Source: Anthoceros angustus
Taxonomy: Eukaryota > Plantae > Anthocerotophyta
Direction: 5' to 3'
Assembly: GCA_010909165.1 (NCBI GenBank)
Contig: VJWM01000063.1
Span: 930,001-994,000 of the forward strand
Length of the DNA: 64,000 nt
Shown: positions 1 to 64,000 of the stretch, piece after piece
How positions within the stretch are numbered: position 1 is the first letter of the stretch
Layout: each line of letters opens with the position of its first letter
Notes under the pieces: generated by a model
What the model was told of the DNA's origin: nothing
Database searches by the model: none
What the model saw: the letters and a program-made list of their open reading frames with translations, nothing else
Position numbers and translations under genes: made by a program

Positions 1-155
1 GAAACCGATGGCCAGGAGGTTAGACTAGGAGGAAGAGGATGAGGAGATGAGAAGATGAGTAGAGGATTAGAGGTGTGGGTGTTGGTGGAAGGCCACAGGC
101 GAGCCTAAGGGACGAATCCCAAATCTGCAAGTAAGAGCTCACAGGTGGAGAAGGT

Positions 156-365
156 GGTCTTAAGTAGGGCGAAATCGCGGTGTGAACCGGGGGTCCACAG
201 GCGCCGTGGTAGGCTCCTTCTTCTGAGGCGGGACACTGCAATTGTGTTGTGTCGTTGTAGGTGGTTGGTCTTAAGTAGGGCGAAATCGGTGTGAACGGGG
301 GTCCACAGGCGCCGTGGTAGGCTCCTCTTCTTGAGGCGGGACATTTGTTGTGTCGTTGTGGGTGA
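156..365. repeat. ~112 bp direct repeat (2 copies) in non-array sequence
   Basis: GGTCTTAAGTAGGGCGAAATC..GTCCACAGGCGCCGTGGTAGGCTCC..TGAGGCGGGACA..GTTGTGTCGTTGT at ~156 and ~268. Confidence 0.85.
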
Positions 366-2063
366 TTGGTGATTTTAGCGTGCAAGTGGTCGGTATGTAG
401 GAGAGTAGGCGCCTTGCTTGTTGAGAAGGTGAGAGTTGTCGGTGCGATTGGTGACCACAAGGCCTCGAATTTTCACACAAGTCTCATGGGACGAAACCCA
501 GCGTCTGAAGCGGCAGTGGGATAAGTGTGGCGCTATAGTGGGAGGCCCTTGTAGCACAATAATAACACTCACCAAACACAATACGAGATCCCAAGTAGCA
601 CAATATTAGCCCCAAGTAGTTCGTCGTTTCTTCTTTCTCTTTTAAGAAATGGCCGGATTTTATCTCGAAATCCTAAATACCCAAAACTTCTCATGACTTG
701 ACAACGGCCCTGCGATTTATCCGTCTTTGAAATACATACTCAAAAGGCCCCATCTACCTATACATCGATACCGCAGAAGTGAAGGCCTAACCCATGTATG
801 CAGTACGATGCCAAGCCTCCGCAACGCCTAACCATTGCACCTTTTGTGCTAGAGGCGTGCTATGGTTTGGGTTTTGTATGGCAAAAATCATGTGCGTGTT
901 GAGCAAAAATCTTGGGTACAAAAAGGTATCCAACTCAATGGAAGCGAAGAGACTGCTGCGATGATATACCATGTGATACTAAGTGCTCCAATTCGGGAAC
1001 CATGCCAAGACTTGTGACATTAGTTCCTACCCATCTTGGAACCATGCCGGGCCATGTTACAATTTAAGGGGCATAATTAGTAATTATGACCAAGTGCATA
1101 ACAAGGCCTAATTGTTTTTAGTAGTGTGAAAGAAACATCAAGGGTAAACGCGTTACTTTCTTCCATGTTGTGATGAACCTACACCAAAACGCGTTTAAGC
1201 GTGTTTGGGTATCTACTTGTTTTAAAATATTTACAAGGATATTTATTTACTATTTATCCTATTTTCCAATTATAAACAATAGGGCAAGGTGCTCCAAGCC
1301 AAATGCAATTTTTCTCATCTCAATGCAATAATAGATGAAAACAATGAGCTATTAGAAACACCCTAGGTTTGTTTTCCAACAGACAGCCCTTCCATGCATG
1401 TTTTAGTGAATTCATTCTAAACCTAAACTCATATAGCAACACACCACCATATGCAGAGACTGAGCTTCCACAAAATATGCCACTACTCGGTAGCGGTTGA
1501 TAACCAAAAAAGGAACATGGAGGGGATCTCAATATCAAGGTATGGTGTACCATTCTCATCGGTTTTATGGTGGTTCACGTAAAATGTTTTCCGCGACATA
1601 CGACGGAAAGCTTGTATGTCACACACTTGGTGACATCGGCCACGCAGCCATCCGCGTGTATTGTTGTTGTGAGGTGTGTGATACGCATCTTTATGCATAG
1701 AAGATGCCAAGGATTGATGCGTACAGTCTGAGGAGGAAAATAATGTTGACACACACAACTCACGCCATGATGAGATTGGTACGCCATACCGAGGTGCTTC
1801 ACAACATCGGAACGGGTTTACAATTGACCCAATAACCATACACACACAACTCACGCCATGATGAGATTGGTACGCCATACCGAGGTGCTTCACAACATCG
1901 GAAGCAACATAATTGACCCAATAACCATACACACATCGAACTAGAGGCCTCCTATGTCATGCGCTGGGAGGCCACACATTGTGGTCCCATGGGCCATAAG
2001 CCACAACTGCGGTTAGGCCTCTAAGGGTGGGTTCACAGGACCCTCATGTCAAGAGCCGTACTA

Positions 2064-2153
2064 GGACTTGGTCTAAACCATGTCATGGTGGCCATTTACG
2101 CCTCGCCGCTTCACACGGACTTGGCCTAAACCATGTCATGGTGGCCATTTGCG
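2064..2153 (+). repeat. ~53 bp-period direct repeat within each array unit
   Basis: GGACTTGG(T/C)CTAAACCATGTCATGGTGGCCATTT(A/G)CG occurs twice in every full unit. Confidence 0.85.
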
Positions 2154-3709
2154 ATCCACGGTTTCACCGTGGTGTGGGCCACCTCACTTTCACTTATTGA
2201 TAAATAAAGTGAAATGTCTTAGCAAGAGGAGGTGAAAAGGACCCCTTCCTTCGCACCAACACATTCATACCATCTTCTAGAGTCATTATATTTTGTCTTC
2301 CACCCGCTCTTGTGCGGCCTTCTCTAGTTTGAGTTTATTTTAGGTTGTTAGATTTTCTATTTAAATACATTTTATCATGTTATCCAAGATGGATCCACAT
2401 ACTAGGCATTTATGGATGTGTTTATTATTGGGCTTATGTTATATATTACTTTGGAGCTTTGGAGTACACATCATCCATGTGAATGGATTTGTTTTCGCAC
2501 ATCCATTATGATCGTGAGTCCGGTACTTTCTTTGAGTGATCTCCATAATGCTTCATTAGAGATTTAGCATTCGGATCCAAGACGCATTGAATTCAAGATG
2601 GATGCAGCGGGGCGAAGATGCCCGAACACATTCGTCCACTCGAACAGCGGTGCGAGGCAATCCAGCTCTATCTCCTCATAATCCTATGCCATGCCTCCAT
2701 CAATTCGGTAGGCCACACAACTCATACCTTCAAACCGCTAGATCGATGGGCGTGGAACCCTAAAGTGTGTGGGAGCAAGGAGGCATGGAGCCGGCACCAA
2801 AAGCATGGTAACTCGGCGAAAGAAGAAAAGTGCGGTTCGTAAGGTCTGCAAATTTGAATTGCGGACACGCATTGCGCATGCCCTAGTGTTGTGCACAATG
2901 CAATGATGCGCCACTAATCTCTACTCAATGTGAAGACATCTCACATCTAGATCTCACTCAACCATGGGCTGTCCGGTGGCTTGAAGGTGCTTGCCACCGC
3001 TAGGATGCCGATTCTCTATTTCATTAACCTACAAGAGTGTTTTCTAACTCTTCATAAAGTAATACCTTCTTGGACACGAGCGCCCATTAAGCCTATTTTA
3101 ATTTGTTTATTATGAAAGTGATTTTACTCCTTCATATCGATGGTCATATTTGTAAAAGTAGCTTATATTTATAATGTATATCTACTATGATTTAGACTTT
3201 CTTGTGATGCCAAAATTTATATATCGTAAAATAATGTTTCCATCAATAGCTCCTAGGTTGATATATGTAATTTTGGCCATGAAACCACGAAATTATGGAT
3301 TTAGAGGGTTTTTCATTTAGATCCAAGACGCTTTTACACCCTTCAAAGTAGTGACTAGGAGCCATCACTATTCCTAAGGAGACCTTGTTCGATGAGAAGG
3401 GAAAAGGAAGTCAGGCACCAACCTCTGCATTACCTTCTCACTCGACATATGCTTGCAAGCCTATAATCAAGGTGAGGCCCATACCACGGTGACTGCTAAT
3501 TACTGATATTGCTCTCTCAAGATGGGAAATGCTAATCCACAAGAGGGATGCATTGCTTAACATGGAATTGTAATAGGAAGCGCCAAGAAGGAGAGAGGAT
3601 AATACTACTTAAGGAGCTGTCCGAGGGCTAGTAAGGTCACTTGCTCCCACTATTATGTCTATTTTTGTCACATTAATCATAATTTGAATTAATATACAAA
3701 ATAAACAAA

Positions 3710-3928
3710 TCATATTGTCTATATATGTGATATGGCCACATGTAAATTAATTCGTGCATTGAGTCTCTCCATATCCTATTGTCTATATATGTGATGTTGC
3801 CTAGGTGTAAATTTATTCGATTCGAGTCTCGTGAAACTAGTTTGCCAATGAAACTAGTCCCCTTTGTCAGGCCTTTTTCTCTCTTTCGTGATCCTCTCAT
3901 TTTCGACAAGTCGTGATATCACCAACCA
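3710..3928 (+). promoter_or_regulatory. Candidate core promoter/5' UTR of the array gene (present in every unit)
   Basis: Two ~65 bp imperfect direct repeats each containing ATTGTCTATATATGTGAT (TATA-like), then a pyrimidine patch (CCTTTTTCTCTCTTTCG..TCCTCTCATTTTCG) just before the ATG. Confidence 0.35.
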
Positions 3929-5728
3929 ATGCAAAGAGGTGTGGCTTCAGAGGCGAGGCGAATGGCGTGTGTAGTTAATGGCGATGGGAGCAACTCTCTG
4001 CGCTACCAATGCCGGGTTTGTAGTTAATAGCATGGCTTCGAACTTGAAGCCGTTGCGCATCAATCCTCTAAGGAGGATGAAGGATGGCGGGAAGTAGTAC
4101 GTGAGGCGATTTGCCCATGGAAATCGGAGAAGAAATGGAGCCCAAGGCTTAGTAATGGTAACGGGTGCCAACTCAAAGTGCGAGCAATGCTCCAAGGAAT
4201 CGAGAAACATGGCGATTGAGGCGTCAATTTTTGGGGTAGCAAGTGGTAATGGGGCAACAAATGGTAATGCCTCTTATGATGGCAAGAGGAGAGTGAAGCC
4301 TGCTTTCAACAGCACTGGTCGAAGCTTGAGGCCCCGAGAAGCAGCGGTCACACTCAAAAGTACTTCACTGTGGTGAGTCTCCTTTGGATGAGCCCAAGGC
4401 CAAGGGTGCTACTTGTGGTGAAGACGGTGTCGAAAATTGTGTCCCTTCAAGAAACCCGAATGATGTCTTGAACACCTCCACCGGCCACTTAGAGTGGAAC
4501 TTCATATAAGGATGCAGACTTGCACTTCACGTTCAAGTGAGGCCTCCGCATGCTTGGTAAGCTAAAGGACACGCAGATGAGCCTCTTCCACATCAACAGT
4601 GAAAGTGCTAATGTGGTGAAGAATGTAAGTCGATGAGGCGGGACGTCATGACAAAGTGAACGCAGAGAAAAAATGTCATTGTTCATGGGAAGAGGTGGGC
4701 CGATGTGGGCGACAAACCTCCGTGTTAGGGGAGAGAATTATGAATGGAATCTCCAACAAGGTTGTTCAAAGCTAGTGAAAATGGTCACAAGACAAAGCAA
4801 AGTAATGGAGTGGACCGGCATAGCCACAAACATAATGGAGTGTTCAAGGGGTTTGCGAAAATGAAGGGTGGATCCAAGGCACGTGAAGAGAAGAAGCAAA
4901 TGCCCAAAGTGGGCGGATCTCGCCAAGGTCTATGATAATGGTCAAGCACCGGGCTTGCAACAGTCATAGTGACGATGTGTATCGGGCAATTGAGACAACT
5001 ATGGTGAAGGAGTTGTCCAAAATGGTGGCGTGGCCTCATAGTGGATAGTAATGGTCATCATGTCATTGAGGCGAGCATGAGCCATGCATCTACCCCAAGC
5101 GAGGTGCGACAAACAAATGGTGAGTGGAATATCACGTTTGGTACTATAGTGAATGTGACATAAAGGCATTAGTTGAGAATACAAGTTCGAGATGGTGAAA
5201 GGAGTTATAGCCCTAAAGCCATCGGTGAAAGTAAGGAACATGTTAAACCTTCCGCAGAGATTGGTTCAAATAGTATAAACGATGATGAGGGGCAATTTCT
5301 TGCAAAGGCAATTCCGAGATAGTGGGGGCAGCCACATTTCAGTTGTGAGAAGGAGGAGACATATATACCTCGGAGAGATATCTTGGTGCGATCAAGCGTG
5401 GAGGAAGCGAAAATAGTCAACCCGAGATCGCACCTAACCGTCATGCGACAATAAAACTTTATGCTTGGCTCTACCTTTCACTCCTCCATACATGACTCCT
5501 ATTCTAAGACGGCTTTGCCATGTGACAACAGTTACTCCCAGTGCAAGGTGGCCTTGCTCCTCCCAATCTGCCACCTCGGTCTCGATCGCAGCTTGACCCC
5601 TCTTTTCTCAAGTGTTCAGCTAGTGGTGGTGTCGACAAGGCAAGGGTCTTGGGCGGGAAGAGGTGATCATGAACCCTAACGCCATGGAATACATCCCAAG
5701 GTCAAAGAGGCCCTTGTTGTCCCTTTAA
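3929..5728 (+). CDS. Array gene copy 1: ~600 aa low-complexity protein with two C-terminal PAM2-like motifs (frameshifted in this assembly)
   Basis: ATG CAA AGA GGT at 3929 to TTG TCC CTT TAA at 5728. Overlapping ORF-track pieces from different copies tile one plausible protein: KEDEGWREV..SIFGVASGNGATNGNASYDGKRRVK..GESPLDEPKAKG..MNGISNKVVQASENGHK..GEWNITFGTIAECDIKALVE..KL(S/Y)ASALPFTP..IMNPNAMEYIPRSKRPLLSL*. Confidence 0.6.
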
Positions 5729-5740
5729 GGATCTTTGGGG

Positions 5741-7106
5741 TGGTGAGTCTCCTTTGGATGAGCCCAAGGCCAAGGGTGCTACCGTGGTGAAGACGGTGTC
5801 CGAAAATTGTGTCCCTTCAAGAAACCCGAATGATCGAACACCTCCACCGGCCACTTAGAGTGGAACTTCATATAAGGATGCAGACTTGCACTTCACGTTC
5901 AAGTGAGGCCTCCATCTGTAGTAAGCTAAAGGACACGGATAGCGAGCCTCTTCCACATCAACAGTGAAAGTGCTAATGTGGTGAAGAATGTAAGTCGATG
6001 AGGCGGGACGTCATGACAAAGTGAACGCAGAGAAAAAATGTCATTGTTCATGGGAAGAGGTGGGCCGATGTGGGCGACAAACCTCCTGTGTTAGGGGAGA
6101 GAATTATGAATGGAATCTCCAACAAGGTTGTTCAGGCTAGTGAAAATGGTCACAAGACAAAGCAGAGTAATGGAGTGGACAGGCATAGCCACAAACATAA
6201 TGGAGTGTTCAAGGGGTTTGCAAAAATGAAGGGTGGATCCAAGGCACGTGAAGAGAAGCAAATGCCCAAAGTGGGCGGATCTCCTGCCAAGGTCTATGAT
6301 AATGGTCAAGCACCTGGGCTTGCAAACGATCATAGTGACGACGTGTATCGGGCAATTGAGACAGCTTCATGGTGAAGGAGTTGTCCAAAATGGTGGCGAT
6401 GGCCTCATAGTGGATAGTAATGGTCATCATGTCATTGAGGCGAGCATGAGCCATGCATCTACCCCCCCGAAATGCGACAAGCAACAGTGGTGAGTGGAAT
6501 ATCACGTTTGGTACTATAGTGAATGTGACATAAAGGCATTAGTTGAGAATACAAGTTCGAGATGGTGAAAGGAGTTATAGCCCTAAAGCCATCGGTGAAA
6601 GTAAGGAACATGTTAAACCTTCCGCAGATTGGTTCAAATAGTATAAACGATGATGAGGGGCAATTTCTTGCAAAGGCAATTCCGAGATAGTGGGGGCAGC
6701 CACATTTACGAGCAATTTGTGAGAAGGAGGAGACATATATACCTCGGAGAGATATCTTGGTGCGATCAGCGTGGAGGAAGCTGAAAATAGTCAACCTGAG
6801 ACTGCACCTAACCGTCATGCAACAATAAAACTTTCTGCTTGGCTCTACCTTTCACTCCTCCATCTGTGACTCTACCGGAAGGCGGCTTTCCCGCCATGTG
6901 ACAACAGTTACTCCCAGTGCAAGGTGGCCTTGCTCCTCCCAATCTGCCACCTCGGTCTCGATCGCAGCCTTGACCCCTCTTTTCTCAAGTGTTCAGCTAG
7001 TGGTGGTGTCGACAAGGCAAGGGTCTTGGGCGGGAAGAGGGTGATCATGAACCCTAACGCCATGGAATACATCCCAAGGTCAAAGAGGCCCTTGTTGTCC
7101 CTTTAA
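5741..7106 (+). pseudogene. Partial duplicate (3' three-quarters) of the array gene
   Basis: Just after the stop of copy 1 the sequence jumps back to TGGTGAGTCTCC (equivalent of 4371) and runs to the same stop codon at 7106. Confidence 0.65.
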
Positions 7107-7211
7107 GGATCTTTGGGAATTGGTGAGGCAGCATAATGGAGGTGTTGGAGCAGAATGATGGCAAAGATCTCCGTGGGAATTCCACATCGTACAAAGATCC
7201 ATTCGCCATGT

Positions 7212-7370
7212 TTAATGATTATTAGAGAGTGCAATGTTTGAGATCATTAGAAAGTTTGCAATGTTTGTGATCATTAGAAAGTTTGTGCAATGTTTGATGA
7301 TCATTAGAAAGTTTGTGCAATGTTTGGCGATTATTAGAAAGTGCAATGTTTGATGATTATTAGAAAGTGC
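7212..7370 (+). repeat. 26-30 bp minisatellite, ~6 copies, downstream of the array gene stop
   Basis: Unit ATGAT(T/C)ATTAGAAAG(TTTG)TGCAATGTTTG. Also at ~12835-12997, 18299-18456, 25520-25671, 26567-26729, 32009-32164, 54273-54437 and 60409-60564. Confidence 0.92.
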
Positions 7371-10300
7371 ACGGCGTTGCATTCTGGTCTCCAAGCTAAC
7401 AAACATCTTCTCGACGCGATTAAAAGATAAAAACACCCACCAAGCACAACACGAGGCTCCTGTGTAGCACAATAATAACACTCACCAAACACAATACGAG
7501 ATCCCAAGTAGCACAATATTAGCCCCAAGTAGTTCTGTTTCTTCTTTCTCTTTTAAGAAATGACGCGGATTTTATCTCGAAATCCTAAATACCCAAAACT
7601 TCTCATGACTTGACAACGGCCCTGCGATTTATCCGTCTTGAAATACATACTCAAAAGGCCCCATCTACCTATACATCGATACCGCAGAAGTGAAGGCCTA
7701 ACCCACAGCCGTGTACGTTGTGTAAGCCTCCGGCTTTCAACGCCTAACCATTGCACCTTTTTGTGCTAGAGACGTGCTATGGTTTGGGTTTTGTATGGCA
7801 AAATCATGTGCGTGTTGAGCAAAAATCTTGGGTACAAAAAGGTATCCAACTCAATGGAACGAAGAGACTGCTGCGATGATATACCATGTGATACTAAGTG
7901 CTCCAATTCGGGAACCATGCCAAGACTTGTGACATTAGTTCCTACCCATCTTGGAACCATGCCGCCATGTTACAATTTAAGGGCATAATTAGTAATTATG
8001 ACCAAGTGCATAACAAGGCCTAATTGTTTTAGTAGTGTGAAAGAAACATCAAGGGTACGAAACGTTACTTTCTTCCATGTTGTGATGAACCTACACCAAA
8101 ACGCGTTTAAGCGTGTTTGGGTATCTACTTGTTTTAAAATATTTACAAGGATATTTATTTACTATTTATCCTATTTTCCAATTATAAACAATAGAGCAAG
8201 GTGCTCCAAGCCAAATGCAATTTTTCTCATCTCAATGCAATAATAGATGAAAACAATGAGCTATTAGAAACACCCTAGTTTTGTTTTCCAACAAACGCCC
8301 TTCCATGCATGTTTTAGTGAATTCATTCTAAACCTAAACTCACATAGCAACACACCACCATATGCAGAGACTGAGCTTCCACAAAATATGCCACTACTCG
8401 GTAGCGGTTGATAACAAAAAAGGAACATGGAGGGGATCTCAATATCAAGGTATGGTGTACCGTTCTCATCAGCGGGTTTTTATGGTGGTTCACGTAAAAT
8501 GTTTTCCCGCGACATACGACGGGAAAGCTTGTATGTCACACACTTGGTGACATCGGCCACGCAGCCATCCCCGCGTGTATTGTTGTCGGTAGGTGTGTGA
8601 TACGCACATCTTTATGCATAGAAGATGCCGAAGGATTGATGCGCATAACAGAGGAAAATAATGTTGACACACACAACTCACGCCATGATGAGATTGGTAC
8701 GCCATACCGAGGTGCTTCACAACATCTAAACGGGTTTACAATTGACCCAATAACCATACACACATCGAACTAGAGGCCTCCTATGCATCGCGCTGTTGGG
8801 AGGCCACACATTGTGGTCCCATGGGCCATAAACAGCCACAACTGCGGTTAGGCCTCTAAGGGTGGTTCACGGACCCTCATGTCAAGAGCCGTACTAGGAC
8901 TTGGTCTAAACCATGTCATGGTGGCCATTTACGATCCTCGCCGCTTCACACGGACTTGGCCTAAACCATGTCATGGTGGCCATTTGCGATCCCGGTTCCT
9001 GCGACGAGCGGTGTGGGCCACCTACTTTCACTTATTGATAAATAAAGTGAAATGTCTTAGGCAAGAGGAGGTGAAAAGGACCCTTCCTTCGCACCAACAC
9101 ATTCATACCATCTTCTAGAGTCATTATATTTTGTCTTCCACCCGCTCTTGTGCGGCCTTCTCTAGTTTGAGTTTATTTTAGGTTGTTAGATTTTCTATTT
9201 AAATACATTTTATCATGTTATCCAAGATGGATCCACATACTAGGCATTTATGGATGTGTTTTATTATTGGGCTTATGTTATATATTACTTTGGAGCTTTG
9301 GAGTACACATCATCCATGTGAATGGATTTGTTTTCGCACATCCATTATGATCGAGTCCGTGTACTTTGAGTGATCTCCATAATGCTTCATTAGAGATTTA
9401 GCATTCGGATCCAAGACGCATTCAATTCAAGATGGATGCAGCGGGCATGAAGATGCCCGAACACATTCGTCCACTCGAGCAAATAGAGGCAGGCAATCCG
9501 GGCTCTATCTCCTCATAATCCTATGCCATGCCTCCATCAATTGGTAGGCCACACAACTCATACCTTCAAACCGCTAGATCGATGGGGCGTGGAACCCTAA
9601 AGTGTGTGGGAGCAAGGAGGCATGGAGCCGCACCACAGTAACATGGTAACTCGAGCGAAAGAAGAAAAGTGCGGTTGTAGGTCTGCAAATTTGAATTGCA
9701 TAACGCATTGCGCATGCCCTAGTGTTGTGCACAATGCAATGATGCGCCACTAATCTCTACTCAATGTGAAGACATCTCACATCTAGATCTCACTCAACCA
9801 TGGGCTGTCCGGTGGCTTGAAGGTGCTTGCCACCGCTAGGATGCCGATTCTCTATTTCATTAACCTACAAGAGTGTTTTCTAACTCTTCATAAAGTAATA
9901 CCTTCTTGGACACGAGGCGCCCATTAAGCCTATTTTAATTTGTTTATTATGAAAGTGATTTTACTCCTTCATATCGGGATGGTCATATTTGTAAAAGTAG
10001 CTTATATTTATAATGTATATCTACTATGATTTAGACTTTCTTGTGATGCCAAAATTTATATATGCGTAAAATAATGTTTCCATCAATAGCTCCTAGGTTG
10101 ATATATGTAATTTTGGCCATGAAACCACGAAATTATGGATTTAGAGGGTTTTCATTTAGATCCAAGACGCTTTTACACCCTTCAAAGTAGTGACTAGGAG
10201 CCATCACTATTCCTAAGGAGACCTTGTTCGATGAGAAGGGAAAAGGAAGTGTGGCACCAACCGTTTGCGCATTACCTTCTCACTCGACATATGCTTGCAA

Positions 10301-10775
10301 GCCTATAATCAAGGTGAGGCCCATACCACGGTGACTGCTAATTACTGACATATTGCTCTCTCAAGATGGGAAATGCTAATCCACAAGAGGGATGCATTGC
10401 TTAACATGGAATTCTGTAATAGGAAGGCGCCAAGAAGGAGAGAGGATAATACTACTTAAGGAGCTGTCCGGAGGGTTATTAAGGTCAGCTTGCTCCCACT
10501 ATTATGTCTATTTTTGTCACATTAATCATAATTTGAATTAATATACAAAAATAAACAAATCATATTGTCTATATATGTGATATGGCCACATGTAAATTAA
10601 TTCGATTGCATTGAGTCTCTCCATATCCTATTGTCTATATATGTGATGTTGCCTAGGTGTAAATTTATTCGATCGAGTCTCGTGAAACTAGTTTGCCAAT
10701 GAAACTAGTCCCCTTTCGCCTTTTTCTCTCTTTCGCGTGATCCTCTCATTTTTCGACAAGTCGTGATATCAACCA

Positions 10776-12728
10776 ATGCAAAGAGGTGTGGCTTCGTGCG
10801 AGGCGAATGGCGTGTGTGTAGTTAATGGCGATGGGAGCAACTCTCGCTACCAATGCCGGGTTTGTAGTTAATAGCATGGCTTCGAACTTGAAGCCGTTGC
10901 ATCAATCCTCTAAGTTAAGGAGGATGAAGGATGGCGGGGAAGTAGTACGTGAGGCGATTTGCCCATGGAAATCGGAGAAGAAATGGAGCCCAAGGCTTAG
11001 TAAATGGTAACGGGTGCCAACTCAAAGTGCGAGCAATGCTCCAAGGAATCGAGAAACATGGGCGATTGAGGCGGTCAATTTTTGGGGTAGCAAGTGGTAA
11101 TGGGGCAACAAATGGTAATGCCTCTTATGATGGCAAGAGGAGAGTGAAGCACCTTTCAGCAAGGACACAGTGATGGCTTGGGAGAAGCGGCTCACACTCA
11201 AAAGTACCACACGGTGGTGAGTCTCCTTTGGATGAGCCCAAGGCCAAGGGTGCTACCGTGTGGTGAAGACGGTGTGAAAATTGTGTCCCTTCAAGAAACC
11301 CGAATGATCTTGAACCCTCACCGCCACTTAGAGTCGGAACTTCATATAAGGATGCAGACTTGCACTTCACGTTCAAGTGAGGCCTCCGCATGCTGGTAGT
11401 AAGCTAAAGGACACGAGATAGCGAGCCTCTTCCACATCAACAGTGAAAGTGCTAATGTGGTGAAGAATGTAAGTCGATGAGGCGGGACGTCATGACAAAG
11501 TGAACGCAGAGAAAAATGTCATTGTTCATGGGAAGAGGTGGGCCAATGTGGGCGACAAACCTCCCGTGTTAGGGGAGAGAATTATGAATGGAATCTCCAA
11601 CAAGGTTGTTCAAAGCTAGTGAAAATGGTCACAAGACAAAGCAAAGTAATGGAGTGGACCGCATAGCCACAAACATAATGGAGTGTTCAAGGGTTTGCGA
11701 AAATGAAGGGTGGATCCAAGGCACGTGAAGAGAAGAAGCAAATGCCCAAAGTGGGCGGATCTCCGCCAAGGTCTATGATAATGGTCAAGCACCGGGCTTG
11801 CAAGTCATAGTGACGATGTGTATCGGGCAATTGAGACAGCTTCTATGGTGAAGGAGTTGTCCAAAATGGTGGCGTGGCCTCATAGTGGATAGTAATGGTC
11901 ATCATGTCATTGAGGCGAGCATGAGCCATGCATCTACCCCAAGCACCGGGCTTGCAAACGGTCATAGTGACGATGTGTATCGGGCAATTGAGACAGCTTC
12001 TATGGTGAAGGGAGTTGTCCAAAATGGTGGCGTGGCCTCATAGTGGATAGTAATGGTCATCATGTCATTGAGGCGAGCATGAGCCATGCATCTACCCCAA
12101 TCGAGGCTGCGACAAGCAGGTGAGTGGAATATCACGTTTGGTACTATAGCTGAATGTGACATAAAGGCATTAGTTGAGAATACAAGTTCAGAGATGGTGA
12201 AAGGAGTTATAGCCCTAAAGCCATCGGTGAAAGTAAGGAACATGTTAAACCTTCCGCAGATTGGTTCAAATAGTATAAACGATGATGAGGGGCAATTTCT
12301 TGCAAAGGCAATTCCAGATAGTGGGGCAGCCACATTTCAACATTTGTGAGAAGGAGGAGACATATATACCTCGAGAGATATCTTGGTGCGATCAACGTGG
12401 AGGAAGCTGAAAATAGTCAACCTAGATCGCACCTAACCGTCATGCGACAATAAAACTTTATTGGCTCTACCTTTCACTCCTCCATCTGACTCCTATTCGG
12501 AAGACCGGCTTTCCAACGCCATGTGACAACAGTTACTCCAGTGCAAGGTGGCCTTGCTCCTCCCAACTGCCACCTCGGTCTCGATCGCAGCCTTGACCCC
12601 TCTTTTCTCAAGTGTTCAGCTAGTGGTGGTGTCGACAAGGCAAGGGTCTTGGACGGAAGAGGGTGATCATGAACCCTAACGCCATGGAATACATCCCAAG
12701 GTCAAAGAGGCCCTTGTTGTCCCTTTAA
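10776..12728 (+). CDS. Array gene copy 2 (contains a 154 bp internal duplication)
   Basis: Same start (ATGCAAAGAGG) and stop (CCCTTTAA) context as copy 1; frameshifted. Confidence 0.55.
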
Positions 12729-15700
12729 GGATGCTGGAATTGGTGAGGCATAGCATGCGAAGGTGTTGAACGAGAATGATGGCAAAGATCTCCGTGAGGG
12801 AATTCCACATCGCATAAAGATCCATTCGCCATGTTTAATGATTATTAGAGAGTGCAATGTTTGATGATTATTAGAAAGTTTGCGCAATGTTTGATGATCA
12901 TTAGAAAGTTTGTGCAATGTTTGATGATCATTAGAAAGTTTGTGCAATGTTTGGCGATTATTAGAAAGTGCAATGTTTGATGATTATTAGAAAGTGCAGC
13001 TGGCGTTATGGTCTCCAAGCTAACAAACATCTTCTCGACGCGATTAAAAGATAAAACACCCACCAAGCACAACACGAGGCTCCTGTGTAGCACAATAATA
13101 ACACTCACCAAACACAATACGAGATCCCAAGTAGCACAATATTAGCCCCAAGTAGTTCGTCGTTTCTTCTTTCTCTTTTAAGAAATGACGCGGATTTTAT
13201 CTCGAAATCCTAAATACCCAAAACTTCTCATGACTTGACAACGGCCTGCGATTTATCCGTCTTTGAAATACATACTCAAAAGGCCCCATCTACCTATACA
13301 TCGATACCGCAGAAAGTGAAGGCCTAACCCTGTTTGTATGGTACGATTGTAAGCCTCCGGCTTTCAACGCCTAACCATTGCACCTTTTTGTGCTAGAGAC
13401 GTGCTATGGTTTGGGTTTTGTATGGCAAAATCATGTGCGTGTTGAGCAAAAATCTTGGGTACAAAAAGGTATCCAACTCAATGGAACGAAGAGACTGTGA
13501 TGATATACCATGTGATACTAAGTGCTCCAATTCGGGAACCATGCCAAGACTTGTGACATTAGTTCCTACCCATCTTGGAACCATGCCAGCCATGTTACAA
13601 TTTAAGGGGCATAATTAGTAATTATGACCAAGTGCATAACAAGGCCTAATTGTTTTAGTAGTGTGAAAGAAACATCAAGGGTACGCGTTACTTTCTTCCA
13701 TGTTGTGATGAACCTACACCAAAACGCGTTTAAGCGTGTTTGGGTATCTACTTGTTTTAAAATATTTACAAGGATATTTATTTACTATTTATCCTATTTT
13801 CCAATTATAAACAATAGAGCAAGGTGCTCCAAGCCAAATGCAATTTTTCTCATCTCAATGCAATAATAGATGAAAACAATGAGCTATTAGAAACACCCTA
13901 GTTTTGTTTTCCAACAACACCCTTCCATGCATGTTTTAGTGAATTCATTCTAAACCTAAACTCACATAGCAACACACCACCATATGCAGATTGAGCTTCC
14001 ACAAAATATGCCACTACTCGGTAGCGGTTGATAACAAAAAAGGAACATGGAGGGATCTCAATATCAAGGTATGGTGTACCGTTCTCATCGGGTTTTATGG
14101 TGGTTCACGTGAAATGTTTTCCCGCGACATACGACGGAAAGCTTGTATGTCACACACTTGGTGACATCGGCCACGCAGCCATCCGCGTGTATTGTTGTCG
14201 GTAGGTGTGTGATACGCATCTTTATGCATAGAAGATGCCAAGGATTGATGCATACAAGAGGAAAATAATGTTGACACACACAACTCACGCCATGATGAGA
14301 TTGATGCATACCGAGGTGCTTCACAACATCGGAACGGGTTTACAATTGACCCAATAACCATACACACATCGAACTAGAGGCCTCCTATGTATGCGCCCGC
14401 TGTTGGGAGGCCACACATTGTGGTCCCATGGGCCATAAGCCACAACTGCGGTTAGGCCTCTAAGGGTGGTTCACAGGACCCTCATGTCAAGAGCCGTACT
14501 AGGACTTGGTCTAAACCATGTCATGGTGGCCATTTACGGTCCTCGCCGCTTCACACGGACTTGGCCTAAACCATGTCATGGTGGCCATTTGCGATCCTCG
14601 GTTTCACAACGAGCGGTGTGGGCCACCCTACTTTCACTTATTGATAAATAAAGTGAAATGTCTTAGGCAAGAGGAGGTGAAAAGGACCCTTCCTTCGCAC
14701 CAACACATTCATACCATCTTCTAGAGTCATTATATTTTGTCTTCCACCCGCTCTTGTCGGCCTTCTCTAGTTTGAGTTTATTTTAGGTTGTTAGATTTTC
14801 TATTTAAAATACATTTTATCATGTTATCCAAGATGGATCCACATACTAGGCATTTATGGATGTGTTTATTATTGGGCTTATGTTATATATTACTTTGGAG
14901 CTTTGGAGTACACATCATCCATGTGAATGGATTTGTTTTACATCCATTATGATCGGAGTCCGGTACTTTCGAGTGATCTCCATAATGCTTCATTAGAGAT
15001 TTAGCATTCGGATCCAAGACGATTCAATTCAAGATGGATGCGGTGGACGCATGAAGATGCCCGAACACATTCGTCCACTCGAAACAGCAGTCAGGCAATC
15101 CAGCTCTATCTCCTCATAATCCTATGCCATGCCTCCATCAATTCGGTAGGCCACACAACTCATACCTTCAAACCGCTAGATCCGATGGGCGTGGAACCCT
15201 AAAGTGTGTGGGAGCAAGGAGGCATGGAGCCGGCACCAGAGTATGGTAACTCGAGCGAAAGAAGAAAAGTGCAGTTCGTAAGGTCGCAAATTTGAATTGC
15301 GACAACGCATTGCGCATGCCCTAGTGTTGTGCACAATGCAATGATGCGGCCACTAATCTCTACTCAATGTGAAGACATCTCACATCTAGATCTCACTCAA
15401 CCATGGGCTGTCCGGTGGCTTGAAGGTGCTTGCCACCGCTAGGATGCCGATTCTCTATTTCATTAACCTACAAGAGTGTTTTCTAACTCTTCATAAAGTA
15501 ATACCTTCTTGGACACAGCAGCGCCCATTAAGCCTATTTTAATTTGTTTATTATGAAAGTGATTTTACTCCTTCATATCGGGATGGTCATATTTGTAAAA
15601 GTAGCTTATATTTATAATGTATATCTACTATGATTTAGACTTTCTTGTGATGCCAAAATTTATATATCGTAAAATAATGTTTCCATCAATAGCTCCTAGG

Positions 15701-16379
15701 TTGATATATGTAATTTTGGCCATGAAACCACGAAATTATGGATTTAGAGGGTTTTCATTTAGATCCAAGACGCTTTTACACCCTTCAAAGTAGTGACTAG
15801 GAGCCATCACTATTCCTAAGGAGACCTTGTTCGATGAGAAGGAAAAGGAAGTGTGGGCACCAACCGTTTCGCATTACCTTCTCACTCGACATATGCTTGC
15901 AAGCCTATAATCAAGGTGAGGCCCATACCACGTTGACTGCTAATTACAGATATTGCTCTCTCAAGATGGGAAATGCTAATCCACAAGAGGGATGCATTGC
16001 TTAACATGGAATTGCTGTAATAGGAAGTCGCCAAGAAGGGAGAGAGGATAATACTACTTAAGGAGGCTGTCCAGGAGGCTAGTAAGGTCACTTGCTCCCA
16101 CTATTATGTCTATTTTTGTCACATTAATCATAATTTGAATTAATATACAAAATAAACAAATCATATTGTCTATATATGTGATATGGCCACATGTAAATTA
16201 ATTCATTGCATTGAGTCTCTCCATATCCTATTGTCTATATATGTGATGTTGCCTAGGTGTAAATTTATTCGATCGAGTCTCGTGAAACTAGTTTGCCAAT
16301 GAAACTAGTCCCCTTTCGTGCCTTTTTCTCTCTTTCGCGTGATCCTCTCATTTTCGACAAGTCGTGATATCACCAACCA

Positions 16380-18191
16380 ATGCAAAGAGGTGTGGCTTCA
16401 GAGGCGAATGGCGTGTGTAGTTAATGGCGATGGGAGCAACTCTCTGCGCTACCAATGCCGGGTTTGTAGTTAATAGCATGGCTTCGAACTTGAAGCGTTG
16501 CAGCATCAATCCTCTAAGTAAGGAGGATGAAGGATGGCGTGAAGTAGTACGTGAGGCGATTTGCCCATGGAAATCGGAGAAGAAATGGAGCCCAAGGCTT
16601 AGTAAATGGTAACGGGTGCCAACTCAAAGTGCGAGCAATGCTCCAAGGAATCGAGAAACATGGCGATTGAGGCGGTCAATTTTTGGGGTAGCAAGTGGTA
16701 ATGGGGCAACAAATGGTAATGCCTCTTATGATGGCAAGAGGAGAGTGAAGCCTGCTTTCAGCAATGGACACAGGTCGATAGCTTGAGGCCCCGAGAAGCG
16801 GTCACACTCAAAAGTACTTCCGTGGTGAGTCTCCTTTGATGAGCCCAAGGCCAAGGGTGCTACCGTGGTGAAGACGGTGTCGAAAATTGTGTCCCTTCAA
16901 GAAACCCGAATGATCTTGAACCGCCCACCGCCACTTAGAGCTGGAACTTCATATAAGGATGCAGACTTGCACTTCACGTTCAAGTGAGGCCTCCGCATGC
17001 TTAGTAAGCTAAAGGACACGGATAGCGAGCCTCTTCCACATCAACAGTGAAAGTGCTAATGTGGTGAAGAATGTAAGTCGATGAGGCGGGACGTCATGAC
17101 AAAGTGAACGCAGAGAAAAAATGTCATTGTTCATGGGAAGAGGTGGGCCGATGTGGGCGACAAACCTCCGTGTTAGGGGAGAGAATTATGAATGGAATCT
17201 CCAACAAGGTTGTTCAAAGTAGTGAAAATGGTCACAAGACAAAGCAAAGTAATGGAGTGGACCGGCATAGCCACAAACATAATGGAGTGTTCAAGGGTTT
17301 GCGAAATGAAGGGTGGATCCAAGGCACGTGAAGAGAAGAAGCAAATGCCCAAAGTGGGCGGATCTCCCAAGGTCTATGATAATGGTCAAGCACAGGCTTG
17401 CAAACGGTCATAGTGACGATGTGTATCGGGCAATTGAGACAGCTTCTATGGTGAAGGGAGTTGTCCAAAATGGTGGCGTGGCCTCATAGTGGATAGTAAT
17501 GGTCATCATGTCATTGAGGCGAGCATGAGCCATGCATCTACCCCAAGCGAGGCTGCGACAAGCAAGTGGTGAGTGGAATATCACGTTTGGTACTATAGCG
17601 AATGTGACATAAAGGCATTAGTTGAGAATACAAGTTCGGAGATGGTGAAAGGAGTTATAGCCCTAAAGCCATCGGTGAAAGTAAGGAACATGTTAAACCT
17701 TCCGCAGATTGGTTCAAATAGTATAAACGATGATGAGGGGCAATTTCTTGCAAAGGCAATTCCAGATAGTGGGGCAGCCACATTTACGAATGATTTGTGA
17801 GAAGGAGGAGACATATATACCTCGGAGAGATATCTTGGTGCGATCAAGCATGGAGGAAGCTGAAAATAGTCAACCTGATCGCACCTAACCGTCATGCAAC
17901 AATAAAACTTTCTGCTTCGGCTCTACCTTTCACTCCTGCATCGGCTGTGACTCCTATTCGGAAGACTGGCTTTCCACTGCCATGTGGCAACGGTTACTCC
18001 CAAGTGCAAGGTAGCCTTGCTCCTCCCAATCTGGCCACCTCGGTCTCGATCGCGCTTGACCCCTCTTTTCTCAAGTGTTCACTAGTGGTGGTGTCGACAA
18101 GGCAAGGGTCTTGGGCGGGAAGAGGGTGATCATGAACCCTAACGCCATGGAATACATCCCAAGGTCAAAGAGGCCCTTGTTGTCCCTTTAA
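16380..18191 (+). CDS. Array gene copy 3
   Basis: Same start and stop context. ORF track 17797..18129 contains ATIKLSASALPFTP. Confidence 0.6.
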
Positions 18192-21100
18192 GGATGCTGG
18201 AATTGGTGAGGCAAGATAACACGAGAAGGTGTTGGAGCAGAATGATGGCAAAGATCTCCGTGGGAATTCCACATCGTACAAAGATCCATTCGCCATGTTT
18301 AATGATTATTAGAGAGTGCAATGTTGTGATTATTAGAAAGTTTGCGCAATGTTTGAGATCATTAGAAAGTTTGTGCAATGTTTGATGATCATTAGAAAGT
18401 TTGTGCAATGTTTGGCGATTATTAGAAAGTGCAATGTTGTGATTATTAGAAAGTGCAGACGTTGCATTATTGGTCTCAAGCTAACAAACATCTTCTCGAC
18501 GCGATTAAAAGATAAAACACCCACCAAGCACAACACGAGGCTCCTGTGTAGCACAATAATAACACTCACCAAACACAATACGAGATCCCAAGTAGCACAA
18601 TATTAGCCCCAAGTAGTTCGTCGTTTCTTCTTTCTCTTTTAAGAAATGACGCGGATTTTATCTCGAAATCCTAAATACCCAAAACTTCTCATGACTTGAC
18701 AACGGCCTGCGATTTATCCGTCTTTGAAATACATACTCAAAAGGCCCCATCTACCTATACATCGATACCGCAGAAAGTGAAGGCCTAACCCACTGGTATG
18801 CAGTATGCAAACCTCACTTTCAACGCCTAACCATTGCACCTTTTTGTGCTAGAGACGTGCTATGGTTTGGGTTTTGTATGGCAAAAATCATGCGTGTTGA
18901 GCAAAAATCTTGGGTACAAAAAGGTATCCAACTCAATGGAACGAAGAGACTGCTGCGATGATATACCATGTGATACTAAGTGCTCCAATTGGGAACCATG
19001 CCAAGACTTGTGACATTAGTTCCTACCCATCTTGGAACCATGCCGGGCCATGTTACAATTTAAGGGCATAATTAGTAATTATGACCAAGTGCATAACAAG
19101 GCCTAATTGTTTTAGTAGTGTGAAAGAAACATCAAGGGTAATGGCGTTACTTTCTTCCATGTTGTGATGAACCTACACCAAAACGCGTTTAAGCGTGTTT
19201 GGGTATCTACTTGTTTTAAAATATTTACAAGGATATTTATTTACTATTTATCCTATTTTCCAATTATAAACAATAGAGCAAGGTGCTCCAAGCCAAATGC
19301 AATTTTTCTCATCTCAATGCAATAATAGATGAAAACAATGAGCTATTAGAAACACCCTAGTTTTGTTTTCCAACAAATGACCCTTCCATGCATGTTTTAG
19401 TGAATTCATTCTAAACCTAAACTCACATAGCAACACACCACCATATGCAGATTGAGCTTCCACAAAATATGCCACTACTCGGTAGCGGTTGATAACAAAA
19501 AAGGAACATGGAGGGATCTCAATATCAAGGTATGGTGTACCGTTCTCATCAATGAGTTTTTATGGTGGTTCACGTGAAATGTTTTCCGCGACATACGACG
19601 GAAAGCTTGTATGTCACACACTTGGTGACATCGGCCACGCAGCCATCCCCGCGTGTATTGTTGTCAGGTGTGTGATACGCACATCTTTATGCATAGAAGA
19701 TGCCGAAGGATTGATCGTGTCTGAGGAAAATAATGTTGACACACACAACTCACGCCATGATGAGATTGGTACGCCATACCGAGGTGCTTCACAACATCGG
19801 AACGGGTTTACAATTGACCCAATAACCATACACACATCGAACTAGAGGCCTCCTATGTCTGCCGCTGTTGGGAGGCACACATTGTGGTCCCATGGGCCAT
19901 AAATGCCACAACTGCGGTTAGGCCTCTCGGGGTGGGTTCACGGACCCTCATGTCAAGAGCCGTACTAGGACTTGGTCTAAACCATGTCATGGTGGCCATT
20001 TACGGTCCTCGCCGCTTCACACGGACTTGGCCTAAACCATGTCATGGTGGCCATTTGCAGTCCCTGGTTTCACACCGACGAGCGGTGTGGGCCACCCCTT
20101 ACTTTCACTTATTGATAAATAAAGTGAAATGTCTTAGGCAAGAGGAGGTGAAAAGGACCCCTTCCTTCGCACCAACACATTCATACCATCTTCTAGAGTC
20201 ATTATATTTTGTCTTCCACCCGCTCTTGTGCGGCCTTCTCTAGTTTGAGTTTATTTTAGGTTGTTAGATTTTCTATTTAAATACATTTTATCATGTTATC
20301 CAAGATGGATCCACATACTAGGCATTTATGGATGTGTTTTATTATTGGGCTTATGTTATATATTACTTTGGAGCTTTGGAGTACACATCATCCATGTGAA
20401 TGGATTTGTTTTCGCACATCCATTATGATCGAGTCCGGTACTTTCTTGAGTGATCTCCATAATGCTTCATTAGAGATTTAGCATTCGGATCCAAGACGCA
20501 TTCAATTCAAGATGGATGCGGTAGCATGAAGATGCCCGAACACATTCGTCCACTCGAGCAACGGTCAGAGGCAATCCAGCTCTATCTCCTCATAATCCTA
20601 TGCCATGCCTCCATCAATTTTGGTAGGCCACACAACTCATACCTTCAAACCGCTAGATCCGATGGGGCGTGGAACCCTAAAGTGTGTGGGAGCAAGGAGG
20701 CATGGAGCCGGCCTGTAGCATGGTAACTCGAGCGAAAGAAGAAAAGTGCAGTTAAGGTGCAAATTTGAATTAGAGACAACGCATTGCATGCCCTAGTGTT
20801 GTGCACAATGCAATGATGCGCCACTAATCTCTACTCAATGTGAAGACATCTCACATCTAGATCTCACTCAACCATGGGCTGTCCGGGGTGAAGGTGCTTG
20901 CCACCGCTAGGATGCCGATTCTCTATTTCATTAACCTACAAGAGTGTTTTCTAACTCTTCATAAAGTAATACCTTCTTGGACCTGAGCAGGCGCCCATTA
21001 AGCCTATTTTAATTTGTTTATTATGAAAGTGATTTTACTCCTTCATATCGGGATGGTCATATTTGTAAAAGTAGCTTATATTTATAATGTATATCTACTA

Positions 21101-21846
21101 TGATTTAGACTTTCTTGAGATGCCAAAATTTATATATCGTAAAATAATGTTTCCATCAATAGCTCCTAGGTTGATATATGTAATTTTGGCCATGAAACCA
21201 CGAAATTATGGATTTAGAGGGTTTTCATTTAGATCCAAGACGCGTTTTACACCCTTCAAAGTAGTGACTAGGAGCCATCACTATTCCTAAGGAGACCTTG
21301 TTCGATGAGAAGGGAAAAGGAAGTCGGGCACCAACCGTTTCTTTGCATTACCTTCTCACTCGACATATGCTTGCAAGCCTATAATCAAGGTGAGGCCCAT
21401 ACCACGTTGACACACTAATTACGATATTGCTCTCTCAAGATGGGAAATGCTAATCCACAAGAGGGATGCAGTTGCTTAACATGGAATTCTGTAATAGGAA
21501 GCTGCCAAGAAGGAGAGAGGATAATACTACTTAAGGAGTCTGTCCAGGAGGCTAGTAAGGTCGACTTGCTCCCACTATTATGTCTATTTTTGTCACATTA
21601 ATCATAATTTGAATTAATATACAAAATAAACAAATCATATTGTCTATATATGTGATATGGCCACATGTAAATTAATTGATTGCATTGAGTCTCTCCATAT
21701 CCTATTGTCTATATATGTGATGTTGCCTAGGTGTAAATTTATTCGATTTGCGAGTCCGTGAAACTAGTTTGCCAATGAAACTAGTCCCCTTTGCCTTTTC
21801 TCTCTTCGTGATCCTCTCATTTTTCGACAAGTCGTGATATCAACCA

Positions 21847-23652
21847 ATGCAAAGAGGTGTGGCCAGTGGCGGCGAATGGCGTGTGTAGTTAATGGCGATG
21901 GGAGCAACTCTTCGCTACCAATGCCGGGTTTGTAGTTAATAGCATGGCTTGAACTTGAAGCGTTGCGAGCATCAATCCTCTAAGTCGTAAGGAGGATGAA
22001 GGATGGCGGAAGTAGTATGCGTGAGGCGATTTGCCCATGGAAATCGGAGAAGAAATGGAGCCCAAGGCTTAGTAAATGGTAACGGTGCCAACTCAAAGTG
22101 CGAGCAATGCTCCAAGGAATCGAGAAACATGGGCGATTGGAGGCGGTCAATTTTTGGGGTAGCAAGTGGTAATGGGGCAACAAATGGTAATGCCTCTTAT
22201 GATGGCAAGAGGAGAGTGAAGCACACTTTCAGCAAGAGACTGGGTCGAAGCTTGAGGCCCACGAGCGGCGGTCACTCAAAAGTACTTACACTGGTGAGTC
22301 TCCTTTGGATGAGCCCAAGGCCAAGGGTGCCCGTGGTGAAGACGGTGTCGAAAATTGTGTCCCTTCAAGAAACGAATGATCTTGAACTGCTCCATCGGCC
22401 ACTTAGAGTCGGAACTTCATATAAGGATGCAGACTTGCACTTCACGCTCAAGTGAGGCCTCGCATCGTAGTAAGCTAAAGGACACAGATAGCGAGCCTCT
22501 TCCACATCAACAGTGAAAGTGCTAATGTGGTGAAGAATGTAAGTCGATGAGGCGGACGTCATGACAAAGTGAGCAGAGAAAAAATGTCATTGTTCATGGG
22601 AAGAGGTGGGCGATGTGGGCGACAAACCTCCCGTGTTAGGGGAGAGAATTATGAATGGAATCTCCAACAAGGTTGTTCGAGCTAGTGAAAATGGTCACAA
22701 GACAAAGCAAAGTAATGGAGTGGACCGGCATAACAAACATAATGGAGTGTTCAAGGGTTTGCGAAAATGAAGGGTGGATCCAAGGCACGTGAAGAGAAGA
22801 AGCAAATGCCCAAAGTGGGCGGATCTCCGCCAAGGTCTATGATAATGGTCAAGCACAGGCTTGCGGTCATAGTGACGATGTGTATCGGGCAATTGAGACA
22901 CTTCTATGGTGAAGGGAGTTGTCCAAAATGGTGGCGATGGCCTCATAGTGGATAGTAATGGTCATCATGTCATTGAGGCGAGCATGAGCCATGCATCTAC
23001 CCCAAGCGAGGCTGCGACAAAGCAGGGTGAGTGGAATATCACGTTTGGTACTATAGCTGAATGTGACATAAAGGCATTAGTTGAGAATACAAGTTCAGGA
23101 GATGGTGAAAGGAGTTATAGCCCTAAAGCCATCGGTGAAAGTAAGGAACATGTTAAACCTCCCCCAGAGATTGGTTCAAATAATATAAATGATGTTGAGG
23201 GGCAATTTCTTGCAAAGGCGATTCCAGATAGTGGGGCAGCCACATTAATCAGATTTGTGAGAAGGAGGAGACATATATACCTCGGAGATATCTTGGTGCG
23301 ATCAAGCTGGAGGAAGCTGAAAATAGTCAACCCGAGATCGCACCTAACCGTCATGCAACAATAAAACTTTCTGCTTCGGCTCTACCTTTCACTCCTGCAT
23401 CGGCTGTGACTCCTATTCGGAAGACTGGCTTTCCACTGCCATGTGGCAACGGTTACTCCCAGGTGCAAGGTAGCCTTGCTCCTCCCAACTGCCACCTCGG
23501 TCTCGATCGCAGCCTTGACCCCTCTTTTCTCAAGTGTTCAGCTAGTGGTGGTGTCGACAAGGCAAGGGTCTTGGGCCGGGAAGAGGGTGATCATGAACCC
23601 TAACGCCATGGAATACATCCCAAGGTCAAAGAGGCCCTTGTTGTCCCTTTAA
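21847..23652 (+). CDS. Array gene copy 4
   Basis: Long in-frame pieces 22003..22455 and 22906..23364; 23443..23652 ends VIMNPNAMEYIPRSKRPLLSL*. Confidence 0.6.
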
Positions 23653-23678
23653 GGATGCTGAATTGGTGAGGCAGCATA

Positions 23679-25409
23679 ATGGCGATGGGAGCAACTCTCT
23701 TGCTACCAATGCCGGGTTTTGTAGTTAATAGCATGGCTTCCGAACTTGAAGCTGCATGCATCAATCCTCTAAGTAAGGAGGATGAAGGATGGCGTGAAGT
23801 AAGTACGAAGGCGATTTGCCCATGGAAATCGGAGAAGAAATGGAGCCCAAGGCTTAGTAATGGTAACGGGTGCCAACTCAAAGTGCGAGCAATGCTCCAA
23901 GGAATCGAGAAACATGGGTGATTGGAGGCGCTCAATTTTTGGGGTAGCAAGTGGTAATGGGGCAACAAATGGTAATGCCTCTTATGATGGCAAGAGGAGA
24001 GTGAAGCACACTTTCAGCACTGGCCGGAAGCTTGAGGCCCCGAAGCGTCACACTCAAAAGTACCGTGGTGAGTCTCCTTTGGATGAGCCCAAGGCCAAGG
24101 GTGCTACCACCGTGGTGAAGACGGTGTCGAAAATTGTGTCCCTTCAAGAAACCCGAATGATGTCTGAACTGCCCAGCCGGCCACTTAGAGTGGAACTTCA
24201 TATAAGGATGCAAGACTTGCACTTCACGCTCAAGTGAGGCCTCCGCATGCTGGTAGTAAGCTAAAGGACACAGATAGCGAGCCTCTTCCACATCAACAGT
24301 GAAAGTGAAGAATGTAAGTCGGGATGAGGCGGACGTCATGACAAAGTGAACGCAGAGAAAAAATGTCATTGTTCATGGGAAGAGGTGGGCCGATGTGGGC
24401 GACAAACCTCGTGTTAGGGGAGAGAATTATGAATGGAATCTCCAACAAGGTTGTTCAGCTAGTGAAAATGGTCACAAGACAAAGCAAAGTAATGGAGTGG
24501 ACATAGCCACAAACATAATGGAGTGTTCAAGGGTTTGCGAAAATGAAGGGTGGATCCAAGGCACGTGAAGAGAAGAAGCAAATGCCCAAAGTGGGCGGAT
24601 CTCCGCCAAGGTCTATGATAATGGTCAAGCACTGGCTTGCAACCATAGTGACGATGTATCGGGCAATTGAGACAGCTTCTATGGTGAAGGGAGTTGTCCA
24701 AAATGGTGGCGTGGCCTCATAGTGGATAGTAATGGTCATCATGTCATTGAGGCGAGCATGAGCCATGCATCTACCCCAAGCATCGAGGCTGCGACAAGCA
24801 ACAGCAGAGTGGAATATCACGTTTGGTACTATAGTGAATGTGACATAAAGGCATTAGTTGAGAATACAAGTTCGGAGATGGTGAAAGGAGTTATAGCCCT
24901 AAAGCCATCGGTGAAAGTAAGGAACATGTTAAACCTTCCGCAGAGATTGGTTCAAATAGTATAAACGATGATGAGGGGCAATTTCTAAAAGGCAATTCCA
25001 GATAGTGGGGCAGCCACATTTAACAGATTTGAGAAGGAGGAGACATATATACCTCGAGAGATATCTTGGTGCGATCAATCGTGGAGGAAGCTGAAAATAG
25101 TCAACCTAAGATCGCACCTCAGTCATGCGACAATAAAACTTTATGCTTCCTACCTTTCACTCCTCCATCTAGTGACTCCTATTCTAAGACGGCTTTCCAC
25201 CGCCATGTGACAACGGTTACTGGTGCAAGGTGGCCTCTTGCTCCTCCCAACTGCCACCTCCTCGATCGCAGCCTTGACCCCTCTTTTCTCAAGTGTTCAG
25301 CTAGTGGTGGTGTCGACAAGGCAAGGGTCTTGACGGGAAGAGGGTGATCATGAACCCTAACGCCATGGAATACATCCCAAGGTCAAAGAGGCCCTTGTTG
25401 TCCCTTTAA
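23679..25409 (+). CDS. Array gene, near-complete tandem duplicate lacking the first ~15 codons and the upstream region
   Basis: Junction GCAGCATAATGGCGATGGG returns to the 5' part of the ORF and runs to the stop at 25409. Confidence 0.5.
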
Positions 25410-26252
25410 GGATGCTGGAATTGGTGAGGCAGATAATGAAGGTGTTGGAACGAGAATGATGGCAAAGATCTCCGTGAGGAATTCCACATCGTACAAAGAT
25501 CCATTCGCCATGTTTTAGCAGTTATTAGAGAGTGCAATGTTTGATTATTAGAAAGTTTGCTAATGTTTGTGAGATCATTAGAAAGTTTGTGCAATGTTTG
25601 ATGATCATTAGAAAGTTTGTGCAATGTTTGGCGATTATTAGAAAGTGCAATGTTTGATTATTAGAAAGTGCAGCGTTGCATTGTGGTCTCCAAGCTAACA
25701 AACATCTTCTCGCGATTAAAAGATAAAAACACCACCAAGCACAACACGAGGCTCCCTGGTAGCACAATAATAACACTCACCAAACACAATACGAGATCCC
25801 AAGTAGCACAATATTAGCCCCAAGTAGTTCGTCGTTTCTTCTTTCTCTTTAAGAAATGACGCGGATTTTATCTCGAAATCCTAAATACCCAAAACTTCTC
25901 ATGACTTGACAACGGCCCTGCGATTTATCCGCCTTTGAAATACATACTCAAAAGGCCCCATCTACCTATACATCGATACTGCAGTAAGTGAAGGCCTAAC
26001 CCACGCCATGTGCAGTATGCTCTCCGGCTCAACGCCTAACCATTGCACCTTTTTGTGCTAGAGACGTGCTATGGTTTGGGTTTTGTATGGCAAAATCATG
26101 TGCGTGTTGAGCAAAAATCTTGGGTACAAAAGGTATCCAACTCAATGGAACGAAGAGACTGCTGCGATGATATACCATGTGATACTAAGTGCTCCAATTG
26201 GAACCATGCCAAGACTTGTGACATTAGTTCCTACCCATCTTGGAACCATGCC

Positions 26253-26461
26253 GCCATGTGACAACGGTTACTCCCAGTGCAAGGTGGCCTTGCTCCTCCC
26301 AACTGCCACCCTCTCGATCGCAGCTTGACCCCTCTTTTCTCAAGTGTTCAGCTAGTGGTGGTGTCGACAAGGCAAGGGTCTTGGACGGGAAGAGGGTGAT
26401 CATGAACCCTAACGCCATGGAATACATCCCAAGGTCAAAGAGGCCCTTGTTGTCCCTTTAA
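26253..26461 (+). pseudogene. 3' fragment of the array gene (second PAM2-like motif only)
   Basis: Part of a 1.05 kb duplication. ORF track 26240..26461 ends KRVIMNPNAMEYIPRSKRPLLSL. Confidence 0.55.
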
Positions 26462-29400
26462 GGATGCTGGAATTGGTGAGGCGAGCAGCAGGAAGGTGTT
26501 GGAACGAGAATGATGGCAAAGATCTCCGAGGGAATTCCACATCGTACAAAGATCCATTCGCCATGTTTAATGATTATTAGAGTGCAATGTTTGATGATTA
26601 TTAGAAAGTTTGCGCAATGTTTGAGATCATTAGAAAGTTTGTGCAATGTTTGATGATCATTAGAAAGTTTGTGCAATGTTTGGATGATTATTAGAAAGTG
26701 CAATGTTTGGATGATTATTAGAAAGTGCACGACGTTGCATTGTGGTCTCCAAGCTAACAAACATCTTCTCGCGATTAAAAGATAAAAACACCACCAAGCA
26801 CAACACGAGGCTCCCTGTGTAGCACAATAATAACACTCACCAAACACAATACGAGATCCCAAGTAGCACAATATTAGCCCCAAGTAGTTCGTCGTTTCTT
26901 CTTTCTCTTTAAGAAATGGCCGATTTTATCTCGAAATCCTAAATACCCAAAACTTCTCATGACTTGACAACGGCCCCCGATTTATCCGTCTTTGAAATAC
27001 ATACTCAAAAGGCCCCATCTACCTATACATCGATACCGCAAAGTGAAGGCCTAACCCACTTGTATGGTACGATCGCTAAGCCTCCGCTTTCAACGCCTAA
27101 CCATTGCACCTTTTTGTGCTAGAGACGTGCTATGGTTTGGGTTTTGTATGGCAAAATCATGTGTTGAGCAAAAATCTTGGGTACAAAAGGTATCCAACTC
27201 AATGGAACGAAGAGACTGCTGATGATATACCATGTGATACTAAGTGCTCCAATTGGGAACCATGCCAAGACTTGTGACATTAGTTCCTACCCATCTTGGA
27301 ACCATGCCGTGCCATGTTACAATTTAAGGGCATAATTAGTAATTATGACCAAGTGCATAACAAGGCCTAATTGTTTTAGTAGTGTGAAAGAAACATCAAA
27401 GTGCGTGGTTACTTTCTTCCATGTTGTGATGAACCTACACCAAAACGCTTAAGCGTGTTTGGGTATCTACTTGTTTTAAAATATTTACAAGGATATTTAT
27501 TTACTATTTATCCTATTTTCCAATTATAAACAATAGAGCAAGGTGCTCCAAGCCAAATGCAATTTTTCTCATCTCAATGCAATAATAGATGAAAACAATG
27601 AGCTATTAGAAACACCCTAGTTTTGTTTTCCAACAAATGACCCTTCCATGCATGTTTTAGTGAATTCATTCTAAACCTAAACTCACATAGCAACACACCA
27701 CCATATGCGAGATTGAGCTTCCACAAAATATGCCACTACTCGGTGTTGATAACAAAAAGGAACATGGAGGGATCTCAATATCAAGGTATGGTGTACCGCT
27801 TCTCACGGTTTTATGGTGGTTCACGTGAAATGTTTTCCCGACATCGACGGAAAGCTTGTATGTCACACACTTGGTGACATCGGCCACGCAGCCATCCCCG
27901 TGTATTGTTGTCGGTAGGTGTGTGATACGCACATCTTTATGCATAGAAGATGCCAAGGATTGATGCGCATAACTAGAGAAAATAATGTTGACACACACAA
28001 CTCACGCCATGATGAGATTGGTACGCCATACCGAGGTGCTTCACAACATCGGAACGGGTTTACAATTGACCCAATAACCATACACACATCGAACTAGAGG
28101 CCTCCTATGTCATCGCGTTGCTGTTGGGAGGCCACACATTGTGGTCCCATGGGCCATAACAGCCACAACTGCGGTTAGGCCTCTCGGTGGGTTCACACCG
28201 ACCCTCATGTCAAGAGCCGTACTAGGACTTGGTCTAAACCATGTCATGGTGGCCATTTACGTCCTCGCCTTCACACGGACTTGGCCTAACCATGTCATGG
28301 TGGCCATTTGCGATCCCGGTTCACGCGGTGTGGGCCACCCACTTTCACTTATTGATAAATAAAGTGAAATGTCTTAGGCAAGAGGAGGTGAAAAGGACCC
28401 TTCCTTCGCACCAACACATTCATACCATCTTCTAGAGTCATTATATTTTGTCTTCCACCCGCTCTTGTGCGGCCTTCTCTAGTTTGAGTTTATTTTAGGT
28501 TGTTAGATTTTCTATTTAAAATACATTTTATCATGTTATCCAAGATGGATCCACATACTAGGCATTTATGGATGTGTTTTATTATTGGGCTTATGTTATA
28601 TATTACTTTGGAGCTTTGGAGTACACATCATCCATGTGAATGGATTTGTTTTCGCACATCCATTATGATCGTGAGTCCGGTACTTTGGTGATCTCCATAA
28701 TGCTTCATTAGAGATTTAGCATTCGGATCCAAGACGCATTGAATTCAAGATGGATGCAAAGGCGGGACGCATGAAGATGCCGAACACATTCGTCCACTCG
28801 AGCAGTGCAGGCAATCCGTGCTCTATCTCCTCATAATCCTATGCCATGCCTCCATCAATTGGTAGGCCACACAACTCATACCTTCAAACCGCTAGATCGA
28901 TGGGCGTGGAACCCTAAAGTGTGTGGGAGCAAGGAGGCATGGAGGCACCAACGATAGCATGGTAACTCGGCGAAAGAAGAAAAGTGCAGTTCGTAAGGTC
29001 GCAAATTTGAATTGAGACAACGCATTGCGCATGCCCTAGTGTTGTGCACAATGCAATGATGCGGCCACTAATCTCTACTCAATGTGAAGACATCTCACAT
29101 CTAGATCTCACTCAACCATGGGCTGTCCGGTGGCTTGAAGGTGCTTGCCACCGCTAGGATGCCGATTCTCTATTTCATTAACCTACAAGAGTGTTTTCTA
29201 ACTCTTCATAAAGTAATACCTTCTTGGACACGAGCCCCATTAAGCCTATTTTAATTTGTTTATTATGAAAGTGATTTTACTCCTTCATATCGGGATGGTC
29301 ATATTTTGTAAAAGTAGCTTATATTTATAATGTATATCTACTATGATTTAGACTTTCTTGTGATGCCAAAATTTATATATGCGTAAAATAATGTTTCCAT

Positions 29401-30088
29401 CAATAGCTCCTAGGTTGATATATGTAATTTTGGCCATGAAACCACGAAATTATGGATTTAGAGGGTTTTCATTTAGATCCAAGACGCTTTTACACCCTTC
29501 AAAGTAGTGACTAGGAGCCATCACTATTCCTAAGGAGACCTTGTTCGATGAGAAGGGAAAAGGAAGTGGGCACCAACCGCTTGTCTTTGCATTACCTTCT
29601 CACTCGACATATGCTTGCAAGCCTATAATCAAGGTGAGGCCCATACCACGTTGACACACTAATTACGATATTGCTCTCTCAAGATGGGAAATGCTAATCC
29701 ACAAGAGGGATGCATTGCTTAACATGGAATTGCTGTAATAGGAAGCTGCCAAGAAGGGGAGAGGATAATACTACTTAAGGAGTCCAGGAGGGCTAGTAAG
29801 GTCACTTGCTCCCACTATTATGTCTATTTTTGTCACATTAATCATAATTTGAATTAATATACAAAAATAAACAAATCATATTGTCTATATATGTGATATG
29901 GCCACATGTAAATTAATTCGATTATTGAGTCTCTCCATATCCTATTGTCTATATATGTGATGTTGCCTAGGTGTAAATTTATTCGATTAGTTCTCGTGAA
30001 ACTAGTTTGCCAATGAAACTAGTCCCCTTTGCGCCTTTTCTCTCTTCGCGTGATCCTCTCATTTTTCGACAAGTCGTGATATCAACCA

Positions 30089-31903
30089 ATGCAAAGAGGT
30101 GTGGCTTCAGAGGCGAGGCGAATGGCGTGTGTAGTTAATGGCGATGGGAGCAACTCTCTGCGCTACCAATGCCGGGTTTGTAGTTAATAGCATGGCTTGA
30201 ACTTGAAGCGTTGCAGCATCAATCCTCTAAGTAAGGAGGATGAAGGATGGCGAGGAAGTAGTACGTGAGGCGATTTGCCCATGGAAATCGGAGAAGAAAT
30301 GGAGCCCAAGGCTTAGTAAATGGTAACGGGTGCCAACTCAAAAGTGCGAGCAATGCTCCAAGGAATCGAGAAACATGGGCGATTGGAGGTCAATTTTTGG
30401 GGTAGCAAGTGGTAATGGGGCAACAAATGGTAATGCCTCTTATGATGGCAAGAGGAGAGTGAAGCCTGCTTTCAGCAGACTGGTCGAAGCTTGGAGGCCC
30501 CGAAGCGTGCACACTCAAAAGTACACGCACGTGGTGAGTCTCCTTTGGATGAGCCCAAGGCCAAGGGTGCTACCGTGTGGTGAAGACGGTGTCGAAAATT
30601 GTGTCCCTTCAAGAAACCGAATGATCGAACCCTCACTCGGCCACTTAGAGTCTGGAACTTCATATAAGGATGCACTTGCACTTCACGTTCAAGTGAGGCC
30701 TCCGCATGCTGGTAGTAAGCTAAAGGACACGGATAGCGAGCCTCTTCCACATCAACATGAAAGTGCTAATGTGGTGAAGAATGTAAGTCGGGATGAGGCG
30801 GCGTCATGACAAAGTGAACGGTAGAAAAAATGTCATTGTTCATGGGAAGAGGTGGGCCGATGTGGGCGACAAACCTCCTGTTAGGGGAGAGAATTATGAA
30901 TGGAATCTCCAACAAGGTTGTTCAAAGCTAGTGAAAATGGTCACAAGACAAAGCAAAGTAATGGAGTGGACGGCATAGCCACAAACATAATGGAGTGTTC
31001 AAGGGTTTGCGAAAATGAAGGGTGGATCCAAGGCACGTGAAGAGAAGAAGCAAATGCCCAAAGTGGGCGGATCTCCGCCAAGGTCTATGATAATGGTCAA
31101 GCACTGGCTTGCAAGTCATAGTGACGATGTGTATCGGGCAATTGAGGCGGCTTCTATGGTGAAGGAGTTGTCCAAAATGGTGGCGATGGCCTCATAGTGG
31201 ATAGTAATGGTCATCATGTCATTGAGGCGAGCATGAGCCATGCATCTACCCCAAAGCGGCTGCGACAAAAAGCGTGGTGAGTGGAATATCACGTTTGGTA
31301 CTATAGCTGAATGTGACATAAAGGCATTAGTTGAGAATACAAGTTCAGGAGATGGTGAAAGGAGTTATAGCCCTAAAGCCATCGGTGAAAGTAAGGAACA
31401 TGTTAAACCTCCCCCAGAGATTGGTTCAAATAATATAAATGATGTTGAGGGGCAATTTCTTGCAAAGGCGATTCCAGATAGTGAGGGCAGCCACATTTCT
31501 AAACAGATTTGTGAGAAGGAGGAGACATATATACCTCAGAGAGATATCTTGGTGCAGTCAACTGTGGAGGAAGCTGAAAATAGTCAACCTGAGACTGCAC
31601 CTAACCGTCATGCAACAATAAAACTTTCTGCTGCGGCTCTACCTTTCACTCCTCCATCGTGTGACTCCTATTCGGAGGCGGCTTTCCACGCCATGTGACA
31701 ACGGTTACTCCCAGTGCAAGGTGGCCTTGCTCCTCCCAATCAGCCACCTCGGTCTCGATCGGCGACTTGGCCCCTCTTTTCTCAAGTGTTCAGCTAGTGG
31801 TGGTGTCGACAAGGCAAGGGTCTTGGGCCGGAAGAGGGTGATCATGAACCCTAACGCCATGGAATACATCCCAAGGTCAAAGAGGCCCTTGTTGTCCCTT
31901 TAA
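30089..31903 (+). CDS. Array gene copy 5 (best-preserved C-terminal half)
   Basis: ORF track 31240..31698 (GEWNITFGTIAECD...ATIKLSAAALPFTPP) and 31661..31903 (...IMNPNAMEYIPRSKRPLLSL*). Confidence 0.62.
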
Positions 31904-34900
31904 GGATCTGGGAATTGGTGAGGCATAGCATGCGAAGGTGTTGAACGAGAATGATGGCAAAGATCTCCGGTGGGAATTCCACATCGTACAAAGATCCATT
32001 CGCCATGTTTATGATTATTAGAGAGTGCAATGTTGTGATTATTAGAAAGTTTGCGCAATGTTGTGATCATTAGAAAGTTTGTGCAATGTTTGATGATCAT
32101 TAGAAAGTTTGTGCAATGTTTGGCGATTATTAGAAAGTGCAATGTTGTGATTATTAGAAAGTGCAGCGTTGCATTATTGGTCTCAAGCTAACAAACATCT
32201 TCTCGCTGATTAAAAGATAAAACACCACCAAACACAACACGAGGCTCCCGTAGCACAATAATAACACTCACCAAACACAATACGAGATCCCAAGTAGCAC
32301 AATATTAGCCCCCAAGTAGTTCGTCGTTTCTTCTTTCTCTTTTAAGAAATGGCCATTTTATCTCGAAATCCTAAATACCCAAAACTTCTCATGACTTGAC
32401 AACTGCGATTTATCCGTCTTTGAAATACATACTCAAAAGGCCCCATCTACCTATACATCGATACTGAAAGTGAAGGCCTAACCCACGTTGTATGGTGCAG
32501 TATGCCAAGCCTCCGCTTTCAACGCCTAACCATTGCACCTTTTTGTGCTAGAGGCGTGCTATGGTTTGGGTTTTGTATGGCAAAATCATGTGCGTGTTGA
32601 GCAAAAATCTTGGGTACAAAAAGGTATCCAACTCAATGGAACGAAGAGACTGCTGCGATGATATACCATGTGATACTAAGTGCTCCAATTGGAACCATGC
32701 CAAGACTTGTGACATTAGTTCCTACCCATCTTGGAACCATGCCGGCCATGTTACAATTTAAGGGGCATAATTAGTAATTATGACCAAGTGCATAACAAGG
32801 CCTAATTGTTTTAGTAGTGTGAAAGAAACATCAAGGGTACGTAAGCGTTACTTTCTTCCATGTTGTGATGAACCTACACCAAAACGCGTTTAAGCGTGTT
32901 TGGGTATCTACTTGTTTTAAAATATTTACAAGGATATTTATTTACTATTTATCCTATTTTCCAATTATAAACAATAGAGCAAGGTGCTCCAAGCCAAATG
33001 CAATTTTCTCATCTCAATGCAATAATAGATGAAAACAATGAGCTATTAGAAACACCCTAGTTTTGTTTTCCAACAAACGACCCTTCCATGCATGTTTTAG
33101 TGAATTCATTCTAAACCTAAACTCACATAGCAACACACCACCATATGCGAGATTGAGCTTCCACAAAATATGCCACTACTCGGTAGCGGTTGATAACAAA
33201 AAAGGAACATGGAGGATCTCAATATCAAGGTATGGTGTACCGTTCTCATGTTGGTTTTATGGTGGTTCACGTAAAATGTTTTCCGCGACATCTGACGGAA
33301 AGCTTGTATGTCACACACTTGGTGACATCGGCCACGCAGCCATCCCGCGTGTATTGTTGTCAGTGGGTGTGATACGCACATCTTTATGCATAGAAGATGC
33401 CGGATTGATGCGTACTGTCTGAGGAGGAAAATAATGTTGACACACACAACTCACGCCATGATGAGATTGATGCATACCGAGGTGCTTCACAACATCGGAA
33501 CGGGTTTACAATTGACCCAATAACCATACACACATCGAACTAGAGGCCTCCTATGTCATCGCGCTGCTGTTGGGAGGCCACATTGTGGTCCCATGGGCCA
33601 TAACCACAACTGCGGTTAGGCCTCTCGAGGTGGGTTCACACGGACCCTCATGTCAAGAGCCGTACTAGGACTTGGTCTAAACCATGTCATGGTGGCCATT
33701 TACGGTCCTCGCCGCTTCACACGGACTTGGCCTAAACCATGTCATGGTGGCCATTTGCGATCCTCGGTTTCACCGACAGCGGTGTGGGCCACCTTACTTT
33801 CACTTATTGATAAATAAAGTGAAATGTCTTAGGCAAGAGGAGGTGAAAAGGACCCTTCCTTCGCACCAACACATTCATACCATCTTCTAGAGTCATTATA
33901 TTTTGTCTTCCACCCGCTCTTGTCGGCCTTCTCTAGTTTGAGTTTATTTTAGGTTGTTAGATTTTCTATTTAAATACATTTTATCATGTTATCCAAGATG
34001 GATCCACATACTAGGCATTTATGGATGTGTTTATTATTGGGCTTATGTTATATATTACTTTGGAGCTTTGGAGTACACATCATCCATGTGAATGGATTTG
34101 TTTCGCACATCCATTATGATCGGCGAGTCCGGTACTTTCTTTGAGTGATCTCCATAATGCTTCATTAGAGATTTAGCATTCGGATCCAAGGCGCATTGAA
34201 TTCAAGATGGATGCGGTAGCGGGCGCATGAAGATGCCGGCATTCGTCCACTCGAGCAAGCAGTCGAGGCAATCCAGGCTCTATCTCCTCATAATCCTATG
34301 CCATGCCTCCATCAATTCGGTAGGCCACACAACTCATACCTTCAAACCGCTAGATCGATGGGGCGTGGAACCCTAAAGTGTGTGGGAGCAAGGAGGCATG
34401 GAGCCGGCACCATGATAACATGGTAACTCGGCGAAAGAAGAAAAGTGCAGTTCGTAAGGTGCAAATTTGAATTGCGGAACAACGCATTCGCATGCCCTAG
34501 TGTTGTGCACAATGCAATGATCACGGCCACTAATCTCTACTCAATGTGAAGACATCTCACATCTAGATCTCACTCAACCATGGGCATGGTGGCTTGAAGG
34601 TGCTTGCCACCGCTAGGATGCCGATTCTCTATTTCATTAACCTACAAGAGTGTTTTCTAACTCTTCATAAAGTAATACCTTCTTGGACACTGGCAGCGTA
34701 TTAAGCCTATTTTAATTTGTTTATTATGAAAGTGATTTTACTCCTTCATATCGGATGGTCATATTTTGTAAAAGTAGCTTATATTTATAATGTATATCTA
34801 CTATGATTTAGACTTTCTTGTGATGCCAAAATTTATATATCGTAAAATAATGTTTCCATCAATAGCTCCTAGGTTGATATATGTAATTTTGGCCATGAAA

Positions 34901-35149
34901 CCACGAAATTATGGATTTAGAGGGTTTTCATTTAGATCCAAGGCGTTTTACACCCTTCAAAGTAGTGACTAGGAGCCATCACTATTCCTAAGGAGACCTT
35001 GTTCGATGAGAAGGGAAAAGGAAAAGGTATGGGCACCAACCGTTTCTTTGCATTACCTTCTCACTCGACATATGCTTGCAAGCCTATAATCAAGGTGAGG
35101 CCCATACCACATTGACTGCTAATTACGACATATTGCTCTCTCAAGATGG

Positions 35150-35154
35150 GAAAT
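35150..35154. other. Target-site duplication (left copy GAAAT; right copy TAAAT at 50716-50720)
   Basis: The uninterrupted unit reads AAGATGGGAAATGCTAATCC. AAAT is present on both sides of the element (4/5 match; right junction is noisy). Confidence 0.7.
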
Positions 35155-35722
35155 TGTGGCGCGACTTTCGTGATGGCGGTAGGCGCGCACAATCCGTGTC
35201 GTTGTAGGAAGAAGTCCGTTCCCAAGGGAATGATAGGCTCGTTTACGCGTTTGGTGATTCCTACCTTAGCGCTCGTTCGGCCTCAACACACATACTCCTA
35301 ACTACTCTAGCGTTCACCGTCTGGGCCGGTATGGCCAAGCGTTTAAGGACCCGTTCGCGTCCGTATCGTTCACATCGTCCCTCACACAGTCCTTTCCTCT
35401 CTCCCCTCACGCTACACTCCTCGGTCTTAGAAAAGCGCGGGTTACAGTCGGACCTCCTCCGTCGTTCCGGGCCTCTCCGTCAAGACTCTGCGCCCTCCGG
35501 AGTTCCTCGGCTCACACGTTCGATCCGTTCGGTCTTTGGGGCGCGGCTCGAGACGCACGATCACCCTTCCTGCACACACCACAACGTTAGGTCCGTCACG
35601 GGACCTTGATCAATCTCCCTGCGTGCACCTTTCGGTGACTCGGGACTCACGTTAGCAAGAAGACACACAAAGGTGCAGAGCGGCATCAACACCAAGAGAA
35701 GATGATTTATTGGCCTTAGCCC

Positions 35723-35730
35723 CTCTTATA
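35723..35730 (-). promoter_or_regulatory. LTR TATA box (3' LTR copy)
   Basis: Minus strand GTAGTATAAGAGGGG, ~570 bp from the LTR 3' end and conserved in the other LTR. Confidence 0.6.
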
Positions 35731-35899
35731 CTACGCCGAAGGTCGGCGCCTTTATTACACCTCTATTACGTGAGGCCCATTTCGGTGTACCTAACGGCCG
35801 CCTACTACCACCTATTCCACCTATCGCCGTCGGTGGTGTGGATAGCCCCTCATTCCTTCTTGGCACGGTGGCAAAACCGCCGGCGCGCCAATCGGATGA

Positions 35900-38800
35900 T
35901 CAGCGGGACCCCTTCCTCTTCCAGTGCATCTGCGCCCGTGGCGGCACGCGATCACCAAGTCCTCCTCGTCCTCCCCTCTTCTCTCTCCCGGGCCCTGCGT
36001 GGGCCCTCAAGGGTTGGATCTGCTGGGGTTGGTGATGGCTCTCCCCACTCCCGAGTTTGGACCTCGGGACCTGTCTCGACTCGGTCCGGACCTCGGGGTC
36101 GGCCTTCCTCAGTCCGGACCTCGGGGTCGGCCTTCCTCTCTCCCGGCCTTCTTTGAGTCCGGTCCTCGGGGGCTTGCCTCTGGTCCGGTCTTGGACCCAA
36201 CCCTTCCCACAGGGTCCGGACCTCGGGGCCGGACGAGTCTGGATCCTAAGTCGACTTCCTTGAGGCGGACCTCGGGGTCGGCCTTCCTCAGTCAGGACAA
36301 AGTCCGGACCCTCGCTCTGGGCATGCCTCCTCGCCCGGGCCAGGTTCATCCAGCCCTCCCTTGGTTCCCGAATGCCCGGTTGCTTTCCCTTCAAGATCCT
36401 CCCTCGTCCTTCCATGCGAGGTCTGCTTACCTCGGTGTGGCGCCTTCCTCCTCCGGTTCCTCCTGCTCTCCTTCGCGCTGCTGCGTCGTCAAGCAGCGCT
36501 CCTAGGACTCCAGCGGTTGTCTTGTCCCGGGTCCTCCCTCGCTCCTCCTTGGTCCCTTGGAGTCCACCCTCCCACCTGGGGTGGCGCGGGACCTCGAGCC
36601 TTGAGGAGCTCTGCGTGGTAGTAAGTCGGAATCGACTTGAATCGCCTCCTCCACATGAGCCGGGCACCGTACTCCCTCCTCCAGGTGCTCGTGGCCAGGC
36701 GGTCGCCACTTCTTGCTTTGTCTCGTGGCCAAGCTCACGGTATGGCGGGCGGACTCCCTTGAGGCCGTCAAGGCTGCCTCCGTTACCTCTTGCAACCTTG
36801 CTGCTGCTCGGCGTTCTCCTCCTCCGTTGTTGCTTGACTCCGCCATTTGCGGGCCATGGGTGAGCTCTCCTTCCTTGAGGCGGACCTCGGGGCCGGACGA
36901 GCGGTACCTTTTCCTCGGTGCCTTCCTCCCTTCTTCTATTCTTTCCGGAGGTCCTCCACTTCCTTCTCCAGGCGGGCGGTATCCCGTCAGGCTCAGCTTC
37001 CGCCACGTCCTGCCGCTGGCGTCGAACTCCTTGCGCCGCCTTCTCCTCCGTCTTCAAGCGGGCTGGGCGTTCCACCTCTCGAAGTCTTGGATTCTCTCGT
37101 TGAGAACCCCTGCTCCGTCATCTTGGGTTGCAACTCCAAGGTGTCCTTGTTGTCCTCCGACTCACCTCCGCCCTTCTACCTCCTGCAGTGCACCACAGGG
37201 TCCCCAATCTCCCGGGTCTTGGCCTCGCCTCCTCACGGCTCGGCCGTGCTTGCTCCATGACCACTTGCTCGGCCTTGTTGGCGGCTCTCGGCCGCCTCTC
37301 TCCACCGGTTCGATCACGCGATAGTGATCGCGATCGGCGCCCGTGGCCTCCGCCTCCTTGGCCACCTTCACAGCCTCTCGGCTTGGCTCTGGTCGGTCAG
37401 GCTGCCTCGCGAGATCCGCGCCCGTTCGCTTGCGCCGGGCGTCCTCGCTTCCTGCTGCGCTACGCCCCTCTGCCTGCAGAGGTCCTCCGCCCGCGCTTGG
37501 GCCTCCTTGGCACCTTGTTCCTCGGTGAAGGAATTTAGTCGGTCCTTGCGGATGGACCAAACCTCCCTCTCCGCCTCCCGGCGTTTTCCTTCCTCAATCC
37601 GAGGCTTGGCCTTCCTTCTCGCCTCCACAGGCTCCCTCAGCTGCTCACGGAGGAGCACCATGCGCCTCGGGTGGCTTCCACCTCACAGGCCTTCTCGGCC
37701 ATCCCGCCTGAGACCCAGGCATACCGTCCATGGCGGTGGCAGGAACGTGTGTTTCTTCACGGCGCTGATGAGGCTCCCACAAAGTCCGTGGCGGGCCGGC
37801 ATCTGATCCGTCGAGGACCTCCATCTGCGATCCAAGTCGGTGGGTTCTCGGACAATCGGGACCCTTAGGTCACGAGTGGCTCGGGCTTCCCCTCCTTGGC
37901 CCTTTTGGCGCGAGCTCCTTCTCCGCCCTTTTCTCACAGGGCTCGGCGGAGGTGATGGAGTCGGGAGCACGCCCTTTGCCCCTTCACATCGGCGGCAGGA
38001 CCCGGCTCTGGATCACGGCTGCGCAGTGTCCTCCGCTCCAGGCGGCGTCCTTTACGCCCTCCTTCACTTCCTCCGCTTGCCACTCAGGTGGCGGGGAAGA
38101 ATGCCACCGGCCCAGGGTGCAGCGTTGGTAGCCGTGGTCTTGCGTCTCTTGACTCTCTCACAGTCGGCGGGGCTCCTCGGTAGGAGTGATGGCGGTGCGG
38201 GGGCGGGGGCCTTCTGCTTTGGTATTGGTTGGGGCACGGAAGGAGGAGGCGGGGTGCTTCCCATACTTCCACAGGTGGTGAGGGGTCCGTTCGGGCGTAT
38301 GGAGTCAGGAATCCTCGGTCGTCCTCCTCCAGTCCGTTTGGTTTTTCGGCCGGCCTCCTCCCTCGGCGCCCTTGCCGCTCCACTTGGGAGGCCTCCGGTC
38401 CTTTCGGGCGCTCGCTCAAGCTCTCCTTCCTTGAGGAGTTGAAATGCCCCATACATGGATCGGTATGGGGCGGCCAGAATGGCGAGGCTTCTCGCTCCGA
38501 GCTTGCGAGCCTCACAGCCGGGCGAAGATAATCCTTCCCAGTCCGCCCTCTTCCCAGCTGCGCGTGCGGGAACACAATAGATTATCACCAAGGTGATCCA
38601 CCTTGGTGAGTAGGTTCGATGGACGATGATCCGGGCCACACCGACTCGGCTCAGCGTCGGATATCGACCAACCGTTGGTGGTCCGTTGCGTCGAGCCTTA
38701 GCATCTGCTGGCTGGACCTATCTTCCCTTCGCCTTGAGGGCTCGGCACCACTCCCCTCTTCCTCCTTGGGGCGGTTGTAGGCCGCCGGGACCTCAAGGTC

Positions 38801-39040
38801 CATCGCCTTGGGTCCTCGGAGGTTCTTGGACCGCACCTCCTTGTTGACGCCCCCTTGACATCTTGGGCAAACTCCGGACGGTGGTGTCAAAGGTCGGACC
38901 ATTTGGAACACATCCAAATGCCACTCCTGCACCAATTCTCCCACTTCCTGGGCGAGCCCAAAGTCCGGATAGCGCGGGTCACAATGTTGCGCTCCACAAG
39001 GTTCCATGGCTCCCAAACTTCGCGGGCTTTTGGGTGCCAT
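35900..39040 (-). CDS. Extra ORF inside the U3 region of the 3' LTR (~1000 aa, frameshifted; accessory transposon protein of unknown function)
   Basis: Consecutive minus-strand pieces: MAPKSPRSLG..ELVQEWHL..NLREDPRRWTLEV.AAYNRPKEEEG..ARIIVHRTYSPRWITLVIIYCV..AGKRADWEG, a Pro-rich linker, then a long Glu/Arg/Ala coiled-coil-like tract (LREQLRE..EARRKAK..EAQARAEDL). The 3' end is approximate. Confidence 0.6.
36059..36300. repeat. ~25-30 bp GC-rich tandem repeats within the LTR
   Basis: (T)CCGGACCTCGGGGTCGGCCTTCCTC(AG) repeated several times; another copy at ~36880 and degraded equivalents at ~46550-46770. Confidence 0.8.
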
Positions 39041-39623
39041 CGCCTTCTCCTCCTTGGTTCAGCTTGTCGGAGGCTGGCGCACGTTGAGCCTTCTTGCGTT
39101 CGCTCGACCTCAGCGGTGAGCGCGCCGGCGTCAGTGTCCACGAGATACGCGAGCCGGTTGCGGGCGCAAGAGATCGCGTGTCTCGAGGCGCGGCGAAATG
39201 ACCTTCTTCGCGACCACGCCGGGAGTAAGCGGGCGGGCGCCTCTTCCACTGTCGTAGCGCGGTGCATGGCTTACTCGGCGCTTCTGCTGCCGCGTACTCG
39301 GCCCCTCGCGCGGCCAGGCGTGAATACACCTGCGGCCTCTGGGTTCGTCACCGTGCATGCCGTCCTCCACTCGGTCGTCACGTGGCGTCGCCGTCCGTCC
39401 TTCGGCTCCAACTTCTAAGTTACTTTCCTGGCGTACTTATCACCTGGTCAGTGGGTCGGACTTACCGTCGCCCGCCATCGTAGGTCTAATGCGTTCCTCA
39501 CTCCGGTCGGAGTATACTCAGTGCCGTCAGTGCTATGCTTATTTCCTCCTTTTCGCCTCATTTTATCCTTGCTCCACAAAAAACAAACCCTACCTAATTT
39601 CTAACCCCGAAGTCCAGTCCACA

Positions 39624-39637
39624 TACTCCCTTCTCAC
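39624..39637 (-). promoter_or_regulatory. Polypurine tract
   Basis: Minus strand GTGAGAAGGGAGTA directly precedes the TG of the 3' LTR. Confidence 0.8.
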
Positions 39638-39659
39638 TGTTGGCGTCTCGCCAACACTA

Positions 39660-40640
39660 AGCGTGGTACTTTTCACCGCCACCCGTTCACCCAGTGGGCG
39701 GTTCACCATCCAAGCGCGGTGAGCGGACCCATTGGGGTATACTCGCGACTTGGTAAGGCCCCATCCATCGTAGGTGGAGTTTACAGGAAGTGCATATGTC
39801 GGTATCGTAAGGAGGCGGATCTCCCTCCTTCACATACTCCACGATTCTAAGGCGCTATCATGCCACGCTTGCGTTGATTACATACCGATTGCATTATTGT
39901 TGTTGCGCCTCTTCCGGTCCTCCGTATCTTGCACCCTAGCAACGCTCCGGTTGGCTCTCTTCATCCGTTAAGCGCCTTTCCATCATGACCGGTGTTGGCA
40001 CCTCAAACTCGGCCGGCATAACGGGTGAGTGCCCATAGGTCGATAATACGGAGTTCGTTGCGTGGTTACCTTCTGCCGTTACGAGCATAGCGATGGCGAC
40101 TTTGTATCGATCGTGCGCATAGTTAACCGTCGACTTATTGAGGATCGGCGGATAAGTCCATTGGTCTTCTCCGTCGGTCCGTTGGCCGGATTGTAGGGGC
40201 GTTTACGATGTGTGATGCGAAATAGTCCGTCATTGCGTTATCACATCATTGAGGAAATGGGTTCCCCTATAAACCCACGGACACCCATACCTTGTGATGA
40301 TGTTTTCGTAGGAATTTGGCCACCGTGCTCATGATCCGTTCGGTAGCGGCTTCAACCCACAGTGCGATGATCGTTGCCACCAAGATGTACCGCTTTGTGT
40401 GTGCCTGGTCGTTGGTGTATGGGTCCAGTCGATGCCCACTTCTCAAAAGGCGCTAGTGCTAGTATGGGCACTAACGGCCATTGAGTTGTGGCGTCGGCTT
40501 CCGATCCGACAAGCATCACACTTCTTCACAATTGGTGTGTTTCCCCATACATGGTGGGCCACGATTACCCGACCTCAAGATTTTCTTGGTGGTGACTGCT
40601 GTTGCATAATGTCCACCACCTAGTCCTTGCATCCCTTTAT
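39660..40640 (-). CDS. pol: Integrase (HHCC, core, GPY/F motif; no chromodomain)
   Basis: GGHYATAVTTKKILRSG..WPTMY..VKKCDAC zinc finger, PFEKW.ID and RYILVAT...WVEA core, KLHLRWMGPYQV..YPNGS GPY/F module. Ends ~30 bp before the PPT. Confidence 0.88.
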
Positions 40641-40949
40641 TACCACCTCCGTTTCACTTTGTTGGGTACCTTCGTTCCACTCGGCCCCTTAAAGATGCAT
40701 GCTCTGATAGGAAAGGCGGCGTAGTGCACAAAGGCTGCCGTGGACCGGTTCGATTCGTTGGTAGCTCCATCTCCCATAGGTACCGTTCCAACTCCGCGTA
40801 AGAGGGCCGCCCCTTCGCTCCCTTCTCCGCCTGCCGTGGGTCCATCCCGGCTTGGGTTTGTCGGTGCTCCTCTACCTCCTCCTCTATCGCGCCACCAATT
40901 CCTCATCCAGGAAGGCGTCCTCTTGATCCTGCGGGCAGGCTCCGTCTTT

Positions 40950-41330
40950 AATGGATAAGAAGTGGTGTTGCCGTCCTTGCCTAGTCTCCACCTCAAATGT
41001 GAACTCCTGTGAGCAGAATCCACCTCGCAATTAAATGGGACAAATGCCTTGTTCACCAAATGCTTGGTAGTGATCAACATAGAACACAAACTCATTGGGC
41101 GGAAGGTAGTGTCGAATTTCTTAGCACGTATACCATACCCAATGCCTCTCGCTCCGTAGTGTACCTCCGTTCGCGTCGTGAGCTGTCTTCCGCGTAGTAG
41201 ATTGGGTGATCCCTCGTTTATCATCTTTTGGTGAGCACTACCGATGGCGGTGACACATCCGTACACATGGAATCGCTTCCCCGGTCCGGTCCTTTGAGTC
41301 TTTGGGGCCGACAGTGGTGGTCTCTGAATC
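40950..41330 (-). CDS. pol: RNase H domain (frameshifted)
   Basis: KRFHVY.TDVS.TAIGS.L, RQLT..E..YTTERE.LGMVY..KKF, FVFYVDH, HLVNK and RWILL..EF fragments. Confidence 0.85.
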
Positions 41331-41429
41331 GCCTCCCTTTGGCGTCGGGTCCATTCCTCCTCCTTCTGAGTAGCTCCGTTAGCTGGAGGCCCGCTTTGCA
41401 AAATCTTGTATGAACGCCTATAGTAACCA

Positions 41430-42060
41430 CCATGCCCGGAATCCCGTAACTCCTTCAAGTTCGTTGGTGGTCGAGGTGGATGACTTTCACCTTGTCTTGG
41501 TCCACCTCTATCCCTCTTACCGACACTCGGTGAACAAGATTCCCTCTGTCATGCAGTAGCATTCTCGGGATGCGAGCCTGATTGAGTCTCCTACATCGTT
41601 CCAAACACTTCCATGTCACGTGTTTGTCCTCCTCTCGTGCACCAGAGTCAGAACACCTCCATGAAGTCCCTCGGAATTCCGGAAGACATTGGTCACCATC
41701 CGCATAAATGATCCGGGTGCTCTGTCATCCAAGGCACTCCGTTTGTAGGCAAGCGTCCCCACTCCGTGGTGAATGTTGTCTTATCGATCAGGCTCCCTTA
41801 GGTGTATGGCGGTTGTAGCGGAGTGGCCGAGAAGGAGTAGGTACTCCGCCACCTTGTCCGATGTCGTCCACAAAGGGCATGGGAAATGGTCCTTCCGTGG
41901 CGGCGTTAAGCTTTCTCCGATCTCGGACCCGAATCGCCCTGCGCTTCTTGACACGACCACAATGGGCGCCACCCACTCCTTTTACGATTGGGAAGATGAT
42001 GTCGCTTCCGGATACTTATCCGGGACTTCCTTGACCTTGGCGAGTGCTTGGGATTGATTT
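41430..42060 (-). CDS. pol: Reverse transcriptase domain (frameshifted)
   Basis: WVAPIVVV, RKLNAAT..DHFPMPFVDDI, FTTEWG..AYKR, APGSFMRMV and KELR..G..GYYRR fragments. Confidence 0.9.
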
Positions 42061-42689
42061 ATCTTGCCTAATCCGAGCAGGCACCGCTCACGGCTTCATC
42101 TCTATCTTCGCCTTGTTTGAATGCCTTTCATATCGTGACCTTGAAAGCAAACACCTGAATTCCCCAACAAGCGTGAGGTCTCGTTTTAACCCTCGGCATG
42201 CCCTTGCGAATTTGAGGAATTTCCTGGAACCTCCACGTCTTCCACATCGTCGGGTTGGCCGTCTCTCTTTCTCTTCGCTTGCTCGTCAAATCGTCCTCCA
42301 TCCGGGTTCATCTTCACGCATTCCCCACTCCGAAGAGCTCGTCAGTGAAGCGGGTTACTTCTCGGTTCTTCCGTCCTCTGCTGGACCCTCCTCTTGATTG
42401 CCTTCCCCGGCTCTTGACGTGAGTCCACCCTAAAACAATCGATGACCTCCTCGTCCACCTCCGCTCCAAAGGCGTCCCTCATAATCCATCTCCTCCTCGA
42501 CCACGTGATTTTGGGAAAGGGTAGTCCTCATTCGTATCCTCGCGTTCATCGTCCCCTTGTCTTGAGGTGTACCCCTACTGTGGTCTGGTTTCTCCCAGTC
42601 GTGTCCTTACTCAGTGTCGCTACCCCTTCCCTTGGATCCCAGTCCACTTGAAGTGTATTTCCTTCCGTCCAAGTGTAGTTTTATGCGGC

Positions 42690-42960
42690 GAGGCCCGGCC
42701 GCTAGCAGGACCTCATACCCCAGGTCGGGTCGATAATGACAAAATCTAATGTATAGGGGCTCCGCTATGGTGGCTTGGACTCGGGACAACTCCCTGCTGG
42801 CTCGCGCGACATGTCCGCCATCACGAGGGTTTTGGTGGATGGCTCGAAGGTGGTGAACCCGGCCGTCTTGCGGTGGCCTCGGTGATGAGGTTCACTCGAC
42901 CCGTGTCTAGAGGCACGTTTTAATTACACACCCGCAATTTCCACACTGCTGGCGCGTCAG
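42690..42960 (-). CDS. pol: Aspartic protease domain
   Basis: L-D-T-G at ~42900-42911 (minus strand CTA GAC ACG GGT) and downstream GYEVLL, equivalent to the ILGRPW motif. Confidence 0.75.
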
Positions 42961-42989
42961 TATGAGATCGACCCTTACCTCCACGTTCT

Positions 42990-45620
42990 TGCCCTTAGGA
43001 CCAAGGAGTTCCGCGTGGTTGCGTTTCCTGATGGCCTTAGGACTTCACAGCCGATGCCGGGTTGTCTTTAACAAGCGCCTAAGGGACACCAAGTGTTGTT
43101 GGTCCATCATCAAGTCGGCCACCTTGAAAGGGCGGGTGGTTCTCTGCGTCCGCGCGCCTTGTCTCCTCCGGTTTAACTCTTTGTGGTGGCGGACCGCCAG
43201 GTCTGTCGGAGTTCTTCTTGAAGCATCTCGGTCACTTCGAACCACATCCGGTGGAAGCTGCGGGCGTTGCCGTGGGTGAGTCCGCTTCTCGGAGACTCCG
43301 GTGGCTTTTGGTTTCTTCTCTGGCGGCTGCCGGTTTAACTCGTCCTCTTTGGCGGGTTCGGCTTCCTTGCAGTGTTCCGTCCTCCGTATCCGTGGGACTA
43401 TCCTCATTTTCTTCCTCTTATCTCCGTTCCTTCGCTCCTTTCGGACTCGGGTTGACACTTCCGGTACCTCGGTCCGCCTTCTTCTCCTTGGCGAACTTGC
43501 CCGTACCACCTCGTTCGAGCTCCTCGGTGCCTCCTCCCCTCCGGTTGTCGTCTTCAATTTATAGCCTTAGGGAGGGCGTGGTGGTCTTGGCTCCCCGGTG
43601 GGTTGCGTGGCGTACCGTCCTCGGCGAGGATTCGGACAGTCTTGCGCATGTGCCCGCTTACAATCTCCACGGCGTTCAAAGTCCCGTTACCTTATGCGGT
43701 GGGGTATGGGACGTTGGAGTAGTGTCGGGGTTCCCACAGTTCAACAGACCGCCACGAGAATTCACGGAGGGGCTCCCATGCGGTCTTGCATCGGAGGTCG
43801 ATGCAGACGGACCTGTGGGGTACATCGTCACAGGATACGTGGTCCGGTTGTGCTTCTTGCACTTGGTATCGTCCTCCCCATTTCCTCGGACTCTTCCCGT
43901 AGTCGTACTCCACAGTTCACGCAGTGCGGAGGCGGTTGGCCTTGAATGCCCATGTTGGTGACACACGCACAGATGAGTCGGACCGTGGTGGCGCCTTGCC
44001 GTTCTTTATCCTTCACGGTTGATCGTCAACTCCTCCACCTCTTCATTACCGTTCTAGATCTTCCCTCGGCCCGCTACTTCCTTCAAAGGAGTGGGTCGGA
44101 CCTCTCTGCGGGCATCATGACCTCCTTCTTTTCCACCCTCCGACTCGGGTTGACACTTCCGGTACCTCGGTCCGCCTTCTTCTCCTTGGCGAACTTGCCC
44201 GTACCACCTCGTTCGAGCTCCTCGGTGCCTCCTCCCCTCCGGTTGTCGTCTTCAATTTATAGCCTTAGGGAGGGCGTGCGGTGGTCTTGGCTCCCCGGTG
44301 GGTTGCGTGGCGTACCGTCCTCGGCGAGGATTCGGACAGTCTTGCGCATGTGCCCGCTTACAATCTCCACGGCGTTCAAAGTCTCGTTACCTTATGCGGT
44401 GGGGTATGGGACGTTGGAGTAGTGTCGGGGTTCCCACAGTTCAACAGACCGCCACGAGAATTCACGGAGGGGCTCCCATGCGGTCTTGCATCGGAGGAGT
44501 CGATGCAGACGGACCTGTGGGTACATCGTCGGATCGTGGTCCGGTTGTGCTTCTTGCACTTGGTATCGTCCTCCCCATTTCCTCGGACTCTTCCCGTAGT
44601 ACTCCACAGTTCACGCAGTGCGGAGGCGGTTGGCCTTGAATGCCCATGTTGGTGACACACGCACAGATGAGTCGGACCGTGGTGGCGCCTTGCCGTTCTT
44701 TATCCTTCACGGTTGATCGTCAACTCCTCCACCTCTTCATTACCGTTCTAGATCTTCCCTCGGCCCGCTACTTCCTTCAAAGGAGTGGGTCGGACCTCTC
44801 TGCGGGCATCATGACCTCCTTCTTTTCCACCCTCCGACTCGGGGCTTCTTCTTCTTTTGAGGTTCTTCTTCTTCCATGACCTCCTCGGATTCTTCTTGAG
44901 TCCTCTTCCTCTTCCTCGAGTGCCTCGGTCTCATCATCCTCCTCGTCAGGGTTCTTCATCTTGATCGACCCCGTTTCTTTTTCTTCTTTCCTCCTGGAGG
45001 AGTCCTCGGCCGTCGTTGGTGCATCGATTCTTCATAGTTCTCCGCCGCGCCTTGCTCACATCTTTCTGCAGCAATGCTTAGCCATTGGCTTGGATAAGCC
45101 ATTGCGAACCAACGTACCGCATGGTAGTGTGGTGGGGTGCCGGTCCCAGCGTAGAGTTCGATGTCTGATCCCAACTTCTCCGTCTTTCCTGCAGTTCTCG
45201 AGTTTGGACAAGTAGCCTTCTTGATCGATTCGCGGAATCTTTCTAAGGCATCCTTCAATCTTGAAGGTTGCAGTGCGTTACGGCGGTGGTATTTCCTCCG
45301 TCAGAGCTGTACCCGGGACCTTGGAGCAATTTGAATGATGCGTCCAACCTTCTCCGTTGAAGTTTGCGACACAAAATCCTCCACGAAGGTTTCGTCTCTC
45401 TCCTTCTTACCTCCAAGAGAGAATCGCTTGCTTGGTCGGCGCCATCGCCATGATGGTAAGGGATGAGGCGCCCCCTTACCGCGACTTGTCTGCGTCCTCC
45501 TCTCGACAACTCCACCACACTTACTGGGTGGTGTCTCCTCGAGCTCGTCGTCTCTCTACTGCGCTCGGGCGCTGGCGATCCACAACGTCCACTCTCTAGT
45601 AATTCTTCCTTAACTACCTC
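42990..45620 (-). CDS. gag: Gag region (frameshifted; zinc-knuckle block duplicated)
   Basis: Lies between the PBS and the protease. Contains a VRWFA.. gag-like segment, acidic/basic linkers and CCHC-like remnants (NCGNPD.HYSN, KCKKHN, CHQHGH). Boundaries approximate. Confidence 0.7.
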
Positions 45621-45657
45621 CGTCCTCCACGCATCCGCGCAGCTACGGGCGATTTCA

Positions 45658-45675
45658 TTCCCGGCAGCAGCGCCA
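45658..45675 (-). promoter_or_regulatory. Primer binding site, tRNA-Asp type
   Basis: Minus strand reads CA-TTT-TGGCGCTGCTGCCGGGAA immediately after the 5' LTR. This is close to TGGCGCCGTTGCCGGGGA, the tRNA-Asp PBS typical of Athila elements. Confidence 0.8.
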
Positions 45676-46233
45676 AAATGTGACTTTCGTGATGGCCGGT
45701 GCGCGCACAATCCGTGTCGTTGTAGGAAGAAGTCCGTTCCCAAAGGAATGATAGGCTCCGTTTACCGTTTGGTGATTCTTGTCCTTGCGCTCGTTCGGCT
45801 CAACACACACATACTCCTAACTACTCACGCGTTCACCGTCTGAGGCCGGTATGGCCAAGCGTTTGAGACCCGTTCGCGTCGTCGTTCACATCGTCCTCAC
45901 ACACCGGTCCTTTCCTCTCTCCCTCGCTACACTCCTCGGTCTTAAGGAGCGGGTTACAGTCCGGACCTCCTCGTCGTTCATGGGCCTCTCCGTCCGGGCT
46001 CTGCCGCCCTCCGGAGTTCCTCGGCTCCACGTTCCGGTCCGTTCGGTCTTGGGCGCGGCTCCGGCGAGCACGTCGATCACCCTTCCACTGCACACACCAC
46101 AACGCGTTAGGTCGTCACGGGACCGATCAATCTCCCGGGGTATGTGCTCTGACTCGGGACTCACGTTAGCAAGAAGACACACAAAGGTGCAGAGCGGCAT
46201 CAACACCAAGAAAGATGATTTGAGGCCTTAGCC

Positions 46234-46241
46234 CTCTTATA
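46234..46241 (-). promoter_or_regulatory. LTR TATA box (5' LTR copy)
   Basis: Minus strand GTAGTATAAGAGGGC, ~560 bp upstream of the PBS. Confidence 0.6.
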
Positions 46242-46299
46242 CTACGCGGTCGGCGCCTTTATTCTATTACGGTGAGGCTCGGGTGCCCTAACCACCGCC

Positions 46300-49200
46300 T
46301 ACCACCTATCATGGCGGTGGTGAGGATAGCCCCTCATTCCTTCTTGGCACCGGCCAAAGCGCCACAGCCGGTGGCGCACCAATCGGATGATCCGCGGTGG
46401 ACCCTTCCTCTTCCAGTGCAGCCGGTGCGCCACACCGGCGCGGCTCACCACCAAGTCTTCCTCGTCCTCCCTCTTCTCTCCTGCGGGCCCTGCGTGGGCC
46501 CTCAAGGGTTGGATCTGGGGTTGGTGGTGGCTCTCCCCACTCCCGAGTTTGGACCTCGGGACCTGTCACTCGTCCAGGACCTCTAGGTCAGGTCTTCCCT
46601 CAGTCCGGTCTCTGCCCGGCCTTCTTTCGAGTCGGTCCTCGGGGCCGGTGCCTCTGAGGTCGGTCTTGGACCAACCCTTCCCAGTGGGACCTCGGGGCCG
46701 GGTCACTGGAGTCTGGATCCGTCGGACTTCCTCAGGGGCGGACCTCGGTCCGGCCTTTCTCAGTCCGGGACAAAGTCAGGACCCTCGCTCTGGGCATGCC
46801 TCCTCGCCCGGGCTAGCCAGGTTCATCCACGCCCTCCTTGGTTCCCAATGCCCGGTTGCCCCTTTCCCCTTCAAGATCCTCCCTCGTCCTTCCATGCGAG
46901 GGTCTTGCTTACCTCGGTGTGGCGCCCCTTCCTCCTCCCGGTTCCTCAGCTCTCCCCGCCGCCTGCTGCTGCCGTCGTCAAGCAGGCGCTCCTAGGACTC
47001 CAGCGGTTGTCCGTCCCGGGTCCGTCCTCCCTCGCTCCTCCTTGGTCCCGAGTCCACCCTCCCTGGGGTGGCGCGGGACCTCAGGCCTTGAGGAGCTCTG
47101 CGTGGTAGTAGTCGGAATCGACTTGCTCGCCTCCTCCACATGAGCCGGAGCACGGTACTCCCTCCTCAGGTGCTCGTGGCAGCGGTGCCCACCTGGCGTC
47201 TCGTGGCTCACGGTATGGTAGGCGGACTCCTTGAGGCCGTCAAGGCTGCCTCAGTTACCTCTTGCAACCACCTGCGGCGTTCTCCTCCTCCGTTGTTGCT
47301 TACTCCGCCATTTTCGAGCCATGGAGGTGAGCTCCCTACCTTCACCTGGCCGGACGACATGCCTTTCCTCGAGTCGGGACAAAGTCAGGACCCTCACTCT
47401 GGGCATGCCTCCTCGGGCTAGCCAGGTTCATCCAGAGCCCTCCTTGGTTCCCGAATGCCGGTTGCCCCTTTCCCCTTCAAGATCCTCCCTCGTCCTTCCA
47501 TGCGAGGTCTTGAAACTTACCTCGGTGTGGCGCCTTCCTCCTCCCGGTTCCTCCAGCTGCTCTCCTTGGCCCGCTGCTGCCGTCGTCAAGCAGGGCTCCT
47601 AGGACTCCGGTTGTCCGTCCCGGGTCCGTCCTCCCTCCTCCTTCCATCCCTTGAGTCCACCCTCCTGCCTGGGGTGGCGCGGGACCTCAGGCCTTGAGGA
47701 GCTCTGCGTGGTAGTAGGCGGTCGGAATCGACTTCTGAATCGCCTCCTCCATGAGCCGGAGCACCTCCCTCCTCAGGTGCTCGTGGCGGCGATCCCCGCT
47801 TTGTCTCGTGGCCAAGCTTACGGTTGCGGGCGGACTCCCTTGAGGCCGTCAAGGCTGCCTCAGTTACCTCTTGCAACCTTGCTCGGCGTTCTCCTCCTCC
47901 GTTGTTGCTTGACTCCGCCATTTGCGGGCCATGGTGAGCTCCCTACCTTCACCTGCGGAGACGGCATACCTTTCCTCAGTGCCTTCCTCCCTTCTTCTAT
48001 TCTTTCCGAGGTCCTCCACTTCCTTCTCCGGGGCGGGCGGTATCCCGTCAGGCTCACAGCTTCGCCACGTCTGCTGCAACTGCGGCGTCGAACTCCTTGC
48101 ACCGCCGCTGTTCTCCTCCGTCTTCAAGCGGGCTGGGCGTTCACCTCTCGAAGTCTTGGATTCTCTCGTTGAGAACCCCTGCAGCTCCGTCGTCTTGGGT
48201 TGCAACTCAAGGTGTCCTTGTTGTCCTCCGGCTCCCTCGCCCTTCTACCTCCTGCAGTGCACCACAGGGTCCCCAATCTCCCGGGTGCGGCCTCCAGCCT
48301 CCTCACGGCTCGTGCTTGCTCCATGACCACTTGCTCGGCCTTGATTGGCGCGGCTCTCGGCCTCTCTCCACCGGTTCGATCACGATAGTGATCGCGATCG
48401 GCCAGCCGTGGCCTCCGCCTCCTTGGCCACCTTCACGAGCCTCTCCGGCTTGGCTCGGTCCTCGGCCTCGCGAGATCCGCGCCCGTTCGCTTGCCCGGGC
48501 GTCCTCGCTTCTGCTGCGCTCGCCCCTCTGCGAGGTCCTCCGCCCGCTTGGGCCTCCTTGGCACCTTGTTCCTCCGGTGAAGGAATTTGTCCGGTCCTTG
48601 CGGATGGACGGACCTCCCTCTCCGCCTCCGGCGTTTTCCTTCCTCAATCCGCGAGAGCTTGGCCTTCCTTCTCGCCTCTGGGCTCCCTCAGCACTCTGGA
48701 GGAGCACCATGCGCCTCGGGTGGCTTCCACCTCCACAGGCCTTCTCGGCCATCCCTTGAGACCCAGGCATACCGTCCATGGCGGTAGCAGGAACCTGTTT
48801 CCTCCACGGCGGCTGGCAGTGAGGCTCCCACAAAGTCCGTGGCGGGGCCGGCATCTGATCGTCAAGGACCTCCATACCCTTGATCCGGGAGCAAGTCGGT
48901 GGGTTCTCGGACAATCGGGACCCTTAGGTCACGAGTCTTGGCTCGGGCTTCCCCTCCTTGGCCCTTTGGCGCGAGCTCCTTCTCGCCCTTTTCTCACAGG
49001 GCTCGGCGGAGGTGATGGAGTCAGGGAGCACGCCCTTTGCCCCTTCACATCGGCGGCAGGACCCGGCTCTGGATCTTGCTGCCCGGTGTCCTCCGCTCCA
49101 CAGGCGGCGTCCCTTCGCCCCTCCTTCTTGCTTCCGCTTCTTGCCACTCCGTCGGCGGGGAAATGCCAGCCCCGGGGTGCAGCGTTGGTAGCCGTGGTCT

Positions 49201-50098
49201 TGCGTCTCTTGGCTCTCTCACAGTCGGCGGGGCTCCTCGGCCGGAGTGATGGCCGTGGCTGTGGGGCCGGGGCACTTCTGCTGATGGTTGGGGCACGGAA
49301 GGAGGAGGCGGGGTGCTTCCATACTTCCACAGGTGGTGAGGGGTCCGTTCAGGCGTATGGGTCAGGAATCCTCGATCGTCCTCCTCCAGTCCGTTTGGTT
49401 TTGCCGTGGCCTCCTCCCCTCCGGCGCCCTTGCCGCTCCACTTGGGAGGCCTCGGTCCTTTCCGGGCGCTCGCTCAAGCTCTCCTTCCTTGAGGAGTTGA
49501 AATGCCCCATACATGGATCGGTATGGGGCGGCCCAGAATGGCGAGGCTTCGCTCTGAGCTTGCGAGCTTCACAGCTAAGCCGGGCGAAGATAATCCTTCC
49601 CAGTCCCCTCTTCCCAGCTGCGCGCGTGCGGGAACACTAATAGATTATCACCAAGGTGATCCACCTTGGTAGTAGGTTCCGATGGGCGATGATCGGGCCA
49701 CGCATACGACTCATTGTCCAATCGGATATATGTTGGTGGTCGTTGCGTCGAGCCTTAGCATGCTGCTGGACCTATCTTCCCCTTCGCCTTGAGGGCTCGG
49801 CACCCTCCCCTCTTCCTCCTTGGGGCGGTTGTAGGCCGCCTTGGGACCTCAAGGTCCATCGCCTTGGGTCCTCTCGGAGGTTCTTGGACCGCACCTCCTT
49901 GTTGACCGCCTTGACATCTTGGGCAAACTCCGGACGGTGTGTTGTCAAAGGTCGGACCATTTGGAACACGTCCAAATGCCACTCCTGCACCAATTCCCCG
50001 CTTCCTGGGCAGGCCCAAAGTCCGGATAGCGCGGGTCACAATGTTGCGCTCCACACAGGTTCCATGGCTCCCAAACTTCGCGGGCTTTTGGGTGCCAT
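46300..50098 (-). CDS. Second copy of the U3 extra ORF in the 5' LTR
   Basis: Same ATG GCA CCC AAA AGC start at 50098. ORF track 49772..49993 gives VQEWHLDVFQMVRPL..NLREDPRRWTL. Confidence 0.55.
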
Positions 50099-51124
50099 CG
50101 CCTTCTTCTCCCTTGGTTCTGCCGCCGCTTGAGGCTGGCACGTTGAGCCTCCTCGCGCGTTCGCTTCTCAGAGCCTCAGCGGTGAGCCGCGCGAGGCGTC
50201 AGTGTCCACGAGATACCGCCCGGGCGGGCTGCGGGCGCAAGAGATCGCGTGTCTCGAGGCCCGCGGCAGCCTTCTTCGCGACCACGCCGGGAGTAACGGC
50301 GGGGCGGGCGCCTCTTCCACGTGGCCTCAGTGCATGGCTTACTGCGGCTCTGCTGCAGCTTACTCGCGCCTTACTCCGCCCCGCGCGGCCAGGCGTGAAT
50401 ACACTGCCTCGGCCTCAGCAGTTACGGTCTGACCAGCGCATGCCGTCCTCCACTCGGGTCGTCCACGTGGCGTCGCCCGGTCCGTCCTTACGCTCCAACT
50501 TCTAAGTTACCTTCCTGGCGTACTTATCTGCACGGTCACAGGTGGGTCGGTCTTACCCTGCCGCCGCCGTGTCTCATCGTTCCTCACTCCGGTCGGTATA
50601 CTCCGAGTGCCGTCGAGTGCTAGCGCTTATTTCCTCCTTTTTAGCCTCGTTCTATCCTTCGCTCCACAAAAACAAAATCCTACCTCATTTCTAACCCCGA
50701 AGTCCGTAGTCCATGTAAATGCTAATCCACAAGAGGATGCATTGATTGCTTAACATGGAATTCTTGTAATAGGAAGCTGCCAAGAAGGGAGAGAGGATAA
50801 TACTACTTAAGGAGTGTCCAGGAGGCTAGTAAGGTCACTTGCTCCCACTATTATGTCTATTTTTGTCACATTAATCATAATTTGAATTAATATACAAAAT
50901 AAACAAATCATATTGTCTATATATGTGATATGGCCACATGTAAATTAATTGATTGCATTGAGTCTCTCCATATCCTATTGTCTATATATGTGATGTTGCC
51001 TAGGTGTAAATTTATTCGATTGAGTCTCGTGAAACTAGTTTGCCAATGAAACTAGTCCCCTTTCTTGTGCCTTTTCTCTCTTTCGCGTGATCCTCTCATT
51101 TTCGACAAGTCGTGATATCAACCA

Positions 51125-51503
51125 ATGCAAAGAGGTGTGGCTTACAGAGGCGGCGAATGGCGTGTGTGTAGTTAATGGCGATGGGAGCAACTCTCGCTAC
51201 CAATGCCGGGTTTGTAGTTAATAGCATGGCTTGAACTTGAAGCCGTTGCATCAATCCTCTAAGTAAGGAGGATGAAGGATGGCGGGAAGTAGTACGTGAG
51301 GCGATTTGCCCATGGAAATCGGAGAAGAAATGGAGCCCAAGGCTTAGTAAATGGTAACGGGTGCCAACTCAAAAGTGCGAGCAATGCTCCAAGGAATCGA
51401 GAAACATGGGCGATTGGAGGTCAATTTTTGGGGTAGCAAGTGGTAATGGGGCAACAAATGGTAATGCCTCTTATGATGGCAAGAGGAGAGTGAAGCACAC
51501 TTT
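51125..51503 (+). pseudogene. 5' fragment of the array gene, cut by a duplication junction
   Basis: ATGCAAAGAGG at 51125; ends at CACACTTT|CAAGAGATCGC where LTR sequence resumes. Confidence 0.55.
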
Positions 51504-51972
51504 CAAGAGATCGCGGTGTCTCGAGGCCGCGGTGAAATGACCTTCTTCGCGACCACGCCGGGGAATGCGGCGGGGGGCGCCTCTTCCACGTGGCCTCAGT
51601 GCATGGCTTACTCTGCGCTCTGCCAGCGTACTACGGCCTTCACGCGCGCGCGGGCGTGAATACACTATATACAGCAAGTTACAGTCTGACCATTGCATGC
51701 GTCCTCCACTCGGGTCGTCCACGTGGCGTCGCCCGGTCGTCCTACGCTCCAACTTCTAAGTTACCTTCCTGGCGTACTTATCACGCACGGTCACTGGAGT
51801 GGGTCGGTCTTGCATGGCGCCATCGTGGGTCTAAAATCGTTCCTCACTCGGTCGGGGTATACTCGGTGCCGTCCAGTGCTAATAGGGCTTATTTCCTCCT
51901 TTTTAGCCTCGTTCTATCCTTCGCTCCACAAAACAAAATCCTACCTCATTTTCTTGAAGTCGGTAGTCACCA
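51504..51972 (-). mobile_element. Duplicated terminal ~470 bp of the 5' LTR
   Basis: Matches 50238-50715 and is again followed by GCTAATCCACAAG, so the insertion junction itself is repeated. Confidence 0.88.
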
Positions 51973-52377
51973 GTGCTAATCCACAAGAGGATCACGAGAT
52001 TGCTTAACATGGAATTGCTTTGTAAGCTGCCAAGAAGGGAGAGAGGATAATACTACTTAAGTGTCAGGAGGCTAGTAAGGTCGGCTTGCTCCCACTATTA
52101 TGTCTATTTTTGTCACATTAATCATAATTTGAATTAATATACAAAATAAACAAATCATATTGTCTATATATGTGATATAATACATGTAAATTAATTGATT
52201 ATTGAGTCTCTCCATATCCTATTGTCTATATATATGTGATGTTGCCTAGGTGTAAATTTATTCGATTACTGCTTGAGTGCAGCCGTGAAACTAGTTTGCC
52301 AATGAAACTAGTCCCCTTTCTGCCTTTTCTCTCTCTTTCGTGATCCTCTCATTTTCGACAAGTCGTGATATCAACCA

Positions 52378-54161
52378 ATGCAAAGAGGTGTGACTTACGT
52401 AGGCGAATGGCGTGTGTGTAGTTAATGGCGATGGGAGCAACTCTCACTGCGCTACCAATGCAGTTTGTAGTTAATAGCATGGCTTGAACTTGAAGCCGTT
52501 GCATCAATCCTCTAAGTAGAGGATGAAGGATGGCAGAAGTAGTACGTGAGGCGATTTGCCCATGGAAATCGGAGAAGAAATGGAGCCCAAGGCTTAGTAA
52601 ATGGTAACGGGTGCCAACTCAAAAGTCACGACAATGCTCCAAGGAATCGAGAAACATGGGCGATTGGAGGCGGTCAATTTTTGGGGTAGCAAGTGGTAAT
52701 GGGGCAACAAATGGTAATGCCTCTTATGATGGCAAGAGGAGAGTGAAGCACACTTTCACTGGGTGATGGCTTGGAGGCCACGAGCGGTCACTCAAAAGTA
52801 CTTACACGGTGGTGAGTCTCCTTTGGATGAGCCCAAGGCCAAGGGTGCTCGCTTGTGGTGAAGGCGGTGTCAAAATTGTGTCCCTTCAAGAAACGAATGA
52901 TCTTTGAACTGCTCCACTCGGCCACTTAGAGTGGAACTTCATATAAGGATGCAGCACTTGCACTTCACGTTCAAGTGAGGCCTCCATCTTTAGTAGTAAG
53001 CTAAAGGACACGGATAGCGAGCCTCTTCCACATCAACAGTGAAAGTGCTAATGTGGTGAAGAATGTAAGTCGATGATGAGGCGGGACGTCATGACAAAGT
53101 GAGCAGAGAAAAAATGTCATTGTTCATGGGAAGAGGTGGGCCGATGTGGGCGACCTCCACATGTTAGGGAGAGAATTATGAATGGAATCTCCAACAAGGT
53201 TGTTCGGGCTAGTGAAAATGGTCACAAGACAAAGCAAAGTAATGGAGTGGACGGCATAGCCACAAACATAATGGAGTGTTCAAGGGGTTTGCGAAAATGA
53301 AGGGTGGATCCAAGGCACGTGAGAGAAGAAGCAAATGCCCAAAGTGGGCGGATCTCCGCCAAGGTCTATGATAATGGTCAAGCACACAGGCTTGCAAGCG
53401 GTCATAGTGACGATGTGTATCGGGCAATTGAGGCGACTTCTATGGTGAAGGAGTTGTCCAAAATGGTGGCATGGCCTCATAGTGGATAGTAATGGTCATC
53501 ATGTCATTGAGGCGAGCATGAGCCATGCATCTACCCCAAGCAGGCTGCGACAAGCAGTGGTGAGTGGAATATCACGTTTGGTACTATAGCTGAATGTGAC
53601 ATAAAGGCATTAGTTGAGAATACAAGTTCGGGGAGATGGTGAAAGGAGTTATAGCCCTAAAGCCATCGGTGAAAGTAAGGAACATGTTAAACCTTCCGCA
53701 GATTGGTTCAAATAGTATAAAGCGATGATGAGGGGCAATTTCTTGCAAAGGCAATTCCGAGATAGTGGGGCAGCCACATTTCTAAGCAGTTGTGAGAAGG
53801 AGGAGACATATATACCTCGAGAGATATCTTGGTGCGATCAAGCATGGAGAAGCTGAAAATAGTCAACCAGATCGCCTAACGTCATGCGACAATAAAACTT
53901 TATGCTTGGCTCTACCTTTCACTCCTCCATGGTGACTCCTGGCCGAGCTTTCCCGCCATGTGACAAGCAGTTACTCCCGGTGCAAGGTGGCCTTGCTCCT
54001 CCCAATCAGCCACCTCGGTCTCTGGGAGCCCCTCTTTTCTCAAGTGTTCAGCTAGTGGTGGTGTCGACAAGGCAAGGGTCTTGGACGGGAAGAGGGTGAT
54101 CATGAACCCTAACGCCATGGAATACATCCCAAGGTCAAAGAGGCCCTTGTTGTCCCTTTAA
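52378..54161 (+). CDS. Array gene copy 6
   Basis: Same start and stop context; frameshifted. Confidence 0.55.
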
Positions 54162-57100
54162 GGATGCTGGGAATTGGTGAGGCAGCATAACCGCGGCAGA
54201 AGGTGTTGGAGCAGAATGATGGCAAAGATCTCCAGTAGGAATTCCACATCGTACAAAGATCCATTCGCCATGTTTAACAGATTATTAGAGAGTGCAATGT
54301 TTGACAGATTATTAGAAAGTTTGCGCAATGTTTGACAGATCATTAGAAAGTTTGTGCAATGTTTGATGATCATTAGAAAGTTTGTGCAATGTTTGGCGAT
54401 TATTAGAAAGTGCAATGTTGTGATTATTAGAAAGTGCAGCGTTGCATTATTGGTCTCAAGCTAACAAACATCTTCTCGACGCGATTAAAAGATAAAAACA
54501 CCCACCAAGCACAACACGAGGCTCCCGGTAGCACAATAATAACACTCACCAAACACAATACGAGATCCCAAGTAGCACAATATTAGCCCCAAGTAGTTAA
54601 TCGTTTCTTCTTTCTCTTTTAAGAAATGATGGCGGATTTTATCTCGAAATCCTAAATACCCAAAACTTCTCATGACTTGACAACGGCCTGCGATTTATCC
54701 GTCTTTGAAATACATACTCAAAAGGCCCCATCTACCTATACATCGATACTGCAGTGAAGGCCTAACCCACGTATGGTACTGCCAAACCTCCTTTCAAGCC
54801 TAACCATTGCACCTTTTTGTGCTAGAGACGTGCTATGGTTTGGGTTTTGTATGGCAAAATCATGTGCGTGTTGAGCAAAAATCTTGGGTACAAAAAGGTA
54901 TCCAACTCAATGGAACGAAGAGACTGCTGCGATGATATACCATGTGATACTAAGTGCTCCAATTGGGAACCATGCCAAGACTTGTGACATTAGTTCCTAC
55001 CCATCTTGGAACCATGCCAGGCCATGTTACAATTTAAGGGGCATAATTAGTAATTATGACCAAGTGCATAACAAGGCCTAATTGTTTTAGTAGTGTGAAA
55101 GAAACATCAAGGGTAAAAGCGTTACTTTCTTCCATGTTGTGATGAACCTACACCAAAGCGTTTAAGCGTGTTTGGGTATCTACTTGTTTTAAAATATTTA
55201 CAAGGATATTTATTTACTATTTATCCTATTTTCCAATTATAAACAATAGAGCAAGGTGCTCCAAGCCAAATGCAATTTTTCTCATCTCAATGCAATAATA
55301 GATGAAAACAATGAGCTATTAGAAACACCCTAGTTTTGTTTTCCAACAAAACACCCTTCCATGCATGTTTTAGTGAATTCATTCTAAACCTAAACTCACA
55401 TAGCAACACACCACCATATGCGTAGATTGAGCTTCCACAAAATATGCCACTACTCGTGTTGATAACAAAAAAGGAACATGGAGGGATCTCAATATCAAGG
55501 TATGGTGTACCGTTCTCATCATGAGTTTTATGGTGGTTCACGTAAAATGTTTTCCGCGACATACGACGGAAAGCTTGTATGTCACACACTTGGTGACATC
55601 GGCCACGCAGCCATCGCGTGTATTGTTGTCGGTAGGTGTGTGATCGCACATCTTTATGCATAGAAGATGCCAAGGATTGATCGTCTGTCTGAGGAAAATA
55701 ATGTTGACACACACAACTCACGCCATGATGAGATTGGTACGCCATACCGAGGTGCTTTACAACATCGGAAACGGGCTTACAATTGACGCAATAACCATAC
55801 ACACATCAGAACTAGAGGCCTCCTATGTCTGTCGCGACTGCTGTTGGGAGGCCACACATTGTGGTCCCATGGGCCATAAACAGCCACAACCTGCCGTTAG
55901 GCCTCTCAGGGTGGGTTCACACCGGACCCTCATGTCAAGAGCCGTACTAGGACTTGGTCTAAACCATGTCATGGTGGCCATTTACGCCGCTTCACACGGA
56001 CTTGGCCTAAACCATGTCATGGTGGCCATTTGCGATCCTGGTTTCACACGAGCGGTGTGGGCCACCACTTTCACTTATTGATAAATAAAGTGAAATGTCT
56101 TAGGCAAGAGGAGGTGAAAAGGACCCTTCCTTCGCACCAACACATTCATACCATCTTCTAGAGTCATTATATTTTGTCTTCCACCCGCTCTTGTGCGGCC
56201 TTCTCTAGTTTGAGTTTATTTTAGGTTGTTAGATTTTCTATTTTAAATACATTTTATCATGTTATCCAAGATGGATCCACATACTAGGCATTTATGGATG
56301 TGTTTATTATTGGGCTTATGTTATATATTACTTTGGAGCTTTGGGTACACATCATCCATGTGAATGGATTTGTTTTCGCACATCCATTATGATCGAGTCC
56401 GTGCTTTCTTGAGTGATCTCCATAATGCTTCATTAGAGATTTAGCATTCGGATCCAAGACGCATTCAATTCAAGATGGATGCGGTAGCGGGGCATGAAGA
56501 TGCCCGAACACATTCGTCCACTCGAGCAAGCAGTCAGGCAATCCAGCTCTATCTCCTCATAATCCTATGCCATGCCTCCATCAATTCGGTAGGCCACACA
56601 ACTCATACCTTCAAACCGCTAGATCGATGGGGCGTGGAACCCTAAAGTGTGTGGGAGCAAGGAGGCATGGAGCCGGCACCAGAGCATGGTAACTCGAGCG
56701 AAAGAAGAAAAGTGCGGTTCGTAAGGTGCAAATTTGAATTGCAGACAACGCATTGCGCATGCCCTAGTGTTGTGCACAATGCAATGATGCGCCACTAATC
56801 TCTACTCAATGTGAAGACATCTCACATCTAGATCTCACTCAACCATGGGCTGTCCGTGGCTTGAAGGTGCTTGCCACCGCTAGGATGCCGATTCTCTATT
56901 TCATTAACCTACAAGAGTGTTTTCTAACTCTTCATAAAGTAATACCTTCTTGGACCAGGTCCCATTAAGCCTATTTTAATTTGTTTATTATGAAAGTGAT
57001 TTTACTCCTTCATATCGGGATGGTCATATTTGTAAAAATAGCTTATATTTATAATGTATATCTACTATGATTTACACTTTCTTGTGATGCCAAAATTTAT

Positions 57101-58482
57101 ATATGCGTAAAATCATGTTTCCATCAATAGCTCCTAGGTTGATATATGTAATTTTGGCCATGAAACCACGAAATCATAGATTTAGAGGGTTTTTCGTCCA
57201 GATCCAAGACGTTTTTACACCCTTCAAAGTAGTGACTAGTAGCCATCACTATTCCTAAGGAGACCTTGTTCGATGAGAAGGGAAAAGGAAGCTGCGGGCA
57301 CCAATCGTTTGCTGCATTACCTTCTCACTCTGACATATGCTTGCAAGCTAATAATCAAGGTGAGGCCCATACCACAGTGACTTGCTAATTACAGCATATT
57401 GCTCTCTCAAGATGGGAAATGCTAATCCACAAGAGGGATGCAGATTGCTTAACATGGAATTGCTGTAAAAGGAAGCTGCCAAGAAGGGGAGAGAGGATAA
57501 TACTACTTAAGGAGCTGTCCGGGCTTGAAGGTGCTTGCCACCGCTATGATGCCGATTCTCTATTTCATTAACCTACAACGGTCTTTTCTAACTCTTCATA
57601 AAGTAATATCTTCTTCGGACACAGAGCAGCGCCCGTTAAGCCTATTTTAATTTGTTTATTATGAAAGTGATTTTACTCCTTCATATCAGGATGGTCATAT
57701 TTGTAAAAATAGCTTATATTTATAATGTATATCTACTATGATTTACACTTTCTTGTGATGCCAAAATTTATATATGCGTAAAATCATGTTTCCATCAATA
57801 GCTCCTAGGTTGATATATGTAATTTTGGCCATGAAACCACGAAATCATAGATTTAGAGGGTTTTCATTTAGATCCAAGACGCTTTTACACCCTTCAAAGT
57901 AGTGACTAGGAGCCATCACTATTCCTAAGGAGACCTTGTTCGATGAGAAGGGAAAAGGAAGGCACCAACCGCTTGTCATTACCTTCTCACTCGACATATG
58001 CTTGCAAGCCTATAATCAAGGTGAGGCCCATACCACGGTGACTGCTAATTACAAAGATATTGCTCTCTCAAGATGGGAAATGCTAATCCACAAGAGGGAT
58101 GCATTGCTTAACATGGAATTGCTGTAATAGGAAGTCGCCAAGAAGGGAGAGAGGATAATACTACTTAAGGAGCGTCCGGAGGGCTAGTAAGGTCACTTGC
58201 TCCCACTATTATGTCTATTTTTGTCACATTAATCATAATTTGAATTAATATACAAAAATAAATAAATCATATTGTCTATATATGTGATATGGCCACATGT
58301 AAATTAATTGATTGCATTGAGTCTCTCCATATCCTATTGTCTATATATGTGATGTTGCCTAGGTGTAAATTTATTCAGTAATCGAGTCTCGTGAAACTAG
58401 TTTGCCAATGAAACTAGTCCCCTTTGCCTTTTCTCTCTTCGTGATCCTCTCATTTTTCGACAAGTCGTGATATCATTAACCA

Positions 58483-60312
58483 ATGCAAAGAGGTGTGGCC
58501 GTAGGCGAATGGCGTGTGTGTAGTTAATGGCGATGGGAGCAACTCTGCTGCTACCAATGCCGGGTTTGTAGTTAATAGCATGGCTTCGAACTTGAAGCCG
58601 TTGCATCAATCCTCTAAGTCGTAAGGAGGATGAAGGATGGCGGGAAGTAGTACGTGAGGCGATTTGCCCATGGAAATCGGAGAAGAAATGGAGCCCAAGG
58701 CTTAGTAATGGTAACGGGTGCCAACTCAAAGTGCGAGCAATGCTCCAAGGAATCGAGAAACATGGGCGATTGAGGCGGTCAATTTTTGGGGTAGCAAGTG
58801 GTAATGGGGCAACAAATGGTAATGCCTCTTATGATGGCAAGAGGAGAGTGAAGCCGCTTTCAGCAGACTGGGTCAAGAAGCTTGAGGCCCCGAGAAGCGG
58901 TCACACTCAAAAGTACTTACACGGTGGTGAGTCTCCTTTGGATGAGCCCAAGGCCAAGGGTGCTACCGTGGTGAGTCTCCTTTGGATGAGCCCAAGGCCA
59001 AGGGTGCTACCGTGGTGAAGACGGTGTCAAAATTGTGTCCCTTCAAGAAACCGAATGATCGAACCGCCCACCGCCACTTAGAGCTGGAACTTCATATAAG
59101 GATGCAGCACTTGCACTTCACGTTCAAGTGAGGCCTCCGCATCTTGTAAAGCTAAAGGACACGGATAGCGAGCCTCTTCCACATCAACAGTGAAAGTGCT
59201 AATGTGGTGAAGAATGTAAGTCGGGATGAGGCGGGACGTCATGACAAAGTGAACGCAGAGAAAAAATGTCATTGTTCATGGGAAGAGGTGGGCCGATGTG
59301 GGCGACAAACCTCCCTGTTAGGAGAGAATTATGAATGGAATCTCCAACAAGGTTGTTCGCTAGTGAAAATGGTCACAAGACAAAGCAAAGTAATGGAGTG
59401 GACCGGCATAGCCACAAACATAATGGAGTGTTCAAGGGTTTGCGAAAATGAAGGGTGGATCCAAGGCACGTGAAGAGAAGAAGCAAATGCCCAAAGTGGG
59501 CGGATCTCCGCCAAGGTCTATGATAATGGTCAAGCACCGGGCTTGCAAAGTCATAGTGACGATGTGTATCGGGCAATTGAGAGCTTCTATGGTGAAGGGA
59601 GTTGTCCAAAATGGTGGCATGGCCTCATAGTGGATAGTAATGGTCATCATGTCATTGAGGCGAGCATGAGCCATGCATCTACCCCAAGCAGGTGCGACAA
59701 GCAACGATGGTGAGTGGAATATCACGTTTGGTACTATAGTGAATGTGACATAAAGGCATTAGTTGAGAATACAAGTTCGGAGATGGTGAAAGGAGTTATA
59801 GCCCTAAAGCCATCGGTGAAAGTAAGGAACATGTTAAACCTTCCAGATTGGTTCAAATAGTATAAACGATGATGAGGGGCAATTTCTTGCAAAGGCAATT
59901 CCAGATAGTGGGGCAGCCACATTTACAGATTTGTGAAGGAGGAGACATATATACCTCGAGAGATATCTTGGTGCGATCAAGCTGTGGAGGAAGCTGAAAA
60001 TAGTCAACGAGGCGCACCTAACCGTCATGCGACAATAAAACTTTATGCTTGGCTCTACCTTTCACTCCTCCATCGGTGACTCCTATTCTAAGACCGGCTT
60101 TCCCGCCATGTGACAAGTTACTCCCAGTGCAAGGTGGCCTTGCTCCTCCCAATCAGCCACCTCGGTCTCGATCGCGGCTTGACCCCTCTTTCTCAAGTGT
60201 TCAGCTAGTGGTGGTGTCGACAAGGCAAGGGTCTTGACGGAAGAGGGTGATCATGAACCCTAACGCCATGGAATACATCCCAAGGTCAAAGAGGCCCTTG
60301 TTGTCCCTTTAA
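58483..60312 (+). CDS. Array gene copy 7 (44 bp internal duplication)
   Basis: Same start and stop context; frameshifted. Confidence 0.55.
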
Positions 60313-63300
60313 GGATGCTGGAATTGGTGAGCATAAGAAGGTGTTGGAGCAGAATGATGGCAAAGATCTCGAGGAATTCCACATCGTACAAAGATCCATT
60401 CGCCATGTTTATGATTATTAGAGAGTGCAATGTTTGATTATTAGAAAGTTTGCGCAATGTTTGATCATTAGAAAGTTTGTGCAATGTTGTGAGATCATTA
60501 GAAAGTTTGTGCAATGTTTGGCGATTATTAGAAAGTGCAATGTTTGATGATTATTAGAAAGTGCAGACGTTGCATTGTGGTCTCCAAGCTAACAAACATC
60601 TTCTCGACGCGATTAAAAGATAAAACACCACCAAGCACAACACGAGGCTCCTGTAGCACAATAATAACACTCACCAAACACAATACGAGATCCCAAGTAG
60701 CACAATATTAGCCCCAAGTAGTTCGTCGTTTCTTCTTTCTCTTTTAAGAAATGGCGGATTTTATCTCGAAATCCTAAATACCCAAAACTTCTCATGACTT
60801 GACAACGGCCTGCGATTTATCCGTCTTTGAAATACATACTCAAAAGGCCCCATCTACCTATACATCGATACCGCAGTGAAGGCCTAACCCACGTGTATGT
60901 GTGCCAAGCCTCCGCTTTCAACGCCTAACCATTGCACCTTTTTGTGCTAGAGGCGTGCTATGGTTTGGGTTTTGTATGGCAAAATCATGTGCGTGTTGAG
61001 CAAAAATCTTGGGTACAAAAAGGTATCCAACTCAATGGAACGAAGAGACTGCGATGATATACCATGTGATACTAAGTGCTCCAATTCGGGAACCATGCCA
61101 AGACTTGTGACATTAGTTCCTACCCATCTTGGAACCATGCAGCCATGTTACAATTTAAGGGGCATAATTAGTAATTATGACCAAGTGCATAACAAGGCCT
61201 AATTGTTTTAGTAGTGTGAAAGAAACATCAAGGGTACGTAAACGTTACTTTCTTCCATGTTGTGATGAACCTACACCAAAACGCGTTTAAGCGTGTTTGG
61301 GTATCTACTTGTTTTAAAATATTTACAAGGATATTTATTTACTATTTATCCTATTTTCCAATTATAAACAATAGAGCAAGGTGCTCCAAGCCAAATGCAA
61401 TTTTTCTCATCTCAATGCAATAATAGATGAAAACAATGAGCTATTAGAAACACCCTAGTTTTGTTTTCCAACAAACCCTTCCATGCATGTTTTAGTGAAT
61501 TCATTCTAAACCTAAACTCACATAGCAACACACCACCATATGCGAGATTGAGCTTCCACAAAATATGCCACTACTCGGTAGCGGTTGATAACAAAAAGGA
61601 ACATGGAGGGATCTCAATATCAAGGTATGGTGTACCGTTCTCATCACCGGTTTTATGGTGGTTCACGTGAAATGTTTTCCGCGACATACGACGGAAAGCT
61701 TGTATGTCACACACTTGGTGACATCGCCACGCAGCATCCCGCGTGTATTGTTGTCGGTAGGTGTGATACGCATCTTTATGCATAGAAGATGCCGATTGAT
61801 GCGTCTGAGGAAAATAATGTTGACACACACAACTCACGCCATGATGAGATTGGTACGCCATACCGAGGTGCTTCACAACATCGGAAACGGGTTTACAATT
61901 GACCCAATAACCATACACACATCGAACTAGAGGCCTCCTATGTCATCGCTGTTGGGAGGCCACACATTGTGGTCCCATGGGCCATAAGCACAACCTGCGG
62001 TTAGGCCTCTAAGGGTGGGTTCACACCGACCCTCATGTCAAGAGCCGTACTAGGACTTGGTCTAAACCATGTCATGGTGGCCATTCTGATCCTCGCCGCT
62101 TCACACGGACTTGGCCTAAACCATGTCATGGTGGCCATTTGCGATCCCCGGTTTCACAGAAGGCGGTGTGGGCCACCTTACTTTCACTTATTGATAAATA
62201 AAGTGAAATGTCTTAGGCAAGAGAAGGTGAAAAGGACCCCTTCCTTCGCACCAACACATTCATACCATCTTCTAGAGTCATTATATTTTTGTCTTCCACC
62301 CGCTCTTGTGCGGCCTTCTCTAGTTTGAGTTTATTTTAGGTTGTTAGATTTTCTATTTAAATACATTTTATCATGTTATCCAAGATGGATCCACATACTA
62401 GGCATTTATGGATGTGTTTATTATTGGGCTTATGTTATATATTACTTTGGAGCTTTGGAGTACACATCATCCATGTGAATGGATTTGTTTTCGCACATCC
62501 ATTATGATCGAGTCCGTGTACTTTCTTGAGTGATCTCCATAATGCTTCATTAGAGATTTAGCATTCGGATCCAAGACGCATTAATTCAAGATGGATGCAG
62601 CGGACGCATGAAGATGCCCGAACACATTCGTCCACTCGAGCAGTCAGGCAATCCAGCTCTATCTCCTCATAATCCTATGCCATGCCTCCATCAATTCGGT
62701 AGGCCACACAACTCATACCTTCAAACCGCTAGATCGATGGGGCGTGGAACCCTAAAGTGTGTGGGAGCAAGGAGGCATGGAGCCGGCACCAGAGCATGGT
62801 AACTCGGCGAAAGAAGAAAAGTGCGGTTCGTAAGGTCTGCAAATTTGAATTGCATAACGCATTGCATGCCCTAGTGTTGTGCACAATGCAATGATGCGCC
62901 ACTAATCTCTACTCAATGTGAAGACATCTCACATCTAGATCTCACTCAACCATGGGCTGTCCGGTGGCTTGAAGGTGCTTGCCACCGCTAGGATGCCGAT
63001 TCTCTATTTCATTAACCTACAAGAGTGTTTTCTAACTCTTCATAAAGTAATACCTTCTTGGACAGGCGCCCATTAAGCCTATTTTAATTTGTTTATTATG
63101 AAAGTGATTTTACTCCTTCATATCGGGATGGTCATATTTGTAAAAGTAGCTTATATTTATAATGTATATCTACTATGATTTAGACTTTCTTGTGATGCCA
63201 AAATTTATATATCGTAAAATAATGTTTCCATCAATAGCTCCTAGGTTGATATATGTAATTTTGGCCATGAAACCACGAAATTATGGATTTAGAGGGTTTT

Positions 63301-63923
63301 CATTTAGATCCAAGACGCGTTTTACACCCTTCAAAGTAGTGACTAGGAGCCATCACTATTCCTAAGGAGACCTTGTTCGATGAGAAGGGAAAAGGCGTGG
63401 GCACCAACCGCTTTCTTTGCATTACCTTCTCACTCGACATATGCTTGCAAGCCTATAATCAAGGTGAGGCCCATACCACGTTGACCGCTAATTACAGATA
63501 TTGCTCTCTCAAGATGGGAAATGCTAATCCACAAGAGGGATGCGATTGCTTAACATGGAATTGTAATAGGAAGCTGCCAAGAAGGAGAGAGGATAATACT
63601 ACTTAAGGAGTCATCAGGGCTAGTAAGGTCACTTGCTCCCACTATTATGTCTATTTTTGTCACATTAATCATAATTTGAATTAATATACAAAATAAACAA
63701 ATCATATTGTCTATATATGTGATATGGCCACATGTAAATTAATTCGATGCATTGAGTCTCTCCATATCCTATTGTCTATATATGTGATGTTGCCTAGGTG
63801 TAAATTTATTCAAATCGAGTCTCTCGTGAAACTAGTTTGCCAATGAAACTAGTCCCCTTTGTGCCTTTTTCTCTCTTTCGCGTGATCCTCTCATTTTTCG
63901 ACAAGTCGTGATATCACCAACCA

Positions 63924-64000
63924 ATGCAAAGAGGTGTGGCTTCAGAGGCGAGGCGAATGGCGTGTGTAGTTAATGGCGATGGGAGCAACTCTCACGCTAC
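63924..64000 (+). CDS. Array gene copy 8, start only (truncated by window end)
   Basis: ATGCAAAGAGGTGTGGCTTCAGAGG at 63924. Confidence 0.5.
   Translation, partial: MQRGVASEARRMACVVNGDGSNSHA

Follow-up and report, generated by a model that had tools for sequence, protein, structure and literature searches.

A tandem array in Anthoceros angustus (contig VJWM01000063.1) raises the question of whether the ~1.8-kb open reading frame (ORF)-like stretch carried by each of its units is a massively amplified working gene or a passenger of repeat DNA. The original prediction took the former position, describing a gene array for a regulator of translation or mRNA decay that binds the poly(A)-binding protein (PABP) through two PAM2-like motifs near the end of a disordered protein of ~600 residues. 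The answer depends on (i) the structure of the array, (ii) the origin of the differences between its copies, (iii) the presence of a frame beneath those differences, (iv) the identity of the motifs, and (v) signs of homology, domains, and expression.

The array itself was borne out. In the window, i.e., the whole stretch of 64,000 nucleotides that was analyzed, about ten head-to-tail units of ~5.45 kb fill positions 1–35154 and 50717–64000, and the array is split by one LTR retroelement. Start-to-start spacing of the units is 5437–5623 nt where there is neither an internal duplication nor an insert. The 1.8-kb ORF-like stretch occurs in seven full and three partial or duplicated copies, with 91–94% identity as assembled, and the gene part of the unit is repeated at 5740–7106 and at 23677–26264. 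In short-read DNA contigs of another, independent sample of this organism, the k-mer depth over the unit is 60–450; thus, the array is real and high-copy. The features of the array are as follows, with unit coordinates referring to the unit at 16380–21846.

3929–5728, plus strand: ORF-like copy, followed by a partial tandem duplicate at 5740–7106
10776–12728, plus strand: ORF-like copy with an internal ~158-bp duplication (11786–12100)
16380–18191, plus strand: ORF-like copy of the reference unit (16380–21846)
21847–23652, plus strand: ORF-like copy that contains the piece 23232–23600
23677–25409, plus strand: duplicated ORF-like copy (unit positions 48–1815) with an extra tail fragment at 26252–26461
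30089–31903, plus strand: the reported ORF-like copy, ATG to TAA, broken as assembled; purine-rich, GC skew +0.16, AT skew +0.10
30089–35154, plus strand: repeat unit with the reported copy (unit positions 1–5069), truncated at 35154 by the retroelement
35155–50716, no strand assigned: GC-rich (~60%) LTR retroelement of ~15.5 kb, inserted at unit position ~5066–5069 and not part of the gene
35163–39621 and 45682–50713: LTRs of the retroelement, ~4.5 kb each
52378–54161, plus strand: ORF-like copy, the most broken, with zero stop-free pieces of at least 70 aa
58483–60312, plus strand: ORF-like copy

The ORF-like segment is a compositional island in the unit. In 2-kb bins (30001–32000 and the matching bins of other units), it has a GC content of 0.48, a GC skew of +0.15 to +0.19, and an AT skew of +0.10 to +0.13, compared to a GC content of about 0.42 and skews of about 0 in the remainder of the unit. 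This composition fits a foreign, coding-strand origin. Just 3′ of the stop of the frame lies a 30-nt minisatellite of about 5–6 copies (31931–32117), which is also found at 7217–7368, 12831–12995, and 26559–26726 and reaches, at about 450, the highest k-mer depth of the independent contigs. A search of the whole window against Rfam returned no match, and a scan for bacterial-type promoters and terminators, which is irrelevant to plant DNA, gave counts at shuffle level.

Differences between the copies follow the local sequence context. Over the whole unit, the per-site deviation between copies is 0.26 at CTG, 0.21 at CGG, 0.20 at CAG, 0.14 at CCG, and 0.12 at ACG, while at the A/T-rich triplets AAT, TTT, ATT, and AAA it is 0.004–0.015. 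The A/T-rich triplets taken together span 0.004–0.018. Expressed as ranges, deviation amounts to 19–26% at CAG/CTG, 14–21% at CCG/CGG, about 10% at the remaining CG sites, and 0.4–2% at A/T-rich sites. Each 1.8-kb copy carries 28–50 indel events relative to the majority, and 58% of 330 such events involve CWG/CG positions, a class that accounts for 11.7% of the sequence. Sites in the hot spots are scrambled, not mutated (e.g., GCCTGCT vs GCACACT). Away from them, 120 of 3700 clean columns are variable, mostly as singletons; blocks of 30–76 nt are identical in all ten copies, and the clean gene blocks contain one substitution in 283 nt across ten copies. When the independent short-read contigs are compared with the assembly, gaps outnumber letter differences (e.g., 14 gaps and 3 letters in 245 nt).

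The contexts with the highest deviation coincide with those in which plants methylate cytosine symmetrically, CG and CHG. In Nanopore consensus sequences, errors are known to concentrate in 5-methylcytosine (5mC) motifs (PMC6591954). Because the errors sit at CG/CHG contexts, the clean sites are near-identical, and such Nanopore errors are documented, the frameshifts that differ between copies are read as mostly base-calling errors at methylated cytosines and not as mutations. These scattered breaks do not represent shared decay. The error context of the assembly also points to dense methylation, at both CG and CHG, across the unit and the frame within it. More generally, base calls in this assembly are systematically wrong at CAG/CTG, CCG/CGG, and CG sites of methylated repeats, where indels and scrambled letters occur, and frameshifts and copy divergence in the repeats of this genome, or in any methylated gene, are not to be taken at face value.

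The same caution extends to the retroelement. Its two LTRs are 83–87% alike as assembled, an identity that has probably been lowered by the same CG/CHG miscalls as in the array and is thus unusable for dating the insertion. Within the internal region of the element, a ~700-bp tandem duplication with 98% identity occupies 43441–44843. On the 3′ side of the element (50717–52377), unit positions 5066–5467 are followed by positions 1–381 and then by a 468-bp piece (51506–51973) that is 80–82% like the 3′ end of the LTR, after which unit position 5069 recurs; the array therefore seems to have undergone rearrangement or duplication since the insertion of the element.

The ~1.8-kb frame predicted for each unit was upheld for its start, its end, and the stretch between them, but not as an open frame. 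The sequence ATGCAAAGAGGT is present at every aligned start of the stretch, and an in-frame TGA or TAA lies 1–4 codons 5′ of the ATG in all eight copies that were checked. All ten copies that reach the end of the stretch are identical over its final ~65 nt, which contain VIMNPNAMEYIPRSKRPLLSL and the TAA and end in CCCTTTAA. As assembled, none of the copies is open, and the longest stop-free piece among all of them is 160 aa. Within the reported copy, the relevant features are as follows.

30077–30079, plus strand: in-frame TGA, three codons 5′ of the ATG
31237–31695, plus strand: longest natural stop-free tail piece (153 aa), the query of the exhaustive homology search
31612–31653, plus strand: PAM2-like motif 1, ATIKLSAAALPFTP, in frame 3 of this copy, with KLSAAALPFTP at 31621–31653
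31838–31876, plus strand: PAM2-like motif 2, VIMNPNAMEYIPR, in the ATG frame and nine codons before the stop, with VIMNPNAMEYIP at 31838–31873

A clear period-3 signal appears solely in 31237–31695, where it reaches 4.3 compared to about 0.75 in shuffles. A consensus of the copies, proposed in the original prediction as a check for one open frame, is not open: the plain majority consensus needs at least 15 pieces, the minus strand is equal to it, and shuffles give 21.8 ± 3. The plain majority consensus was rejected as a frame test; hot spots are miscalled in most copies.

The frame was examined with a mosaic test, in which switches between copies were permitted only inside identical, ungapped stretches of 13 nt and each path was scored by its stops and frame jumps. 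On the plus strand, the mosaic reading runs from ATG to TAA over 602 codons with no stop, zero jumps, and 16 switches, and passes through both motifs. Among the controls, the minus strand requires 1–2 jumps, the reversed-only sequence 4, and windows of equal length elsewhere in the unit 4–9 on the plus strand and 4–12 on the minus strand. Each of 44 same-letter pseudo-stop sets requires at least 2 jumps (median 5–6), and the real stop set ranks first among the 45. Random three-codon sets of like expected frequency also give zero jumps in 12 of 150 cases (8%). The mosaic test therefore argues moderately for an open frame, and the protein that it yields is unreliable in detail, some stretches wandering through wrong frames. 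These results agree with the earlier description of scattered frameshifts whose pieces tile a protein of ~600 aa, most controls needing at least one jump.

Further tests of coding capacity carried less information. All eight clean blocks are open on both strands, which is weakly informative, and codon-position bias and counts of synonymous and nonsynonymous changes are flat, the copies barely differing outside the hot spots, so that dN/dS is without power. For the same reason, nothing about selection follows from the open frame or from the perfect conservation of motif 2. The copies are read most economically as one frame of ~600 codons with both motifs in it, and the ancestral or true unit probably carried a single ATG-to-TAA frame of this length with the motifs ~75 codons apart.

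Both PAM2-like motifs were found at the predicted positions, while their identity as PAM2 was upheld in part. The ELM-type PAM2 pattern (LIG_PAM2_1) is ..[LFP][NS][PIVTAFL].A..([FY].[PYLF]|W..). and motif 1 fits it strictly. It overlies the error hot spot CTGCTGCGG and is intact in three of the ten copies. The DNA of motif 2 is identical in all ten copies. It reads NPNAxE[FY]xP with a methionine where the pattern wants Leu, Phe, or Pro, and it matches in all ten only if methionine is allowed. The six-frame translation of the 64-kb window contains no other strict match to the pattern. Eight motif-bearing pieces gave no match to any Pfam family, the PAM2 model (PF07145) included, at E≤1 or E≤10; the PAM2 model is very short, and the HMMER filters drop weak matches to it.

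In the three copies that keep both motifs, the spacing between them is 224, 226, and 220 nt, which never places them in the same frame as assembled. In the piece 23232–23600 of the copy at 21847–23652, the frames of motif 1 and motif 2 differ by no more than a single extra base at a CCGG site. The mosaic frame around the motifs has a low-complexity composition. Judged from their sequences and placement, the two motifs are unlikely to be accidental. An ITFG sequence inside EWNITFGTIAE (31288–31299) is also present in the tail, without the D-F of the known G3BP-type FGDF motif.

The claim that the protein has no recognizable folded domain held: a Pfam search of 52 pieces over two whole units, on both strands, gave chance-level matches only and no domain, as did the ORF pieces, and CLU, eIF3_p135, and TPR domains were likewise not found in the unit with Pfam. 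Homologs were not recovered by exhaustive phmmer with the 153-aa tail piece against 1.84 billion representative proteins (zero matches) or by a word-indexed search with the last 80 aa. The ESM Atlas gave no usable match, a sequence search of the PDB with the PAM2 peptides gave nothing relevant, and a literature search on PAM2 linked with REC or CLU found nothing useful. No transcript contig for the stretch is present in one small contig set from one sample, which is probably RNA, its type being guessed. In land plants, dense methylation at CG and CHG is a hallmark of silenced repeats and not of active genes, and the methylation implied here, together with the retroelement in the array, fits silent heterochromatin.

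Taken together, the evidence tips somewhat in favor of a young or homogenized, methylated, long-unit tandem repeat in which a gene, or part of one, with a PAM2-type tail was trapped and then amplified passively. The locus would then be a satellite-like array of the 5.45-kb unit, young or strongly homogenized, residing in silent chromatin methylated at CG and CHG. Each unit would hold one gene-derived, purine-rich segment, whose true sequence is probably a single frame of ~600 codons with two PAM2-like motifs about 75 codons apart in its last ~95 residues. Its copy-specific frameshifts would be mostly long-read base-calling errors at methylated cytosines. Unequal exchange would have amplified this segment passively along with the rest of the unit; the segment is at present most likely without expression, and its PAM2-like motifs would have been inherited from the parent gene and not maintained in the array. 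This reading is consistent with the array structure and its partial internal duplications, with the CG/CHG error hot spots and the near-identity elsewhere, and with an RNA set that does not cover the stretch, a retroelement insertion, and searches that returned neither a Pfam domain nor a homolog. The complete ATG-to-TAA frame with a stop just 5′ of it argues against a silent fragment, being more like a whole gene than a random piece.

Those same features lend some weight to a working ampliconic family, a rather doubtful alternative in which near-identical copies would encode a disordered ~600-aa protein whose PAM2 motifs, at the C-terminus, bind the MLLE domain of PABP and which would be expressed in an unsampled tissue or sex. 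It would account for the stop-free mosaic path from ATG to TAA through both motifs and the depletion specific to real stop codons, for the retained ATG with a stop 1–4 codons 5′, for the identity of motif 2 and the stop in all ten copies, for the period-3 signal in the 153 codons over which one copy keeps its frame, and for a purine-rich, coding-strand-like composition; the repeats of the Marchantia V chromosome, which carry the gene ORF162 (PMC9261002), offer a precedent. Against it stand the lack of an open copy as assembled, though the breaks sit at base-calling hot spots, the lack of a transcript contig in the one probable RNA set, the CHG methylation that the error hot spots imply across the frame, and the lack of a Pfam PAM2 match or a homolog. 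The conservation of motif 2 is moreover unremarkable where long identical blocks occur everywhere. A more specific version is unlikely, namely that dozens of near-identical copies code for an orphan adaptor of ~600 aa, disordered throughout, which has two tandem PAM2 motifs at its C-terminus and perhaps a G3BP-type xTFG motif and would titrate or recruit PABP in a given bryophyte tissue or sex. The proposal of a gene array for a PABP-binding regulator was thus not sustained by these searches, by the inferred methylation, or by the retroelement in the array; it is possible, with no less likelihood for a silenced gene copy that was amplified passively.

Two other explanations fare worse. The unit may be, or derive from, a non-autonomous mobile element (e.g., of a large LTR or Helitron type, arrayed by recombination), with the frame as a captured or accessory ORF, in which case the amplification would reflect the element and not the gene. 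Although a unit of 5.45 kb is long and complex for a satellite, the composition of the ORF segment is unlike that of the rest of the unit, and the internal partial duplications and the piece of LTR end at a junction that recurs reveal active rearrangement, this origin is quite improbable, with no domain of a transposase, reverse transcriptase, integrase, or gag protein on either strand of two whole units, no tRNA-Met primer-binding site, and head-to-tail joins that lack recognizable terminal repeats. Chance is more improbable still. It would require non-coding satellite DNA that is poor in stops through its base make-up and carries accidental motifs, a view consistent with the 1–2 jumps needed by the minus strand in the mosaic test, the 8% of random three-codon sets with a jump-free path, the majority consensus that is equally closed on both strands, and the silence of the Pfam PAM2 model. 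The first rank of the real stop set among 45 same-letter sets and the period-3 signal speak against it. It is also very unlikely that chance would place NPNAxE[FY]xP right before the stop and, ~75 codons 5′ of it in the same reconstructed frame, another motif that fits the full pattern, the 64 kb containing no other strict match.

The biological meaning of the array differs between these readings. If, as seems more probable, the segment is silent, the array amounts to a commonplace methylated repeat of long units in which a gene was trapped by accident. An expressed frame would represent an instance, uncommon among plants, of massive amplification of an orphan gene that targets the PABP hub, and it would provide a handle on ampliconic evolution in haploid-dominant plants. 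Should the adaptor reading be true, the array would be to plants what the ampliconic germline genes on sex chromosomes are to animals.

Known systems resemble the array in different respects. With regard to the PAM2 proteins (Paip1/2, eRF3, ataxin-2/CID3-4, ERD15/CID1, and the plant CID proteins), motif 1, LSA[SA]ALPFTP, fits their pattern, and motif 2 shares NPNAxE[FY]xP with the canonical PAM2 sequence LNPNAKEFVP but has a methionine at the Leu/Phe/Pro position. The motifs of the array likewise lie in a low-complexity tail. In contrast to the CID classes, the unit lacks their domains (LsmAD, RRM, and CUE/SMR), and the layout of the plant classes (PMC4574140) differs from the C-terminal motif pair of the array frame. 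With the multicopy genes of sex chromosomes, such as ORF162 in Marchantia, which is likened here by its literature description, and the ampliconic Y genes of animals, the array shares near-identical tandem units, one ORF per unit, and repeat DNA invaded by a transposon, but it is without an intact copy as assembled and without a transcript in the one probable RNA set. The long-unit satellites and segmental arrays with gene fragments in methylated plant heterochromatin share with it the head-to-tail homogenized units, the partial duplications by unequal exchange, the retroelement insertion, and the inferred CG and CHG signature. From gene-fragment satellites it differs in its segment, which is an apparently complete start-to-stop frame of ~600 codons and not an obvious truncated piece.
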